Source: an uncultured delta proteobacterium
Lineage (GTDB): Bacteria; Desulfobacterota; Binatia; Binatales; Binataceae
Direction: 5' to 3'
Length of the DNA stretch: 64,000 nucleotides
Assembly: GCA_963794325.1 (NCBI GenBank)
Contig: CAWCDG010000004.1
Span: forward strand, 928,001 to 992,000
Part shown: positions 1-64,000 of the stretch, piece by piece
How the letters are laid out: every line of letters begins with the position of its first letter
Numbering within the stretch: position 1 is the stretch's first letter
The notes under the pieces: generated by a model
Database searches by the model: none
What the model saw: only the letters and a program-made list of their open reading frames with translations
Told to the model about the DNA's origin: nothing
Position numbers and translations under genes: made by a program

Positions 1-547
1 TGCGCAGGCCGTCGAAGTCACGCGCGAACTGATGGCGAAGTGGCAGGCTGATCATCCTGATCAGAAGTGGCAGATGACGCAGAGCGATCAATCGTCGCAG
101 CCGGTGCCCGCGCCGTCAGCCGCATCAGGCGCCGAAGCCGCGGCTCCAGGCAAATCAGGCAACGCAAAGCCTGCGCAAAAAGGCGTCCAGCAGGGTGACA
201 CCTACGCCAGCTTCACCGACCGCGATTACAAAATCTGGAAGAACGAGACCGACAATTTCGTCGCCGAAGGCAAAAGGGTTTTTCACAGCGACAAGGAACT
301 AGGCGGCACGATCGGCGTGAGCTGCGACATGTGCCATCCCGACGCCTCGAATACGCATCCCGAAACTTATCCGAAATACCAGGTTCAGCTACAGAAGGTC
401 GCGTTGCTCCGCGACATGATCGATTGGTGCATCGAGAATCCGGTCAAAGGCAAAGCGCTCGACCCCAACGATCCTAAACTGCGCGCACTCGAAGCGTACA
501 TCCTGGCCCAGCGCAAAGGCGTCCCCCTCGACTACGGCAAGCATTGA
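1..547 (+). CDS. c-type cytochrome with a SoxA/TsdA-like heme domain (5'-truncated by window edge)
   Basis: CDMCH heme-binding motif followed by YPKY...LRDMIDWCIENP...LRALEAYI, a SoxA-like pattern; frame is open from base 2, so the true start is probably upstream. Confidence 0.65.
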   Translation, partial: AQAVEVTRELMAKWQADHPDQKWQMTQSDQSSQPVPAPSAASGAEAAAPGKSGNAKPAQKGVQQGDTYASFTDRDYKIWKNETDNFVAEGKRVFHSDKELGGTIGVSCDMCHPDASNTHPETYPKYQVQLQKVALLRDMIDWCIENPVKGKALDPNDPKLRALEAYILAQRKGVPLDYGKH

Positions 548-595
548 TCAGCTCGCGCTCATCAAGCACCTTTACAAACCTGCTCGAGGCTGATA

Positions 596-611
596 GCACC
601 TAATTAGGTGC
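596..611. promoter_or_regulatory. Perfect 16-bp palindrome, putative antitoxin operator
   Basis: GCACCTAATTAGGTGC directly upstream of the RBS of the Phd/YefM antitoxin. Confidence 0.55.
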
Positions 612-634
612 CGTATTGGGAGGACTGTTCCGCC

Positions 635-925
635 ATGCTCGACATAACAAAGGACGTTCAATCGCTGACTGACTTTCGGCGCAATTCGAGCAAATTCCTC
701 AAGCAGATTAAGAAGAGCAAGCGGCCTATCGTGCTGACCGTCAATGGTAAGTCCAAAGCTGTCGTGCAGGACGCGGAATCCTATCAGCGATTGCTCGACA
801 TCGCTGCGCGCGCCGACGTTTACGAGGCGATCAGGCAGGGCCTGGACGACATCGATAAAGGTCGGACTCGGCCTGCCCGCGAGGTATTGAACGAGTTGCG
901 CCGGCGGTATGGCATATCACGTTGA
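635..925 (+). CDS. Phd/YefM family antitoxin
   Basis: SLTDFRRNSSKFLKQIKKSKRPIVLTVNGK pattern; GGAGG RBS before ATG 635; overlaps downstream toxin. Confidence 0.85.
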   Translation: MLDITKDVQSLTDFRRNSSKFLKQIKKSKRPIVLTVNGKSKAVVQDAESYQRLLDIAARADVYEAIRQGLDDIDKGRTRPAREVLNELRRRYGISR

Positions 926-1211
926 ACTGTCTATTCGTGCCGAGCAGGACCTCAACTACATATCTGAGCGGATCTCGGCGGACGATTCGGTCGCGGCCTC
1001 TCGCTGGTTCGATGGACTAGAGAAGGCGATCAATACGCTCGAAACGTTCCCTCGACGCTGCCCGATCACTCCAGAAAGCAAAAGGACCAAACAGGGGTTA
1101 CGTCAGCTGCTCCACAATCCGATGCGGATCATTTACGAAATCGACGAAGCGCGCAAATTGGTCAGTGTTGTAACCATCAGACATTCGGCGATGGATGCGT
1201 TTAGCGCCTGA
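909..1211 (+). CDS. RelE/ParE family toxin
   Basis: 100 aa; VELSIRAEQDL...LETFPRRCP...RIIYEIDE...VVTIRHSA; overlaps antitoxin by 17 nt. Confidence 0.85.
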   Translation: MAYHVELSIRAEQDLNYISERISADDSVAASRWFDGLEKAINTLETFPRRCPITPESKRTKQGLRQLLHNPMRIIYEIDEARKLVSVVTIRHSAMDAFSA

Positions 1212-1246
1212 CACAACGCGAGCGACCGCTCGCGGCGATGCGATCC

Positions 1247-1705
1247 TTACTGGCGATGCGGGTGGAGCTGCAGCAGCATCAACATCATCAGCAGACGATC
1301 CTCGCGCGGTTCGAACTGAGGTGCCGTCCTATCATCGGCGAGCAGCTCGCTCTGCGCCGTTTCGCCAAAGACCTCGAACGACCCGCGCGCGTCCGTGCCA
1401 ATCGAAAGTAGTTGCGATGAGGTGACATCCGCCGGTTGCGGGTGCGCAACTGAAAACCGTCTCGCCGGACTGTCCGCATCGCTAAACAGGCGAGGATCGA
1501 GCGAAACACGACCGATGAGGCCGGCGTTGAGACGCGTAATCGACCACGGCGTCAGTGGCTCGAGCAACGGATTGTCGAGCAAACCGCTCGTTTGTAGCCC
1601 GATCAATACCATCGAAGCTGCGATAAGCGAGGCCAGCGCGACTATTGCCGCGCGCCCGTCGCGCGCGCCGATGCCTATCGTGGGAATGTGCGTTTGCAAT
1701 TTCAT
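1247..1705 (-). CDS. Hypothetical protein with N-terminal hydrophobic segment
   Basis: 152-aa ORF, GGGGA RBS, single TM/signal-like stretch (AAIVALASLIAASMVLIGL). Confidence 0.5.
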   Translation of the reverse strand: MKLQTHIPTIGIGARDGRAAIVALASLIAASMVLIGLQTSGLLDNPLLEPLTPWSITRLNAGLIGRVSLDPRLFSDADSPARRFSVAHPQPADVTSSQLLSIGTDARGSFEVFGETAQSELLADDRTAPQFEPREDRLLMMLMLLQLHPHRQ

Positions 1706-1729
1706 TCGAATATCCCCACGGCCGTAAGC

Positions 1730-1745
1730 AGCAAGATATATACCG
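1730..1745 (-). promoter_or_regulatory. Putative sigma-54 (-24/-12) promoter
   Basis: Minus strand CGGTATATATCTTGCT = GG-N10-GC with TTGC, about 25 nt upstream of ATG 1705. Confidence 0.4.
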
Positions 1746-1823
1746 CCAACTAGTAGGGTTATCTTATCATTCAGTACAGCACAGCTTGTGAGCTTTACGA
1801 GCTTCCTGTGCTCCGTTGCCGTG

Positions 1824-2350
1824 TCAGCGCGCGCGGTAGAAGAGCCAGGCGCGTTCTGAGATTGCGGCGACGTAGAATATCGCGATCAGCGGCGCCAGGC
1901 CGCGCACGATTGCGCCGGGAAGCGCGGGCGGCGGTGCGATCGCGAGCGTGATCACCAGCGCATAGTTGATTATACCGCCCCAGTGCCCGAGCCGGCTCTT
2001 TATCGGTCCTATTGCCGCTGTCCAATCAACACTGAGTCGATCGCGTACTGGCTGAACGAAAGCGCGATGAGTATCGGGATGTAGAACGGGATCGTGCCGG
2101 CGATCGCTTCACAGAAAAGCGCCGCGAGCACGAAAGTCACATCGGCGATTCCGTCGATCCATCGCCCGCTCCCGCTTGCGACTCTGAGCCGCCGCGCGAT
2201 TCGGCCGTCAACGAAATCGCTGCCCGCCGCGACGATCGCGACCGTCGCAAATGCCAATCGTCCCTGATGCCCATGGAACGCTAGCTCGATCCAGATGGCG
2301 GCCAGCGCAAATCTCACCGCGCTCAGCCCGTTGGGTATCTGCGCGAGCAT
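1824..2350 (-). CDS. CDP-alcohol phosphatidyltransferase family protein (two apparent 1-nt deletions near 2009 and 1981)
   Basis: IPNGLSAVR...SDFVDGRIARR...GRWIDGIAD signature; C-terminal part (GPIKSRLGHW / GGIINYALV...AWLFYRAR*) continues in shifted frames to stop at 1824. Confidence 0.75.
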
Positions 2351-2419
2351 CACGCCGCCGCTGCCCCGCACTTTGGTGGTTTCGCTCGCCGTGACCGAAT
2401 GCTCTACAATAGACCTCTT

Positions 2420-3403
2420 ATGCCCGGAAAAACTTCCCCCACTATTCAGGTCGTCAGCCACGGCCCTTCATGCCTCGACGGTGTGATGGCGGCGGCGGCG
2501 GTAGCGCGCTTTTACGAAGGCCATAAAGTCTTCACGACGCTGGCCGGCAACAACGAAGCCGACAATACAATCGGCAATCTGACGCTCAAGTCCGACGGCG
2601 CCGGCAACGAGAATGAAATCTGGATCACCGATTTGTCCTGGAACTCACCGGCGACCGGTGCGCACCTGACCGAACTGAGTCAACGCGGCGCGCGCATCTA
2701 CTGGATCGATCATCATCGCACCGCAGTCTCCCGCGCCGATGCCCCCGAGTTCAAGGTGCCGTTCACTGCCAAAGTCCTCAGCGAACAGTATTCGGCCGCG
2801 CGCCTGACCTTCAACTTTCTCAAAAAGATGGGCCGCGACCTTCCCGAGTCTCGACGCGCCGAGTTCGACGCCTTCGAGCCGTTCGTGATGATCGCCGACG
2901 ATCACGATCGATGGATTCACAAGATTCCCGAGTCGCCCGATTGGGCGCTCGCGGTGCAGACGCTCGGCGGATCGTCGTCGTATCGCGAAATTCTAAAACT
3001 GCGCGAGCCGCGGATGAGCCGCAAGCTGCGCACCGCGTTCGAGTCGGGGAAGGACGCGATGCGCCGCAGCCTCGAACTGGCGCATGCGACGATGGTCGAT
3101 CGCAAGCTCGACAACGGAATCACCGTGCGGACCGCGTGCTGCTTCGGCTACAGCAGCGAGGTCGCATCGCATTTGTACCAGGGCCAGAGCCGGATGGTAG
3201 TCGCGCTGTTCGATTTGCGCAGCCAGGGCATCAGCCTGCGGCGCAGCTCCGATTGCGACGTCGACCTGTCGCTGCTGGCGCAACACTACGGTGGCGGAGG
3301 ACACGCCGCCGCCTCCGGTTTCGCGATCCCCGACCTGCGCCGCCTTCCAGCCGAACGCCTGTCTCAGATCCTCGGCGATCAGCTCGAATACCCGATGCCC
3401 TGA
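2420..3403 (+). CDS. DHH/DHHA1 family phosphoesterase
   Basis: HxxxxxDG, ITDL, IDHH motifs and C-terminal SLR...GGGGH. Confidence 0.85.
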   Translation: MPGKTSPTIQVVSHGPSCLDGVMAAAAVARFYEGHKVFTTLAGNNEADNTIGNLTLKSDGAGNENEIWITDLSWNSPATGAHLTELSQRGARIYWIDHHRTAVSRADAPEFKVPFTAKVLSEQYSAARLTFNFLKKMGRDLPESRRAEFDAFEPFVMIADDHDRWIHKIPESPDWALAVQTLGGSSSYREILKLREPRMSRKLRTAFESGKDAMRRSLELAHATMVDRKLDNGITVRTACCFGYSSEVASHLYQGQSRMVVALFDLRSQGISLRRSSDCDVDLSLLAQHYGGGGHAAASGFAIPDLRRLPAERLSQILGDQLEYPMP

Positions 3404-3408
3404 CATTT

Positions 3409-3525
3409 GTCATCCCGACGCGCTGATCAACGCGATCTTTGAGCGTCATCCTGACGTAGCGAGCAACGCGAGCCCTCCGTGTCATCCTGACGACGGGAGC
3501 GATAGCGACGGGAGGAATGGACCTC
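3409..3525 (+). repeat. Three GTCATCCYGACG units at exact 36-bp period (REP-like GTCATCCTGA family)
   Basis: Copies start at 3409, 3445, 3481; units 1 and 2 also share GAnCAACGCGA. Confidence 0.7.
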
Positions 3526-3622
3526 GGACAGCTTCGCGCCACACGCGAAGCCGGTTCCGGTCTCTGAAATCGCGCGCCGCGCGCGCTCCTCAGTAAACGA
3601 CTGTGCCAGTGAGGATTTTCCC

Positions 3623-3685
3623 TTGCTTCAACTCTACCCAAATGCCTAGACTGACTGTACGTTCATTTGACTGACTGACCAGTTC
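3623..3685 (+). promoter_or_regulatory. Putative promoter with tandem TetR operator-like direct repeats
   Basis: TTGCTT-N18-TAGACT; GACTGACTG...GTTC repeated at 3649 and 3669 just before the TetR ATG. Confidence 0.45.
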
Positions 3686-3688
3686 GCA

Positions 3689-4294
3689 ATGACCAAAGAA
3701 GAAGTAATCAAGGAATATCGGGTCCGCGAGATCCTCGAAGCCGCTCGCCGCGTGATGGCTCGATATGGAATGCAGGGCACCACTGTTGACCGCGTCGCCG
3801 AGGAAGCCAAGGTCGCCAAGGGCACTATCTACCTCTACTTCGACACCAAGGATGCGCTGGTCCAGACCGCGGTGCTTGAGGGCCTCCGCGAGATGGTCGC
3901 GGAGACCCACGCCTCCGACGACCCGTCGATACCGCCGCTCGAGCGAATCCGCAAACTCATCCTGGTGCAGTTCCGAATCCAGGCCTCGAACCAGGATTTT
4001 CTGAAGACACTTATTATCGGCAACTCGCTCGATATCGAAGTCGAGTCGGAAGCGGGCCGCCAATACATGCGGGTCTACGCTGGCCATCTCGACTTCATGG
4101 CGTCGGTGCTGCAGGACGCGATCGATCGTGGCGCGATTCGTCAGATCGATCCGCAATTCGCGGCCTTCATGCTCGGCGAGATGCTCACCGGATCGCTGCG
4201 CCGCCGACTGCTCAAGTTGGCGTCGAGTCCGCTCGAATCGGACGCGGAAGCGGTCGTGGAACTTTTTCTCAAAGGGATCGCGGCGCTGCCATGA
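3689..4294 (+). CDS. TetR/AcrR family transcriptional regulator
   Basis: ILEAARRVMARYG...TTVDRVAEEAKVAKGTIYLYFDTK HTH; first gene of RND operon. Confidence 0.92.
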   Translation: MTKEEVIKEYRVREILEAARRVMARYGMQGTTVDRVAEEAKVAKGTIYLYFDTKDALVQTAVLEGLREMVAETHASDDPSIPPLERIRKLILVQFRIQASNQDFLKTLIIGNSLDIEVESEAGRQYMRVYAGHLDFMASVLQDAIDRGAIRQIDPQFAAFMLGEMLTGSLRRRLLKLASSPLESDAEAVVELFLKGIAALP

Positions 4295-5385
4295 AGGCTT
4301 TTTTCAGCGTTCGAGTATTCGTTTTGCTGACAGCCGCGGCCGGCGCGCTCGCGCTCGCGGGATGCCATCAGCCGGCTGCCGCTGAAGTCGAGAGCAAGAC
4401 GGAGCCAATCGCGATCGCCGTCGCGACGGCGCGGCAACAGAATCTCGATCGCACGGCCGAAGTACAGGGCGCGCTCTTTCCGCGCGAGCATGCGGTGATG
4501 TCGTCGGAAGTCGAGGGCAGAGTGGCGGAGGTCGTCGCGGATTTCGGCGACAAGGTCACCGCCGGCCAGGTGATGCTGAAAATCAACCCGCGCGAGTACG
4601 AGCTGCGCGTCGAGACTGCGCAGGCGGCGCTCCATCAGGCTCGTGCCAAGCTGGCAAATTCGAGCGCGCGTTACGATCGCGCCAAGGCGCTCAAGCAGGC
4701 GGCGGCTATCTCGACCGAACAGTTCGACCAGTTGGCGTCGCAGTTGCGGGTCGATCAGGCCGACACGGAATCGGCCGATGAAGCGGTCGCGATGGCGCGC
4801 AAGAAGCTCGGCGACACCGAAATCAAGGCGCCCTTCAGCGGTTCCGTGCAGAAGCGGATGGTCTCGCTCGGCGAGTACGTCGCGCCCGGCAAGGAAATTT
4901 ACGAACTGATCGCGATCGATCCGATCAAGCTGCGATGCCCGATGCCGGAGCGGTTCGTGCCGCTGGCGCGCGTCGGCATGCCGGTGAAGCTCGCGATCGA
5001 CGCCGACCAGGGTAAGTCGTACACCGGGAAAATCACGCGCATCGCCCCGGCGCTCGACGAAAGCAGCCGCACGCTGCTGGTCGAGGCCGAGGTGGCCAAT
5101 CCCGACGGCGCGCTCAAGCCTGGATTTTTCGCGCACGTCGTCATGGATCTCGGCCACGATCGCGCGCTGTTCGTGCCCAACGCCGCGGTGCTGCGCTATG
5201 CGGGGGTCGCGCGGGTGTTCGTCGTCGAGCAAGGCGTCGTGCGCGCGCGTGAGGTGACCACCGGCAGCGTCGTTGGCGATCAGATTGAAATCACCGGCGG
5301 GCTGAAGGTGGGCGATCACGTCGCGGTGAGCAACGTCGATCGCCTTGCTGACGGCACCGCGGTCACTGCGAAGGAGCAGTCGTGA
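4291..5385 (+). CDS. RND efflux periplasmic adaptor (membrane fusion protein), lipoprotein
   Basis: LAGC lipobox; SEVEGRVAEV...GDKVTAGQ; IKAPFSG; LKPGFFA. Confidence 0.92.
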   Translation: MKAFFSVRVFVLLTAAAGALALAGCHQPAAAEVESKTEPIAIAVATARQQNLDRTAEVQGALFPREHAVMSSEVEGRVAEVVADFGDKVTAGQVMLKINPREYELRVETAQAALHQARAKLANSSARYDRAKALKQAAAISTEQFDQLASQLRVDQADTESADEAVAMARKKLGDTEIKAPFSGSVQKRMVSLGEYVAPGKEIYELIAIDPIKLRCPMPERFVPLARVGMPVKLAIDADQGKSYTGKITRIAPALDESSRTLLVEAEVANPDGALKPGFFAHVVMDLGHDRALFVPNAAVLRYAGVARVFVVEQGVVRAREVTTGSVVGDQIEITGGLKVGDHVAVSNVDRLADGTAVTAKEQS

Positions 5386-8300
5386 TTCTCGCCGACCTGT
5401 GCGTGCGCCGCCCGGTGTTCGCGACGATGTTCGTCGGCGTATTGGTGGTGCTCGGCTGGTTCTCGTACATGCGTCTCGGCGTCGATCTGTTTCCCAAAGT
5501 CGATGTGCCGACCGTGATGGTCACGACGTTTCTTCCCGGCGCTGCGCCCGAGGAGACCGAAGCGCGCGTCACCAAGCCGATCGAAGAGGCGATCAATACC
5601 GTCAGCGGAATCGACGAGATGCGCTCGAACACGCTCGAAGGCGTCTCGCGGGTTATCATCCAGTTCAAACTCGAGCGCGATCTCGATGCCGCCGTGCAGG
5701 ACGTGCGCGACAAGATTTCTACGGTGCTCGATCAGCTGCCCGACGGGACCAAACCGCCGCAGGTGCAGAAGTTTGATCTCGACGCGGTGCCGGTCGTGAC
5801 TATCACGCTCACCGGCTACCAGAGCCTGAAGGAGCTCACCGAGATGGCGCGGCGGCGCCTCAAGGAACCGCTCGAATCGGTTGACGGGGTCGGTTCGATC
5901 GACATCGTCGGCGGCCGCGAGCGTGAGGTTCACGTCGATGTCGACGCCGACAAGCTGCACGCGACCGGCGTGACTATTCAGCAGGTCGGCGCGGCGCTCT
6001 CGCGGCAAAACGTCGAGTACCCCGGCGGCCGCATGAAGCAGGGCATGTCCGAAGAGATGCTGCGCACGCTCGGCCGAATAACCGCGGTTCCCGATTTTGC
6101 AAAAATAATAGTCAGCGAAGCAGATGGACGCCCGGTCACGGTCGGCGACGTCGCGTCAGTCGAGGACGCGGTCAAGGAGCCGCGCTCCCTGTCGCGATGG
6201 GACAACAAGAACGCCGTCTCGCTGATCGTGCGCAAGCAGTCGGGCGAAAACACGATCGAGGTCGTCGATCGCGTCAAAGAGCGCTACCAGGCGATCAAGG
6301 GCACACTGCCGCCGGGCGTCGACGTAATCTTCACGCGCGACGCGTCCACCTTCATCCGCGCCGCGGTCGATACCGTGCAGGAGCATCTCTGGCTCGGCGG
6401 TCTCTGCGCCGCAATCGTGGTGTTCTTTTTTCTCGGCTCGATTACCTCGACGCTGATCGCCGCGGTCGCCATTCCGGTTTCGATCATCGCGACTTACTCG
6501 TTGATCCTGTGGATGGGTTTCACCCTCAACCGCATGACCCTGCTGGCACTGACGCTGGCGGTTGGAATCGTGATCGACGACGCCATCGTCGTGCTCGAAA
6601 ATATTTTCCGCTTCATCGAAGAAAAAAACATGGACCCGATGGCCGCGGCGAAAGCGGCCACCGCCGAGGTCGGGCTGGCGGTCAGCGCGACCACCCTCTC
6701 ACTCGCCGTCATTTTCGTCCCGGTCGCGTTCATCCACGGCGTGATGGGCCGCTTCCTCAATTCGTTCGGCTTGACGATGGCGTTCGCCATCATGGTGTCG
6801 CTGCTGGTTTCGTTCACGCTCACTCCGATGCTGTGTTCGCGCTATCTGAAATCCAAGGGCGCCGGCGGCGCAAAGCACAATCGCACCAAGGACTGGAAAA
6901 TTTTCCGCTCGATCGAGGACTACTACGACCTCGCGCTGCGCTGGTCGCTCGACCATCGATGGGTGCTGGTCGTCGTGGCGCTGGCACTCGTCATCTCGAT
7001 TCCGTTCCTCGGCAAGCTGGTCGGGGCGACCTTCATGCCCGACGACGATTCGAGCGAATTCGCCGTTAACATTCGCACGCCGCCCGGCTATTCGCTCGCG
7101 CACACCGATCAGATCGTCGCGCAGATCGAGGATCGCCTCCGCACAATTCCCGAGGTTCGCGACCTGTTCACCACGGTAGGCGACACCAACGGCGACGATC
7201 GCGTGACCGTTGCGCAAGTCGATGCAAAACTTTTTCCGCTCAACCAGCGCCGCCGCAGCCAGGAACTGGTAATGGCCGACGCGCGCAAGTTGATGGACGC
7301 GTTTCCAGCGCTGCGCGTCAGCGTGGATCCGATCAAGCCCTGGGAGCAGGGTGGTTATCGCGAAGTCGCGGTCGAATACGACATGCGCGGTCCCGACCTC
7401 GACACGCTGCGCACCTACGCCGACGGTCTGATGACTCGGCTCAGAACGATTCCCGGCATCGTCGATCTCGACTCCAGTTACGAAGGCGGATTGCCCGAGC
7501 TTCAGGTCAATATCGATCGCACCAAGTCCGCCGACCTCGGCGTGTCGGTTGACGATATCGCGCAGACCATGCGCACGATGGTGCAGGGCGACGTGGTCAC
7601 GCGGTTTCGCGAGGGCCAGGATACTTACGACGTGCGCCTCCAGTTGGCCGACAAGGATCGCAACAATCCGGTGGTGGTCGCGGGTCTGACGATTCCGTCG
7701 AGCAAGGTCGGACAGGTGCGGCTCGACAACGTGGCGGCGCTTACGCACGGGACTGGCCCGGTGCAGATCGATCGTCAGGATCGCCAGCGCAACATCTCGA
7801 TCGTGTTCAACCTCGCGCCCGGATTCGCGATGAACAAAGTGATGGACGCCGTCACGCGCGAGGTGCAGCAGATTCATCTGCCGGCCGGCTACGTCACCGA
7901 GTTCGGCGGCCAGAGCAAGATTTACGGCGAGATGGTCACCGGCTTCATCGTCGCGTTTCTGCTCTCGATCATCTTCATGTACATGGTGCTGGCGGCGCAG
8001 TTCGAGAGCTTCGTCCATCCGATTACGATCATGCTGTCGCTGCCGCTGGCGGTGCCGTTCGCGCTGATCTCGCTGTTCCTCTTCCATGAGCATCTGATGC
8101 TGTACTCGACGCTCGGCATCTTGCTGCTGTTCGGCATCGTGAAGAAGAACTCGATCCTGCAGCTCGATCAAACGCTCAACCTGATTCGTGCCGGACTGGA
8201 GCGGCGCCAGGCAATCCTGACTGCGAATCGCGATCGCCTGCGGCCGATCCTCATGACTACGGCGGCACTCGTCGCCGGCATGATTCCCGTCGCGATCGGA

Positions 8301-8516
8301 CGAGGCGCCGGCGACAGTTCGGTCCGCGCAATCGCGCTGGTCGTAATCGGCGGTCAGACGCTGTGCCTGCTGATCACGCTGCTGTTCACGCCGGTGGCAT
8401 TCTCGCTGTTCGACGATATGGAGAATTGGTTCCGCAGTTTGCGCAAGGCGCCCAGCCGGCTGAAGCTGGTCGAGCCGCGCTACGACGACGACCTCGAACG
8501 CGAAGCTATCGACTAG
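5382..8516 (+). CDS. RND efflux permease subunit (AcrB/AcrD/AcrF family)
   Basis: 1044 aa; RRPVFATM, GIVIDDAIVVLENI, RLRPILMTT. Confidence 0.95.
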   Translation: MILADLCVRRPVFATMFVGVLVVLGWFSYMRLGVDLFPKVDVPTVMVTTFLPGAAPEETEARVTKPIEEAINTVSGIDEMRSNTLEGVSRVIIQFKLERDLDAAVQDVRDKISTVLDQLPDGTKPPQVQKFDLDAVPVVTITLTGYQSLKELTEMARRRLKEPLESVDGVGSIDIVGGREREVHVDVDADKLHATGVTIQQVGAALSRQNVEYPGGRMKQGMSEEMLRTLGRITAVPDFAKIIVSEADGRPVTVGDVASVEDAVKEPRSLSRWDNKNAVSLIVRKQSGENTIEVVDRVKERYQAIKGTLPPGVDVIFTRDASTFIRAAVDTVQEHLWLGGLCAAIVVFFFLGSITSTLIAAVAIPVSIIATYSLILWMGFTLNRMTLLALTLAVGIVIDDAIVVLENIFRFIEEKNMDPMAAAKAATAEVGLAVSATTLSLAVIFVPVAFIHGVMGRFLNSFGLTMAFAIMVSLLVSFTLTPMLCSRYLKSKGAGGAKHNRTKDWKIFRSIEDYYDLALRWSLDHRWVLVVVALALVISIPFLGKLVGATFMPDDDSSEFAVNIRTPPGYSLAHTDQIVAQIEDRLRTIPEVRDLFTTVGDTNGDDRVTVAQVDAKLFPLNQRRRSQELVMADARKLMDAFPALRVSVDPIKPWEQGGYREVAVEYDMRGPDLDTLRTYADGLMTRLRTIPGIVDLDSSYEGGLPELQVNIDRTKSADLGVSVDDIAQTMRTMVQGDVVTRFREGQDTYDVRLQLADKDRNNPVVVAGLTIPSSKVGQVRLDNVAALTHGTGPVQIDRQDRQRNISIVFNLAPGFAMNKVMDAVTREVQQIHLPAGYVTEFGGQSKIYGEMVTGFIVAFLLSIIFMYMVLAAQFESFVHPITIMLSLPLAVPFALISLFLFHEHLMLYSTLGILLLFGIVKKNSILQLDQTLNLIRAGLERRQAILTANRDRLRPILMTTAALVAGMIPVAIGRGAGDSSVRAIALVVIGGQTLCLLITLLFTPVAFSLFDDMENWFRSLRKAPSRLKLVEPRYDDDLEREAID

Positions 8517-8599
8517 CCCCGCGCGGGCCTCCCATCTTCAATCCTGCTCATGCGTTCTGATACGCTCGCGAAATTGTGACCGCTGGAGACAAAACCACC

Positions 8600-8959
8600 A
8601 TGGGCGAAATCGCGATCGTTCTCGCACTCGGACTTGCCGCCGGCATCCTCGGCGGGTTCATCGGCGTCGGCGGCGGCGTCCTGATTGTTCCGGTACTCGT
8701 GCTGGCGCTCGGCTTCGATCAGCATCTCGCGGTCGGCACGTCGCTCGGCGCCCTGCTGCCTCCGGTTGGAATCCTCGGCGCGTACGAGTACTACAAGCAC
8801 GGCCATCTCAATATCACGTATGCGCTGCTGCTGGGTTTGGGATTACTGATCGGCGCGTACATCGGCGCGGTGTATGCCGTCAAAATGCCCGCCTCGACCC
8901 TGCGCCGCATCTTCGGCGTGTTCCTGCTGCTGACCTCGATTCGGATGCTCTACCAATAG
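8600..8959 (+). CDS. TauE/SafE (TSUP) family membrane protein
   Basis: AGILGGFIGVGGGVLIVPVL...AVGTSL; about 119 aa, hydrophobic. Confidence 0.85.
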   Translation: MGEIAIVLALGLAAGILGGFIGVGGGVLIVPVLVLALGFDQHLAVGTSLGALLPPVGILGAYEYYKHGHLNITYALLLGLGLLIGAYIGAVYAVKMPASTLRRIFGVFLLLTSIRMLYQ

Positions 8960-9003
8960 ATGCGTGCCTTGCGATTAAGGATCGCCCTTACTAAGTTCGC
9001 GAT

Positions 9004-9430
9004 GTGGACGCGGCGCTCGAACAAGCACTCAACCTTTTGCTCGAATCCGAGCGCGCCGGAGTACTCGCCCTCGAAAAGCTTATCGCCGACGTCAAGCAGG
9101 ACGAGCTGAAGAAGTTCCTGTCCGGTTCGCGCGCAATGGAACAGCGCAACGCCGAGGAACTCGAGTCTCTGATTCGCGACAACGGCGGCAAGCCGTCCAG
9201 CGGCGTCGGGCCCTTCGCTCGCAAGGTCGCACGCGCTCGACTCGATTCGCGATCGCCTGAACCTGATGTCACGCGGCCAGGAATGGGCCGCGCGCAAGAC
9301 CGAAGTCGCGCTCGCACTCGCGCCCGCCGACGGCCCAATCCACGACTACCTGACCGCCATGGCAAATCGTCATCGCGCCGAAGTGGAGTGGGGCCGCGCC
9401 GAAGTAATCCGCCTCACGTCTGCGGGATAG
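9004..9430 (+). CDS. DUF6306-like ferritin-fold protein (one extra base near 9231)
   Basis: LNLLLESERAG...; shifted frame gives ALDSIRDRLNLMSRGQEWAARK...MANRHRAEVEW ending TAG 9428-9430. Confidence 0.65.
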
Positions 9431-10142
9431 CTAGTCGGGCCGTTTCGCAACAAAAATCTCGCGATCCCATTGGTCGGTCATCGTGCTCGGTTCGAATCCC
9501 GCCTCGCGCAACAAGCGCATCCAAACGTCGCGCGGAAACATGCCCTCGATGTGCCAATCGTGCACAACGCGAACATCGCCTTTGCGATCGCGCAGCAATA
9601 TCGCGAAGTCCGTTCGATACATCGTGTCGGTCGGATCAGGATCGACAGTCCACATGAGATAGCGAAGGCTGCGACCGTCGTTGCCGTCGTGTCCGCCGTG
9701 TGTGGTCTCCGCGACGAAGGTTTCCTGCACGCAATCCGGAACGAACAACGCGACTCCACCTGCGCGACAATGCCTATACGCGGTTCGCATCGTGGCCTGC
9801 AGGTCGGCCGCACTCGCCATGTACGCAGATCGCGTCGTGGATAAAAACGGCGTCGAACGTGCGCCCGAGATTCACCGTCCGCATGTCGCCTTCGCGATGC
9901 TCGCATTCGGGATTCAGCGCGCGGCTGACGGCGAGCATCTGCGGCGACAGATCGACCAGCGTCATCTCGAATTTCGATTTGAGATAAAGCGCATTGTTGC
10001 CGCCGCCCGATCCGAGCTCGAGCACCGTCCGCGGCGCGCACCCCTTTGTCAGCACCTCCGCAAAGAACGCCGCCTCCTCCGCATAGTCCTCAGGCGCCGA
10101 GAACAGCGGCCACCATTCGGCGAGTTCCTCGTATAACTTCAT
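9431..10142 (-). CDS. Class I SAM-dependent methyltransferase (frameshift near 9826)
   Basis: VLELGSGGG, VDLSPQML, GDMRTVNLGRTFDAVFIHDA; continues in ORF 9431-9820. Confidence 0.85.
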
Positions 10143-10150
10143 CGCGCGCC

Positions 10151-10750
10151 TCACTTCGTGGGCGCGGGCACTTCCTTCATGCGCGCCGTCGTGTCCGCGT
10201 CATACTCCAGATGCAGCGCGCGCACGATCATTCCGTGCATCCTCCACAGCCCGATCACGTAGAACAACTCCATGATCTGTTCGTCGGACAGATGACTCTT
10301 GAGCGCGGCGAAGGTCTCGTCTTCGACCAGATTGCGCCCGACGATTTCATCCGTCGCCTGCATCACCGCGCGCTCGACGTCGGTAAACTTGCCGCTGGTC
10401 GACCAGCCTTTTATCGCGGCCAGCTTATCCTCGGAAACGCCGACCATCCGGGCAACCTTCAGATGCTGTGAGTACTCGAACCGTGAGTCGCCGACAATTC
10501 CGGTGCGAAGAATTGCCAGCTCGCGCAATTTCGCCGGCAACTTCCGTCCCGGCTGCATCAATGCCATCAGCGAGGCGCGCGCCTGAAAGAGCAAATCAGG
10601 CACCAGCGCAAACGTCGTCCAGTAATCGCCGGGCGTGCCGGTGGCAGTGCCCGGATCGGCAACCGGATCGCGATCGCCGAAAAATTGCTTGTAGAGCTCC
10701 CGGATTTCCGGCGAAGCTTCAGCCTTGCTCACCTGCCGCAGTCGTCCCAT
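10151..10750 (-). CDS. Carboxymuconolactone decarboxylase/AhpD-like protein
   Basis: LRELAILRTG...FEYSQHLKVARMVG...QIMELFYVIG; AGGAG RBS before ATG 10750. Confidence 0.85.
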   Translation of the reverse strand: MGRLRQVSKAEASPEIRELYKQFFGDRDPVADPGTATGTPGDYWTTFALVPDLLFQARASLMALMQPGRKLPAKLRELAILRTGIVGDSRFEYSQHLKVARMVGVSEDKLAAIKGWSTSGKFTDVERAVMQATDEIVGRNLVEDETFAALKSHLSDEQIMELFYVIGLWRMHGMIVRALHLEYDADTTARMKEVPAPTK

Positions 10751-10849
10751 GTTCTGCTCCTTGGTTGGCGTTTCGGACAAAACCAATATCGCCGATGTCC
10801 CGCGCTCTTGCGAGGCTGCGCGCACGGCGCGATAATCCGATGCTCCGGT

Positions 10850-10927
10850 GGACGCATAGCTCAGCCCGGTTAGAGCGCTTGCCTCACATGCAAGAGGTCC
10901 CTGGTTCGAGTCCAGGTGCGTCCACCA
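10850..10927 (+). tRNA. tRNA-Val (anticodon CAC)
   Basis: Acceptor GGACGCA/TGCGTCC, D arm GCTC/GAGC, anticodon arm CTTGC-CTCACAT-GCAAG, T arm CCTGG-TTCGAGT-CCAGG, encoded CCA. Confidence 0.97.
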
Positions 10928-11055
10928 AATTAATTCCATCGGTTGGGGCGTTCCTTCCTGGAGGCTCGGCGCCGGTTGAAATTTCCCTGAAGTACTGTGA
11001 TCCTGCGAATCAGTTGTCGTCGCGTATTTTTGTATGAACGCCGCGAGGTGTCGAT

Positions 11056-11304
11056 ATGTTCGAAGACGAAACGATAGACATTGCCTGCCCGAAGTGCGGC
11101 TTCAAGAACTCATTGCTGGTGCGGGAAATCGAGCAGCACAGCGAATCTCATATCGTTTGCCAGGGATGCAAGGTCGGCGTGAAGGTCGAGGCCTCGGAGT
11201 TCCAGCATCGGCTGCACGAGATCGACGACGAGGTCGAAGCGATGCAGGCCGAAGCCCGGCAGGCGAAGGGCCCCAAGCCACGCAAAGGTGATTTTCAGAT
11301 CTGA
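11056..11304 (+). CDS. Small Zn-ribbon protein
   Basis: CPKC and CQGC pairs, GAGGTG RBS, helical C-terminus. Confidence 0.65.
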   Translation: MFEDETIDIACPKCGFKNSLLVREIEQHSESHIVCQGCKVGVKVEASEFQHRLHEIDDEVEAMQAEARQAKGPKPRKGDFQI

Positions 11305-11381
11305 GTCTTTGAGATAAGTCGCGAAAAATCGGCGCCTTCAGCTTGTCGCCTGATTTCAAAACCTGAAAGGAGATTTGCGCG

Positions 11382-11675
11382 ATGAACAAAACCAGGATAG
11401 CAGGAGCGATGCTCGCGACCGCAGTCGCGTTGGCATTCACCGGCAGCGTGGCACTTGCCGAGGATGCGCCGGGCGCGTCCGCCGCGACGCAAATCAAGTG
11501 CGTCGGCGGGAACGCGTGCAAAGGGCAGAGCGCATGCAAGACTGCGACTTCCGGGAGCGATTGCAAGGGAAAAAATTCCTGCAAGGGTAAAGGCTACGTC
11601 ATCACCGCCGACGCCAAATCGTGCGAAGCCGCGGGTGGTCACGTGGGCAAGAAAGCCCCGATGCCCGGGATGTAG
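11382..11675 (+). CDS. Exported six-Cys bufferin-type (BufA2-like) metal-binding peptide precursor
   Basis: Sec signal then KCVGGNACKGQSACKT...CKGKNSCKGKG...CEAAGG; AAGGAG RBS. Confidence 0.75.
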   Translation: MNKTRIAGAMLATAVALAFTGSVALAEDAPGASAATQIKCVGGNACKGQSACKTATSGSDCKGKNSCKGKGYVITADAKSCEAAGGHVGKKAPMPGM

Positions 11676-11686
11676 CTCTTTACCAC

Positions 11687-11998
11687 TTGCTCGCGAAGTT
11701 CTTGCGCACGAGTATCTACTCGACTGCGGCGATCCTTCTTACCTGGTCGCTTGTCGCGCTCGCGGCCGCCGACTTCGACGGCGTGATGATGCACAACGGA
11801 AAAATGGTGATGATGAAAGCGGGGCATGCCACCGGTGCTATGGATCACGAGACTACGCTGTCGGACGGCGCGATTGTCGAGCTCGACGGTACGGTGAAAT
11901 CAAAGGACGGCGGAACATTTCGCTTGCGAGACGGTGAAATTCTTATGATGGACGGGCATCTAATGAAAGGTGGCAAGGCTGTCCCGATGTGCCATTAG
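11687..11998 (+). CDS. Exported Met/His-rich small protein (DUF6799-like); start uncertain
   Basis: Signal-like N-terminus; DGVMMHNGKMVMMK...TLSDGAIVELDGTV...LRDGEILMMDG. Confidence 0.65.
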   Translation: MLAKFLRTSIYSTAAILLTWSLVALAAADFDGVMMHNGKMVMMKAGHATGAMDHETTLSDGAIVELDGTVKSKDGGTFRLRDGEILMMDGHLMKGGKAVPMCH

Positions 11999-12034
11999 GG
12001 AACTTCGACGCTCGCGGAACGGTTAAACACTAGG

Positions 12035-12784
12035 ATGGACGCGCGTCCGGAAAAGGTTCGAAAAGCCCCGAGAGTCACCACGCCGCTTCGAGTCTCGCCT
12101 CCATGGAGCGAATCTGCGGATTCACCGCGCGCGCTTCGACATAAGGCACGACGCGCGCAACCCGCCGCGATCCGGCTGGCGCATTGGATCAACATTCCGC
12201 TGATCCTCATTATGGCCGGCAGCGGGCTGCAGATTCTCTCCGCCTATCCAGCGCTCGGCCCGCGCGGCGCGCAATATAGCTGGTATCCATTCCAGAACGA
12301 CGCGCCACCATCGTGGTTGCGCTTCGGCGGATGGCTCGCGGGCGCGCGTCACTGGCATTTCGCGATCGCCTGGTTTCTGATTTTCAACGGCGTGATCTAC
12401 CTCGTCTATATGATCGCGAGCGGTGAATGGCGCCGGCGCGTTTTCATTCCGACTCGCGATACTTCCAACGCGCTCGCGATGTTCGCCTACTACGTGCGCA
12501 TTCGCAAAACTCCGCCGCCCGAGGATTTCTACAACGGCCTGCAACGCATGGCGTACACGTCCGCGATTCTGTTCGGCGTCGTCGTGGTCCTGTCGGGACT
12601 CGCGATTTACAAGCCGGTCCAGTTGTACTGGATCACCGCGATGTTCGGTGGCTACGACGTCGCGCGCGTCGTGCATCTGAGCTGCCTCGTCCTGCTGGCG
12701 GTGTTCACGGTGATGCACCTCGTACTCGTCGCGCTCCATCCGCGCACGATCGTCACGATGGTGACCGGAGGGCAGCGTGGCTAG
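12035..12784 (+). CDS. Cytochrome b/b6 domain membrane protein (partner of Mo-oxidoreductase)
   Basis: RLAHWIN, ARHWHFAIAW, YNGLQRMAY, ARVVH...HL heme-ligand histidines. Confidence 0.88.
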   Translation: MDARPEKVRKAPRVTTPLRVSPPWSESADSPRALRHKARRAQPAAIRLAHWINIPLILIMAGSGLQILSAYPALGPRGAQYSWYPFQNDAPPSWLRFGGWLAGARHWHFAIAWFLIFNGVIYLVYMIASGEWRRRVFIPTRDTSNALAMFAYYVRIRKTPPPEDFYNGLQRMAYTSAILFGVVVVLSGLAIYKPVQLYWITAMFGGYDVARVVHLSCLVLLAVFTVMHLVLVALHPRTIVTMVTGGQRG

Positions 12785-13469
12785 TTTGATCACGCGCCGA
12801 AAACTTCTGCTCGGGCTGGCGGCGAGCACTGCGCTTGCCGGATGCGACAGCCGTGCCGCGTCGAAGTTCCTCGCGGGCATGGGACGCTGGAACGAGCGCG
12901 TCGATCGTCTGCTATTCTCGGAGAAGCGACTCGCGCCCGAACCGCCCGCGTCCGAGCTCACGCCCGAGTCCGCGTTTCCGAGCTACTTCATCTCCGACTC
13001 GATGCCGTTTGCGCCGGACAATTGGTCGCTCAAGGTCGGCGGCATTGTCGCGCGGCCGTCGGTCTACTCGCTCGATCAGCTGAAGCGGATGCCGCAAACG
13101 GGAATGCGCGTTCGCCATCATTGCGTCGAGGGCTGGTCGGCGGTCGCCGAATGGCACGGCGTGCAATTGCGCGAGATCGCCAGGATGGTCGGCGCGAGCC
13201 GTGACGCGCAGTACGTCGAGTTCCGTTCATTCGACAAGGGCTACTACTCGACGTGGGATATCGAAAGCTCGCTTCATCCGCAGACGATTCTCGCGTATGG
13301 CATGAACGGACGCCCGCTGTATCCCGATCACGGCGCACCGCTTCGCCTCTACTCGCCGGTCAAGCTCGGCTATAAGTGCGTGAAGTACCTGACCGAGGTG
13401 AATTTCCTGCCGACGCGCGCCGGCGGTTACTGGGAAGACCAGGGCTACGACTGGTACGGCGGCGTTTAG
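12777..13469 (+). CDS. Sulfite-oxidase-family molybdopterin oxidoreductase (MsrP/YedY-like), Tat lipoprotein
   Basis: TRRKLL + LAGC signal; HHCVEGWS, HGAPLRL, KLGYKCVK, GGYWEDQGY. Confidence 0.9.
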   Translation: MASLITRRKLLLGLAASTALAGCDSRAASKFLAGMGRWNERVDRLLFSEKRLAPEPPASELTPESAFPSYFISDSMPFAPDNWSLKVGGIVARPSVYSLDQLKRMPQTGMRVRHHCVEGWSAVAEWHGVQLREIARMVGASRDAQYVEFRSFDKGYYSTWDIESSLHPQTILAYGMNGRPLYPDHGAPLRLYSPVKLGYKCVKYLTEVNFLPTRAGGYWEDQGYDWYGGV

Positions 13470-13502
13470 TATGACGTACGCGGAATTTTAAGGGAGAACG
13501 CG

Positions 13503-14270
13503 ATGCTGGAATATCGCAGCTTTGAAGAAATAATCGACCATCCGGGTTTGCGCATCGTGTTAGTCAAAGGCGTGCCCAGCCCGTGGGGCCAAGCCGCCAA
13601 GGCTATTTTTGAAATCAAGGGTCTCGAGTATGTCGCCGCACCATGGCTCGGGGGCGAACCCAACGAGCACATCGTGGCTTGGAGTGGTGCGACCAGCGCA
13701 CCGATCGTCGCCTGGGCCAAGGAAAAACCCGTCGATCGGTGGATCGACATCCTCTACCTGGCCGAACGGCTCGCGCCCAAGCCTAAGCTGATTCCCGCGG
13801 ACGCCACACAGCGAGCGCTGATGGTCGGTCTGTCGCACGAAATTTGCGGAGAAATGGGCATCGGCTGGAACCGGCGCCTACAGCTCTTTGCGCCCGCTTT
13901 CGCAGCCGGGAATCCACCCGCCGGAATCAGCCGGATGGGCGACAAATATGGATACAACGAAACTGACCTCAAAGCCGCCGGTGAACGCGTCGCGGCTTCT
14001 CTCAAGGCGCTCTCAACCCAACTCAAATCGCAGTATGCGCGGGGAGTGAAGTATTTTGTCGGCGACGCCTTGAGCGCACTCGACATTTACTGGACGGCTT
14101 TCGCTAATCTGCTCGACCCCTTGCCGCAAGAGCAGAACCCGATGTCCGAAGGTCTGCGACGAGGCTTCACGGCGAGCGATCCTGTTGTCAGGGCAGCGCT
14201 GGACCCGCTGCTGTTGGAACATCGCTCACGTATCTTTCGTGATCACTTTCGCGATCCAATGGAGCTGTAG
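13503..14270 (+). CDS. Glutathione S-transferase-like protein
   Basis: PSPWGQAAKAIFEIKGL N-terminal motif; YFVGDALSALDIYW C-terminal motif. Confidence 0.7.
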   Translation: MLEYRSFEEIIDHPGLRIVLVKGVPSPWGQAAKAIFEIKGLEYVAAPWLGGEPNEHIVAWSGATSAPIVAWAKEKPVDRWIDILYLAERLAPKPKLIPADATQRALMVGLSHEICGEMGIGWNRRLQLFAPAFAAGNPPAGISRMGDKYGYNETDLKAAGERVAASLKALSTQLKSQYARGVKYFVGDALSALDIYWTAFANLLDPLPQEQNPMSEGLRRGFTASDPVVRAALDPLLLEHRSRIFRDHFRDPMEL

Positions 14271-14283
14271 CGTTGGGCGGCGT

Positions 14284-15510
14284 TTAGTCGATCGCGAGGC
14301 TCGCGAACGACACCGCCGACTCGCTCTGCGGTTCCATCGCGATTCCATACTTGAGCAAGCGCGCACTGTGGCCGCGCAACAACTCGAGCTGCGTGTACAT
14401 CGGCGACAGGCCGCAGATTCGCCGCGCATCGCGATCCTTGAGGATGTCGGCGAAGAAGCCGTCAGGGTCGCCGCGCTTGATATTTTCGATCAGGCCGAGG
14501 TCCTCGCGTTGAACGCGATCGGCCACCGTTTTATCAGCCGCGAAATTGTCGCCGAATTTCTTGCCGACGTGCGCGAAATCCACGCCCGCCAGAATCAGCA
14601 CGCGACGATTCTCCGCGTCCAGCTCGGCTCTCAGTGCGGTGATGAACGATCCGACGCGCGAATCACGACCCGGTGTGACGCCGCTTGAGACCAACTCATG
14701 GAATGAGCTGACGAGGATCGGCACCACCTGGTAGCCGCGTATCCCGAGCGCATAAGCGAGAAACAAAGCCTGGAATTCAATCGAATGCTCGCCGCGATGC
14801 AGCATCTCGTCGGCGAACAAATCGCCCTCGTAGCGTGCCACGAGCCGATCGATAAACGCCGCGTCGGTCTCGATCGCGCCAAACGGCGTCGCGTAGTTCT
14901 TGCGCGTCGCGCTGAAAAGTTCGGGACCGGTGCCGTAGTGCGAGGTTCCAAGAATCACCACCAGCTCGGGCAGTTCGTGCGACATCAGCTCGTGGTACGC
15001 ATGCGCATAGGCGGCGGCGCCCCTGCGCGGATCTATATGAGGAGCAATCAAGCCCGCGAGCGATGCCGACTTTTTCTTCGTCGGAACACGGCCAGGTCCT
15101 TCGGGGGGATCGAAGAATGCCGCCAGCTCGAGGCGCAGTTTCGCCGGATCTTTCTCGTAGCAAAGACCCGCCAACGCCGCCGGACGATCGGGACTGGCGA
15201 GAAATTCCTCGCGCACCCGCCGCTCGCGCTCGTGAAATGCGGGCGAGTCGAGAAAGTACGCACGATCGAGCGCCGCGATCAGCTCGTCGAGCTTCTCCAA
15301 AGGAATCATCTCGCCGAAGCGCTTCGAAAACGCGAGCTGAATGTCTTTCAGCGACATCCGGCCGTCGAACAAAGTGACGATGAAGTACGCGCCCATCCCG
15401 AGCATGATAGCCTCGGGCGCGAGCCCGCTCGGATCGCGCAAGCAGATCAGCGTCTGATCGTTTTGCTCGACGGGAAAAGCCTCGACGGCGCGAATCTTTG
15501 GATTTTCCAT
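14284..15510 (-). CDS. amrB: AmmeMemoRadiSam system protein B (MEMO1 family) with N-terminal extension
   Basis: RPAALAGLCY, IAPHID, LGTSH, HRGEHSIEFQ, DFAHVG, ICG motifs. Confidence 0.88.
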   Translation of the reverse strand: MENPKIRAVEAFPVEQNDQTLICLRDPSGLAPEAIMLGMGAYFIVTLFDGRMSLKDIQLAFSKRFGEMIPLEKLDELIAALDRAYFLDSPAFHERERRVREEFLASPDRPAALAGLCYEKDPAKLRLELAAFFDPPEGPGRVPTKKKSASLAGLIAPHIDPRRGAAAYAHAYHELMSHELPELVVILGTSHYGTGPELFSATRKNYATPFGAIETDAAFIDRLVARYEGDLFADEMLHRGEHSIEFQALFLAYALGIRGYQVVPILVSSFHELVSSGVTPGRDSRVGSFITALRAELDAENRRVLILAGVDFAHVGKKFGDNFAADKTVADRVQREDLGLIENIKRGDPDGFFADILKDRDARRICGLSPMYTQLELLRGHSARLLKYGIAMEPQSESAVSFASLAID

Positions 15511-15589
15511 CGCGTTTACAGATGCTATGGGCTTTGACAAAATCCGGCAAGCGAACGAAATTCCGCGCGCGAAAATCCGCCAATAAAGA

Positions 15590-16021
15590 ATGTCCGACCA
15601 ACATCGACGCCGCGCTGCACTGACCGGATCGCGTTCGAGGCGCAAGGACGCGAGCGAGCGCGCCCGCTACAAAGTCGCGCGTACCGATTCGCTCAAACCG
15701 GGCGAGTCGCTGAAGTTCATGCTGCCGATTCGCGGTGCCAACGAGGAATGTTTTCTGATCAACTTCGGCGGCGAGTTCCATGCCTACGTAAATCGATGCC
15801 GGCATGTGCCGATGGCGATGGACTGGGTCGACAATCAATTTTTCGCGGAAGACGGCCAATACCTGATGTGCCAGACGCACAACGCATACTACGAGCCGGC
15901 GAGCGGCGAATGTATCGCGGGACCGCCGACTGCATGCGGAAAATATCTTTATCGAGTGCTGACCGAGGTCGCGGACGGAGTCATCTACGCGCGTCCGCCG
16001 CAGGAAGAATTCGAAGACTGA
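15590..16021 (+). CDS. Rieske [2Fe-2S] protein
   Basis: NRCRH ... CQTHNAYY...GECIAGP. Confidence 0.9.
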   Translation: MSDQHRRRAALTGSRSRRKDASERARYKVARTDSLKPGESLKFMLPIRGANEECFLINFGGEFHAYVNRCRHVPMAMDWVDNQFFAEDGQYLMCQTHNAYYEPASGECIAGPPTACGKYLYRVLTEVADGVIYARPPQEEFED

Positions 16022-16037
16022 GAGTGAGGACTACGGC

Positions 16038-16289
16038 CTATTCGTATTCGTCGCCGAAGTGGGCGCGCACGATTCGCGCTTTGAGGTACTCGAGCGTGCC
16101 GAGGTCCTCGACGATGTCGCCGCCGGTGTCGTAGAAGAACAGCTCGCCGTTCTTCGTGCGCCCGACCGCGATGATCCATTCGAGGTCGTCCCGGTCCTCA
16201 AGCAAATAATTAATCGTCTGCGCGACCCCGCGGCCCGGGATAATCGTAATCTTCGGCCTCGGGAGCTTTTCCTTTTCCTGCTTGGGCAT
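16038..16289 (-). CDS. Hypothetical protein (83 aa)
   Basis: Typical codon usage, GAGGG upstream of ATG 16289. Confidence 0.6.
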   Translation of the reverse strand: MPKQEKEKLPRPKITIIPGRGVAQTINYLLEDRDDLEWIIAVGRTKNGELFFYDTGGDIVEDLGTLEYLKARIVRAHFGDEYE

Positions 16290-16360
16290 CTTTTTGATCA
16301 ACCCTCTGGCGGGAGGATGCGGGAATCGACCACTCAATTACTCTAAGAATGCCCAGCGAT

Positions 16361-17611
16361 CTAAGTCAATAGCGCGTGCACCGCGATCTCCACATGATGC
16401 GTATTGGGGAAAAAATCGAACCCGCGCACGCGATTGATTTTGTATCCCGCGCCAGCTAGCAGGCGGAGATCGCGCGCGAGCGTGGTCACGTCGCACGATA
16501 CGTAAATGACGCTCGGCGCCCGCAGTTTGATGATCGGCTCCATCAGATCGAGCGCACCGGTGCGCGGCGGATCGAGGATGATGACCTCGGGACGATAGCG
16601 CGCGCGATGCAGAAAGTCCGCGGTCGCCGACGCCTTCATTGCGATGAATTGCGCGTCGCGGAACTTCAAGCGCGCCGCATTGCGCGAGGCCGCCGCGATC
16701 GCGCCCGCGTCGTCATCGACACCCGTCACGCGCGCACCGCGTCGCGATGCGGGCAGACTGAAGTTCCCCGCACCGCAAAACAAATCGAGCACCGCCGACG
16801 ATTCATGAATTGCCGCCATCTCCATCACGCTCGCGATCAGTTTCTCGTTCTGCGCGCGATTCACCTGGCTGAACAGATCGGCGTCGACGTCGATCGAAAG
16901 TCCGGGTTCCAGCTCGATCGAAATTGCAGGATCGCCAACCGTCTCGCGATGCGTTCCCGCTCGCAGCACGATTCCCGCGATCTCGTTGTCTGCTTCGAGC
17001 ACGTGGCGCGCGCGACGGATCTCCTCTTCGCTCGCCGGCTTTTTCAGATGTGCGACCTGCACTTCGCGCGCGCCGTCGCGCACCACCTCGATCTCTTCGA
17101 CGCGCTTGCCGAGCGATCGGGCCAGGTGCAACGGCATCCGGATGCCCGCCTCGGCGACCATGCATGAATCGATCTCGACGATCGTGTTGCTGCCCGCCTC
17201 GTAAAATCCAAGCACGCCTTTCGCGCCGACCCTGAGCCGGATTCTCGCTCGATAACCGAACTCGGCCGGCGCCGGCTCGACGAGTCCAACTGGATCGATC
17301 TCGACGCCGAGCGCATGGCTCAACTCGCGCGCGATGACCTCGCCCTTGAAACGCACCTGCGCGCCATAGTCGATATGCTGCCAGTCGCATCCGCCGCATC
17401 GCGGCAGATACTGACACGGCGCGACGCGACGCTCGGCGCTTGCGCTGACGATCTCGCGAATCTTCGCGACGGCATAATCGCGACGCTCCGAAACTATCTC
17501 GACCACCAGCCTGTCACCCGCCACCGCGCCGGGAACCATCACGGCCTTGCCATCCTGACGGCCGACCCCGAACGGGCCGAAGGTCATCGCGCTGATCTCA
17601 ATTTCCGGCAT
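16361..17611 (-). CDS. rlmD: TRAM-domain RNA (uracil-5)-methyltransferase, RlmD/TrmA family
   Basis: N-terminal TRAM; C-x5-CGGC cluster; LDLFCGAG, DPPRTG, YVSC, FFPNTHHVE. Confidence 0.85.
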   Translation of the reverse strand: MPEIEISAMTFGPFGVGRQDGKAVMVPGAVAGDRLVVEIVSERRDYAVAKIREIVSASAERRVAPCQYLPRCGGCDWQHIDYGAQVRFKGEVIARELSHALGVEIDPVGLVEPAPAEFGYRARIRLRVGAKGVLGFYEAGSNTIVEIDSCMVAEAGIRMPLHLARSLGKRVEEIEVVRDGAREVQVAHLKKPASEEEIRRARHVLEADNEIAGIVLRAGTHRETVGDPAISIELEPGLSIDVDADLFSQVNRAQNEKLIASVMEMAAIHESSAVLDLFCGAGNFSLPASRRGARVTGVDDDAGAIAAASRNAARLKFRDAQFIAMKASATADFLHRARYRPEVIILDPPRTGALDLMEPIIKLRAPSVIYVSCDVTTLARDLRLLAGAGYKINRVRGFDFFPNTHHVEIAVHALLT

Positions 17612-17699
17612 GCGCGCCCAAGTTTATTCCCCCTACGCAAGAAGCGCGACGCGCCCTATAATTGTTGGGCGCGCCCGCGCCATTCCACGACCTCACCCG

Positions 17700-20600
17700 G
17701 TGACACCCTTGCCGATCGAGACCGAACTCCGCGACTTAATTGACCGGAATCTCCCAGCGGATTCGGCCCCGCTCGTGCACGCGTTCGCTGATCGGCTTTT
17801 CGCGCGCGCCTCCGCCGATCATCGCGAGCGTGTCCCGGCCAAGCGGCGTCTTGCGCTCGTGCAGTCGGCGTTCGAATTTTTTTCCCTTCGCACCGAGCCG
17901 GTCATCGCGCGAGTCGCAACAGTCACTGGTGACGACAATGACACGCTCACCGTCGTCGAGACGGTCACCACCGATCGCCCGTTCATCGTGGACAGCCTGC
18001 TCGAATATTTCCATCAGCTCGGCGCGGCCGTTCGCACGATTCTCCATCCGGTCATCAAGGTTGCGCGCGATAAGCAGGGGCAAATCGTTTCGTTCGAACA
18101 GTCTTCCTCAAGCGAGCGCGGCGAATCGTTCGTTCACGCGGAACTCGAATTCAACCCGACGGCCGAACAGGCGCGTCAAATCGAGCGCGATGTCATCTCG
18201 ATTCTGACCGAGGTCAACGAGGCGACCGCCGACTTCGACGAGATGACCAGCCGCGCCCTGCAAATCTGCGAGGAGACCGCGGCCATCCGCGAGCTGGTCG
18301 AGGTCCGCGACCTCTTGCGATGGCTGGTCCAGGGCGGCTTCGTATTCCTCGGCTTTCGCCGCTACCTTGTGACCGGCGACGACGGCGCCGCTCGATTGGT
18401 ACTCGATCCCGGAACCGAGCTCGGCATCATGCGCGAGGATGACGAGTCGCGGTTTCGCAGCTCGGTCCCGCTCGACGAACTCTCACCCGCGCGACGAAGG
18501 CTGTTCTTCGAAGGACCGCCGCTGGTGATCGGCAAGACTCTCACCGAGTCGCACGTACATCGCCGCCGCCCGATGGACAGTGTCTCGATTCGGCGCGTGG
18601 ACGGATTCGGCCGCGTCGTCGCGTTCGACAATTTCGTCGGGCTGCTCACCTCGAAGGCCTATGCGGAAGAGGCGCAACACATTCCCGTTCTGCGCGCGAA
18701 GCTGCGTGAGGTCCTTGAGTCCGAGGGCGCCGCGCCCGGCTCGCACGATTACAAGGAAATCGTTTCCGCCTTCAACAGCTTTCCCAAGGACGAACTGTTC
18801 CGCGCGCCCGTCGCCGAATTGCGCGCGCAGTTGCGCCTGATCCTCGACGTCAAGAGCGAGGCCGCCGTGCGGCTCTTCATCGCGCCCGACCTGCGTCACG
18901 GCAACGTGATCGCGATGGTCGTGATGCCGCGCGAGGCCGGCTCCGCCGATCTCAGCCGGCGCATCCAGGACACTCTCGCCGCGGCGCTCCACGGCACGCT
19001 GGTCTATTTTCATTTGGGGCTCGGCGAGGGATATACGGCGCGCCTCCATTTCTGTTTCGTTGCCGATCCGCCGAAGACTTCGGTCATTCGCAGCCTCGAG
19101 ACCGCGATCGCCAACCTCGCCCGGCGATGGGACGATCGGTTGCAGGAGCAGTTGGTCAGAAAATTCGGACCAAAGCGCGGTCGCACGCTGGCTGAGCGAT
19201 GGGCCGGAGCGTTCGGCGCCGAGTATCAAGCGGCGATCGATGTGGCGCGCGCGGTCGGTGACGTCGAAGACCTCGAAAAATTGATCGCCGACGGCCGCGA
19301 TTTCATCGTCGAGGCCGGGCCTCACGCATCCGACGGTCACGCCGACGGGCGAAGCGACATCCGCATTGTCGGCCTCGGCGACGCTCCGAAGCTCTCCGAC
19401 CTGATGCCCACGTTGCAGAACTTTGCGATCGAGGTGCTGTCCGAGGACGCGCACGAGCTGCGTCCCGCGCACCGACGGCAAGGTGACGCGCGCATACCTG
19501 CAGGTTTTTTCCGTGCAGGGCCCCAACTCGCAGCCGTTCGCCAAATTTCCCGGCGCAGTGCTGATTGCCGACGCTATCGCCGCCGTGCGCAATGGTCTCA
19601 CCGCGGACGACGCCCTCAATGCGGTCACTCTGACCGCGGGACTCAGTTGGCGCGAGGTCGCGCTGCTGCGCGCGTATCTCGTCGCCACGTTTCAGATGCG
19701 CCTTGCGCCTTCCCGTCTCAGCTTGCAACGCGTGCTATTGCTGTATCCCGATGTCACGCGGTTGCTGTTTGAACTGTTCACCGCGCGCCTCTCGTTTGAC
19801 GATCCCGCGTCGCCCGAAAAAATCGCCGAGCTGCGCGAAGCGTATCTCGCTCATCTGGGCTCGATCGAAAATATTGCTGACGACCGGATCGCGCGCACCT
19901 TGCTCTCGCTGGTCGAGGCTACTGTGCGCACCAATTATTTCTGCGTGGTGCCGTCGCCCGATCCGTACATCGCGCTCAAGTTCGAAAGCGCGCGCATCGC
20001 CAGACTGCCCGACACCGCGCCGCTCTACGAAATTCGCGTCAACAGCCCGCGCATGGAAGGATGCCATCTGCGGCACGGACGCATCGCGCGCGGCGGCATC
20101 CGTTTCAGCGATCGCCCCGACGACTATCGCACCGAGATCCTCGATCTGATGAAGACTCAGACCGTGAAGAACGCGATCATCGTCCCACGCGGCGCCAAGG
20201 GCGGGTTCATCGTCAAGCCGCGCCCCCACCAACAGCCTGATCCCACTGACGGCGTCGATGCTTACAAGACGCTGATCAACGCGATGCTCGATCTCACCGA
20301 CAACCTCACCGGCGACGGGCCGGTGCATCCCGCTCGCGTCAGGGTGCTCGACAACGACGGGCCGTATCTCGTGGTGGCCGCCGATAAAGGCACTGCGAGT
20401 TTTTCGGACATCGCGAATCAAATCGCGATCGGGCGCGGCTTCTGGCTCGGCGACGCGTTCGCGTCCGGCGGCGAGCACGGCTACGACCACAAGAAGCTTG
20501 GGATCACGGCGCGCGGCGCGTGGGAGTCTGCGCGGCGTCATCTGCGCGAGATGGGCCGCGACCCCGACCGCGGCGCGCCGATCACGATGATCGGAGTCGG

Positions 20601-22479
20601 CGACATGTCGGGCGACGTGTTCGGCAATGGTCTGCTGCGCTCGCGCAACTTGAAGCTCATCGCCGCTTTCGACCATCGCCATATCTTCATCGATCCCGAT
20701 CCCGATCCAGCGGCGAGCTTCGACGAACGCAAGCGGCTGTACGATCTGCCGCGCTCGAGTTGGGCAGACTACAATCCCAAACTCATCAGTGCGGGCGGCG
20801 GGGTTTACCGTCGCGGCCAGAAGCGCATCGAGCTGAGTCCGCAAGCGCGCGCCGCACTCGGATGCCACGCCGACGCACTCGACGGCGAATCGTTGATTCA
20901 ATGCATCCTGCGCGCGCCGGTCGATCTGTTTTACAACGGCGGCATCGGCACCTACGTTCGCGCGACGAGCGAGACCGACGCCGAAGTCGCCGACCACGCC
21001 AACGACGCGTGTCGAATCACTGCGCCGGAGCTTCGCGCGAAGATCGTCGTCGAAGGCGGCAACCTCGGCTTTACCCAAAATGCGCGCATCGAGTACGCGC
21101 TAGCCGGCGGACGCATCAACACCGACGCGATAGACAACTCGGCCGGCGTCGATATGTCCGATCACGAGGTCAACCTCAAGATCCTTCTCGAACCCGCGGT
21201 GGCTCGCGGCGATCTCACTTTCGATGCGCGCAACCGAGCGCTCGCCGCATGCGCTGACGAAGTCGCCGATCGCGTCATCTGTGACAATCGCGACCAGGTG
21301 CTGTCGCTCAGTCTTGAACAGCTTCGCAGCCGCACGCAGTTGAACGAGTTTCGCGATCACCTCCAGGCCATCGCGGATCGCGGCATCCTGACCGGGATGG
21401 CGCCAGCGATTCCGCCGCGCGAGGCGCTCCACGAACGCCACGCGCGCTACCCAGGACTCACCCGCCCCGAGCTGGCGTTGACCACCGCATACACCAAGAT
21501 CGATCTCATCCAACGCATAGAGACCACGGTGCTGGTTGACGATTCGTACCTGGTCGGACGCTTCCTGCAGCCGTACTTCCCAGCCTCGCTCGCTGAGCAT
21601 GCGCAGGTCGCGACGCATCGCCTCCGTCACGAGCTGATCGCGACGCGCGCCGTCAACGAACTGGTCGATTTGGCCGGCTCAACCTACGTGTTCAGCTTCG
21701 TGCGCGATCGCGGCGTCGCGGCCGAGGATGTCGTCCGAGCATGGATAATCGCGAACGACGTGCTTTCGATCCACGAGCGCGCCGCCGAGCTCAAGCGCAA
21801 CGCCGACACGATCGCCGCCGAATCGGAGCTGGGCGCATTTCTCGCGCTCGAACACGCCTGCCGCAGCGCGACTGGATGGGCTCTCGGCGAATTGGAGCCG
21901 GCCACGTCGATCGGATCCGCGGTGACCCGCTTCAAGCCGGCATTTGAAAAGCTGTTCGCCGAATTCGAAACGATGCTCGCGGGGGCCGAGCGCGATCGTT
22001 TCGAGCGCCTCTACCGCGAGCTTCGGGCCGACGTGCTGGACGGCGAATTGGCGCATGGCCTCGCGCGCCTGGCTTTCGCGGATCACATTCTGAGCGTGCT
22101 GAGCCTGAGTTTCTCGCGTGAAATCGAACCCGCCAAAGCGGCGCACGCCTACTTCCAGCTAAGCGCTCAACTTAACTTCGCAACCCTCGAAGAGGCACTT
22201 CAATCGATCGGCACCGACGACCGATGGGAGCGGCGGGCCGCCAGCGAACTCGCCACCGAACTTCGCGCCGCGCGCATCGCGATGTGCCGAGCGGTGCTCG
22301 ACGCAATCGCCGACGATCCTGATTTGAAGGTGGATGAATCGATCGAGCAGTTGAAGCGAGTCCGCGCAAACCGTTTCGCCGAAGTCACCAGCCTGTTCGA
22401 CGAACTGAAATCCCTGGCAGCCCCGACCCTCCCAGCAATCCAGGTCACAATCCGCGCTCTCTCGCGCCTCGCCATATGA
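17700..22479 (+). CDS. gdhB: Large NAD-specific glutamate dehydrogenase (one extra C near 19465 splits it in two ORFs)
   Basis: DRPFIVDS; ARGGIRFSDR; KNAIIVPRGAKGGF; YLVVAADKGTA; GVGDMSGDVFGNG; EGGNLG; NSAGVDMSDHEVNLKI. Confidence 0.93.
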
Positions 22480-22516
22480 TGTGCAGTTTTCTTGATCGCG
22501 ATTGTAGCTTTCTACA

Positions 22517-22563
22517 CCGCGATTGTTCCCCTTCCCTCGAGGGAAGGGGTTAGGGGTTAGGTT
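22517..22563 (+). repeat. REP-like repeat family A, left copy
   Basis: CCGCGATTGTT-CCCCTTCCCTCGAGGGAAGGGG-TTAGGGGTTAGGTT (22-bp perfect palindrome + tail). Confidence 0.95.
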
Positions 22564-22938
22564 GCTATACTCGCTCGCAGCGCCTGCCTGATGCGCTCGA
22601 TCACTGCCTCGCTATCGAGCATCGCTTCGTTCGAGAATCGCAGGACGCGTACTCCTCTGTTCAAGATACTTTTGTCGCGCGATTCGTCGTACTGCCACTT
22701 CTCTTCATGCACAGTACCGTCCAACTCAATGGCCAGCTTGGCTGCGTCAATAGAAGTCGACGATAAATCCTTCTATTACCTGCTGACGGCGGAAGTGAAA
22801 CCCGTCGAGACCATTTTTCCGAAGGACCATCCAAAGGCCACGTTCGGCCGGAGTCATTTCGCTGCGCAATCGCTTCGCGCGGGCGAGTATGTCGGGCTCG
22901 ACGTTTTGGCCGCGTACAATTTTCCTGCTGCAAGCCAT
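22557..22938 (-). pseudogene. DUF559 / Vsr-like PD-(D/E)XK endonuclease; apparent 2-nt deletion near 22748 (may be a sequencing error)
   Basis: RAKRLRSEMTPAERGLWMVLR...HFRRQQVIEGFIVDFY then shifted DAAKLAIELDGTVH...YDESRD...GVRVLRFSN; about 127 aa restored. Confidence 0.85.
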
Positions 22939-22959
22939 CAGGTTCGCGGTTTGACCGAA

Positions 22960-23006
22960 AACCTAACCCCTAACCCCTTCCCTCGAGGGAAGGGGAACAA
23001 TCGCGG
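22960..23006 (-). repeat. REP-like repeat family A, right (inverted) copy
   Basis: AACCTAACCCCTAACCCCTTCCCTCGAGGGAAGGGGAACAATCGCGG. Confidence 0.95.
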
Positions 23007-23027
23007 GCGGGCTGATCGCTCGCTCCA

Positions 23028-24032
23028 TCACGACGCCACCTGCGGCAATTGCGCCGCCGTCGGTTGCATCGATGTCTGCGCGGCAGAATCGACGCTATCC
23101 GCGACCCGCGGCTCTCTCAAATCCTGGTACAGTCTTAATCCCGCCGCGACCAGGAATGCGGTAGTCGCGAAGTTGACGCCGATCTCGGCCAGGCCGACCA
23201 GAAAGATCGTCGTCCCGAGAAATCCCGTCACCACCCCGACTGGCCCGAATAGCAGGCTCACCACCACGAACGCTCCTGCGGCCCACGTGTTGTATCCCGA
23301 CCATACTGCGAGAAACACGACGATCCGTGTCGCGACCTTGAAGAAGCGCTTGCGCATCAGGTCGCGGCTGAACAGCAACGCGTGCCAGCTATGCTTCCCG
23401 TCGTAAATCAGCGCGTACTGCGCGAAGTACAACCAGGTGTAAATCAGCGCGCCGAGGATGATCATCAGCACCAGCGCGATATACGCCCACACTCCAATCG
23501 AGCCGGGCATGAACGTTGACGCTTCCTGGAACAGAAACAGCCCCAACGCCGGCGCGAGCAGTTGCAGAATCGTCACCCACACGAATCCCGGTACAAGTGG
23601 GATCGATCGGCGGTAAACTTCGATCGCCTCGTGGATGATCGTGGGCTCGCGAATTCCCGCCTGGATCCGCTTGAGCGAACACAACGTGACCAGAGTCACC
23701 TGCAGAGTGACCAGCCCGAAGATCAGATGTAGCGTCTTGGTGACCCACGGCGAGTACGGCTGCGGCTCCTGCAGCGGCGCGGGTGTCGGCGAGGGCGCCG
23801 GCTTGCTCGGCGTGTCGGCGCTATCGACCTGTGTGTAGCTGATATTTTGCGATCCCGGCTCGAAGGTCGTCGCCAGCCGGTATTGCAGATTCAACGCGTC
23901 CGGCAGCAGGCACAATGACGCCAGGAGCAGCAACGGCGCCAACACCACCGCCAGCACGGACCAATTTCCGCGCAGGTCGTTCACTGCATTGGCGAGATAT
24001 ATGAAGCTGCTTTTTAGGCGAACTGGATTCAC
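23028..24032 (-). CDS. Multi-pass membrane protein, hypothetical
   Basis: 334 aa, about 6 hydrophobic segments, Pro-rich loop, HALLFSRDLMRKRFFKV. Confidence 0.7.
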   Translation of the reverse strand: MNPVRLKSSFIYLANAVNDLRGNWSVLAVVLAPLLLLASLCLLPDALNLQYRLATTFEPGSQNISYTQVDSADTPSKPAPSPTPAPLQEPQPYSPWVTKTLHLIFGLVTLQVTLVTLCSLKRIQAGIREPTIIHEAIEVYRRSIPLVPGFVWVTILQLLAPALGLFLFQEASTFMPGSIGVWAYIALVLMIILGALIYTWLYFAQYALIYDGKHSWHALLFSRDLMRKRFFKVATRIVVFLAVWSGYNTWAAGAFVVVSLLFGPVGVVTGFLGTTIFLVGLAEIGVNFATTAFLVAAGLRLYQDLREPRVADSVDSAAQTSMQPTAAQLPQVAS

Positions 24033-24150
24033 GGCGCGTTAGAGGTTGGCATCCCCGACCAATCGAGACAAGTCCGCCGCATCTGGCAATGACCAGTCAC
24101 GACTTCGATGATATAGTAACTGGAGAATCAGCCCACGGAGAATTGCACTC

Positions 24151-24408
24151 ATGGCCGACGACGTACGCGCATCGAAAATCGAGATCGAGCATGAGAACAA
24201 ATTGATTCGCCGACTACGCTTCCTGGTCGACCTGACCTTTGCGACGATCGCGCAGGACAACGAGATGACGCTCGACCTCGGATGGGAACACGTGCTCGCG
24301 CTCAAAGGCGCGGCGGTCGCGATGTTTCCCGGCAAGGAAGAGACATTCGATCTCGTCTATTTGCCGCGCTTCTCGCGTCTGCTCGCTGAGCGATTCGGCG
24401 CGAATTGA
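24151..24408 (+). CDS. Hypothetical protein (85 aa) coupled to nagA
   Basis: GGAG RBS; stop overlaps nagA TTG start. Confidence 0.7.
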   Translation: MADDVRASKIEIEHENKLIRRLRFLVDLTFATIAQDNEMTLDLGWEHVLALKGAAVAMFPGKEETFDLVYLPRFSRLLAERFGAN

Positions 24409-25517
24409 AGCTCGCGGGGCTTATCGCAAAGCCCGACGGCTCACTCGTCCGCGGGCAGGTCACCTTCACCGATCGGATCACCGCGCTCGATCCTGCTTCT
24501 CACCCAAGCGACGATTACATCCTGCCCGGATTCGTCGATCTGCAAGTCAACGGCTCGCACGGCATCGACGTGATGAACGCGTCCGTCGACGAACTCGCTA
24601 TTCTGAGCCGACACCTCGCGCGCGAAGGCACCACCGCGTGGATGCCGACCGCGGTCACCGCGCCAATCGAAAAGATCGATAAGGTTCACGAGTCGATCGC
24701 GACTGCATTCGAAAATTCGCGCAACGACGACTCCGCCGACAGTGCTGCCATCCCCGGCATGCATCTCGAAGGCCCGTTCATCTCGCCGCTCCGCCTCGGC
24801 GCGCATCCCGCGCTCAACCTCGAGCCTCGCGGCGACGCTTTCGATCGAGTGCTCGCGATGCGCGCGCTACGCTTGATCACTCTAGCCCCCGAGCTGCCCG
24901 GCGCACTCGACGCAATTCGCAGACTGACCGCGCGCGGCGTGGTCGTTTCGATGGGCCACACCAACGCAACTCTCGACGAGGCCAACGCCGGCATCGACGC
25001 GGGCGCCCGGATGTTCACGCATCTGTTCAACGCGATGCGCCCGTTAAATCATCGCGATCCCGGCGTCATCGCCTGTGCCCTTGCGCCAAGCGCCGCGATC
25101 GCCGCAATCATCCCCGACAATGTCCACGTTCACCCCGCTATATTGCGTCTCGCGTTCGACGCGCGCGGCAGAGGCGGACTGATCCTCGTCACCGATAAAG
25201 TCGCGCTGGCAAAAACCGCCGGCCTGGAGAAAAAAGTCGGCCGCGCACGCGCCACGATTCGCGACGGGGCCGCGCGCCTCGATGACGGCACCCTCGCCGG
25301 CAGCATCATCTCGATGCTCGACGGCGTCCGCATCATGATCGAAACCGTCCACGTCAGCATCGCCGAAGCCGCTGTGATGGCCTCCACCGATCCCGCCAAT
25401 CTCATCGGCGCCAACGATCGCGGCCGCATCGCGGTCGGCGCCCGCGCCGATCTAATCCTGCTCAGCCGGACCCTGGAGTTGAAATCTGTATTCGTCAGCG
25501 GCCGCGAGCTAACGTAA
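24405..25517 (+). CDS. nagA: N-acetylglucosamine-6-phosphate deacetylase
   Basis: PGFVDLQVNG, HLEGPFIS..RLGAH, TLAPE, GHT, THLFNAM, LAGS. Confidence 0.93.
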   Translation: MKLAGLIAKPDGSLVRGQVTFTDRITALDPASHPSDDYILPGFVDLQVNGSHGIDVMNASVDELAILSRHLAREGTTAWMPTAVTAPIEKIDKVHESIATAFENSRNDDSADSAAIPGMHLEGPFISPLRLGAHPALNLEPRGDAFDRVLAMRALRLITLAPELPGALDAIRRLTARGVVVSMGHTNATLDEANAGIDAGARMFTHLFNAMRPLNHRDPGVIACALAPSAAIAAIIPDNVHVHPAILRLAFDARGRGGLILVTDKVALAKTAGLEKKVGRARATIRDGAARLDDGTLAGSIISMLDGVRIMIETVHVSIAEAAVMASTDPANLIGANDRGRIAVGARADLILLSRTLELKSVFVSGRELT

Positions 25518-25551
25518 TGCGAAACATTGAACCATCGACCGGAGCCAATAC

Positions 25552-26412
25552 ATGTCGCTGAATACCGCCTGCGTGGGCCGCGAATACCCGCCCGTCACCA
25601 TCAACGTCACCCTCGACGCGCTCCAGAAGTACGCGCGCGCATACAACGATGATAACCCCAGTTTCTTCGACGCGAACCGCCCCGCCGGCATCGTCGCTCC
25701 GCCGATGTTCGGCGTCGTCGTCACTTGGGACGCCCTGATGAAAGCCATGATGGATCCCGACTTGCACGTTGATTTGCTGCGCCTCGTTCACGGCGAGCAG
25801 GATATGGAATTTCCAAATTTGATTCGCCCCGGCGACGTCATCACCGCTACCGCGAAAATTATTTCGATCGAGGCGAAGTCCACCGGCGAGACGATGACCG
25901 TCGAACTCAGCGCCACCAATCAAAAAGGGCAGCCCGTTCAGCGGACCCACTTTATTATTTTTATTCGAGGCGCTCGAAATCGCGACGCCGCATCCGCGGA
26001 GCCGCGCCCTGTCGAGCCTGATCGCGGCGCGCCGCTTTTTTCCGTCGCGCAAACCATCGACAAGGATCAGACCTTCCGCTACCGCGATGCCTCCGGCGAT
26101 CCCAATCCGATCCACGTCGATGAGAACATCGCGAAGATGGCGGGCCTACCCGGCATCATCGTCCACGGCCTCTGCACAATGGCGTTTACCTCGAAGGTCG
26201 CGATCGACAAACTCTGCGCAGGCGATCCGACGCGTCTGAAGCGCCTGCGTGTGCGCTTCTCGCGACCAGTGCTGCCCGGCCAGACCATCACCACCAAAGT
26301 CTGGGCCGTCAACGAAAGCGAGCGCGGCGGTCGCAAAGTGTTCGCGTACGAGACTTTCAATCCCGACGGCCAGCCCGTCATTAAGGGCGGCATCGCCGAA
26401 GTCGCACCCTGA
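25552..26412 (+). CDS. MaoC-family double-hotdog dehydratase/(R)-hydratase
   Basis: LVHGEQ in N-domain; SGDPNPIHVD...IVHGLCT; RFSRPVLPG. Confidence 0.88.
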   Translation: MSLNTACVGREYPPVTINVTLDALQKYARAYNDDNPSFFDANRPAGIVAPPMFGVVVTWDALMKAMMDPDLHVDLLRLVHGEQDMEFPNLIRPGDVITATAKIISIEAKSTGETMTVELSATNQKGQPVQRTHFIIFIRGARNRDAASAEPRPVEPDRGAPLFSVAQTIDKDQTFRYRDASGDPNPIHVDENIAKMAGLPGIIVHGLCTMAFTSKVAIDKLCAGDPTRLKRLRVRFSRPVLPGQTITTKVWAVNESERGGRKVFAYETFNPDGQPVIKGGIAEVAP

Positions 26413-26416
26413 TTTT

Positions 26417-27676
26417 GTGAAGATCACCATCGGCCTCTCGCTCTCCCTGACCGGCGAATACGCGCCGATGGGCCGGCAGGCCGAACTCGCGATTCGACTA
26501 TTCATCGCCGACGCCAACGCCAGCAACGCGCTGCGCGTCGGTGGCCTGCGATGTGAGTTCGCGCTCGAATGCCACGACGACGCGAGCGATCCGATCCGAT
26601 GCGCCGAGATCTATCGCATGTTATGCGGCGATCGGCGCGTCGATGTTATCTTCGGTCCGTACTCCAATCGCCTCGCACGCGTCGCCGCGCCCATCGTCGA
26701 ACAATCCGGCCGCCTTTTTGTCAATCACGGCGGCGCCGGTGACGAACTATACGATCGCGGCTATAAGCTAGTCGTCGGAGTACTCAGTCCGGCAAGTGAC
26801 TATTTGCGCGGCTTCGTCCGATTACTCAGTCAACTCAAGCTCTGGCGCAAACGGGTGGCAATAGTAGCATCGAAGACAGCCTTCGCTCGTGCGGTCGCGT
26901 CGGGCTTCGAGAGCGCCGCGGCCGAACGCGCCGCACGCCGCAAAGGAGTCCGCGTCCGCGTAAAATGGAACGGCGCATTCGACCCAGCTTCGACCCCCGC
27001 ACGCCTTTTTCCAGCGCTCACCCGCAACCGCGTCAACGCTCTCGCGAGCGCCGGCAGCTACGATCACGATGTCGCCGTAATCCGCGCGGTCGCGGAGTCC
27101 CGCCTCAACATCCCGGTGCTCGGATGCGTAGCGGCCGGCGTCGCTCGCTTCGCGTCGGACCTGGGCGAACTATCGGAGGGCATCGTCGGTCCTTCGCAAT
27201 GGGAGGACTCCGTCGATCTCGAACCCGCGCTAGGCCCGACACCAGCCGAGTTCGCGCGCCGAATGCGCGCAGCGGGCGCGGCCGAATCGTTCGACTATCC
27301 CGCAGCGCAGATCTACGCCGCTGGTCTCCTGACTGCCGCTGCGCTCGCGAGTGCCGGCCGATGCGACGACGCGATGCTTCGTGAAGCCTTCTCCGATTTG
27401 CGCACCACCACGATGTTCGGCGATTTCGCGATCGATCGCGTCACCGGCCGCCAGGTCGGCCACCAGATGCTGCTCGTGCAATGGCATCGCGGGCGCAAGG
27501 TGATCATCGTGCCCGAATCGCACGACGATTCCGGCTCACTGGATTTTCCTGCCGGATACCGGCTGATCCTTGCCGGATTCGAAGCTCTTCGTTTAACTCG
27601 TCCGGACCATTTGGACGACAGCGAAGACGAATCTAACGATCCCGACGCGGAGAAAGATGAACGCAATCACGATTAG
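26417..27676 (+). CDS. Type 1 periplasmic-binding-fold (LivK-like) protein without evident signal peptide
   Basis: IGLSLSLTGEYA, DDASDP, FGPYS, TTMFGDFAID. Confidence 0.8.
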   Translation: MKITIGLSLSLTGEYAPMGRQAELAIRLFIADANASNALRVGGLRCEFALECHDDASDPIRCAEIYRMLCGDRRVDVIFGPYSNRLARVAAPIVEQSGRLFVNHGGAGDELYDRGYKLVVGVLSPASDYLRGFVRLLSQLKLWRKRVAIVASKTAFARAVASGFESAAAERAARRKGVRVRVKWNGAFDPASTPARLFPALTRNRVNALASAGSYDHDVAVIRAVAESRLNIPVLGCVAAGVARFASDLGELSEGIVGPSQWEDSVDLEPALGPTPAEFARRMRAAGAAESFDYPAAQIYAAGLLTAAALASAGRCDDAMLREAFSDLRTTTMFGDFAIDRVTGRQVGHQMLLVQWHRGRKVIIVPESHDDSGSLDFPAGYRLILAGFEALRLTRPDHLDDSEDESNDPDAEKDERNHD

Positions 27677-28865
27677 CCTGAAACGCGGCAAGGTCCTCGC
27701 CATCGGCCTGATGTCCGGGACTTCGCACGACGGTGTGAGCGCCGCGATTGTCGAACTCGATGAAGTTGCGCGTCCGCCCGCGCGTCTGATCGCGTTTAAC
27801 ACTTTTCCGTACCCCGCACGCTTCCGCAAAGAACTGCTCGACGCTTCCGCCGACGAGAAAATCGGCGCCTCCGCGATTTCCACACTCAACTTTGCGCTCG
27901 GACGAGAATTTGGACGCGCCGCAATCGGGATCGCGCGTCGCTCGAACGTGCTACTCTCTGATGTGGCGTTCATCGGATCTCACGGCCATACCGTTTTTCA
28001 TCTGCCTCCGCGCCGCACGCCACGCGGCCAGGTCGCCTCCACCTTGCAGCTCGGCGAGTCCGCGGTCATCGCCGCAGCCACCGGTGTTCCGGTCGTCGCC
28101 GACTTCCGCACGATGGACGTGGCACTGGGCGGCGAGGGCGCTCCGCTCGCACCGCTCGCTCATCTCTGGATGTTCGCCGACCCCAAGCGCGGCCGGATTG
28201 TGCAAAACATTGGCGGCATCGCCAACGCCACCTACATCCCTCCCCGCGCACGTCTCGGCCACCCCGACCTGATCGCGTTCGACACCGGACCCGGCAATGG
28301 CATGATCGACGCGCTCGCATCGCGAATCTCCGGCGGGCGCTTGCGAATGGACCGCGACGGGCGCATCGCGGCGAGCGGTCACGTCAGCGAGTCGCTGCTC
28401 GCAAAGATGATGCAACATCCTTACTTCCGTCGCCGCCCGCCGAAATCCACCGGCCGCGAGGAGTTCGGACCCGACCTGCTCGATCGCATCGTCGCCGACG
28501 CCCGCGGCATGAAAATCGTTGACCACGATCTACTCGCGACCGTCACCGCCCTCACCGCGCGCTCGATCGCGGACGCATGCCGCCGCTTCATCTCTCCGCG
28601 TGGTCCCGTTGACCAGTTAATCGTCACCGGCGGTGGTGCGAAGAATCCAACCTTGATTCGCATGATCGCGGCCGAGTTACCGGATATCGAAGTGATCACC
28701 GCCAAGGACGTCGGCGGCGACGGCGACGCGGTCGAGTCTGTCGCGTTCGCGATTCTCGGTTACCAGATGCTTCGCGGCCGCCAAGGAAATATTCCGAGCG
28801 TGACGGGCGCCCGGGCTCCCGCCATCCTCGGCAAGCTCACGCTGCCCCCGCGCCCACCAAGATGA
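27657..28865 (+). CDS. anmK: Anhydro-N-acetylmuramic acid kinase
   Basis: IGLMSGTS, GSHGHT, DFR..DVALGGEGAPL, NIGGIAN, DTGPGN, PKSTGRE. Confidence 0.95.
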   Translation: MNAITISLKRGKVLAIGLMSGTSHDGVSAAIVELDEVARPPARLIAFNTFPYPARFRKELLDASADEKIGASAISTLNFALGREFGRAAIGIARRSNVLLSDVAFIGSHGHTVFHLPPRRTPRGQVASTLQLGESAVIAAATGVPVVADFRTMDVALGGEGAPLAPLAHLWMFADPKRGRIVQNIGGIANATYIPPRARLGHPDLIAFDTGPGNGMIDALASRISGGRLRMDRDGRIAASGHVSESLLAKMMQHPYFRRRPPKSTGREEFGPDLLDRIVADARGMKIVDHDLLATVTALTARSIADACRRFISPRGPVDQLIVTGGGAKNPTLIRMIAAELPDIEVITAKDVGGDGDAVESVAFAILGYQMLRGRQGNIPSVTGARAPAILGKLTLPPRPPR

Positions 28866-28876
28866 TTTCTGTCTTT

Positions 28877-28958
28877 GGTTCCCCTTCCCGCTCGGGAAGA
28901 GGTTACTCCCAACAATCCGGTTCCCCTTCCCGCTCGGGAAGGGGTTAGGGGTTAGGTT
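28877..28958 (+). repeat. REP-like family A, tandem pair (truncated 28877-28905 + tailed 28919-28958)
   Basis: GGTTCCCCTTCCCGCTCGGGAAG(A/G)GGTTA; second copy retains GGGGTTAGGTT; between convergent genes. Confidence 0.9.
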
Positions 28959-28982
28959 CTTCGGCTACGGCGGAGTGCCGTC

Positions 28983-30266
28983 TCACGCGCTCCGCTTATC
29001 CTCCGGCGCCTCGACGCCCGCTTTCGCCGCAGACTCGACCACCGCCGATCTGAATATCCCATGCGCCATCGTCGATTCCTCGCGATCCGCACGCGCCGCG
29101 TAGATTCTCATCCGTGCCTCATGCGCCGACTTGTCATCCGGCGCAGCCGCGACAGCCCAATCCGCCAGGTGACACGCGAGCACAACATCGCCTGCCGCGA
29201 GTTTCTCATTCGCTCGTGCGATCACCGGCGCTATGCCTCCTGCGAGCGCCGCGATCTCCCGCGCCCGCTCGGCGTCAGTCGCCGGTTTCAAATTCGACGG
29301 CGTGCCGTCATACCATCCGCCTTCCAACCGCCAGATATTGCGCACGATAAATTCGGGCTCATCGTAAACCGCCTGCAGCCAGGGCTTCTCCGCGAGATTC
29401 GCCGGCGGCTTGACCGTATGAATTACCTCGTCCAGCGGCGCGCCAGCATTCATCAGCACGATCGTCTGATCGTACAAACTTTGTAGATAGTTCGCGGTGT
29501 CGTTCAGCACCTGCCGCACCCGGATCGCGCCGAACACCGGGTAACCATGTCCCGGCACGAGTACTTCCGCTCCCAGCCGCGCCATCAGGCGCAGCGCCTC
29601 GGCCCATTCGCGCGCATAGCGTTGCGCCTTCTGCGGATTACCGGCGTTGGGCGCCGCCCAGATGATCAAATCTCCCGTGCACAGCACCTTGCGCTGCGGG
29701 ATGAACACCCAGCAATGGTCGTCGGTCTCGCCGCGAGCATGATGGCATTCGAACTTGTCGTCGCCCGCAACTACATTCAACTGACTATCGAAGTAAGTAT
29801 CCGGATATACATACTCAGTCGGCCACGCCGCCGGCCGATTGAACTGCCGCGTATTGACTACCGTGTTATAGCCACCGGTCCGCTTGTAGCGATCGAACCG
29901 CGCCGCGACTGCGCGATGCCCTACGACGCGCGGCCGCGCCACCTTATTCTTCTGCGCGTCCGCGACTATCGCCGGCATCCCGCAAGCGTGATCGACATGC
30001 CCATGCGTATAGATCGCCGTGTTCACCCGTTCCGGCGAGAACTGCCGAATCAGTTTCACCGTCGCGTCCTGGTTGAAGTAGCCGCCGGTGTCGATCAGCA
30101 CCAGCCCCTCCCGCGTCTTGGCCGCGGTGACATTCGCAAACCAGCGGTAAAACATCACGCCGTCAGCAATTTCTTCGTACTCACCAGTCGGCAACAACGG
30201 ATGAAACTGCCGAGTAGTAATCGCGCCCGTAAAAATCTTCTCCGATTGATCTCTTATGACACCCAT
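28983..30266 (-). CDS. Alkyl/aryl-sulfatase-like MBL-fold hydrolase
   Basis: THGHVDH, GETDDH, PNAGNP, PGHG, GWYDGTPSNL dimerization region. Confidence 0.88.
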   Translation of the reverse strand: MGVIRDQSEKIFTGAITTRQFHPLLPTGEYEEIADGVMFYRWFANVTAAKTREGLVLIDTGGYFNQDATVKLIRQFSPERVNTAIYTHGHVDHACGMPAIVADAQKNKVARPRVVGHRAVAARFDRYKRTGGYNTVVNTRQFNRPAAWPTEYVYPDTYFDSQLNVVAGDDKFECHHARGETDDHCWVFIPQRKVLCTGDLIIWAAPNAGNPQKAQRYAREWAEALRLMARLGAEVLVPGHGYPVFGAIRVRQVLNDTANYLQSLYDQTIVLMNAGAPLDEVIHTVKPPANLAEKPWLQAVYDEPEFIVRNIWRLEGGWYDGTPSNLKPATDAERAREIAALAGGIAPVIARANEKLAAGDVVLACHLADWAVAAAPDDKSAHEARMRIYAARADREESTMAHGIFRSAVVESAAKAGVEAPEDKRSA

Positions 30267-30280
30267 GACCAGCGCTCTCT

Positions 30281-30327
30281 CCGCGATTGTTCCCCTTCCC
30301 TCGAGGGAAGGGGTTAGGGGTTAGGTT
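30281..30327 (+). repeat. REP-like family A, solo copy identical to 22517-22563
   Basis: 47/47 identity by eye. Confidence 0.95.
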
Positions 30328-31022
30328 CCGATCCGATGCAGCTCCCTGATATGCACGATCTTCTCGTGCTCGACCCACGAGTACCGCTGATGCTGATCGA
30401 TCAACCGCGCCTCGATTCCCGCTGCTCGCGCACCTTCGACATCGATCGAATAAATGTCGCCGGTAAATTTAACTTCGTCGGGACCGACCCCGAGCCGCTC
30501 GAGCGCGATACGAAAAATCCGCGGGTCAGGCTTCGCGACCCCGACGATGTGCGAGTCAATTATCACGTCGAAGTATTTCGCCAGCCCGAATCGCTTCGCA
30601 TCCGCTTCGACCTGTCCCTCTGCATTCGACACAATCGCGAGCTTGTAGCCCGCCGACTTGAACGCCTCGAGCGCCTCGACAATTCCCGGCCGCACGACCC
30701 GCCAAAGCGTCGCCTCGCGATGTATCGCGCCGAACCTTGTCGCGTGCTCCTGAAATTCCTCCTCAGGAATTCCTGCCGCCGTCATCCAGCCGCGAAAGAA
30801 AAGTTCGTATGCCGCCGCAGTGGCCTGGCGGTTCCCGGGGCTCATCAGATGTCGATCGATCGCCGCGCGCCCCGCGTATTCCGCATGCTCGAGCGCGAGC
30901 GCGTCGAGCTTCCTTCCCTCCCGCGAGAACTCGCGCGCCAGCAATTCGAAATCCAGGAACGCGAGCGTGCCGCCAAAGTCGAACAGCAGCGCCTTCAGTT
31001 TTTCCTTCTTCTTCGAGCTCAT
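30321..31022 (-). CDS. HAD family hydrolase
   Basis: FDFGGTL, VSN, KPDPRIF, GDIYSIDVEGA. Confidence 0.92.
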   Translation of the reverse strand: MSSKKKEKLKALLFDFGGTLAFLDFELLAREFSREGRKLDALALEHAEYAGRAAIDRHLMSPGNRQATAAAYELFFRGWMTAAGIPEEEFQEHATRFGAIHREATLWRVVRPGIVEALEAFKSAGYKLAIVSNAEGQVEADAKRFGLAKYFDVIIDSHIVGVAKPDPRIFRIALERLGVGPDEVKFTGDIYSIDVEGARAAGIEARLIDQHQRYSWVEHEKIVHIRELHRIGT

Positions 31023-31141
31023 TGGCGCTCCAGCTTAGCAGGGGAGCGCCGGTTCCTCCTCCTTAGTTGCATGGCAGCCAGTCAAAAAGATATGATTTTT
31101 CTGGAGATTTCCCGCCGCTTCGCAAAGTCCAAGGAGAAGTG

Positions 31142-31750
31142 ATGTTCACCGGTATCATCGAAGACCTCGGCACCGTCGACAGCCTCAAGCCGACCGACCA
31201 AGGCGCCGTGCTTTCGATCCACACCTCGCTTCCAACTTCCGAAATCACAATCGGCGACTCGATCACCGTCAACGGCGCGTGCCTGACGGTGATTTCCCGG
31301 AGCCCCGGCCGCTTCGCGATGGACGTATCCGCCGAGACCCTGCGATGCAGCAGCCTTGGCGATTTGAAACCCGGCAGCCGCGTCAATCTCGAGCGATGCC
31401 TGACGCTGGGCAAGTTGCTCGGCGGCCATCTCGTCTCCGGACACGTCGACGGCATCGGCCGCATCGTGTCGATCAAACCCGAGGGCGATTCGAAACTTTT
31501 CACGTTCGAGATTGCTCCCGCGCAGGCGCGCTACCTGGTCGAGAAGGGCTCGGTCGCGATCGACGGAATCAGCCTCACGATCTTTTCGATCAAGGACAAC
31601 AATTTTTCTGTCGAGCTGATTCCTCACACGCTGCGATCGACGACCCTCGGCTTCAAGCAGGTTGGCGACACCGTAAACATCGAAAACGACATGCTGGTCA
31701 AGTACGTCGAGAAAATTCTCACAATTCGCGCCGCAGCAACCCCCGCGTAG
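31142..31750 (+). CDS. ribE: Riboflavin synthase (alpha chain; ribC in E. coli nomenclature)
   Basis: MFTGII, GDSITVNGACLTV, GGHLVSGHVDG, KGSVAIDGISLT. Confidence 0.96.
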   Translation: MFTGIIEDLGTVDSLKPTDQGAVLSIHTSLPTSEITIGDSITVNGACLTVISRSPGRFAMDVSAETLRCSSLGDLKPGSRVNLERCLTLGKLLGGHLVSGHVDGIGRIVSIKPEGDSKLFTFEIAPAQARYLVEKGSVAIDGISLTIFSIKDNNFSVELIPHTLRSTTLGFKQVGDTVNIENDMLVKYVEKILTIRAAATPA

Positions 31751-31762
31751 ATACTGAAAAAA

Positions 31763-32236
31763 ATGAGCCTGATGCAGATACCGCGCAAGATCGAATACGC
31801 ACTGCGTGCGATGATCTATCTTGCCGACCATCCGGCGGGCGTGGCGCGCGGCACTGAAATAGCTACTCGCGAGCAAATCCCGAAGTACTATCTCGAAAAA
31901 GTCATTCGCGATCTGATGCGTCGCGGACTCGTTCACGCGCGTCGTGGTCCTGGCGGCGGATACCAACTCGCGCGCAAAGCCGACACCGTCACATTCCGCG
32001 ATATCATCGAGGCGGTCGAGGGACCGATCACGCTCAACGTATGCACCGACGGCAGCAGCTCGTGCGCCTTGCAGCCGACCTGCCGCATGTATCGCGTGTG
32101 GGAGAAGGGCCAGCGCGTCCTGCTCGAAGTGTTCTCCGATACCTCGCTCGCCGAGATAGCAGCTTCCCGTCCTGCGCCGCCCCTCTGTCCTCCCGACGCA
32201 CCCTCGATATCGCCCGCCAAGTCCCAGCCCGCGTAA
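31763..32236 (+). CDS. Rrf2 family regulator with three Cys (IscR/NsrR-like)
   Basis: EYALRAM, YLEKV, RGPGGGYQL, C-x6-C-x5-C. Confidence 0.9.
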   Translation: MSLMQIPRKIEYALRAMIYLADHPAGVARGTEIATREQIPKYYLEKVIRDLMRRGLVHARRGPGGGYQLARKADTVTFRDIIEAVEGPITLNVCTDGSSSCALQPTCRMYRVWEKGQRVLLEVFSDTSLAEIAASRPAPPLCPPDAPSISPAKSQPA

Positions 32237-32266
32237 CCGAATTGAAAACGTTCTCCGCGCTCCACA

Positions 32267-32312
32267 CGCGATTATTCCCCTTCCCTCAAGGGAAGGGGTC
32301 AGGGGTTAGGTT
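32267..32312 (+). repeat. REP-like family A, solo copy (3 substitutions)
   Basis: CGCGATTATTCCCCTTCCCTCAAGGGAAGGGGTCAGGGGTTAGGTT. Confidence 0.92.
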
Positions 32313-32345
32313 GCCCGGATTCCTCTCTTCTCCGGTCTTCTTCCC

Positions 32346-33527
32346 GTGACCAACATCGCACCCATCAACCTCGGCGACTTCAGCGACAAACCGCGACGCG
32401 GCGCCCCGGTCTTCACCGAGAAAACTTTCTACCTCGAGGAATTCTACGGCAAGAGTCTGCTCTTCGCGCTGATTCCTCCCGCTGGACAGCGCATCTCCGA
32501 TTTCGATTCTCTGGTCCTGACGCTCCGCGAATTACGCCGCAATCAAACGCGATGCGTCGTGATCGTCTCGCCGAGCGCGCTCCCAAAGCTGATGAGGCGG
32601 CTGGGTAAGCTCGCGCCGAAGGAAGCGCCGCCCGTTTTCAATCCATCCGAAGGATTGCGCTCGCGGCCCTATCCACCCGATTCGGCCGTCGCCGAGATCT
32701 GGGCGAGGCTTCGCGCCGGTTCGATCGTGGTCGCGTCGATGAGCCGTGACGACGCCGATGATCTCACCGTTTTCGCGCGCGAGCTCGCCAGTCGCCTTCG
32801 CGTCTTCAAGCTTCTGATGCTCGATCGCCGTGGCGGCTTGCTCGACAAAGACGGCAACCGGCTCTCATTCGTCGAGGAACGTCGCATCGACCGCACGATG
32901 CGCAATATCCGCTCGCGCCCTCGCAGAGCCATCGTGCGCGCCGCACTCGACGCACTCGAAGACGGCGTCGGCTCCGTCAATCTGGTCGCACCGAGCGACG
33001 TTTACGAAGAGCTCTTCAGTTTCATCGGCGCCGGCACACTGTTCACCGAGATGCAATACGGCTTTGTCCGGCCCGTCTCGATCGACGACTTCGAGGAAGT
33101 CGAGGCACTGATTGTGCGCGGTCAGAATGAAGGTCTCCTGCTGCCGCGCACTCCCGAACAGATCGCGCAGATCCTGCCCTCCTGCTACGGCTACCGAATC
33201 GGCGACGAACATCTCGCTGGAATCTGCTCGCTGCTGACCGAGCCCTACCGCCGCGACCGCGCCGGCGAGATCACCGCGATGTACACTTTGACGCGTTTTC
33301 AGGGTGAGGGCGTCGCCGCCGTGCTGGTCCGCGAGATCCTGAAGGAAGCCGAAGCGCGCCGCCTCAAATACGTGTTCGCATGCACCAGTGACGATCGGGT
33401 GGCCGGGCTCTTCTCGCGCCTCGGCTTCAATCGCGCAAGTGCTCGCGATGTCTCGCAAGCGAAGTGGCGCGGCTACGATTCCTCACGCATCGAGAGCCTG
33501 AGCATATTGCGTACCGACCTCGACTGA
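32346..33527 (+). CDS. ArgA-like amino-acid N-acetyltransferase (divergent kinase-like domain + GNAT)
   Basis: EELFSFIGAGTLF linker, GLLLPRT, FQGEGVA, LFSRLGF. Confidence 0.7.
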   Translation: MTNIAPINLGDFSDKPRRGAPVFTEKTFYLEEFYGKSLLFALIPPAGQRISDFDSLVLTLRELRRNQTRCVVIVSPSALPKLMRRLGKLAPKEAPPVFNPSEGLRSRPYPPDSAVAEIWARLRAGSIVVASMSRDDADDLTVFARELASRLRVFKLLMLDRRGGLLDKDGNRLSFVEERRIDRTMRNIRSRPRRAIVRAALDALEDGVGSVNLVAPSDVYEELFSFIGAGTLFTEMQYGFVRPVSIDDFEEVEALIVRGQNEGLLLPRTPEQIAQILPSCYGYRIGDEHLAGICSLLTEPYRRDRAGEITAMYTLTRFQGEGVAAVLVREILKEAEARRLKYVFACTSDDRVAGLFSRLGFNRASARDVSQAKWRGYDSSRIESLSILRTDLD

Positions 33528-33545
33528 CTATTCGACTGAGTATCG

Positions 33546-35177
33546 ATGCCTGCCAAACTCCCACCGGCCGCGGCCATCCTGGCGATCACTCTTGTCATCG
33601 CTGTCCTGACTCTTCATCGACTCGGCGCAGGCGACGTATGCACGGGCAACGAGGCCGTCGAAGGAGTTTTCGTCCAGCAGATGGTCGAGCATGGCCATCT
33701 ATTGTTCCCGGTCGAGAACGGCAATGTCCCGATGTTCAAGCCGCCGCTGTTCCACTGGACCGCGGTCGCGATCGATCGCCTCGCCGGATTCCGCAAGGTG
33801 ACCGCCGCAAATCTTCGTCTGCCCTCCGCTCTCTACGCAATCGCCGGCGCTCTTCTCACGATGGTCTTCGCGTACGAGATTCTCGGCTTCGACGTTGCGG
33901 TCCTCGCTGGACTTAGTCTCGCAGCGTCCTACCAGTACATCAGTCAAGGCCGTTTCGGCCGCGTCGATATGGCGCTGTGCTTCTTCGAGTCCCTCTCGCT
34001 GTTCGCTTTTCTGTGGTGGCTGCCCCGCGATGCGTCTGTGTCCGGTCGCGACGCGCGTTTCGAATCCAAGCTATCCGCGCTCTATCTCATGGCTGTCGCA
34101 CTCGGATTGGGCGTGTTAGCCAAGGGTCCAGTCGGCGCAATTCTTCCGGGCCTATCGATCCTCATTTTCATGTTCGTCGAGCGTCGTGGACGTCAAATTC
34201 TCGCGATGCTCGATCCCGGCGCGATCATCCTCGGCGCCGCGATCGCTTCGAGCTGGTATATTGCCTGCTACTTCGGCGGACGGTTCGCATTCCTGAATCG
34301 TCAGCTCGACACCGAAAACGTCGGCCGCTTCTTCGGCTCGCTGGGCGCGATGGCGCCGTGGTACTACCTGAAACCCGTCCTGCTCAACTCCGCCCCACTG
34401 AGCCTGCTCGTACCAGTCGCCGCCACTTACGCATTACTCAGTCCATTACTCAGTAGTCAATCCGGTGCTTCTGCATCCAATCCTACCTCTCCCCAAGGGG
34501 GAGGTCGCGTCGCCGAAAGCGACGCGGGAGGGGTCGCCAGCACCACCGCAAGGTCCGATTCCTCACGCACCCGCTCAGCCGTCCGCCTCTTCGCGATCCT
34601 CTACTTCGCGACCGTCATCTTCTTCAGCATCGCCGCCTATAAACGCCGCTCGTATCTGCTCCCCGTATGGCCCGCCGCCGCCGTGATTCTCGCGTGGTGG
34701 ATCGTCACCGTCCCCCGACCCGACTACCGCCGCGCCGCGAGCTGGACATTCGCCGCACTATGCGCCGGACTCGTCATTTTCAACTTCATCTATATACCGC
34801 GCGCGGAGATCCGCTCGTGCCGCGATGACTCATTCCGGCCCGCCGCCGAAGAGATCGCGCGCGTCGTCGCGCCCACCGACCCCCTCTATCTTTACGGATT
34901 TCACGAAGAGGTCGCGCCGCTCCTCTTCTATCTCGATCGAGACGCGCCCGTTATCGACGGCCGCCTGGGCGACGCGCCCCCCGGCTTCATCATCCTGCCT
35001 GCCCAAGTCTGGAAATCGCATCAGAACGAGGCGCTCGACTTCGAGCCCGTCCTCACCTCCGACCACGGCAGCCGCCACCTCGTGCTGATCAAGCGCGGCA
35101 AATCTTATGCGTCATTTCCGCTTCATTTCTTTGCCGGCCGCATGACCATCTTGTACCTTTCGCAATCAACCAGGTGA
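33546..35177 (+). CDS. ArnT/PMT (GT39/GT83-like) membrane glycosyltransferase
   Basis: KPPLFHW, RLPSAL, LAKGPVG, PWYYL, KRRSYLLP. Confidence 0.88.
   Translation: MPAKLPPAAAILAITLVIAVLTLHRLGAGDVCTGNEAVEGVFVQQMVEHGHLLFPVENGNVPMFKPPLFHWTAVAIDRLAGFRKVTAANLRLPSALYAIAGALLTMVFAYEILGFDVAVLAGLSLAASYQYISQGRFGRVDMALCFFESLSLFAFLWWLPRDASVSGRDARFESKLSALYLMAVALGLGVLAKGPVGAILPGLSILIFMFVERRGRQILAMLDPGAIILGAAIASSWYIACYFGGRFAFLNRQLDTENVGRFFGSLGAMAPWYYLKPVLLNSAPLSLLVPVAATYALLSPLLSSQSGASASNPTSPQGGGRVAESDAGGVASTTARSDSSRTRSAVRLFAILYFATVIFFSIAAYKRRSYLLPVWPAAAVILAWWIVTVPRPDYRRAASWTFAALCAGLVIFNFIYIPRAEIRSCRDDSFRPAAEEIARVVAPTDPLYLYGFHEEVAPLLFYLDRDAPVIDGRLGDAPPGFIILPAQVWKSHQNEALDFEPVLTSDHGSRHLVLIKRGKSYASFPLHFFAGRMTILYLSQSTR
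34485..34535 (+). repeat. REP-like double hairpin inside the glycosyltransferase CDS
   Basis: ACCTCTCCCCAAGGGGGAGGT + CGCGTCGC-CGAAA-GCGACGCG + GGAGGGG; same layout as 35725-35777. Confidence 0.6.
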
Positions 35178-35692
35178 TCGTTCACCATCCCGGTTGCCTG
35201 CATCATCGCGTAGCAGATTGTCGAACCCACGAACTTGAATCCGCGCCCGATCAATTCCTTGCTCATCGCATCCGACTCGATAGTGTGCGCGGGCACCTGC
35301 TTGAGCGCGCGCCATTTGTTGATCCGCGGCCGTCCATCGACGACTCGCCAGATGTATTCGTCGAAGGTGCGGAATTCTTTCTGCACGGCGAGGAAGGCTT
35401 TCGCATTACTGATAGTGGAATTGATCTTGAGTCGATTGCGAACGATCCCTTCGTTTGCCAGCAGTCGCGTAACGTCGCGATCTCCGAACTTCGCAACTCG
35501 CGCGGGATCGAATTCCTTGAAAGCCGTCCGATACGCGTGCCGCTTGCGCAAAATAGTGTCCCAGCTCAGCCCCGCCTGCGCTCCTTCGAGCGTGATGAAC
35601 TCGAACCACAGCCGATCGTCATGCACCGGCACGCCCCACTCTTCATCGTGGTAGCGAATCGCGAGTTCATTGCGGGCCCACGCACAACGCAT
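35123..35692 (-). CDS. tag: DNA-3-methyladenine glycosylase I
   Basis: RCAW, YHDEEWGVP, LEGAQAGLSW, IVRNRLKI, GFKFVG, NDHLVDC. Confidence 0.96.
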   Translation of the reverse strand: MRCAWARNELAIRYHDEEWGVPVHDDRLWFEFITLEGAQAGLSWDTILRKRHAYRTAFKEFDPARVAKFGDRDVTRLLANEGIVRNRLKINSTISNAKAFLAVQKEFRTFDEYIWRVVDGRPRINKWRALKQVPAHTIESDAMSKELIGRGFKFVGSTICYAMMQATGMVNDHLVDCERYKMVMRPAKK

Positions 35693-35724
35693 AGATGAAA
35701 CCTCAAGAGTGAGCTCCTGAATTG

Positions 35725-35874
35725 CCTCGCCCTTCGTGGGGAGCGGCCGACGCGAGACCTTGAGCGGCGGGTGAGGGACCGAATTTTCCGAGGTTCCGAA
35801 CGTGCGGCGCAACAGACAATCGCGCCGCACAGATGTCCCTCACCCTAACCCTCTCCCCTCGTGGGGCGAGGGAA
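35725..35874. repeat. Inverted pair of CCCTCTCCC-type REP-like elements (35725-35777 and 35837-35874)
   Basis: CCTCGCCCTTCGTGGGGAG...GGGTGAGGG facing CCCTCACCCTAACCCTCTCCCCTCGTGGGGCGAGGG. Confidence 0.75.
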
Positions 35875-35878
35875 CAGA

Positions 35879-37423
35879 CTACGCGCCTGCGGCGCTGCGC
35901 TGCACCGGCTCCTGCTCGGCTTTCTCCGCGGACTTCTCCGCGCATCGACGCTTCATCTCGGCAAACGCGTCGTCGACGAAGGCCTTCATCAGCGCAACAT
36001 CGGGCATCACGCGCGGATCAGCCATCATTCCGAAGTATAGATTCTTATAGTAACTGAGTATTGCGACTGCATACCCCATCGTCGCGCCGAGCGGCACCAG
36101 CGGTACCATGTCCAGGCACAGATGACCGTTGATGTACTGCGGCACTTGCACGCCGGGCACGTTGGTCGCGATAAAGTTTATTCCGAATGCGGGCAGCCCG
36201 AAGCCGTCGGGCCGCGGCTTCCAGTCGGTCCACTTCGCCATCCGTCCTGCGACGTCCATCATCGTGGTCGCCGCGCGTGCTGCCGGTCCGATCATGCTCG
36301 GCGGAATCGCGTCGCCTAACCCCATCAAGGATTCCAGAGCCTGCGCCGAGCCCGCAGCCTTAATTCGCTCGGTTTCCTCATGGATCAGTTTCAGCCGCTC
36401 GATAATATCCATCGGCGCCGCCGGCGCGGTCGGGAACATCATCGACACGCGATTTCCCAGCGAACTCTTTTCGCTCTTGTGCCGCACATTGACCGGGCAT
36501 CCGATGCACAGTTGCTGTCCCTCGACTTCGTACCCATGATGCTGCAAATAGCGCGCGGCGCCTTCGGTCAACATTGCCAGTACGACGTCGTTCACCGAAC
36601 CGCCGAACGCAGATCTGATAGCGCGGAAATCCGAAAAGGACTGACGCGTCCATGCCACGATGCGATCCTGGGTAACCGGCGTCGAGTTCCACGGCGTCGC
36701 GACGATTCGCCGCGTCGCGAGCTCGGTCATCACCCGCGATGCTTCCGCGAGCTGGCGCGCGCGCTCGGTCACTGACGCCGGATCCTCGATCGCTTCGACC
36801 ACCGTGTTGATCGTCGAGTTTACCGTGCTTTGAATCTGATCGCGCAACGCCTCCCCAAATCGCCGTATCAGGCTCGATGGGCGCGCTGCCACCCAAGGCG
36901 TGGGCGGCTGCGGGACATCGTCGGGCTCGGCGCGGAAGTCGTACATCACCTTAAGCAGCTCGACTCCCGACACGCCGTCGACCAGGCAGTGATGCACCTT
37001 CCACATCAGCGCAGTCCGATTTCCGTCCAGGTTGTGGAACGTATGCAGCTCCCACAGAGGGCGTTTTCGGTCGAGCGGCGTCTGGTAAACGCGCATCATT
37101 TCGGCCAGCGCGTCGCCTTCGCTCATCGAGTCGGGCAGCTCGTGGCGAAACACATGGTTGTCGACCGCAAATTCCGGGTCGTCCTCCATCACGGCGTGCG
37201 CGAGGTTAAGCGGAACTTCAGTGAGGCGCTGCCGATAGCGCGGGACCAGATGCATCCGCTCTTCGAAATGCCCGAGCAGCCCGTTGAAATCGACGCTGCC
37301 CTCGAACACTCCGATCGAACCAATATGCAGCGGACCGGTTTGCGATTCGCCGTAGATAAAAGTTGCGTCCTGCGTCGACAGCCGATAGCTGTCGGCCGAT
37401 GGAAATGTTGAATTGTCGGCCAT
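35879..37423 (-). CDS. Wax ester synthase/diacylglycerol acyltransferase (WS/DGAT)
   Basis: LDRKRPLWE, KVHHCLVDGVSG catalytic motif, SVNDVVL, LGNRVS, TNVPG. Confidence 0.94.
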   Translation of the reverse strand: MADNSTFPSADSYRLSTQDATFIYGESQTGPLHIGSIGVFEGSVDFNGLLGHFEERMHLVPRYRQRLTEVPLNLAHAVMEDDPEFAVDNHVFRHELPDSMSEGDALAEMMRVYQTPLDRKRPLWELHTFHNLDGNRTALMWKVHHCLVDGVSGVELLKVMYDFRAEPDDVPQPPTPWVAARPSSLIRRFGEALRDQIQSTVNSTINTVVEAIEDPASVTERARQLAEASRVMTELATRRIVATPWNSTPVTQDRIVAWTRQSFSDFRAIRSAFGGSVNDVVLAMLTEGAARYLQHHGYEVEGQQLCIGCPVNVRHKSEKSSLGNRVSMMFPTAPAAPMDIIERLKLIHEETERIKAAGSAQALESLMGLGDAIPPSMIGPAARAATTMMDVAGRMAKWTDWKPRPDGFGLPAFGINFIATNVPGVQVPQYINGHLCLDMVPLVPLGATMGYAVAILSYYKNLYFGMMADPRVMPDVALMKAFVDDAFAEMKRRCAEKSAEKAEQEPVQRSAAGA

Positions 37424-37692
37424 TCGAACTCACCTCCTGGCCGGATTTCCCTCTGGCTTGGGCCACGGCTTGGTGCCCCGTCCAAGCCGAGAAAATCCTG
37501 GAAATGACAAGTGCCGCAGACTCGGAAAGTTTGGCAGGCATGGTCGCCGAAGTGCAAGCTGATTTTTTGTCTTCTGCGGCGCTTGCTGAACCGCCCGCGC
37601 TGATCAAGGATAGCGCTCGCGCGAGGTTAAGTGCGCCTTACGAGTTTTCTCGACGGCAGCGCTTGCCCCTAGGAGTTTCGCCGGAGGTTTCA

Positions 37693-38274
37693 ATGACCGA
37701 GCAGATCAAGACTAATCGCCCTTATCCAATTCAGCTCAAATTGCACGACGGCCGCAGCGCCACGATTCGCGTGATGGAGCCCCGCGACCTCGACAAGATT
37801 GTTGATTTCGCCAAGGACCTGCCCTCCGACGACCTGCTCTTCCTCCGCACCGACATCACCGACCGCAACCAGGTCAAGACCTGGATTGAAAACATCAAGG
37901 CCGGTCACACCATCACGCTACTCGCCGAAATCGATGGCGAGCTGGCCGCCTACGCCAGCGTCCACCTCGATCAGGCACGATGGACACGGCGGGTCGGCGA
38001 AATACGGGTAATGACCTCGTCGCGCTATCGCGGCGCGGGACTCGGCCGGCGCCTCGTAGCTGAAGTATTCGATCTCGCGCGATCGCTCGGCCTCAAAAAG
38101 ATCACAGCGCAGATGACCACCGAACAGGCGGCCGCGCGCGCCGCATTCGAGCGCCTTGGTTTTCAAGTGGAAGCGATGCTCTCGGACTGGGTCGAGGACC
38201 GCCACGGCCGCTCCCGCGACCTGCTGATAATGACTTACGACGTAGCCGGCTTCTCCGACCACGTCGTCGCCTGA
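37693..38274 (+). CDS. GNAT family N-acetyltransferase
   Basis: GGAGG RBS; YRGAGLGRRL; FERLGF. Confidence 0.88.
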   Translation: MTEQIKTNRPYPIQLKLHDGRSATIRVMEPRDLDKIVDFAKDLPSDDLLFLRTDITDRNQVKTWIENIKAGHTITLLAEIDGELAAYASVHLDQARWTRRVGEIRVMTSSRYRGAGLGRRLVAEVFDLARSLGLKKITAQMTTEQAAARAAFERLGFQVEAMLSDWVEDRHGRSRDLLIMTYDVAGFSDHVVA

Positions 38275-38275
38275 T

Positions 38276-39331
38276 TTAGATTCCGGGCGCGAGCGCCTGC
38301 GTCACCACCAATATCCTGAACGTCCCCGCAACCGGCACCGGGCGCGGATGCTCCGCGTTCGACCCCGGCGGAAACGTCAAGTCCGCCGTCGGCAGATAAA
38401 TCAGCGTGCCAGTCGGATCGAGCGCCATCGTCCGCGCACCCAGTTGCGTTTGCACCACCTGCGCGAGTTCGTACTTGTCCATAGACACCTCGCGAATGAT
38501 CGTCAACGTCCCGTCGCCGCAACTCGCGAACACCAGGCCGTCGCGGAATGCGGTCGCGTCGACGAATGCGCCGATGGGAAAATCGGCCACGATCTTTCCA
38601 TCGTCGGCGTTCATCACCATCAGCTTCTTATTTCGACATCCGATGAACAGCCGCCGCGTCGCGCGATCCATCGACATCCCGGTCGGCCTGCTGCCCGGCG
38701 CCGTCGGCCATCGCGCGATGACCTTCATCTGCTTCGTATCGACGACCGCGACCTCGTCCTTGTCCGCGATATTGACGTAGACCTTGCCCTGCTCGTCAGC
38801 GACCGCGAATTCCGGTGACCCGCCCAAATCCACCGTCGCTGCCGGCTTGCCGCCGTTCGGATTCACTTCGGGCGCAATCGCGACCAGCTGATGGGCATCG
38901 CCGCACATCACCAGCACGCGATTGCTGGAGCGGTCATAGATGATACCGTCGGCGTCATCGGCCGCCGGCACCTTGCCGAGCACCGCGTGAGTTTTCAGAT
39001 CGAAGATCAGCACCGAGCCGCTGCCGCCATCGCTGATAAATCCGCGCCCCACGTCCGGCACAATCGCCACGCCGTGAGATCTTTTCTGTCCGCCGATATC
39101 GGCGACGACCTTTCCGGTCGACGCCTCGATTATCATCGTATGAGTCACACGGGTTACGTATAGGTCTCCCGAATGGAGCGTCGCGTAGTCCCATCCACCG
39201 TCGCCGCCAACCTTGAAGGTCGCGGTCAATTTGTAGTTGGGCGTTCCCGACTCCGCCAGCGCATATCCGGATGCGCTCAAAGCAAGGACCAAAATCGAGA
39301 AACCAAAGAGCCAGGTAAAATAATTCTTCAT
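38276..39331 (-). CDS. YncE-family exported beta-propeller protein
   Basis: Signal peptide; GGDGGWDY, HGVA, DADGIIYD, PEFAVAD, GARTMALD. Confidence 0.85.
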   Translation of the reverse strand: MKNYFTWLFGFSILVLALSASGYALAESGTPNYKLTATFKVGGDGGWDYATLHSGDLYVTRVTHTMIIEASTGKVVADIGGQKRSHGVAIVPDVGRGFISDGGSGSVLIFDLKTHAVLGKVPAADDADGIIYDRSSNRVLVMCGDAHQLVAIAPEVNPNGGKPAATVDLGGSPEFAVADEQGKVYVNIADKDEVAVVDTKQMKVIARWPTAPGSRPTGMSMDRATRRLFIGCRNKKLMVMNADDGKIVADFPIGAFVDATAFRDGLVFASCGDGTLTIIREVSMDKYELAQVVQTQLGARTMALDPTGTLIYLPTADLTFPPGSNAEHPRPVPVAGTFRILVVTQALAPGI

Positions 39332-39699
39332 ATTTTTTTCTTAATGCCGGGTGCAGGGATCACCCGAGCAAACGATCCATCAACCTCGCACGGCAACTCG
39401 ATCACCTGCACCACCGCATCGACGTTCAATTCCCCGTACAGATGAGGAAACAACTCACCACTCGATTCGCCATGGTTCATTTTGGGCGCCTCATACCTCA
39501 ATTCCGCCGTCAACCGCGATTCATCGACACATAGCACGACCAGGTCATCTTGCCCGCGATAGAACCTGTTAGCAGTACCGATCAGCTGCGCGCTAGTTGA
39601 GCAATGAATAAATCCCTCATCCCTCAGACTGGCCGGCGCATAGGTCCCGTGCGCGACCGCGAGCATCCATTCACTGCGCTTGACGATATGGCAGATCAC
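39328..39699 (-). CDS. DUF952 family protein
   Basis: SLRDEGFIHCST, FPHLYGELN. Confidence 0.9.
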   Translation of the reverse strand: MICHIVKRSEWMLAVAHGTYAPASLRDEGFIHCSTSAQLIGTANRFYRGQDDLVVLCVDESRLTAELRYEAPKMNHGESSGELFPHLYGELNVDAVVQVIELPCEVDGSFARVIPAPGIKKKI

Positions 39700-39756
39700 G
39701 TCTTGGTCGGCGCGTGCTGGTGCACCTGGTATTAGGACGTCGGCTCGTTTCTGAAG

Positions 39757-40455
39757 TTACGCCAGATCGAAGAACAGCACTTCGGCGGGGGCGTCAGCGA
39801 CGATCGTCAGTTTCTCTTCGTCGCTGATTGCGGCGCCGTCGCCTTCTGCGAGGGCAGTGCCGTTAACGGTGACCGCGCCGCGCGCGACTTGCACCCATCC
39901 GTGACGGCCCTTCTTGAGATTCGTCGCGACGGTCTGTCCGCGCTCGAGCTTTGCGACCGACAGCGCCGCGTCCTGATGAATTTTCACAGACTGATCGCGG
40001 CCGTCGGTAGTTCCTACCGGCGCGAAGCCGCCGTGCGCTTTCTTGTCGTCGATAGTTTTCTGCTCATAACCGGGCGCGATGCCGGCCGCGGCAGGGACGA
40101 TCCAGATTTGCAGAAAATGAACCGGCTCGGTTTTCGAATGATTGAATTCGCTGTGCGTGATTCCGGTGCCGGCGCTCATCCGCTGCGCTTCGCCGGGACG
40201 AATCACCGATCCAGTGCCGAGGCTGTCCTTATGCTCGAGCGCGCCTTCCAGAATGTAGGTGATGATCTCCATGTCGCGATGCGGATGCGTGGGGAAACCC
40301 GCTCCCGGGCGAACGCGATCCTCGTTGATGACGCGCAGCGTGCGAAATCCCATCTCGGCCGGATCGTAGTAGTCGCCGAACGAGAACGAGTGGCGGCTGT
40401 CGAGCCAGTCGATTTTCGTGCGTCCACGGTCAGCCGACTTGCGTGGAGTAATCAT
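39757..40455 (-). CDS. Pirin family protein (YhhW-like)
   Basis: WLDSRHSFSF, HPHRDMEIITY, MSAGTGITHSE, LQIW. Confidence 0.95.
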   Translation of the reverse strand: MITPRKSADRGRTKIDWLDSRHSFSFGDYYDPAEMGFRTLRVINEDRVRPGAGFPTHPHRDMEIITYILEGALEHKDSLGTGSVIRPGEAQRMSAGTGITHSEFNHSKTEPVHFLQIWIVPAAAGIAPGYEQKTIDDKKAHGGFAPVGTTDGRDQSVKIHQDAALSVAKLERGQTVATNLKKGRHGWVQVARGAVTVNGTALAEGDGAAISDEEKLTIVADAPAEVLFFDLA

Positions 40456-40465
40456 GGTAGCCTCC

Positions 40466-41725
40466 TCAGGCTGCTTTGGCGGCCGGCTTCATCTTGAGGC
40501 GAATCGGCATGTGCTTGATCCCTCCGACGAAGCTCGAGCGCAGCCGCTCCACCGGACCCGCAGACTCGACGTGATCGAGACGCTTGGCCAGCTCACTGAA
40601 AATTATCTTCAGCTCCAGCCGCGCCAGGTTCGCGCCGAGGCAGAAATGCTCGCCGATGCCGAATGCGATATGCGGATTCGGATCGCGGCTGATGTCGAAC
40701 TTGAAAGGATCGTTGAAAACTTCTTCGTCGCGATTCCCCGACGGGTAGAACAGGCATACCGATTCGCCGGCTTTGATCTTCTGCCCGCGAACGACGGTAT
40801 CTTCGGTCGCGGTCCGCGCGAACTGGATGACCGGCGTCGTCCATCGCACGATCTCTTCGACTGCCGAGTCAATCAACTCGGGATGCCGTTTCAGCTTCTG
40901 CCATTCGCCCGGATTGTCGATGAAAGCCTGCAAGCCGCCGGTAGTTGCGTTACGGGTCGTCTCATTGCCCGCTACCACCAGCAAAAAGTAGTACGACAGC
41001 ATCTCGAACTGCGGGATCGGCTGGCCGTTCACCTTGCCGTTGGCGACGATACTGGTGATGTCGTTGGTCGGATGCTTCATCCGCTCGGCCACCATCTCGC
41101 TGAAATACTGGAACAGGCCGAGCCGCGAGCGATCCATCGTCTCCTGCGCGCTGGTACCCGCCTGAAACTCGGGGTCGCCGCCGCCGATCGTCTCGTTGGT
41201 CCATCGGAAGAGCTGCTCCCAATCCTTGTGCGGGACGCCGAGCAGTTCCGCGATGACGGCGAGCGGAATCTTCGACGACACGTCGGTCACGAAATCGCAT
41301 ACGTCGCGGCCGGTCACGTCGTCGAGCACCTCGCGCGTGATGTTCTCGATTTCGGGCCCGAGCGGACTTACTCCGCGCGGCGTGAAGTGGCGATTGACGA
41401 CGTTGCGATATTCACCGTGGTCGGGCGGATCCATGTCGAGCAGATGGCGGAACGGCGGCGTCGGACTCTCCTGGAACCCTTCTTCCTGGACGAAGATGAG
41501 CAGGCGGGGACCGTTGAGGAACAGCCGCGGCTGCTTCGAGATCGCGATAATGTCGGCGTGCTTGGTGATCGCCCAGAATGGATCGGTCTTAGGATGCTCG
41601 CACCAGAAAACCGGTTTGTGCTCGCGCAAGTAGGTCCACTCGCGATGCGGGTAGCCGCTTTTCATGTAGTGGTCGGGACCGATGATGTTTAACGACTCGA
41701 GTGAAAGGGCCTGTTCAGATTCCAT
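40466..41725 (-). CDS. Cytochrome P450
   Basis: MDPPDH, AGNETT, EEIVR, FGIGEHFCLG. Confidence 0.96.
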   Translation of the reverse strand: MESEQALSLESLNIIGPDHYMKSGYPHREWTYLREHKPVFWCEHPKTDPFWAITKHADIIAISKQPRLFLNGPRLLIFVQEEGFQESPTPPFRHLLDMDPPDHGEYRNVVNRHFTPRGVSPLGPEIENITREVLDDVTGRDVCDFVTDVSSKIPLAVIAELLGVPHKDWEQLFRWTNETIGGGDPEFQAGTSAQETMDRSRLGLFQYFSEMVAERMKHPTNDITSIVANGKVNGQPIPQFEMLSYYFLLVVAGNETTRNATTGGLQAFIDNPGEWQKLKRHPELIDSAVEEIVRWTTPVIQFARTATEDTVVRGQKIKAGESVCLFYPSGNRDEEVFNDPFKFDISRDPNPHIAFGIGEHFCLGANLARLELKIIFSELAKRLDHVESAGPVERLRSSFVGGIKHMPIRLKMKPAAKAA

Positions 41726-41798
41726 TGAAAGTGTCTCCGCGAGTTCGCGAGTTCTGTTTCGACTTCGCAATTCTGACCTTTCGCGCGCAATGAGTCAT

Positions 41799-41993
41799 CT
41801 AGTCATCGGTGACCGTGATGGCCTGGCGGGGGCATAGGCGCGCGGCCAGCTTGAGCTTGTCGCGCATGCGTTCGGGCGGATTGTCGATCAGCAGGTGGCT
41901 CTTGTCGTCGTCGCGCACCTCGAAAACTTCCGGCGCGGCCTCCTGGCATTTCATATTTCCCTCGCACAGCTTCTGATCGACAACAACCTTCAT
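41799..41993 (-). CDS. [3Fe-4S]-type ferredoxin, P450 partner
   Basis: CEGNMKC...APEVF...CPRQAI; GAGGAG RBS. Confidence 0.9.
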   Translation of the reverse strand: MKVVVDQKLCEGNMKCQEAAPEVFEVRDDDKSHLLIDNPPERMRDKLKLAARLCPRQAITVTDD

Positions 41994-42317
41994 CTGACTA
42001 ATCTCCTCTTCCTTTCGCCGCGCAAAAATGCGGCCCGAAAAAAGCGATCATATAAGAGGATAGTTCTTGCGACTAGAAGCGCGAATCCGCCCTGAAAGTA
42101 ATCCGGGATGCACCGGCGACAGAGGTGCTAGGGACGGACATCTTGATATCATTTTGTGTGGTGAAGATGACTGAAAGATAGCAAAATAAGGAATTAGCTG
42201 CCCTCATTGTGCTTTAGGGAACGTTGGTTATAACCCGAATACTTGCGCAGTGACAGTCTTTCCTGCGATACCGAACGGTATGTTGGTTCGCTCGAATCGC
42301 AGCCCGGAGGATCAGCC

Positions 42318-43994
42318 ATGTCATACGATCTGATTATCAAAAATGGAACGGTGATCGACGGTACCGGCGCCTTTCGACGACGCGCCGATGTCGCCGTCAA
42401 GGACGGAAAGGTCGCGGAAATCGGCAAAGTCACCGACGGCGCCGCCGAAACGATCGATGCGTCCGACCTGATCGTCTCGCCCGGCTTCGTCGATCCACAT
42501 ACTCACTACGATGCGCAGATCTGTTGGGATCCTCTAGTCAGTTGCACCTCGTGGCACGGCGTTACGACCGTCGTCATGGGAAATTGCGGAGTGGGTATTG
42601 CTCCTTGCAAGCCCGCGGCGCGCGAAGTGGCGGCGTGGGACCTCGTCAACGTCGAGGCGATCCCGTTCGAGGCGCTGTCGAAAGGAATCTCGTGGGAATG
42701 GGAAAGCTTTCCGGAATTTCTCGGGGCGGCGGAGCGGCGCGGCGCGGGAATCAATCTCGCGTTCCTGGCGCCGCTGACTCCGTTTCGGCACTACGTGCTC
42801 GGCGATGAGTCGATGGAGCGGGAGGCGACCCCCGATGAGACGGTGCGGGTCGCCGGGCTTTTGCGCGAGGCTGTCGATGCGGGTGCGTTCGGATTTTCCA
42901 CCACCACGCTGCCGCAGCATATCGGCTACCAGGGACGTCCGCTCGCTTGCCGCCTCGCGTCAACTGACGAGCTGAAGGCCTATGCCAACGTGCTGCGCGA
43001 CGCCGGTCGCGGCGCGATCGAAGTGGCGCTCACCCGGCGCGCGGGCCGTATGTCCGAGGACGAAGAAGGACTCCTGGAATTTCTTCTCGACGAGAGCATG
43101 CGCCCGGTCACTTGGCTCGCGATGGCGAGCCGCCCCGACAAGCCCGAGGCCAGTGCCGACACTCTCAGAAGGCTCGAGCCGCTAATCAAACGCGGCGGCG
43201 TCCCGCAGGTGCTGTGCAAGCCGTTCGTGGTGCAGATGGATCTGCGCAATCCGTTCTCCTTCGCCGACATGGAGCTGTGGGGACCAGTCTTCAATCAGCC
43301 GCTCGAGAAGCAGAAACAGTTCTACCGCGACACGGCGTTTCGTGGCGCGTTTCGCGAGGAGCTCAAGCGGCCACATCTGTTCCAGGGCAAATGGAATCGG
43401 GTCGAGGTGCTCGAGGTCGCGAGTCACGCACTGAAACAGTACGAGCGCAAGTCGGTTGGCGAAATCGCCGAGATGCGCCACGAGGATCCGCTCGACACGT
43501 TCTTCAATCTCGCACTCGAAGACGATCTGAACATCCAGTACACGATGCAGCAGTATCACGAGGAAGGAATTCAGCGGCTGATTGCGGACCCGCGCACTAT
43601 GATCGGGCTGTCCGACGGCGGCGCGCACGTGAATATGCTGTGCGACGCGGGCTACTGCACGTACCTGCTCGGCACGTGGGTGCGCGAGCGCCAGGCGATG
43701 ACCCTGGAGAATGCAATCAAGCGAATCACGTCGGAGCCCGCCGATTTCTTCGGAATCAAGGATCGCGGACGGCTCAAGGTCGGGATGCCGGCTGACGTCG
43801 CAATCTTCGACGAACGCAAAATCGGCTCAGCCAAGCGCGCGCGCATGCAAAACGACCTGCCCGGCGGCGGCCGCAGACTCGTGATGCCGGCGGAGGGCGT
43901 CGAATACACAATCGTAAACGGCGACGTCCTCTACGAACACGGTCACCATTCCGGCTACCTCCCAGGCCAGGTGCTGAGATCCGGTGCGCAGTAG
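42318..43994 (+). CDS. N-acyl-D-amino-acid deacylase family amidohydrolase
   Basis: [37 protein letters not shown]. Confidence 0.92.
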
Positions 43995-44029
43995 TCCGGC
44001 CAGTCAACAAGGGGCGGCGTCCCACTCTT

Positions 44030-44074
44030 GCGATTGTTCCCCTTCCCTCGAGGGAAGGGGTTAGGGGTTAGGTT
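44030..44074 (+). repeat. REP-like family A, solo copy
   Basis: 45/45 identity to 22519-22563. Confidence 0.95.
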
Positions 44075-44153
44075 ATCTTGAATAGCCTGAATCTCGGACC
44101 ACGAAGTACGTGCATCGTTCCCTCCCTTATTTTTTCTGTCATGCTCATGATCG

Positions 44154-46126
44154 ATGTTCCGATTCTCACTGATCATTGCGGTCCTCATTATGACCTCGAC
44201 AATTCCAGCACCGCCCACTCTCGCCCAACTCCCGCCGCTGATTCCGCGCGATACGCTGCTCGGGAATCCTGAGCGCGCCAATCCGCACATTGCGCCCGAC
44301 GGCAAACGGCTCGCGTGGCTGGCGCCCGATGATCACGACGTCCTGCAAGTGTGGGTGCAGACGATTGGCCGGCACGATACGCGCGTCGTCACCGCTGACA
44401 AGAGCCGCGGAATCCATACCTACGGATGGGCCTTCGATTCGAACACGATCCTCTACTCGCAGGACGCCGCCGGCGACGAAAACTTTCACGTGTTCGCCGT
44501 CGATCTCGACTCAAACAACGTTCGCGATTTGACGCCTTGGCAAGGTGTGCGCGCCGAGACCGTCGCGTCCAGCCCGAAATTTCCGGAGCGGATACTGGTC
44601 GCGCTTAATCTGCGTGATCGCAAGTTGATGGATGTCTATCGAATCGATCTGCTGACCGGCGCCGTCGCGCTCGACACAAAAAATCCTGGCGACGTCGGCG
44701 GATGGCTGGCCGACGACGACCTGCTAGTGCGCGCGGCCACCATCACCACACCGGACGGCGGCACCGAAATCCGGATTCGCGACGGCGCGGACGGCCCTTG
44801 GCGCACGTTGATGAAGGCCTCGATGGAGGACAACCTGGTCGCGCTGGATCTCACCAAGGACGGGCAAATCGCTCATTCTAAGCACCTCGATCGGCACCGA
44901 CACCGCGCGGCTGGTGCGCCACGAAATTGCTTCCGGCAAGGAAACCGTCATCGCGCGCAGTGACGATGCGGACTTGAGCGACGCGGTCATTCAACCGACC
45001 AGCCACGTCGTGCAAGCTGCGGCGTTCGACCCCGGCCGCAAGCATTGGACGGTCGTCGATCCCTCGATTCAGGCCGACTTCGACGCGATCGCGAAAATCT
45101 CGGACGGAGATTTCAGCGTCGTTGACCGTGACCTCGCGGATAAGACGTGGCTCGTTTCATTCGACAGCGACCGCGCGCCGACCCGCTACTATTCCTGGGA
45201 TCGCGCATCGAGGAAAGCGACGTTGCTGTTCAGCGTCCAGCCCAAACTCGACGACGCGCCGCTCGCTCCGATGAAGCCCGTGGAATTCACCGCGCGCGAC
45301 GGAATGAAACTCAACGGTTATCTCACGCTGCCGGTCGGCGTGCCCGCGAAAAATCTCCCGATGGTGCTCGCGGTGCATGGCGGCCCGTGGGCCCGCGACA
45401 ATTGGGGCTTCGCTCCCTACACCCAACTACTCGCGAACCGCGGCTATGCCGTACTGCAGGTTAATTTTCGCGGCTCGACCGGATTCGGAAAGAAATATCT
45501 GCATGCCGGCGACCGCGAATGGGGCCTGACGATGCAGAGCGACCTCACCGACGGCGTGAAGTGGGCCGTCGCTCAGAACATCGCCGATCCGGCGCGTGTC
45601 GCAATATTCGGCGGTTCGTACGGCGGCTACGCAGCGCTCGCCGGCGCGGCATTCACCCCGGATGTCTATCGATGCGCGGTGGACGAATGCGGCCCGTCGA
45701 ATCTGTTCACCCTGCTGGCCTCGATACCGCCTTATTGGGCAGTCATGCGCTCGATTTTCGATACCAGGGTTGGTAATCCCGAACGATCCCAAAGACAAGG
45801 AACTGCTGAGGACCGCGTCGCCGCTGTTCTCTGCCGACAAGATAAAAATCCCGATGCTGATCGGACAGGGCGCAAACGATCCGCGAGTAAAGCAGGCCGA
45901 GGCCGAGCAGATTGTCGACGCTATCGCGAAGCATCGCGGGAGCGCGGTGTACGCCTTGTATCCCGACGAAGGGCACGGTTTCGTCCGGCCCGAGAACCGG
46001 CTCGATTTCACCGCGCGCATGGAAAAATTCCTCGCCGATAATCTCGGCGGCCGCTACGAGCCGATGAAAGGCGATCGGATTCCCGGCTCGACTGCGAAGA
46101 TCCGTGTCGTTGGCGCATCACGCTAG
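44154..46126 (+). CDS. S9 family (prolyl oligopeptidase-like) peptidase; extra bases near 44863 and 45779
   Basis: VHGGPW, NFRGSTG, GGSYGG nucleophile, GANDPRV, DEGHGF spread over three frames. Confidence 0.9.
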
Positions 46127-46223
46127 ATTCGCGCAGACACTTCAGCGATCAGTTGTGCTATGAAAAAATCGAGGGTGCGCTGACGACGCGCTGTTGAGAT
46201 CCACCTAACCAGGAGAAATCGCC

Positions 46224-47066
46224 ATGGCCGAATTCGGAATCTCGATGTTCCCGACTGACTACGCAATCCAGCCGATCGAACTCGCGCTCGCGGCGGAAGA
46301 ACGCGGCTTCGAGTCGATGTTCTTCCCCGAGCACACGCACATCCCCGCGTCGCGCAAGACCCCGTGGCCCGGCGGCGCCGATCTGCCCAAGGAGTACTGG
46401 CATACGCACGATCCGTTCGTCGCGCTCGGCGCGGCGGCGGCGGTCACCAAAAAACTCAAACTCGCCACCGGAGTATGCCTGGTGATCGAGCGCGATCCGA
46501 TAACGCTCGCGAAGGAAGTCGCGTCGCTCGACATGATTTCCGGCGGCCGCGTGATCTTCGGAATCGGCGCCGGCTGGAACGTCGAGGAGATGGGGAATCA
46601 CGGCGCGGATTTCAAACGGCGCTGGAAAATCGTCAGAGAAAAAATTCTCGCGATACGCCAGATCTGGACCAAAGAGGCGGCCGAGTTTCACGGCGAGTTC
46701 GTGAACTTCGATCCCATCTGGTCGTTTCCCAAGCCGGTGCAACCCGGCGGACCGCCGATTCTCCTCGGCTCGCAATCGCCCAAAACCTTCGATCGGGTCG
46801 CCGAGTATTGCGACGGATGGATGCCGATAAATTTCCCGCGCTACGATCTCGCCGCCGGCCTGAAGGCGCTGGCCGAAGCGGGCAAAAAAGCGGGCCGCGG
46901 CAAACTTCCGGTCTCGATGTTCGGCGTCGGCCCGAACGAGGAACACATCAAAAAGTTCCTCGACCTCGGCCTCGACCGGCTAATCTTCGCGTTGCCCCCC
47001 GCGCCGCGCGACAGTGTACTGCCGTTGCTCGACAAGTACGCAGACCTGAAGTCCAAGGCGCGCTGA
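46224..47066 (+). CDS. LLM-class (probably F420-dependent) oxidoreductase
   Basis: AEERGFES..FPEHTHIP, DPFVAL, AKEVASLD, GIGAGWN, PKPVQ. Confidence 0.9.
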   Translation: MAEFGISMFPTDYAIQPIELALAAEERGFESMFFPEHTHIPASRKTPWPGGADLPKEYWHTHDPFVALGAAAAVTKKLKLATGVCLVIERDPITLAKEVASLDMISGGRVIFGIGAGWNVEEMGNHGADFKRRWKIVREKILAIRQIWTKEAAEFHGEFVNFDPIWSFPKPVQPGGPPILLGSQSPKTFDRVAEYCDGWMPINFPRYDLAAGLKALAEAGKKAGRGKLPVSMFGVGPNEEHIKKFLDLGLDRLIFALPPAPRDSVLPLLDKYADLKSKAR

Positions 47067-47119
47067 AACGCGAGGAATTTCCTCTCTAGCGCGGGCCGCT
47101 TATTTCTAGTCGCTAGCCC

Positions 47120-47165
47120 TTGACTGACTTGGTCGAGATCTTTAGTCTAGCCACCCTATCGACTA
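47120..47165 (+). promoter_or_regulatory. Sigma-70 promoter overlapped by putative Rrf2 operator
   Basis: TTGACT-N17-TAGTCT; TAGTC-N13-GACTA palindrome at 47143-47165. Confidence 0.6.
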
Positions 47166-47167
47166 AA

Positions 47168-47626
47168 ATGCTTTCGAAGAAGTCGAAATACGCCCTCAAG
47201 GCGATGCTGGTTCTGGCCAAAGAATACGGCCAGGGGCCGGTGCTGATATCCGATATGGCGCAGCGCGAGGGTATCCCGCGCAAGTTCCTCGAGCTCATAC
47301 TGCTCGAACTCAAGAACCAGGGGCTCCTGCAGAGCAAGAAGGGGAAGGGCGGCGGGTATTTCCTCGGACGCGAGCCCCGCGCGATTAGCGTCGGGCACAT
47401 TGTACGCGTCCTGGACGGGCCAATCGCACCTTTGCCTTGCGTCAGCAAAACCGCTTACATGCGATGCCGCGAGTGCCGCGACGAGCGCAGTTGCGGAATC
47501 CGGATCGTGATGAAGGAAGTGCGCGACGCGACCGCGAAGATAATGGACTCGACTTCGCTCGAGGACATGCTAAAGCGCGTCGAGGCTGTGGTCACTGGCA
47601 ACGAATCATTGAGCTTCGCGATTTGA
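47168..47626 (+). CDS. Rrf2 family regulator of the sulfate uptake operon
   Basis: KYALKAM, KFLELIL, KGKGGGYFL, LDGPIAPLPCVS...CREC...C. Confidence 0.92.
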   Translation: MLSKKSKYALKAMLVLAKEYGQGPVLISDMAQREGIPRKFLELILLELKNQGLLQSKKGKGGGYFLGREPRAISVGHIVRVLDGPIAPLPCVSKTAYMRCRECRDERSCGIRIVMKEVRDATAKIMDSTSLEDMLKRVEAVVTGNESLSFAI

Positions 47627-47653
47627 AGTAAGGTGAACTCTTTTTTTGAAGAC

Positions 47654-47676
47654 TAGTCTAGTCATCTAATAGGATA
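47654..47676 (+). promoter_or_regulatory. Second putative Rrf2 operator
   Basis: TAGTCTAG...TAATAGGATA aligns with the 47143 box; directly upstream of yezD-like gene. Confidence 0.45.
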
Positions 47677-47680
47677 GATT

Positions 47681-47884
47681 ATGAAACCAGATTCTACTCT
47701 GACTAGCCGGCGCGATGTTCAATCTGAGCAAGACTCGGGCAACGAAAACGAGATTCTCCGGCGTATCGCCATCGCGATCAGCGGCGTGCGCTTCGGCTCG
47801 GTTGAGGTCGTGATCCAGGACTCGCGCGTCGTGCAGATCGAGCGCAAAGAAAAATTTCGCTTTGACAAGAACGGTCGTGGATAG
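47681..47884 (+). CDS. YezD/DUF2292 (OscA-like) small protein
   Basis: ISGVRFGSVEVVIQDSRVVQIERKEKFR. Confidence 0.9.
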   Translation: MKPDSTLTSRRDVQSEQDSGNENEILRRIAIAISGVRFGSVEVVIQDSRVVQIERKEKFRFDKNGRG

Positions 47885-48011
47885 CTCATTCGGATCGAAC
47901 TGTTAGCCCGGACCAGGGAAGGATCCGTGGCCGCTATGACAGAGCCGTTAATCAACCACCGCGAGCTGACCGGACATCCGGAAGTTCCCCAAACGATGAG
48001 GGGCTTCCGAG

Positions 48012-49475
48012 ATGAGAAAATGCACTTTGCCGATCCTGCCGGTCCTGCTGGCGGTGGTAATTACCGAGATGATTTTCGCCGCCGGGCCGGCGCGTGCGCA
48101 GTCGAGCGTCGCGGCCGATCCGAAGGATCAGGAAATCCAATTGCTCAAGACAGAAATCAACCAGCTCGAGCACCGGGTCGACACGTTGGAAGGACTTGAC
48201 CAGAGAGTGAAAGTGATCGACCGCAAGCTCGAGGTGCAGGCGGAAACCGAGCACCAAAAGTCGCTCGAAGCGCCGATCGTAAAGGTCGGCGCCGAAGGAT
48301 TCTCCCTGTCGTCGCCGAACCACGATTACAACATCGGTTTCGGTGGAATCATCCAGGGCGACGGCCGCTTCTTCTCCAGTGGCAGCGACAAGAACGTCGG
48401 CAGCACATTCTTCCTCAACCGGGTGCGCCCGATTCTGACCGGCTCGGTGGCCAAGTACTACAACTTCAACATCACGCCCGACTTCGGCCAGGGCAGGGTC
48501 ACGCTGCAAGACGCCTACCTGAATATCACCTATTGGGATTATGCGAGTCTCAGGTCCGGCAAGTTCAAAGCACCGCTCGACCTCGAGCGCTTGCAGTCGG
48601 ACCGCGATCTCATGTTCAGCGAGCGTTCGGAGATCCAGAATCTGGTCCCGAACCGTGACACTGGCGCCGACCTTCACGGCAAGCTTCTGGATGGCCGCAT
48701 CTACTATGACGCCGCGCTGATGAACGGAGTGCCGAACAACACCGCCGCAGACACCACAGATCTCGACACCAATGACGGCAAGGATTTCGTCGGCCGTATC
48801 TTCGCGACACCTTTCGAACTCAGCGAGAACCAATGGCTCAAAGGTCTCGGCTTTGGCTTCGCCGGCTCTTACGGCGACGAGCGCGGCAGCACGACGTCGG
48901 TCTACAGGACCTACGGCATGAGCACCTGGTTCTCGTACAGCAAGGGCGTGACCGCGTCCGGACTGCGCGCCCGTATCGAGCCCCAGCTCTACTACTACGC
49001 GCGCGGTTTCGGCTTGATGGCCGAATATGCGCAGGATGAGCACTCGCTGAATCGGTTCACCACGGTCGGCAAGCCAGCGAGGCTCATCAACCGAACCGAC
49101 ACGTTCACGGACACCGGCTACTTCGCGCAGGCGTCCTACCTGCTGACCGGCGAAGACGCGAGCTACGGCTGGGTCAGGCCATACAATCCGTTCGACCCGC
49201 GCAACGGACATTGGGGCGCATGGGAGTTGGCGGCCCGAATCAGCAACGTTGCCACGCAGAGCCGCCAGTTCCAGCTCGGCTTCGCCAATCCGAGCGTATC
49301 CGCGAAAGATGCAACTGAGTTTGCGTTCGGCGTCAACTGGTACCTGAACTCAAACGTCAAGTGGCAGTGGGACTACGCCAATACCTTCTTCAACGGCGGC
49401 GCGGGTACCACCGCCGAGCCGAAAGATCGGCCGAACGAAAGCGTGTTCGAGTCGCAACTGCAGATCACGTTCTGA
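48012..49475 (+). CDS. OprO/OprP-family anion-selective porin
   Basis: Signal peptide, coiled coil, [30 protein letters not shown]-terminal F. Confidence 0.88.
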
Positions 49476-49482
49476 GGTCACG

Positions 49483-50514
49483 ATGTCAGGTCGCAAATTG
49501 AAATTTACCTACGCGCTCGCCGCCATCGCGATTGCGGCGAGCGTTACTTTCGGCGCTCGCGCCGCGCGCGCAGCTCAAATCACACTGCTTAACGTATCGT
49601 ACGATCCGACTCGCGAACTCTACGAAGCTGTCAACGCGCAGTTCGCCAAGGATTGGAAAGCGAAGACCGGCGACGACGTCACCATCGACCAATCGCACGG
49701 CGGCTCGGGCAAGCAGGCCCGCGCCGTGATCGACGGCCTCGAGGCCGACGTCGTGACGCTCGGCCTCGCGGGCGACATCGATGCGATCGTCGAGAAGGCC
49801 GACTTGCTGCCGCCAAGCTGGCAATCGCGCCTGCCCGACAACAGTTGCCCCTACACTTCGACCATCGTGCTGCTGGTGCGCAAGGGAAATCCGAAGAACA
49901 TCAAAGATTGGGATGACCTGGTGAAGCCGGGCATTTCGGTAATCACGCCGAATCCGAAGACCTCAGGCGGCGCGCGATGGAATTTTCTCGCCGCGTGGGG
50001 ATACGCGCTGAAGAAGAACGCTGGCGATGAGGCCAAGGCGGCGGCGTTCGTCGGCGCGCTCTACAAAAGCGTGCCAGTGCTCGATTCCGGCGCGCGCGGC
50101 TCGACCACTACTTTCGTCGAGCGCGAAATCGGCGACGTGCTGATCGCGTGGGAGAACGAGGCGCGGATGGCGATCAAGCAATTCGGCCCCGACAAGTACG
50201 AGGTCATCTATCCGTCGATTAGCGTCCTGGCCGAACCTCCGGTCGCATGGATAGACAAGGTGGACCGCCGTCACGGCACGGCCGCTATCTCGAAGGCATA
50301 CCTGGAATTTCTGTACACGCCGGCGGGACAGGAAATAATCGCGCAGAATTTCTTCCGTCCACGCGACAAGACCGTCGCCGCGAAATATGCAAGCCAATTC
50401 CCGAGCTTGCCGATGCTCACGATCGATTCCGATTTCGGTGGATGGAAACAGGCGCAGCCGAAGTTCTTCGCCGACGGCGGCGTCTTCGACAAGATCTATC
50501 AGCCGGGAAGTTAA
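49483..50514 (+). CDS. sbp: Sulfate ABC transporter substrate-binding protein
   Basis: [34 protein letters not shown]. Confidence 0.95.
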
Positions 50515-50517
50515 GCG

Positions 50518-51358
50518 ATGGCAGTGAAGGCGAAAACGAAAACGGACCAACGTGCTGCCGGGATTCGGCCTGACGCTGGGCTTCACCCTCGCCTACCTCG
50601 GGATCGTCGTGCTGATTCCGATCTCGACGATCTTCTTCAAGACCTTCACCCTGACCTGGCCTCAGTTCTGGGCCGCCGTCGCAAGTCCGCGCACCATCGC
50701 GGCGTATAAGCTGAGCTTCGGCGCCTCGATCGCGGGCGCGTCGATCAACTCGGTTTTCGGTTTCATCGTCGCGTGGAGCCTGGTGCGCTACGAGTTTCCC
50801 GGCAAGACGCTGATTGACGTGATGGTCGACCTGCCGTTCGCTCTGCCAACTTCGGTGGCGGGAATTACTCTCACCGCAATTTACGCCGGCAACGGATGGA
50901 TCGGGGGCTATCTCGCTCCGATTGGAATCAAAGTCGCTTACACGCCGCTCGGAGTGATCGTCGCGCTTACCTTCGTCGGACTGCCGTTCGTCGTTCGCAC
51001 GATCCAGCCGGTGCTCGAGGACCTCGATCAGGAGTACGAAGAAGCGGCGGCGACGCTGGGCGCGAGCCGCCTGCAGACGTTCATTCTGGTGATCGCCCCC
51101 GCGCTGATTCCCGCGTTGCTGACCGGATTCGCACTCGCGTTCGCGCGCGCTCTGGGTGAATACGGCTCGGTGGTTTTTATCTCGGGCAACATGCCGATGC
51201 ATACCGAAGTGGTGCCGCTGTTGATCATGAGCAAGCTCGAGCAGTTCGACTACGCCGGCGCAACCGCGATCGCGGTGGTCATGCTGACGGCGTCGTTCGC
51301 GATCCTGCTCGGTATCAACGTGCTGCAAAGGTGGAGCAGCCGCCGCCTGGCGGCCTGA
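50518..51358 (+). CDS. cysT: Sulfate ABC transporter permease CysT (likely one extra A in 50533-50543; in-frame part starts 50552)
   Basis: LPGFGLTLG, VDLPFALPTSVAG, FARALGEYGSV. Confidence 0.93.
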
Positions 51359-51367
51359 CGGTCCTCA

Positions 51368-52243
51368 ATGGCCAGCGAGTCGCCTAAGAAACCCGGAACT
51401 GCGGATCCGCCCGCGGTCAGAATCGCGTTGATCACGATCGCCGTGGTGTTCGTCGCGCTTTTCATTTTCATCCCGGTCATCGCCGTCTTTACCGAGGCGC
51501 TAAAGAAGGGGCTCGGCGCATACTTCGCCGCGATTACGGATCCCGAAGCACGCGCCGCGATTCGCCTTACGCTGATGACCGCGGCAGTCGCGGTACCGCT
51601 CAACGTCACGTTCGGAATCGCCGCATCATGGGCGATCGCGCGCTTCGATTTTCCCGGCAAGCAAATCATCCTGACGCTGATCGATATTCCGTTCTCGGTC
51701 TCGCCGGTCATCGCAGGCATGCTGTTCGTGCTGCTGCTCGGCGTGCGCGCGCCGCTTGGCGGATGGCTCGCGGATCACAATATAAGGATCATCTTCGCTG
51801 AGCCGGGAATCGTGCTCGCGACGATCTTCGTCACGTTCCCGCTCGCGGCGCGCGAACTGATTCCCATCATGCAGGCGGTCGGCAGCGAGGAAGAGGAAGC
51901 CGCGATCGTATTGGGCGCCGGCGGATGGCAGATGTTCTTCCGCGTGACGATCCCCAATGTCAAATGGGGCCTGCTGTACGGGATGGTGCTGTGCAACGCG
52001 CGTGCGATGGGCGAGTTCGGCGCGGTCTCGGTAGTGTCAGGGCATATCCGCGGGCATACCAACACGATGCCGCTGTACATCGAGATTCTGTACAATGACT
52101 ACCAATTCGCCGCCGCGTTTGCGGTTTCATCGCTGCTAACCCTGCTCGCAATCGCGACGCTCGTCGCCAAGTATTACCTGGCGCGCCGCGTAATCCCGGC
52201 GAAGCAGGAACCCGACGACCTGGCGGTTAAAGTCGCTGCATGA
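51368..52243 (+). CDS. cysW: Sulfate ABC transporter permease CysW
   Basis: [37 protein letters not shown]. Confidence 0.95.
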
Positions 52244-53310
52244 GTATCGAGCTCAGAAACATCAGCAAGAAGTTCGGCGACTTTGTTGCGGTTGACAATA
52301 TCAACCTGCACATCGAAACCGGCGAGCTGGTTGCGCTGCTCGGGCTGTCGGGCTCGGGCAAGACCACGCTGCTGAGAATAATCGCGGGCCTCGAGACGCC
52401 GGACAGCGGCGAGGTGCTGTTCCATGGCGAGGATGCCAGCGCGGTCAGCGTTCGCAAGCGCAAAGTCGGTTTCGTCTTTCAGCATTACGCGCTGTTCCGC
52501 CACATGACGGTGTTCGAGAACGTCGCCTTCGGAATGCGCGTGCTGCCGCGGCGCGAACGTCCCGCCGAGGCCGAAGTCGCGCGACGCGTGCACGAGCTGT
52601 TGAAACTCGTGCAGCTCGACTTCCTGGCCGACCGCTATCCCTCGCAGCTCTCCGGCGGACAGCGCCAGCGCGTCGCACTCGCACGCACGCTCGCCGTCGA
52701 GCCGAAAGTGTTGCTGCTGGACGAGCCGTTCGGCGCGCTCGATGCCAAGGTGCGGCAGGAACTGCGTCGATGGCTGCGGCGGCTTCACGACGAGATCAAA
52801 ATCACCAGCGTCTTCGTCACTCACGATCAGGAAGAAGCGCTCGAGCTCGCCAACCGAATCGTTGTGATGAACCAGGGGCATATCGAGCAAATCGGCTCGG
52901 CCGAGGAAGTCTATCACCATCCCGCCAACGCGTTCGTGTACAACTTTCTCGGCAACGTGAATCTGTTCCACGGCCGAATCGAAAACGGCCGCGTGTTCAT
53001 CGGCGACACCGCCGTCGAGCTCGAGAACACCCACGTGCATGCGCATCCCGAAACCGGCAAGGCGGTTCTCTACGTGCGGCCGCATCTGCTGGAAATCGTG
53101 CTGCGGCCGAACGGCAAGCAAACCTTCCCCGCGACCGTGAAATCGATTAATCCGGCGGGGCCGCAAGTCAAAGTCGAGCTGGTCGCCGAATGGGGCGACC
53201 TGGTGCAAGTCGAAATCAGCCACGAGCGCTACGAGACCCTGCACCTGCAGACCGGCGCAAACGTGTTCCTGAGACCCAAAGAACAGAAGCTGTTCGTGTA
53301 TCAGATTTAG
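52240..53310 (+). CDS. cysA: Sulfate ABC transporter ATP-binding protein
   Basis: [47 protein letters not shown] domain. Confidence 0.95.
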
Positions 53311-53347
53311 CCGCCCCTCTCTTTCTGCCGGACATGTTGCGTCTCGA

Positions 53348-53377
53348 TTGACATTTTGTCGCATAGGATGCTACAGT
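53348..53377 (+). promoter_or_regulatory. higBA promoter with operator palindrome; likely leaderless transcript
   Basis: TTGACA-N18-TACAGT; TGTCGCAT-AGG-ATGCTACA; ATG only 7 nt after -10, no SD. Confidence 0.6.
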
Positions 53378-53384
53378 TCAAGCA

Positions 53385-53660
53385 ATGATCAAGAGCTTCC
53401 GGCATAAGGGGCTCAAAGATCTGTTCGAAACCGGACGCAGCGCACTGCTCCCGCCTCAATTGCGGAAACGATGCGCTAACTTACTCGAAGTCCTCGATGA
53501 AGCAGAGAATTTGAATGACTTGTCGGGGCCAGGATTTGGAACCCACCCGCTGCATACAAAGCCGCCTCGATACGCGATGTCAGTGAATGGACCGTGGCGG
53601 ATTACTTTTCAATTTGAGTACGGCAACGCGCTGCTGGTCGACCTGGAGCAGTACCACTGA
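53385..53660 (+). CDS. higB: HigB-type toxin
   Basis: MIKSFRHKGLKDLF...SVNGPWRITFQF...VDLEQYH. Confidence 0.92.
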   Translation: MIKSFRHKGLKDLFETGRSALLPPQLRKRCANLLEVLDEAENLNDLSGPGFGTHPLHTKPPRYAMSVNGPWRITFQFEYGNALLVDLEQYH

Positions 53661-53679
53661 GAAGAAAGGAGTCTGGTAG

Positions 53680-54006
53680 ATGAAGCGGGAGTATGCCGTT
53701 GATCGCGAGAAGGTCGCCGCGCGCAGGCCGATTCATCCCGGTGTTATTTTTGCCGTGGAGGTGATGCCCGAGCTGAGGCGGCATCGGACGATTGGTGAGA
53801 TTGCCACGCTGCTCGGCGTGAGTCGTCAGACTTTGCATCGCGTGATGGTCGGCGACATCGCCATCAGCTCCGAGATGGCCGTTCGGCTGGGCAAGCTATG
53901 CGGCAACGGGCCGGGAATCTGGATCAGGCTGCAGGGGCGTTACGATACCTGGGAGGCTGCGCGCCGGCTTGGCCGTCGGCTCGAGAAGATACCGACCCTG
54001 GCCTGA
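53680..54006 (+). CDS. higA: HigA-type antitoxin
   Basis: PIHPG, LGVSRQTL, ISSEMAVRLGK, WIRLQ..YD. Confidence 0.92.
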   Translation: MKREYAVDREKVAARRPIHPGVIFAVEVMPELRRHRTIGEIATLLGVSRQTLHRVMVGDIAISSEMAVRLGKLCGNGPGIWIRLQGRYDTWEAARRLGRRLEKIPTLA

Positions 54007-54065
54007 CTGAGAAGGCCGCAGCGATTGGGAACCGCGCGGGCTTCGAAGCTGTTTTCTAATATGCG

Positions 54066-54728
54066 ATGATCAAGACAAAGGATCGAAAGTTGGCCGAAAC
54101 TGCTGGTAATTCGAATAGTCAGAGCACGCGCATCATCGGGCGGCGGGCGTTCGTCGCCGCAATCGCGGCGATACCCGCGATCATCGCATTCGGTTACGCT
54201 GAAACCGCTCGCACCTCGGATGCATCTCATGATTCGCCGGATTCGGGCGCCTCGGGTATAGTCAAAGTATCGATCGTTGAGTTCACCGATGCCGGCAAGA
54301 GAAAGGGACTCATCATGGAAGATAAAGTCGTCAAGACTGACGAGGAATGGCGCAAGGAGCTGAGCCCGGAGCAGTTCGAGGTCACGCGCAAAAAAGGCAC
54401 CGAGCGGCCGTTCCAGAACCTGTACGCCGAAAACCACGACAAGGGTCTCTATCGATGCATCTGCTGCGGCAACGCGCTGTTCAGCTCCGACACCAAGTTC
54501 GAGTCGGGTACCGGATGGCCGAGCTTCTACCAGCCGATCGCCCCTGAGAACGTCGAGACCAAAACCGACCGGTCATTTTTCATGAAGCGGACCGAGGTGA
54601 TGTGCGCGAAATGCGACGCACATCTCGGCCACGTGTTTGAAGATGGTCCGCGCCCAACCGGACTGCGTTACTGCATGAATTCCGCGTCGCTAAAGTTCAT
54701 CAAGTCTGACGAGCCGGAGAAGACCTGA
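54066..54728 (+). CDS. msrB: Peptide-methionine (R)-S-oxide reductase with Tat-like N-terminus
   Basis: [39 protein letters not shown]; GRRAF signal. Confidence 0.95.
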
Positions 54729-54780
54729 TAAAACGTGTCTGATGATTCAGCCCGGTATGCGCTTTCATCTTCCCGAAGTC

Positions 54781-56646
54781 TCAGTGATACCATAGGTATG
54801 GGATGCCGGCGTCCATCAACGCGCCGGTCTCCACGTAGTTGAAGGAATGTACCCACACGTTCCCTGAGTGGTCCACCGCCATGGTGCCATAACCCGGCAC
54901 CGTCAGAGTTCTAGATTTGCGATAATTCATCTCGCGCGCGAACTCTATAACTTCAGCCTTCGGTTCCGCAGCGACGGCCGTCCAGACATTTCCTTTGCTA
55001 TCGACTGCAACGCCATAAGGGCGACCGTCGACTGGATACGAGATCTCTTTCGTGTAGGCCTCGGATTTCAATAGCTGCACGACTCGATTCTGAGGGCAAC
55101 CTGCAGCCGCTGCCCAAAGGTTCGCCGACGAATCAAACGCGAGCGCAAAAGGACTACCTTTGATTGTGTAGGACCGGCTGACATCGTAGTTGGATCGAAC
55201 CGAAAACTCGATCAGATTGGATTCAGAATGATCAAAGTCGGTAACCCAGAGATTATTCGATGGATCAAAGGCGATACCCAACGCCCGTCCGAAGGTACGC
55301 AACTTACGCGCAACTGAGTAGCCTTTCTCTCGTGCAAGCTGGACTACGTCGTATCCCGAAAAGCTACCCGTCAGCCACAGGTTACCATAGGAATCAATCG
55401 CTATTCCGTACGGTCTCCCAGGTACGCTGAAAGTCCGCTTTGTGTCGCCCGACGGAAGAATCTCCAGTACATTGTCAGTATCCGGCTTTCCGTTGGCTAT
55501 CCACAAATTTCCAGAGTTGTCGATGGTGACTCCGTAGGGCCGTCCCGTAACGACCAAAGCTTGTAGCTGCGAATAGGCAGATGAGGCAACCAGCTTCGTT
55601 ACATCCTCCGGCCTGAAAGTAGCCGCGTATCCGAAACCGCCCATCGAGTAGGGGACGTTCTTGAAGGGGCTGGTGGTCCATACGTTATCGTCTCGATCAA
55701 CAGCTATACCAAAGACACGCCGTGGGATCGTGAAGGTCTTCCGTTGCGAAAATTTTGAGTCCTTGGTCAGCTCGATGACACGATTCTGGGCGAACCACAA
55801 ATCTGGCGCGGCCTGTGTCAGGACCCAGAGATTGTCATCGAAATCCAACGTGATCGTCGCAATATCGGGCTGGGCAGCCAGGATATTGGGGCACAACAGG
55901 CCCCGAGCGGTTTTCGTCAATTCAACCAATGAATTTTTCTGGTCGGTTGACGCCAGTAGAATGCCAGTACGACTTATGACGAGTTGTCGTACTGCGCAAG
56001 CCACCGAAAGTGTCTCCGCGTGGGCGTAATTTTCTCTTCTGGACAGCTTCAGTACTTCCCGCTCAAGATCATTTGTAAAGTTGAACAGACTTGGTATCCA
56101 GATGTCGCCCGAGCCATCCAAGGTTAGATCGAGAGGAACACTGCCGCTCGTAACTGTGAAATCAATTTCCTTCTCATAGGACGTTGCTCTAACTAGTTCT
56201 CTTACCCGCTTGGTAGCCCAAGGAGAATTTAAGGCTCCCGACAGTGCGAAAAGATTCCCTTGGTCGTCGAAAGCGAAACCGCCCGGGCGCTCTGAAGGCA
56301 TAAACCGTCTGAATTGACGGTAGCTCTTGGAGGCGAGTGCTTGCACCAGTCCCGCTCCTACCCCAGAGCTCCCTCCGCTGATCCAAAGATTGTTCTCAGG
56401 ATCGAATTTGATTTTCTCGACAGAGGTTATATCCGGAGGCAAAGAGATTTCCCGACAATTCGAATACACCGTCGATGCCAGAAATTCGACCTCGCTCGTC
56501 CCCGGCCAATACGCCATGTAAGAAGTAGAAGCTGCGTCACCGCGTACGTTCCCGACCAATAAGCAAAGTATCAACGGCAGCAAAACTGTGCGGATTGCCG
56601 CCGGGGCGGTGAAGCTCCCGCGATGACAAATGGTCAGCTTTCCCAT
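54781..56646 (-). CDS. Exported NHL/Vgb-like beta-propeller repeat protein, lower GC
   Basis: Recurrent P.GIA.D..GNLW unit about every 45 aa; N-terminal hydrophobic signal. Confidence 0.75.
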   Translation of the reverse strand: MGKLTICHRGSFTAPAAIRTVLLPLILCLLVGNVRGDAASTSYMAYWPGTSEVEFLASTVYSNCREISLPPDITSVEKIKFDPENNLWISGGSSGVGAGLVQALASKSYRQFRRFMPSERPGGFAFDDQGNLFALSGALNSPWATKRVRELVRATSYEKEIDFTVTSGSVPLDLTLDGSGDIWIPSLFNFTNDLEREVLKLSRRENYAHAETLSVACAVRQLVISRTGILLASTDQKNSLVELTKTARGLLCPNILAAQPDIATITLDFDDNLWVLTQAAPDLWFAQNRVIELTKDSKFSQRKTFTIPRRVFGIAVDRDDNVWTTSPFKNVPYSMGGFGYAATFRPEDVTKLVASSAYSQLQALVVTGRPYGVTIDNSGNLWIANGKPDTDNVLEILPSGDTKRTFSVPGRPYGIAIDSYGNLWLTGSFSGYDVVQLAREKGYSVARKLRTFGRALGIAFDPSNNLWVTDFDHSESNLIEFSVRSNYDVSRSYTIKGSPFALAFDSSANLWAAAAGCPQNRVVQLLKSEAYTKEISYPVDGRPYGVAVDSKGNVWTAVAAEPKAEVIEFAREMNYRKSRTLTVPGYGTMAVDHSGNVWVHSFNYVETGALMDAGIPYLWYH

Positions 56647-56662
56647 ACTGACGTGTCTACCG

Positions 56663-57124
56663 TCAGCGACTCGCTAGCTTCCACTGAATCAGAGTGAAGC
56701 CTTCTGGGTGGTCCTCGAAGACGGCCTCCACCGGGGCGTCGAATTCGATTTCGCGTAGCGGGTCGCCTAGGAGGTTACCGACCATTCTTATGTTGCCGGC
56801 GTCGGGGAGTTCTACCACTACTACTATGTAGGGGCAGGCGGATTTTAGCGCGGGATGCGCCGGGTGCCAGACGCGCTCCCAGCTGTAGATGCGACCGCGG
56901 CCGGAGACGCGATGCCATCCGAGGTCGAGGGTGTGGCACTTGTGGCAAATCCATTCGGGGCCGAATTGAAACGTGCCGCATGAATTGCATTTCTGCACGA
57001 CCAGCTCGTGACGCTTCGCGGCTTCCCAGAATTCGCGATCCAATCCGTCGCGCGTCGGCTCGGGCGCGGGCATTCCGGCGGGCAGGTAGGTTTTGATTTG
57101 CTCGTCGTTCGGCATCGCGATCAC
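56663..57124 (-). CDS. DUF35 Zn-ribbon/OB-fold protein
   Basis: FWEAA, CNSC, CHKC, GRGRIYSW, PYIVVVVEL. Confidence 0.92.
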   Translation of the reverse strand: MIAMPNDEQIKTYLPAGMPAPEPTRDGLDREFWEAAKRHELVVQKCNSCGTFQFGPEWICHKCHTLDLGWHRVSGRGRIYSWERVWHPAHPALKSACPYIVVVVELPDAGNIRMVGNLLGDPLREIEFDAPVEAVFEDHPEGFTLIQWKLASR

Positions 57125-58290
57125 CTGCGCAGGATCAGATCGCTCACCGGCGCGACCATCGGGCCCGACACCACCATCGAAATCTCAGCGTCCTTGACCT
57201 GGCACGTCGACGTTCCCCGGACTTGCCGCGCCGCTTCGATGATCAGTTCGAGGCCGTGCATGTAGCATTCGGCGAGGTTCCCGCCGCTGGTGTTGATTGG
57301 CAACTTGCCGTTGGGCGCGGTCAGATTTTCGAAGGTGCAGAAATCCATCACCTCGTCGGGATGACAGAAGCCGTGCTCGACGATACTGGTCATCACGGCG
57401 CCGGTGAAATTTTCGTACACCTGCGCGACATCGACGTCGCGCGGTTCGATTCCCGCCATCGCGTACAAGCGCGGCGCGAGCGTCTTGAAGTTGGAGGTCG
57501 CGTAGTCGGGTCCATTCTCAGCCGCCGCGCCCTGGCGGTAGTCGGAGCCCTGCGCCGACGCCATCACGTATGCCGGGCGCTGCTTGAGATCTCGCGCGCG
57601 CTCGGCGCTGGTAACGATCACGGCCGCTGCGCCGTCGTTCTCGAGACAGCAATCATAAAGATGAAACGGCTCGACGATCCATCGCGACTCGTCGTATGCC
57701 TGGCGCGTGAGCGGACGGCCGTACATTATCGCGCGCGGATTGGATTGCGCATGGTGATAGCAGGCCATCGCGATCGCGGCGAGCGGGTCCTGCGTGATGT
57801 GGTGATCGTGCATGAAGCGGCGCGTGCGCAGCGCGATCCATTGCGCGGGCGTGGACATCCCGTACGGCCAGGTGTACGCGATGGGGCCGGAAATCGCGCG
57901 CATCGGCGGTGTCGCACCGAAGCGGCCGAACTGGCCCTGCGCCAGCGCTCGATATACGACCACGCACGTCGCGAATCCGGCGACGATCGCAGCGGCGGCG
58001 TTGCCGATCGCGCCTGATCCTCCACCACCGCCGCCGCCCCAGAACATGTTGGTGAAGCGCAACTCGGGCAGTCCGAGCGCGGTCGCGACGCGAACCGAAT
58101 CGTTGCGGTCGTTGCTGTACGATGCGATACCGTCGATCGCGGTGACGGGCAGCCCACAGTCATCGGCCGCGCGCTGAATCGCTTCGAGCGCGAGGCGAAA
58201 CTCGCTGACGGGAGCGCCGCCCCGCTTGTAGTAGGTGGTCTCGCCGACGCCGGCGATCGCAGTCTTGTCCTTGATTGTGAATTCGCTCAT
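57121..58290 (-). CDS. Thiolase-like (SCP-x/lipid-transfer) protein
   Basis: AIAGVGET, YDCCLENDGAAA, YENFT, NTSGGNLAE, EAARQVRG. Confidence 0.9.
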   Translation of the reverse strand: MSEFTIKDKTAIAGVGETTYYKRGGAPVSEFRLALEAIQRAADDCGLPVTAIDGIASYSNDRNDSVRVATALGLPELRFTNMFWGGGGGGGSGAIGNAAAAIVAGFATCVVVYRALAQGQFGRFGATPPMRAISGPIAYTWPYGMSTPAQWIALRTRRFMHDHHITQDPLAAIAMACYHHAQSNPRAIMYGRPLTRQAYDESRWIVEPFHLYDCCLENDGAAAVIVTSAERARDLKQRPAYVMASAQGSDYRQGAAAENGPDYATSNFKTLAPRLYAMAGIEPRDVDVAQVYENFTGAVMTSIVEHGFCHPDEVMDFCTFENLTAPNGKLPINTSGGNLAECYMHGLELIIEAARQVRGTSTCQVKDAEISMVVSGPMVAPVSDLILRR

Positions 58291-58367
58291 CGTGCGCCGC
58301 TGGTGATCGGCTTAGCGAAACGCGCGCAAGATTCCAAGCGGAATCGACGCTATACTCGACGGCCGGT

Positions 58368-58931
58368 ATGGAAAATAGCGACATGCTGATCGACGCACGG
58401 AACTATTGCGTCGATGCGACGATGCTCGACGGCGCTTCAATCCGCATTCGGGCGATTCGGCCTGACGATCAGGAGCGCCTCCACGAGCACTTCAGAGGGC
58501 TTAGCGAGAAGTCTAGCTATTTTCGATTTATGGGCATCAGGCGCGATCTGTCGCCGCAGGATCTAAAGCGTCTTACCGAGCTGGATTTCAAGAATCACGT
58601 CGGGCTGGCCGCGACGCTGACCGAGAATGGTCGCGAGCGGTTTATCGGCGTCGGCCGTTACATTTGCGGCGACGATCCGCATCGCGCCGAGGTCGCGTTC
58701 GCGATTCTTGACGGATACCAGGGCCGAGGTATCGGCACGTTGCTGCTCGATCATCTCAGCCGCATCGCCGATGCGAACGGCGTCACGGAGTTCGAGGCCG
58801 ACGTGCTCGGCGAGAATCGCCAGATGCTCGAGGTATTCGCGCACAGCGGCTTCAAGAGCCATCGCTCTTTGGATTCGGGCGTCGTGCATCTCCGTTCCCC
58901 GACCAGCAAGAAGTTGAAAACACAGGTTTAG
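58368..58931 (+). CDS. GNAT family acetyltransferase (Pat-type domain)
   Basis: IRAIRPDD, SYFRF, AEVAFAI..YQGRGIG, ENRQML. Confidence 0.88.
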   Translation: MENSDMLIDARNYCVDATMLDGASIRIRAIRPDDQERLHEHFRGLSEKSSYFRFMGIRRDLSPQDLKRLTELDFKNHVGLAATLTENGRERFIGVGRYICGDDPHRAEVAFAILDGYQGRGIGTLLLDHLSRIADANGVTEFEADVLGENRQMLEVFAHSGFKSHRSLDSGVVHLRSPTSKKLKTQV

Positions 58932-58962
58932 GCATTCGCAGATCATCGGCGGAGGTCATTCG

Positions 58963-59727
58963 ATGAGTATCGTCGAGTTCGCAATCGAAAACGAAATCGC
59001 AATCGTCACTATCAACCGGCCTGAGGCGCGCAACGCCGTCGATCAACCGACGGCCGCAGCACTCGCCGACGCCTTCCGCCGCTTCGACGCCGACGACGCA
59101 CTGTCAGTCGCGATCCTCACGGGCGCGGGCGGGACGTTTTGCGCAGGCGCGGATCTGAAGGCGGTCGCGACCAATCGCGGCAATCGCGTGACCGAAGACG
59201 GCGACGGGCCGCTCGGATGCACGCGGATGCTGCTCAGCAAGCCGGTGATCGCGGCGGTCGAAGGATTCGCGGTCGCCGGCGGAATCGAGCTCGCGCTTTG
59301 GTGCGATCTGCGCGTTGCTGCGCGCGATGCGACTTTCGGCGTTTATTGCCGCCGCTTCGGAGTGCCGCTCTGCGATGGAGGCACGATTCGCCTGCCACGC
59401 CTCATCGGGATGAGCCGCGCGATGGACATGATCCTCACAGGCCGCGGCGTCTCAGGCGAAGAAGCGTTCACAATGGGCCTCGCGAATCGCGTCGTCGATC
59501 CGGGCACCGCGCTGGCGCACGCGCGCGAACTCGCCAAACAGATCGCAAGCTTCCCGCAGCGATGCATGCGCGGCGATCGCATGTCCGCCTACGAAGCGTG
59601 GACGCTCCCACTAGATGACGCGCTCAAGAACGAATACCGCTACGGCATCGCAACGGTCAATTCAGGCGAGACGCGCGCGGGCGCGGAGCGGTTCGCATCG
59701 GGGGTCGGAAGGCACGGGAAGTTCTAG
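58963..59727 (+). CDS. Enoyl-CoA hydratase/isomerase (crotonase family)
   Basis: NRPEARNA, FCAGADLK, KPVIAAVEGFAVAGGIELAL. Confidence 0.93.
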   Translation: MSIVEFAIENEIAIVTINRPEARNAVDQPTAAALADAFRRFDADDALSVAILTGAGGTFCAGADLKAVATNRGNRVTEDGDGPLGCTRMLLSKPVIAAVEGFAVAGGIELALWCDLRVAARDATFGVYCRRFGVPLCDGGTIRLPRLIGMSRAMDMILTGRGVSGEEAFTMGLANRVVDPGTALAHARELAKQIASFPQRCMRGDRMSAYEAWTLPLDDALKNEYRYGIATVNSGETRAGAERFASGVGRHGKF

Positions 59728-59750
59728 GACGGTGAAGAACTTGATTAAAA

Positions 59751-60051
59751 TGAAACCCACGGTGGGTTTCAAACTTCCTTCGGCAGGGTTAAACCCTGCA
59801 CCTTGGAATTAAGAAAGAAAGATGCGGGACTTCGTCCCTGTTAGAACTTTTTTTGGTGTCATTCTTGAGCGAAGCGAAGAATCCCGGTTCTTGTTTTACG
59901 TCGCCAAGTAAGCGGCTGGCGACTAAGTCGCCACCGCGGGAAAGGTCTCCCAACTAAGTTCGAACAGGGACGAAGTCCCGCATCCTGCTCTTAATACTGG
60001 GTGCAGGGGTCACCCCTGCCGCGGAAGCGTGAAACCCGCGAAGGGTTTCAC
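59751..60051. repeat. Nested inverted-repeat element with multiple internal palindromes
   Basis: Arms 59751-59849 and 59956-60051; innermost 29 bp match 28/29; centre holds a GTCATTCTTGAGCGAAGCGAAGAATC REP-like unit and a TGGCGACT-A-AGTCGCCA palindrome. Confidence 0.8.
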
Positions 60052-60244
60052 TACAATCAAGTTCCTCCCGCCCGCTGTGGGGGCCATTGTGTCGCTTCGC
60101 TGATTCGTGTAACCTCCGGCCAAGTCAATCGTGACTTTATGCGCGCGTCGGATTCCGTGACGCCACCCTCTCAACTCATCAGACCCATAAGTTCGGCATT
60201 TTCTTCTGAACTGGAATCCGGGGTTCTGAACCATAGGATTCTAT

Positions 60245-61462
60245 TTGTCGTTCTCTGAATTTTCCGTATCGCCCGAGATCCATCGTTCAATCAAAGACCG
60301 CGGTCATCATACGGCGACCCCGGTCCAGGCCGGAGCTATCCCGGTTGCGCTCACTGGGCGCGACGTAGTTGCCACGGCTGAAACCGGCAGCGGCAAGACC
60401 GCGGCCTTTCTGATCCCGACTATCGACCGGCTCCATCGCAAGCATACGCGGCATCTCGCGGCGCTGGTGATCATGCCGACCCGCGAGCTCGCTGCGCAGG
60501 CCGCGCGCGAGTTCGATCTGATCGCGCGTCACACTCATATCCGCTGCGCGACTGTGGTTGGCGGCGAGTCCGAGCGTCACCAGATCGACCAGATTCGCAA
60601 GGGCGCGCAGGTGCTGGTCGCGTGTCCCGGACGGCTTATCGACTTCATCGAGCGCGGTATCGTCAAGCTCGACAAAGTTGAAGTCGTGATAATCGACGAA
60701 GCCGACCGGCTGCTCGACATGGGCTTCCTGCCGCAACTGCGGCGGATCATGCGGATGGTGCCGAAGCAGCGCCAGACGATGATGTTCTCGGCGACGATGG
60801 CGTCCGGTCCTGAAATGATCGCGCGCGAGTTTCTGACCTCGCCCGAGCGCGTCACGGTCGGCGGGACCAAAGCCGCGCCGCCGTCGCAGATTCGCCAGTC
60901 GATTTACCCGGTCACGCTCGAGAACAAAGGGCCGGTGCTGCTCGAGATTCTCAAGCGTCCCGAAGTCGAGAGCGCGATCGTGTTCACGCGCACCAAGAGC
61001 CGCGCGGACCGCGTCGCCAAGCTGCTGATCCGCGCCAACATCAAGGCGGTGCAGATTCACGGCGATCGCTCGCAGAGCCAGCGCAATGCGGCTCTGGCGG
61101 GATTCCGCTCGCACAAGTTCCGCGTGATGGTCGCGACCGACGTGGCCGCGCGCGGACTCGACATCCCGGACGTTTCGCACGTGATTAATTTCGATCTGCC
61201 CGACGAGACCGAGGGGTATATCCATCGCATCGGCCGCACGGCCCGGATGGGCAAGGCGGGCGAGGCGATCAGCTTGGTGACGCAGGAAGAACGCGTCAAC
61301 CTGGCGCGGCTCGAGCGCACGCTCGGCAACGCGCTCGATCGCGAGCATGTCGAGGGTTTCGAGAAAATCGAAATTCATGCGCCCAAGCCGGTGACCGTGT
61401 TCCGTTCGTCGGGCGCGCGAAATCGCTCGACGCGCAACCGTCCACGGTCGCGCTGGGCGTAA
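60245..61462 (+). CDS. DEAD-box RNA helicase (RhlE-like)
   Basis: AETGSGKT, PTRELA, DEAD, SAT, ARGLD, HRIGRTAR; TTG start. Confidence 0.95.
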   Translation: MSFSEFSVSPEIHRSIKDRGHHTATPVQAGAIPVALTGRDVVATAETGSGKTAAFLIPTIDRLHRKHTRHLAALVIMPTRELAAQAAREFDLIARHTHIRCATVVGGESERHQIDQIRKGAQVLVACPGRLIDFIERGIVKLDKVEVVIIDEADRLLDMGFLPQLRRIMRMVPKQRQTMMFSATMASGPEMIAREFLTSPERVTVGGTKAAPPSQIRQSIYPVTLENKGPVLLEILKRPEVESAIVFTRTKSRADRVAKLLIRANIKAVQIHGDRSQSQRNAALAGFRSHKFRVMVATDVAARGLDIPDVSHVINFDLPDETEGYIHRIGRTARMGKAGEAISLVTQEERVNLARLERTLGNALDREHVEGFEKIEIHAPKPVTVFRSSGARNRSTRNRPRSRWA

Positions 61463-61480
61463 CCGCAATCTCCCAAACTG

Positions 61481-61527
61481 AATTCCACCGCCGAGCCGAT
61501 CGCAGCCGCGATCGGCTCGGTGGAATT
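61481..61527. terminator. Strong hairpin downstream of the helicase (terminator or stabilising stem; no U-tract)
   Basis: CCGAGCCGATCGC-AGCC-GCGATCGGCTCGG with outer AATTCCA/TGGAATT. Confidence 0.5.
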
Positions 61528-61594
61528 GCACAAGCTTCCTACTCGGCGTTCGACCTTTTGTCGAAACACGTCCTGAGTTAGAGTTTCAGTATCA

Positions 61595-63343
61595 ATGCGC
61601 CCTAATCCTGTCTCACTCCTCCTCCGCTGCGCGCTGGTTTCAACTTGCGTCGCATTGTCCATTCTGACTTCGTGCAGCACGGCTAAATTCATCTTGCACG
61701 GCGGCGAACGCGCCAAAACGCATATCAGGCCGGAGCAGCCGGGTCCGTACGTTTTAATCTTCGCCTTTGACGGCGCCGGCTACGACCAGTTGATGGAAGC
61801 GATCAACTCGGGCAAGGCGCCTGCGATGGCCGGGATGCTGGGCAAGCCCGAAGGCGGCGGATTGTACGAGCACGCCTACTCGGTGCCCAACGCCGTCACC
61901 ATCCTGCCCTCGACTACCATCGCCGCATGGTCGGCGATCTTCACCGGCGCGCCGACGGCCTGGAACGGCGTCTCGGGCAACGAATGGTTCGTGCGTGAGG
62001 ATATGAAATTCTACGCGCCAGTGCCCGTGTCGGTTAGCGAGATGGACGACAACCGCGCGATGATCATCGAGGATCTGGTCGGCAAGGCGCTCAAGACGCC
62101 GACGCTATTCGAGCAGGCCGGAGTGAAGTCGTCGGTCTCGTTGAATCCGATTTATCGGCGCGCGGACTATTTCACCGTCGTCGATCCGATCTCGATGGTC
62201 GCGCTGTACACGGAATTCATCGCGCGGGGCGGCGGTGAGAATTCGCCCGAGGAGATGGAGATCTACGAAGACCTCGACAAGAAATCCGTGCCCAAGTTGC
62301 TCGACGGTATCGAGGATCATGGCATTTCGAAAATCCAGGTCGTGTATTTCCCGGGAATCGATCTGTACACCCATCTGGCCAGCGATCCGCTCCCGATGGA
62401 GGTGGACTACCTCGAGCGGATAACCGATCCGCTGGTCGGCCAGGTGCTGGCCTACTACCAGAAGCTCGGCATCCTCGATCAGACCTTCGTGATGATAATC
62501 GCCGACCACGGGCATACTCCGGTGTTGCGCGACCCCAAGCATGCCCTCGGCGCCAACACCAACGACGGTCCGGACGCCGCCTTGAAGGCTGCCGGATTCC
62601 GGCCGAGGAAACTCGTGCTGAATCCCGGCCCGAACGAACAGGACTACCAGTCTGCCATCGCGTACCAGGGCGCGATCGCTTACGTCTATCTGGCCGATCG
62701 TTCGACCTGCCCGAATCCCGGCACGACTTGCGACTGGAAGCGTCCGCCTCGGTGGCGGCAGGACGTGCTGCCGGCTGTGCGCGCATTTTACAACTCGAAT
62801 AAAACCGGCAAGCCAATTCCGCAGATGAAGGGCACGCTCGACTTGATCTTCGCGCGGGTGCCGACGCCGGCGGGACAACCGACGATGGAGTTCCAAATCT
62901 TCGACGGCCATCGGCTGGTGCCTATACCGGAATACCTGAAAGAGCATCCGCGGCCCGACCTGATCCAGCTCGATCGGCGGATGCAATGGCTGAGCGCGGG
63001 GCCGTACGGCAATCGCGCCGGCGACATTCTGCTGCTCACCAAGTCGGGTCTCGAGCGTCCGATCCAGAAGCGATACTACTTCTCCGGCCCGTATCACTCG
63101 TGGCACGGCAGCGCGTCGTGGCAGGACAGCCACATACCGCTGATCGTTGCGCGACAGAACTACCCGGCCGACAAGCTCAAACAAATCGTGGACGAGGTCG
63201 CGGGCCCGAATCCATCGCATTTGTCGCTGGTGCCGATCGTGCTTTCGCTGCTCGCGACCGACCTGACGCCTCCAGCATCCGTCGCGCCGCCGGCTAGCCC
63301 GGGAGCGGCCCCGTCAGCGACGCCCGCTGCGAAATCTCAATAA
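61595..63343 (+). CDS. Alkaline phosphatase superfamily (NPP-like) exported protein
   Basis: IFAFDG, PSTT..AW.AIFTG, IDLYTH, IADHGH, WHGS; possible LTSC lipobox. Confidence 0.85.
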   Translation: MRPNPVSLLLRCALVSTCVALSILTSCSTAKFILHGGERAKTHIRPEQPGPYVLIFAFDGAGYDQLMEAINSGKAPAMAGMLGKPEGGGLYEHAYSVPNAVTILPSTTIAAWSAIFTGAPTAWNGVSGNEWFVREDMKFYAPVPVSVSEMDDNRAMIIEDLVGKALKTPTLFEQAGVKSSVSLNPIYRRADYFTVVDPISMVALYTEFIARGGGENSPEEMEIYEDLDKKSVPKLLDGIEDHGISKIQVVYFPGIDLYTHLASDPLPMEVDYLERITDPLVGQVLAYYQKLGILDQTFVMIIADHGHTPVLRDPKHALGANTNDGPDAALKAAGFRPRKLVLNPGPNEQDYQSAIAYQGAIAYVYLADRSTCPNPGTTCDWKRPPRWRQDVLPAVRAFYNSNKTGKPIPQMKGTLDLIFARVPTPAGQPTMEFQIFDGHRLVPIPEYLKEHPRPDLIQLDRRMQWLSAGPYGNRAGDILLLTKSGLERPIQKRYYFSGPYHSWHGSASWQDSHIPLIVARQNYPADKLKQIVDEVAGPNPSHLSLVPIVLSLLATDLTPPASVAPPASPGAAPSATPAAKSQ

Positions 63344-64000
63344 AGTTGCCGTCGGGATCGCGGATGAATGAAATCCGCGCGACTGCGCCGAGCGATACCG
63401 GCGCCGCGCCTTCCCACACGCCCATCGACATGAAGCGTCGATGCTCCGTGTCGACGTCGCGCACCTGCACCGTGATGTAACGCATCCCGACCGCGCGCAT
63501 CGACGCGACAACGTCCGCCGCGCTGGCTGACAGTGAAGGATTTCTCCGCGCGCACGGCCGCTGGGTCTTTGCGGCAGCTGATAATCGTTTCGCCCAGCTT
63601 GAATCGGCCCGCGCCGAGTCGTTCGGCTTGTAATGCGCCGGCGTAGAATTTCTCGAAGTCGGCTTCGTCGGTGACTCCGATATGGATTTCGATCTGATTC
63701 ACGCCGCGTTGGCCGCCAGGAATCAGCTCGATATCGTTGCCGTCGGGATCCTGCGTCGGGATCGGCATCGGGGTTCGCGGATCGGAAATCGAAATTTTAT
63801 GGTATCCGCCGGCGATCCGCGGCGGGAGCTGATCGCGCGAGTGATTTATTTTCAGCACTGAGCCGAGCAGTCCGTAGCGATATTGCCGCACGCCGCCGCC
63901 GACTGGCAGTAGCTCTTCATAAGGCAGCCGGATTCGCTCGCCGTAAAACGCACGCATCTCGTCGAGCCGGTTGGTGAAAATTCCCACGTCGATGAATCGC
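63294..64000 (-). CDS. VOC/glyoxalase family protein (5'-truncated; frameshift near 63535)
   Basis: DPDGNDIEL and ISFIRDPDGNFIEIS in two frames. Confidence 0.8.

Follow-up and report, generated by a model that had tools for sequence, protein, structure and literature searches.

A broken DUF559 nuclease gene between inverted BoxC/PIT/TM_ECO-like repeats, most likely a dead copy of a small selfish cassette

The 490-bp segment at positions 22517-23006 of the window, the whole stretch of 64,000 nucleotides that was analysed, is most likely a dead copy of a small selfish cassette in which a DUF559 nuclease gene lies between two inverted 47-nt repeat units. Among relatives, the gene and its repeats form one heritable, insertion-polymorphic and invertible unit, which has been gained, lost, inverted and reduced to gene-less forms. 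The link between gene and repeat is real, lies far beyond chance and is general across phyla. Judged by its sequence, the repeat is a local variant of the BoxC/PIT/TM_ECO "intrastrand triplex" repeats. Such BoxC/PIT/TM repeats have been known for decades (as orphans since the 1990s) from hundreds of genomes, where they mark unstable loci, and DUF559, a domain of unknown function, is very widespread. The repeat family is thus already known, and a full-text literature search, with subscription-only papers outside its reach, found no published report of its pairing with a DUF559 gene. The cassette is probably a selfish partnership of nuclease and repeat that relies on homing-like conversion through host repair, comparable to the REP/RAYT systems.

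The cassette is situated between the 3' ends of a NAD-glutamate dehydrogenase gene (gdh) and a membrane protein gene. Its parts and neighbours are as follows.

19423-22479, + strand: NAD-glutamate dehydrogenase gene (gdh), 3' part with the catalytic and C-terminal domains; left neighbour
22482-22523, + strand: tandem pair of 21-nt copies that are 76% alike and both end in the repeat head (CGCGAT)
22517-22563, + strand: left repeat unit of TM/BoxC type, tail towards the gene
22517-22527: head of the left unit, CCGCGATTGTT
22528-22536: C-rich arm of the left unit, followed by the loop TCGA at 22537-22540
22541-22549: G-rich arm of the left unit, followed by TTA at 22550-22552
22553-22561: mirror G-rich arm of the left unit, GGGGTTAGG, followed by TT at 22562-22563
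22557-22938, - strand: pseudogene of a DUF559 (Vsr/EDxHD-like PD-(D/E)XK) nuclease, from Pfam matches, alignment with intact copies and contigs of four runs
22960-23006, - strand: right repeat unit, reverse-complementary to the left unit without a mismatch, its tail also facing the gene
23028-24032, - strand: membrane protein gene, right neighbour, convergent with gdh

The two 47-nt arms, 22517-22563 and 22960-23006, are 100% reverse-complementary and stand 396 nt apart, which bears out an initial sequence-only reading that had described perfect 47-bp inverted repeats enclosing only a DUF559 gene. Their 22-nt core palindrome has six matches in the window at up to three mismatches, and none are expected (100 shuffles). 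The arms enclose just two ORFs, both on the minus strand and both matching Pfam DUF559: 22747-22938 (E 6.5e-14, profile positions 4-49) and 22557-22724 (E 6.9e-09, profile positions 59-108). With 52.2 and 36 bits on PF04480, these halves exceed the cut-off of 20.6 and belong to the family. The coding region starts with an ATG at 22938, 21 nt inward of the right arm, and ends with a last TAA at 22557-22559, within the left arm, both placed as in the initial description. A head duplication like that at 22482-22523 is also seen to the left of the cassette in the relative G009.

The gene is interrupted by a 2-nt deletion. In alignment, the intact copies have TATTGCGAC where the window has TATTGAC; the deletion produces a TGA at 22747-22749, and restoring the two nucleotides gives 127 codons, in agreement with the length of about 127 aa estimated earlier for the repaired gene. 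A check of this frameshift, which had been suggested at the outset, found the deletion in contigs of four runs. The contigs cover 22540-22987 (X1), 22536-22988 (X2), 22709-22975 (X3) and 22596-22753 (X4), and all have the window sequence with 0 differences and no indels, the deletion included. Run X1 is possibly the source sample, and X2, X3 and X4 are other samples of the same single study. Since the identical sequence is present in contigs of four runs, the deletion is not a long-read assembly error and the gene is really broken in the population. Two joints in one X1 contig (22562->22671 and 22709->22961) have 22-nt sides, probably belong to another organism or copy, and were not used. The catalytic E, D, H and D are encoded in the window copy (ELDGTVH...D), but the frame is broken upstream of them by the deletion. 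As a real pseudogene, the window copy cannot be an active enzyme in this genome. If any copy acts here, it would have to be the intact paralogue on contig C1.

No transposase or recombinase was found within 22517-23006, where DUF559 is the sole ORF family; the initial reading had likewise held that a transposase is absent. Partner defence genes were not found in the cassette, nor was a site-specific invertase found between or beside the arms. The earlier statement that there is no obvious target duplication also stands, in that no clean one was found at the gdh site; exact insertion boundaries are blurred there because the relatives are only about 85% identical (~75-88%). Of the features of an insertion sequence or MITE, terminal inverted repeats are present, and a duplication was not seen at these blurred boundaries, a point against the cassette as a selfish element.

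The repeat unit opens with a head, either GCGATTGTT or TCCGGTT. A hairpin follows, its C-rich arm CCCCTTCCC and G-rich arm GGGAAGGGG joined by a loop of 4-5 nt, and after TTA the unit closes with a second G-rich arm, GGGGTTAGG, and TT. Folded as DNA, the hairpin part alone of the left unit is predicted to form a 9-bp hairpin of -10.1 kcal/mol (z = -2.47). In the window unit, CCCCTTCCC-TCGA-GGGAAGGGG-TTA-GGGGTTAGG, the last arm fits a mirror reading in 8/9 triplets (T over A allowed) and a direct reading in 6/9. Mirror and direct repeats can be told apart in the asymmetric families. Two such families of this genome have a second G-rich arm that mirrors the first one, T standing over A, and in the asymmetric type B of this genome the mirror is exact.

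This architecture is the same as that of TM_ECO, the old BoxC/PIT repeats of E. coli. As described in the available text of Holder 2015 (PMC4666352), the TM_ECO pattern starts with a C stem of 9 nt, which a loop of 3-6 nt separates from a G stem; past a second loop of 3 nt, either TTA or CCG, comes another G stem, the mirror image of the first but for one mismatched triplet. The window unit likewise has a C-rich arm, a loop, a complementary G-rich arm, TTA (their type A) and a mirror arm, and it shares with those repeats an intergenic location, multiple copies, occasional inverted pairs and rearrangement-prone loci (PMC4666352). Unlike them, its stems CCCCTTCCC/GGGAAGGGG/GGGGTTAGG lie outside the strict CCCTCNCCC pattern as given in that text. 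The window unit fails the published pattern CCCTCNCCC N3-6 GGGNGAGGG N3 GGGNGAGGG, which has only 8 matches in the genome, and because its stems differ from the strict consensus it is called a variant of the BoxC/PIT/TM_ECO family. A conserved 7-11-nt head is another difference. So is the nuclease gene between the repeats, for in the account of Holder 2015, as far as the available text goes, no transposase, integrase or other mobility function has ever been found beside BoxC/PIT/TM repeats (PMC4666352). The sequence-only reading had not recognised the repeat as a member of the family treated there (Holder 2015, PMC4666352). In Rfam, no family covers the repeat in eight loci searched with E up to 1; what matched was a single TPP riboswitch elsewhere, along with chance matches below threshold, for the most part to microRNA models of eukaryotes.

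The repeat family numbers 224 units in the 4.45-Mb assembly, with 0 control matches, and about 200 of the 47-nt units in the genome are solos. A general scan for the triplex motif gave 269 matches in the genome vs 1 in the reversed genome. Numerous ordinary intergenic regions contain repeats of this family, frequently at the 3' ends of genes. Their orientation relative to local GC skew gave nothing clear (odds ratio 0.54, p = 0.052). Four solo cores lie in the window.

28923-28944, + strand: solo unit core with loop GCTC, in tandem with a tail-less hairpin just upstream
30292-30313, + strand: solo unit core identical to that of the cassette; no unit at this site in G018
32277-32298, + strand: solo unit core with 1 mismatch; site without a unit in G007 and occupied by another repeat type in G009
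44039-44060, + strand: solo unit core, exact copy of the 22-nt palindrome

The tail of the solo at 30292-30313 provides the TAA stop (30321-30323) of a HAD-hydrolase gene (30321-31022, - strand). The solo consensus extends as far as the cassette arm, and conservation stops 2 nt past the tail. The solos are therefore copies of the cassette's inverted-repeat unit without a gene remnant, and their derivation from gene 3' ends was rejected. One exception, at C6:66305-66487, is a cassette that has suffered an internal deletion. Other repeat pairs of the genome with their tails inward stand at varying distances around ordinary genes, and these were set aside as solos that happen to be neighbours. 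Two subfamilies count against the partnership of nuclease and repeat. For the largest, with loop GCTC and 67 copies, no cassette is present in the 85% of the genome that has been assembled, and the window copy's own subfamily, with loop TCGA and about 52 solos, is still near-perfect although the window copy is broken.

The pairing of gene and repeat recurs throughout this genome. All seven of its DUF559 genes have their own flanking inverted repeats (18-136 nt) of paralogue-specific sequence, and all seven pairs share the triplex-type architecture. The paralogues share 34-43% identity with the C1 copy, which scores 116 bits to Pfam DUF559 and has repeats with the other head type. Outside this genome, 80 DUF559 loci were fetched from many phyla, of which 79 could be scored. 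An inverted repeat spanning the gene with a score of at least 16 was found at 61/79 loci vs 2/142 shifted controls, so that the flanking of DUF559 genes by such repeats, proposed from the window alone, held both here and across phyla. A flanking repeat was not detected at the other 18/79 loci, which counts against the pairing. Triplex-type motifs lie at most 250 nt from a gene end at 52/80 loci, on both sides at 34 of them, compared with 8/80 control stretches further off, in which 2.6 times more bases were scanned. Even the strict TM_ECO pattern is present beside 16/80 DUF559 loci elsewhere. The Neisseria loci L016 and L025 have flanking repeats, and no inverted pair was scored at the enterobacterial loci L076 and L081. 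Unlike the window cassette, E. coli ycjD has a repeat at its 3' side alone, a canonical BoxC that begins and ends about 165-210 nt from the stop, and a hairpin lies on that side too. Co-variation of nuclease and repeat, proposed as a check from the window, is seen in part. Within the genome the repeats are indeed specific to each paralogue; across phyla, protein and hairpin arm co-vary only weakly (52.8% vs 49.5% identity, permutation p = 0.0005), a small effect that is confounded by descent and counts against the partnership.

The history of the cassette was followed in a genus survey of 47 genomes, in which the unpublished G019 and G024 enter only as two count rows and carry no claim. The gdh site was inspected in 11 relatives. 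Empty sites between gdh and the membrane protein gene, which the sequence-only reading had expected in relatives, exist in G007, G001, G018 and G004, where 0-46 nt separate the genes and neither repeat nor cassette is present; the cassette thus arrived at this site together with its repeats. G013 has a solo unit of another type there, and G003, G016, G023 and G011 have other repeats. G009 has an intact orthologous cassette of 129 codons, and in G021 the locus ran off the contig. In the genus, 20/22 of the type-A cassettes fetched have a repeat pair, 413-425 nt apart; these 20 occupy 10 distinct genomic contexts, and in 17/20 the paired units agree in loop and head. At a second site, G059 has the full cassette and G046 has a collapsed head-hairpin-head palindrome exactly where the cassette of G059 lies. 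At the same site, G061 has a gene-less 264-nt doublet of another type, and G009 a collapsed palindrome of that same other type. Where the window has its solos at 30292 and 32277, some relatives have the unit, some lack it and some have other types in its place. Other solo units persist at orthologous sites across species, which bears against current mobility.

G000, G049 and G058 share one orientation of the cassette at the gdh site, and G009 and G052 have the opposite one; the G021 cassette is also inverted relative to that of G000. Both orientations among species would be expected of a programmed switch in which the inverted repeats flip the gene on and off, and DUF559 proteins are 14-fold enriched among predicted programmed-inversion targets, as given in the available part of PMC9881135. 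Such an enrichment is expected for any gene whose ends overlap inverted repeats. A switch is hardly credible, considering that no invertase was found in or beside the cassette, that 3/4 shared contexts have a single orientation in all members, and that the 200 solos would be left unexplained.

Repeat abundance follows the gene in the genus. The median number of type-A units is 104 in genomes with a type-A gene (n=19) and 9 in those without (n=28), a type-A gene being at least 69% identical to the C1 copy and one of the 19 being a pseudogene. The cognate gene is present in 17/22 genomes with at least 50 units and in 0/18 genomes with fewer than 20. The link between repeat abundance and DUF559 presence that had been put forward is borne out by these counts, but because the genomes are kin, the Mann-Whitney p of 4e-7 overstates the link, and the association may reflect one shared expansion. 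Five genomes (G055, G046, G013, G023 and G054) have 57-127 units and no detected cognate gene, which counts against the link. The gene itself is under purifying selection, with a median dN/dS of 0.12 and a median dS of 1.38 among the 14 intact type-A genes (75 pairs). Across that divergence, the cassettes keep their 21-nt repeat cores within 0-2 mismatches of the consensus, and between species with ~85% identity in the flanking genes, 47-nt units show 100% identity. Near-invariant repeats at saturated dS point to constraint on, or homogenisation of, the repeat that is much stronger than that on the silent sites of the gene.

The encoded protein belongs to a nuclease fold with several known relatives. 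Searched against the PDB, a profile of the paralogues matched 3hrl (Neisseria DUF559, E 3e-39) and 3r3p, the catalytic domain of the homing endonuclease I-Bth0305I (E 4e-8). The residues E72, D74, H78 and D85 (C1 numbering) are invariant in 43 sequences, an alignment that left out 7 loci whose match runs past a stop, and they are in open frame in the C1 and G009 copies. The homodimer prediction for the C1 protein scored very low, at 0.02. A PADLOC HEase model was matched at E 1.9e-7, and NCBIfam PRK09767 below its cut-off. Like E. coli YcjD and Neisseria NGO0050 (PDB 3hrl), the cassette proteins are stand-alone members of the DUF559 family. We know of no function published for YcjD or NGO0050.

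The Vsr-like fold would also fit an ordinary mismatch repair enzyme, beside which the hairpins would be terminators, insulators, regulatory sites or common repeats near horizontally acquired genes. In Caulobacter, a DUF559 protein, VsrA, has been tied experimentally to cytosine methylation, with an SOS response when the cytosine methylase ScmA is missing, according to the available text of PMC12907096; this tie also counts against the partnership of nuclease and repeat. The occurrence of the family's repeats in so many ordinary intergenic regions and at gene 3' ends fits a repair role as well. This role is nevertheless highly improbable. It does not predict seven diverged paralogues in one genome, each with its own inverted pair, nor the tight two-sided flanking at 61/79 loci vs 2/142 controls, nor a cassette in 10 contexts within one genus. 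Neither a Dcm-type methylase (PF00145) nor a classical Vsr was found in the 85%-complete genome, and earlier work on the repeats had seen no promoter or terminator activity, in the available text of Holder 2015 citing Maher (PMC4666352).

It is more improbable still that the gene is a defence or restriction-like nuclease island that attacks foreign or modified DNA and is shuffled by repeats acting as recombination hot spots. Weak PADLOC matches to DpdF (E 1.4e-5) and to a methyl-directed restriction enzyme (E 2.4e-4), a sub-threshold Pfam match to REase_MTES_1575 and the rearrangement-prone repeat loci of E. coli (available text of Holder 2015, PMC4666352) are in its favour. A defence island would leave unaccounted for both the repeat architecture shared with the gene across phyla and the conservation of the repeats above the gene's silent sites, and the cassette has no partner defence genes.

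The main rival starts from the homology with I-Bth0305I. That enzyme is Vsr-like and a stable dimer that cuts a pseudo-palindromic site, in the available part of PMC3239194. The cassette protein has a homologous catalytic domain with the E, D, H and D residues of this EDxHD homing endonuclease, and its gene, like EDxHD homing endonuclease genes, is selfish and polymorphic in presence and absence, free-standing members being mentioned in the same text (PMC3239194). A free-standing DUF559 homing gene might therefore cut collapsed head-hairpin-head palindromes and be copied into them by repair from a filled copy, the repeats themselves being spread by something else, such as a host or trans factor or replication errors at hairpins. 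Empty and filled alleles do exist; one collapsed palindrome, that of G046, sits exactly at the position of the G059 cassette, and genomes without the gene still keep repeats. A homing gene of this kind is nonetheless unlikely. This genome has only 2 collapsed palindromes vs 203 head-hairpin-tail units, and a collapsed palindrome may equally be the deletion product between two identical hairpins. The empty gdh sites of four relatives are without any repeat, and repeat abundance tracks gene presence. Unlike homing genes, the cassette has its own terminal inverted repeats and hundreds of solo copies, lies outside any intron or intein, and has no NUMOD-type N-terminal domain detectable with Pfam.

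For the partnership of nuclease and repeat, a close model is that of REP sequences, which flank their cognate RAYT, a HUH Y1 transposase, in inverted copies. In both cases short palindromic repeats are present in hundreds of intergenic copies, many of them solos; a partner gene lies between inverted repeat copies, and the type of repeat is matched to the type of gene; gene-less doublets occur, and repeat number follows gene presence. Unlike REP, the DUF559-associated repeat has a mirror arm as its third arm. Between the repeats lies a DUF559 gene and not one for a HUH Y1 transposase (PF01797), and a RAYT partner was rejected, since the two PF01797 genes of the genome are each flanked by a different repeat; the system is accordingly of the non-RAYT kind that had been proposed. 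Unlike RAYT, DUF559 is a hydrolytic nuclease of PD-(D/E)XK/Vsr fold that forms no covalent intermediate and cannot rejoin DNA. The minimal RAYT/REP-like element proposed from the window is thus upheld as to flanking architecture and solos and not as to an acting element, the window copy being a pseudogene and a hydrolytic nuclease being unable by itself to join DNA as RAYT does.

We infer that the nuclease acts on its cognate repeat, recognising it and introducing a cut or nick there. Recognition might involve either the palindromic duplex or the folded hairpin or triplex. As a hydrolytic nuclease cannot join DNA, the copying would be left to host repair, recombination or replication, and homing-like gene conversion between repeat copies could then spread and homogenise both solos and cassette. 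That the nuclease actively spreads the solos can be suggested only tentatively. It is likewise a doubtful, if possible, proposal that the cassette represents a new class of mobile element, free of transposase and recombinase, in which a Vsr-fold nuclease recognises end repeats that form hairpins or triplexes and, by way of host repair, causes them to spread and become homogenised, and which would supply the enzyme of the BoxC/PIT/TM repeats.

These results also bear on annotation. The repeats are read through as 'PLPxGKGLGVR'-like peptides and supply the stop codons of neighbouring genes, and the cassettes resemble inversion switches. If the partnership is true, the pairing would account for how a major repeat family arose and is maintained, and would give DUF559 a role. 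It would also be a second and mechanistically different case, beside REP/RAYT, of a repeat family maintained by a dedicated enzyme, and the BoxC/PIT/TM repeats, from E. coli to candidate phyla, would gain their missing enzyme.

On its C-rich strand, the tail of the type-A repeat unit (the part with the mirror G-rich arm) carries TAA in two frames, both at window positions 30314-30325 and genome-wide in the source genome, G000. The tail supplies the stop codon of an open frame of at least 100 codons in 57 of the 224 units, versus 3.7% of random control positions. The HAD-hydrolase gene at 30321-31022 is an example; it is stopped by a tail, and its end is unlike that in relatives without the unit. 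At the DUF559 locus L006 (G000:C3:232648-232959), the cassette, a DUF559 nuclease gene between inverted repeat units, lies in frame with the downstream gene and is open through the repeat. Together they form an open frame of 694 codons in which the repeat is translated through. We take the downstream gene to be tRNA(Ile)-lysidine synthetase-like, by the SGGxDS motif in its translation.

At G000:C6:66305-66487, a pair of type-A units spaced about 180 nt from each other has nothing between them but the end of a DUF559 gene, its last approximately 40 codons. The stretch matches the end of the window cassette at 77% and is a cassette with an internal deletion. Approximately 50 hairpins across G000 (e.g. 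window 28880-28905) have the same head and stem, followed by TTACTCC... with no G-rich mirror arm, and most stand in tandem with a full unit, directly upstream of it. Given TTACTCC... in place of the mirror arm and this usual tandem position, these hairpins are a second, tail-less unit type. Another triplex-type family, CCCCTTTCC...GGAAAGGGG...GGGGGATAGG, has 13-16 copies in G000 (e.g. C2:592834 and C2:649942); no cognate DUF559 gene for it was seen in the G000 assembly.

Two RAYT-like genes, coding for Y1 transposases, are also present in G000:

G000:C4:286748-287293, RAYT-like (Y1 transposase) gene
G000:C4:486313-486816, RAYT-like (Y1 transposase) gene

These are flanked by palindromic repeats, GGCACAGGCTTMAGCCTGTGA and a GGGCACGGCGGCCCGC type, a different one for each gene. 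A third palindrome, GGCAGGGGTGACCCCTGCACCC, is recurrent at intergenic sites in relatives.

In E. coli K-12, a duplicate remnant of the 3' end of the stand-alone DUF559 gene ycjD lies downstream, between ycjD and the BoxC copy (locus L108, 1351200-1351430). At the fabI-sapF site, ycjD is reported to be present exactly in those strains without the eefRABCD operon (PMC12817139).

Left of the window cassette, the NAD-glutamate dehydrogenase gene (17610-22479) is read as two overlapping ORFs:

17610-19772, ORF 1, N-terminal ACT/helical domains
19423-22479, ORF 2, catalytic and C-terminal domains

This arrangement points to an apparent frameshift somewhere within 19423-19772. Immediately left of the cassette (22482-22523), the repeat head and about 10-12 nt of outside flank form a tandem duplicate, and the same kind of duplicate is found left of the cassette in G009, a relative of the same genus (locus L097). 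The flank sequences in the two duplications differ. Such head duplications may be the footprint of insertion, of inversion or of an older unit.

Follow-up and report, generated by a model that had tools for sequence, protein, structure and literature searches.

Short repeats with conserved 9-bp arms and a variable centre lie scattered between genes in a 64,000-nt stretch of genome from an uncultured delta proteobacterium (GCA_963794325.1 CAWCDG010000004.1:928001-992000, hereafter the window), which also carries a DUF559 gene flanked by the same repeat. What are these dispersed copies, and what carried them to their sites? The initial annotation of the window had seen in them a recent proliferation with selection on hairpin structure. 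Here we examined the copies in the window, the repeat family in the whole genome, and orthologous sites in related species.

Repeat copies in the window and design of the module

The copies at 28877, 28919, 30281, 32267 and 44030 were all located as annotated, and 5/5 lie between called genes (Table 1). Their 9-bp arms are kept while the loops vary (GCTC, GCTC, TCGA, TCAA, and TCGA in order of position), and the G-rich tail TTAGGGGTTAGGTT follows on the 3' side on the + strand in 5/5 (TCAGGGG... at 32299). A search for CCCCTTCCC-N4-GGGAAGGGG with ≤2 mismatches gave seven matches in the window (22528, 22974, 28881, 28923, 30292, 32277, and 44039); none is expected by chance (0 in 100 shuffles). 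The full units outside the cassette are one tandem dimer and three solos. The copy at 28877, described as truncated, turned out to be the proximal unit of this recurrent dimer, which fills a 117-nt spacer between convergent genes. Identity to the left repeat of the cassette was correct for the solo at 30281 (47 nt); in the solo at 44029 the identity extends over 45 nt, and the outermost base of the flank is T instead of C. The 30281 solo runs with its tail into the stop codon of the − strand HAD-hydrolase gene (30321-30323).

Table 1. Repeat units and cassette features in the window.
Feature	Position	Strand	Description	Flanking genes
Tandem dimer	28877-28958		proximal unit and distal module, below	AnmK / metallo-beta-lactamase-fold sulfatase-like gene
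Proximal dimer unit	28877-28922	+	GGTT, hairpin, then linker TTACTCCCAACAATCCGGTT replacing the G-rich tail	
Hairpin of proximal unit	28881-28902	+	CCCCTTCCC GCTC GGGAAGAGG; one arm mismatch, in GGGAAGAGG	
Distal full module of dimer	28923-28958	+	type B, loop GCTC; hairpin 28923-28944, tail TTAGGGGTTAGGTT 28945-28958	
Type A solo	30281-30327	+	flank CCGCGATTGTT, loop TCGA; 47 nt as in cassette left end	metallo-beta-lactamase-fold sulfatase-like gene / HAD hydrolase
Type A solo variant	32267-32312	+	flank CGCGATTATT, loop TCAA, second loop TCA; in Rrf2/GNAT spacer	Rrf2 regulator / GNAT
Type A solo	44029-44074	+	flank TGCGATTGTT, loop TCGA; 35 nt past amidohydrolase stop codon	amidohydrolase / unknown gene
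Cassette left end	22517-22563	+	type A module, tail inward	
Cassette right end	22960-23006	−	inverted type A copy	
DUF559 gene	22557-22938	−	frameshifted into 22747-22938 and 22557-22724	

In the ~46-nt module, a pyrimidine arm and a purine arm of 9 nt each enclose a loop of 4-5 nt; a short flank (CGCGATTGTT or TCCGGTT) precedes them, and TTA and a G-rich tail of 9 nt follow. This tail is a mirror image of the purine arm (arms and tail are CCCCTTCCC, GGGAAGGGG, and GGGGTTAGG), a symmetry absent from the initial annotation. When the tail was set against the purine arm, 8/9 triads fitted, compared with ~5.9 for shuffled tails. In class II intrastrand triplexes, as defined in PMC4666352, the third strand mirrors the purine arm through G.GC and A/T.AT triads with at most one mismatch, the stems are 6-15 nt, and the loops are 1-6 nt. 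The module has the purine-motif strand order of this class (5' pyrimidine arm, purine arm, and reverse-Hoogsteen strand 3', all on one strand) and its dimensions (9-nt stems, loops of 4-5 and 3 nt, one mismatched triad). From its sequence, the tail is predicted to be able to fold back on the purine arm as the third strand of a single-stranded DNA hairpin; a G-quadruplex built from the four G runs is a candidate alternative fold. ViennaRNA returned the Watson-Crick hairpin only (−10.1 kcal/mol as DNA) and left the tail free. No Rfam family matched window positions 20000-46000 at gathering thresholds. The module does not read as an intrinsic terminator, the hairpin being followed by TTAGGGGTTAGGTT, or by AACAATCGCG / AACCGG in the other orientation, with no T run. 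Nor is a solo a MITE: it is one module, with neither bounding terminal inverted repeats nor a target-site duplication.

Distribution in the genome and decay across species

The family extends far beyond the window, with 209 full modules and 25 tail-less units in the 4.45-Mb genome of this soil bacterium (201 at the hairpin level). Its loops fall into discrete subfamilies (GCTC 66, TCGA 50, ACTAT 48, and GCGC 13), and ~25 tandem dimers carry the linker TTACTCCCAACAATCCGGTT, the form with a 20-nt gap occurring at at least 13 places. As in REP elements, these are high-copy extragenic imperfect palindromes: 190/209 modules lie outside called genes. Spacers between convergent genes have 66 modules vs. 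33 expected and those between divergent genes 21 vs. 45 (p = 9e-11), and the median distance from stop codon to module is 48 nt. Local clustering of the window copies (6 full modules in 21.6 kb) was considered and rejected, as random placement gave a maximum of at least 6 in 40% of 500 trials.

All solos in the window share one orientation, a bias that the initial annotation had rightly regarded as too small a sample; the genome-wide ratio is balanced (98:111). Orientation was linked neither to replichore (16:18 vs. 10:19, p = 0.44, on the contig holding dnaA and the skew minimum, split at that minimum) nor to the transcription of flanking genes (33 co-oriented, 37 opposed), and orientations were not clustered (71 switches vs. 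70.3 expected). A candidate link to GC skew was dropped: a local association at 10 kb (p = 0.0003) faded at 25-50 kb and was gone after the split near dnaA. In a search for target-site duplications with k = 2-4 at every boundary pair, the best excess was 11 vs. 3.7, at implausible boundaries, and a duplication was rejected. As a free target motif, CGCGATTGTT has 15 orphan intergenic copies vs. 3.2 for permuted 9-mers (maximum 12), a control that ignores codon usage.

Among other species of the genus the family was present in 32/40, at 0-138 copies. Other genera of the family had it in 10/58 genomes, at 1-10 copies with other loops, and 0/16 genomes from other families of the class contained the module. 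Presence varied between species at 4/4 orthologous sites. At the 30281 site the repeat is intact in 5/27 other species, and 16 species have a mere 12-29-nt spacer. The 32267 site, compared in 24 other species, is an empty spacer of 43-47 nt in 14; of the others, 6 carry the family and 4 a different triplex-type family. Among 14 other species having both anchors of the 44029 site, 2 carry the family; elsewhere this site holds other palindromes, triplex-type families, or, in one case, a whole DUF559 cassette. One orthologous site can thus hold different subfamilies or families in different species. None of the filled and empty sites obtained formed a pair close enough for the junction to be read. 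The high copy number, the graded numbers in congeners and the variation at orthologous sites bear out the proposed proliferation, which is neither confined to the window nor fixed across relatives.

Selection on hairpin structure, the other part of that proposal, did not hold for single solos. At orthologous site 3 in six other species, 5/54 stem pairs have changed and 0/5 still pair, so that individual solos decay. Mismatches in orthologous solos amounted to 1/54 in the pyrimidine arm, 5/54 in the purine arm, and 7/54 in the tail, with no compensated pair. Constraint lies instead on the cassette ends, with 0/264, 1/264, and 3/396 mismatches, respectively (4/924 in total), while dS in the enclosed gene is ~1.

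Soil metagenome runs, searched as contigs rather than reads at a likeness of 90, contain contigs that stop at 28914-28916 and 28958/28963, the edges of the distal unit of the dimer. One contig, from one run of another study, skips 32247-32317, and 42-nt joints at which contigs go back suggest a varying number of tandem units; at a likeness of 90 in a multi-copy repeat, neither is assignable to a locus.

DUF559 cassettes and sister families

The cassette is ~490 bp long, with a DUF559 (Vsr-fold) nuclease gene between two inverted modules whose tails point inward; its ends form a 47-nt perfect inverted repeat. The two pieces of the window gene matched PF04480 with E-values of 6.5e-14 and 6.9e-9 (52.2 and 36 bits), and the intact cassette copy at C1 belongs to DUF559 at 9.6e-34 and 116 bits (cut-off 20.6). 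In the PDB the cassette protein matched 3hrl (E = 1.3e-14) and the homing endonuclease entry 3r3p (E = 8.5e-5). This genome has two cassettes of the module's family, 77% alike, and their homology stops exactly at the hairpins. Inverted modules flank 16/16 examined orthologous DUF559 genes (≥69% identity, 15 species) and 5 more genes at the window's own cassette site; 17 cassettes occupy at least 10 non-orthologous sites. Chance flanking does occur, as an ordinary 148-codon gene at C6:141900-142468 also lies between inverted solos. The loop variant is usually common to both arms of one cassette. The cassette gene is under purifying selection (median dN/dS 0.12 over 53 pairs, dS ~1). The window site is common to 6 species, with the cassette inverted in 3/6. 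Inheritance of these old cassettes is mostly vertical.

Copy number was compared with the presence of a cassette in species that are relatives and not independent: 14/14 other species with an orthologous cassette hold 13-138 copies, and 19/19 species with ≤9 copies are without one. Seven species with 21-73 copies gave no orthologous cassette (G001, G003 with a broken fragment only, G013, G020, G023, G049, and G056), four of them represented by genomes 63-87% complete. The share of perfect copies has a median of ~0.65 with and ~0.53 without a cassette, a weak trend.

Different modules built to the same plan flank the remaining DUF559 genes here, as well as distant ones elsewhere in the genus. 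Among 8-9 arm types, a change in the purine arm goes with a mirror-order change in the tail (triads 8/9, 9/9, 10/11, and 8/8 vs. ~6 in shuffles), and each sister family has its own dispersed gene-less copies. The TM_ECO pattern itself is matched by a DUF559 cassette of a congener, G002, and E. coli K-12 has an exact match to it at a distance of 167 bp from ycjD, a DUF559 gene. The DUF559 gene at C3:232648 was considered as a fusion (694-codon open frame); the cassette lies directly upstream of a PP-loop gene (SGGADS, tilS-like) with no stop codon between, and a fusion was not established.

Origin of the solos and relation to known systems

On balance, we lean towards the reading that each solo is a non-autonomous, gene-less copy of a single end module from a small selfish cassette, and we infer that the DUF559 nuclease mobilises the solos. 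In the route that we envisage for the cell, the two arms of a single-stranded module would pair as a hairpin and the tail may form a third strand along the purine arm; the nuclease would recognise and nick the folded module; and host replication or repair would copy the module, occasionally the entire cassette, into sites free of genes, for the most part close behind a gene and with no target duplication. A solo once inserted would bring the host no benefit and would decay. Several points count against this reading: the seven species with 21-73 copies gave no orthologous cassette, perfect copies are only slightly more frequent where a cassette is present, the species compared are not independent, inverted solos can flank a gene by chance, the cassettes are old and mostly vertical, neither a target duplication nor a readable junction was obtained, we know of no transposition chemistry for single-module copies, which are the majority here, and the gene of the window's own cassette is frameshifted.

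The direction might be the reverse, with the repeats spread by another route and the DUF559 gene being a homing-type element directed at repeats already in place, so that it comes to lie between two of them; the solos would be its targets rather than its products. The 209 modules against 2 family cassettes in this genome, the seven species with many solos and no cassette found, the kinship of the protein with 3r3p, and the repeated hits of different families on the same intergenic sites all fit such homing. We nevertheless consider it unlikely, as the expected empty site, a gene-less inverted pair with inward tails, was not seen for this family among adjacent pairs, where the only inverted pairs of this kind enclose genes; the two arms of a cassette usually have the same loop variant, as expected if one was copied from the other and not if two unrelated solos were there before; and the spread of the repeats would be left unexplained. 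It is less probable still that selection maintains the repeats as host elements (such as 3' RNA hairpins with a part in transcript stability, transcript termination, or the binding of a host protein) and that the cassette borrowed them. Their enrichment behind genes, at a median of 48 nt from the stop codon, and a palindromic stem (−10.1 kcal/mol as DNA) that would form in RNA either way round agree with such a role. Presence that varies between species at every site checked, the decay of orthologous copies without compensation, and the range of 0-138 copies among congeners do not; the hairpin is moreover followed by a G-rich tail without a T run, Rfam gave no match, and PIT elements, as cited in PMC4666352, lack promoter or terminator activity.

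Movement of classical REP elements by a RAYT (REP-associated tyrosine transposase) appears very improbable. The genome does have two Y1_Tnp (PF01797) genes, C4:286748-287293 and C4:486313-486816, along with high-copy short extragenic palindromes, but no such hairpin lies ≤1.5 kb from either gene, the genes that the repeats flank are DUF559 rather than HUH genes, and the one-sided G-rich tail is absent from REPs. The single-end cassette copies that we favour are nonetheless organised much like REP/REPIN and RAYT: hundreds of short structured extragenic repeats and a single-copy enzyme gene between inverted copies. They differ in the enzyme, here a Vsr-fold (PD-(D/E)XK-type) nuclease and there a HUH tyrosine transposase, and in the repeat, here a hairpin with a mirror tail, mostly as singlets or tandem dimers and not as inverted doublets. 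Vsr-fold homing endonucleases of the I-Bth0305I type (PDB 3r3p, "mobile intron protein") are likewise small nucleases of selfish elements; here there is no intron or intein context, and the free-standing cassette has structured inverted-repeat bounds and hundreds of gene-less end copies.

The closest likeness is to the BoxC, PIT (potential intrastrand triplex), and TM_ECO repeats of E. coli and other Proteobacteria. According to PMC4666352, these have a pyrimidine arm, a loop, a purine arm, a 3-nt loop (TTA as in TM_ECO type A), and a mirror G-rich strand, with 9-nt stems and one mismatched triad; they are intergenic without strand bias, their stems are more conserved than their loops, close relatives differ greatly in copy number, and there are occasional inverted pairs and strain-unstable sites. 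The module departs from the published TM_ECO pattern, CCCTCNCCC N3-6 GGGNGAGGG N3 GGGNGAGGG, as it reads CCCCTTCCC / GGGAAGGGG / GGGGTTAGG, and it belongs to a host in a different phylum-level lineage with 209 copies vs. 23 in K-12. That paper, which also cites Hoyne et al. (2000) on these repeats, links them to no mobile element or enzyme, whereas the module here bounds a DUF559 cassette. A TM_ECO single strand formed a triplex in vitro and gave no in vivo footprint (Holder et al., 2015; PMC4666352). In a survey of predicted programmed-inversion targets, Milman et al. (2023; PMC9881135) found "DUF559 domain-containing protein" enriched (odds ratio 14.3) among genes between inverting inverted repeats, in keeping with the window cassette inverted in 3/6 species that share its site; the passage concerned describes neither the repeats nor dispersed copies nor a mobile cassette. 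Literature searches on DUF559, on intrastrand triplex with endonuclease, and on BoxC, with subscription journals outside their coverage, turned up no publication that connects DUF559 with these repeats.

To our knowledge, BoxC/PIT/TM repeats have been catalogued since the 1990s in thousands of genomes with no known origin, function, or enzyme. We suggest, tentatively and with less confidence than in our reading of the solos, that DUF559 (Vsr-fold) nucleases are their missing partner enzymes, and that the two make up a widespread selfish class in which a gene between folded ends is accompanied by hundreds of gene-less single ends. This genome and genus offer a natural data set, with one module family graded from 0 to 169 copies, the cassette in 15 species, and sister families with co-variation of tail and arm. 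In practical terms, metagenome assemblies break at the defined edges of the repeats, which are also markers of unstable sites between genes. The hypothesis that a Vsr-fold nuclease acts on a folded DNA end can be tested at the bench. If the wider proposal is true, the system would resemble REP/RAYT but use another enzyme and a DNA signal of three strands, and the solos in the window would be its miniature copies.

Repeat modules in the window and the source genome

Pattern search with the arms CCCCTTCCC and GGGAAGGGG and a 4-nt centre gave seven matches in the window (none expected from 100 shuffles). Read with their flanks, these copies make up a module of ∼46 nt that consists of a short 5' flank, a 9-4-9 hairpin, and TTAGGGGTTAGGTT. 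Two of the seven bound the DUF559 nuclease gene and form a cassette with it; the other five are gene-less (solo) copies in the range 28877-44074. The window was re-read, and the positions of the solos, their loops (TCGA, GCTC, and TCAA), their intergenic placement, the G-rich tail on the + strand, and the single arm mismatch (at 28881) are all as the initial annotation had described them. The copy at 28877, which had been taken as truncated, opens a tandem dimer in which the linker TTACTCCCAACAATCCGGTT replaces the tail, and this dimer recurs genome-wide. The reported identity of some solos with the left repeat of the cassette holds except at the outermost base of the solo at 44029, a minor departure. 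Local clustering of the window copies is within chance.

In the source genome assembly (4.45 Mb, 10 contigs, 85% complete), a strict search detected 201 hairpins; with 4-5-nt loops allowed, 209 full modules and 25 tail-less units were found. The type A subfamily has the loop TCGA and the flank CGCGATTGTT, and type B has the flank TCCGGTT with the loops GCTC (66), ACTAT (48), GCGC (13), and GTTC (6). Conservation of the module reaches background at approximately -10 and +36 relative to the hairpin start, and soil metagenome contigs end at the same module edges. Two tail-less hairpins are hybrids, with the type B flank at one end and the type A flank, inverted, at the other; a deletion between two inverted modules would leave such a product.

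By a crude gene caller (3703 genes, 84% coding), 190 of the 209 modules lie outside called genes and 19 inside, the 15 listed copies being 15-289 nt from the gene end. Convergent spacers hold 66 modules vs 33 expected and divergent spacers 21 vs 45 expected, and in co-directional spacers 66 modules are closer to the upstream stop codon and 37 to the downstream start (median distance from stop codon to module, 48 nt). Module orientation is independent of transcription (33 vs 37) and, on contig C4 (dnaA at 1,080,787; cumulative GC-skew minimum at 1,046,722), of replichore, with 16:18 before the skew minimum and 10:19 after it (p=0.44). The shared orientation of the window solos had been considered too small a sample to be significant, and this caution was justified: genome-wide, 98 modules are on the + strand and 111 on the - strand. 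No clustering of orientations along the source genome and no target-site duplication at modules was detected.

DUF559 cassettes and triplex-type design

DUF559 gave eight matches at seven loci in the source genome. The window gene is frameshifted; its intact relative on contig C1 is 77% identical in DNA, and homology between the two cassettes stops exactly at both hairpins. Each of the remaining DUF559 genes has its own distinct inverted repeats (28-125 nt). At four of them the repeats combine an outer hairpin with a mirror G-rich segment, sometimes with a second hairpin between, and these repeat families have 16, 16, about 29, and 11 dispersed gene-less copies. Our literature searches, with subscription journals outside their coverage, found no paper describing the pairing of DUF559 with these repeats.

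In the genus, 16 loci whose protein product is at least 69% identical to that of the C1 gene were examined, and all carry inverted modules of this family with tails inward; 5 further loci orthologous to the window cassette site show the same arrangement. Cassettes were located at 10 or more non-orthologous sites, several species sharing some of them; the window cassette site is occupied in 6 species, and 20 of 25 others have it empty. At this site the cassette interior in three genomes (G053, G042, and G009) is inverted relative to the flanking genes as compared with the source genome, G055, and G044 (loci including L102, L103, L105, L106, and L112). This points to interior inversion between the 47-nt inverted ends, and inversion in 3 of 6 species agrees with PMC9881135, where DUF559 genes are listed as inversion-prone. 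An ordinary gene on contig C6 is bracketed likewise by inverted modules; flanking of this kind can arise by chance.

Several further features were noted. On contig C3, a single 694-codon frame free of stop codons spans a DUF559 gene and, directly downstream of it, a PP-loop (SGGADS, tilS-like) gene. Another solo family (CCCCCTTTCC ... GGAAAGGGGG ... GGGGGATAGG) is without a DUF559 cassette in the source assembly and flanks DUF559 genes in G051, G003, G052, G005, and G054. The motif CGCGATTGT recurs in three settings, namely the outer flank of type A modules, extra copies without a module that adjoin cassettes, and, in other DUF559 cassette families (L096, L097, and L050), the loop of a hairpin inside the arms; the motif may serve for recognition, or it may be a footprint. 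The source genome has two RAYT-like (PF01797) genes, and no module copy was found near either.

Coordinates of the features discussed (C1 to C9, contigs of the source genome; L numbers, extracted loci)
Feature	Location	Loci compared	Content
Site 1	window 28866-28982	21	module family in 4; elsewhere various other sequences
Site 2	window 30267-30320	27	module family intact in 5, degenerate in 4; 12-29-nt spacer alone in 16; other families in 1; flank alone in 1
Site 3	window 32237-32345	24	module family in 6; another triplex-type family in 4; empty 43-47-nt spacer in 14
Site 4	window 43995-44153	14	module family in 2; others with other palindromes or other families
Window DUF559 cassette	window 22517-23006		
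Intact relative	C1:5795-6181		
Four other DUF559 genes	C5:214801-215350, C6:9131-9692, C4:388899-389532, C9:156495-157104		own inverted repeats of 72-125 nt, or 28+13 nt
DUF559 and PP-loop genes	C3:232369-234453		
Bracketed ordinary gene	C6:141900-142468		
Hybrid hairpins	C4:92987, C9:30360		
Second solo family (examples)	C3:112511, C4:1059718, C6:31059, C8:18878		
CGCGATTGT	window 22496-22504; L106, L112; C5:71641; L096, L097, L050		
RAYT-like genes	C4:286748-287293, C4:486313-486816		
E. coli K-12 features near ycjD	L099 8206-8240 and 8325-8466		

According to Holder et al. (2015, PMC4666352), the E. coli repeat TM_ECO is a class II element in which a C-rich and then a G-rich stem, each of 9 nt, are separated by a loop of 3-6 nt and followed, after a second loop of 3 nt (TTA or CCG), by a G-rich third strand, also of 9 nt; one mismatched triad is frequent. 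The module of the source genome matches this layout and has the TTA loop, but its letters differ and it falls outside the TM_ECO sequence pattern. We scored cassette arms from the source genome and 24 other species by purine-motif rules, with shuffled tails as control. The segment 3' of the purine arm mirrors the arm in 8/9, 9/9, 10/11, or 8/8 triads (∼6 after shuffling), and for the same arms the mirror fit was never poorer than the direct-repeat reading. A matching tail is carried by at least 8 distinct arm sequences. The Watson-Crick hairpin of the module has a folding energy of -10.1 kcal/mol (z scores -2.1 to -3.2), and the tail stays free in the fold. One cassette, in G002, matches the TM_ECO pattern exactly. 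In E. coli K-12 (NC_000913.3), the DUF559 gene ycjD is followed, 167 bp past its 3' end, by an exact match to the TM_ECO pattern, and a duplicated piece of the gene's 3' end lies between the two; the tail of this TM_ECO copy is directed away from the gene, opposite to the genus cassettes. We concluded that the module family has a predicted triplex-type design in common with the BoxC/PIT/TM repeats, yet is outside their sequence family.

Orthologous sites and selection

Copy number of the module (up to 2 mismatches) ranges from 0 to 138 among 40 other species of the genus, 32 of which have it; 16 genomes from other families within the class have none. Among 58 genomes from 29 other genera of the family, 10 genomes (7 genera) have 1-10 copies with exact arms and tail but other loops. 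Synteny around the solos extends across the genus at 80-88% identity, which allowed orthologous spacers to be read, and four sites were compared (G024 left out). Site 1 has a monomer in G021 and G042 and the dimer in the source genome. At site 2, one locus (L032 of G012) retains the type A flank CCGCGATTGTT without hairpin or tail, possibly a remnant of module loss. Site 4 is occupied by a whole DUF559 cassette in G056 (L050; 648 nt with TM_ECO-like ends), by a collapsed inverted pair in G053, and in four other species by a single palindrome built from two outer arms; L050, L049 (G053), L035, L036, L045, and L055 form a decay series. Copies are thus neither confined to the window nor fixed at orthologous sites in distant relatives.

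The cassette gene has a median dN/dS of 0.12 (range 0.05-0.24; 11 intact genes, 53 pairs, many of them saturated at synonymous sites). Cassette ends (n=33) had 4 mismatches in 924 arm and tail positions, and one further end has a tail deletion, whereas six orthologous solos at site 3 had 13 mismatches in 162 such positions, and none of their five changed stem pairs still pairs. (One of these solos is a type B unit from a trimer; this raises flank and loop counts only.) The module is therefore kept constant when it bounds the gene and drifts when alone, so that the uniformity of solos within a genome reflects recent copying rather than selection at each site. Of the initial proposal of recent proliferation with selection on the hairpin, the proliferation stands and the selection on individual solos does not.

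Origin of the solo copies

Each of the 14 other species in which an orthologous cassette occurs holds 13-138 module copies, and none of the 19 species with 9 copies or fewer has it; since the species are related, these counts are not a formal test. The cassette is also absent from seven species with 21-73 copies, of which four are represented by incomplete assemblies and one retains a broken fragment. Perfect copies make up a marginally larger share in species with the cassette, and the cassette loop types of a species recur among its own solos. In a rival account the repeats came first and the cassette homed into them; we consider it less likely. The solos and the ends of the DUF559 nuclease cassette are one and the same unit, and the solos are most likely non-autonomous end copies, the spread of which would have been aided by the DUF559 nuclease. 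The window solos are typical representatives of a repeat family that is lineage-specific and evolutionarily mobile.
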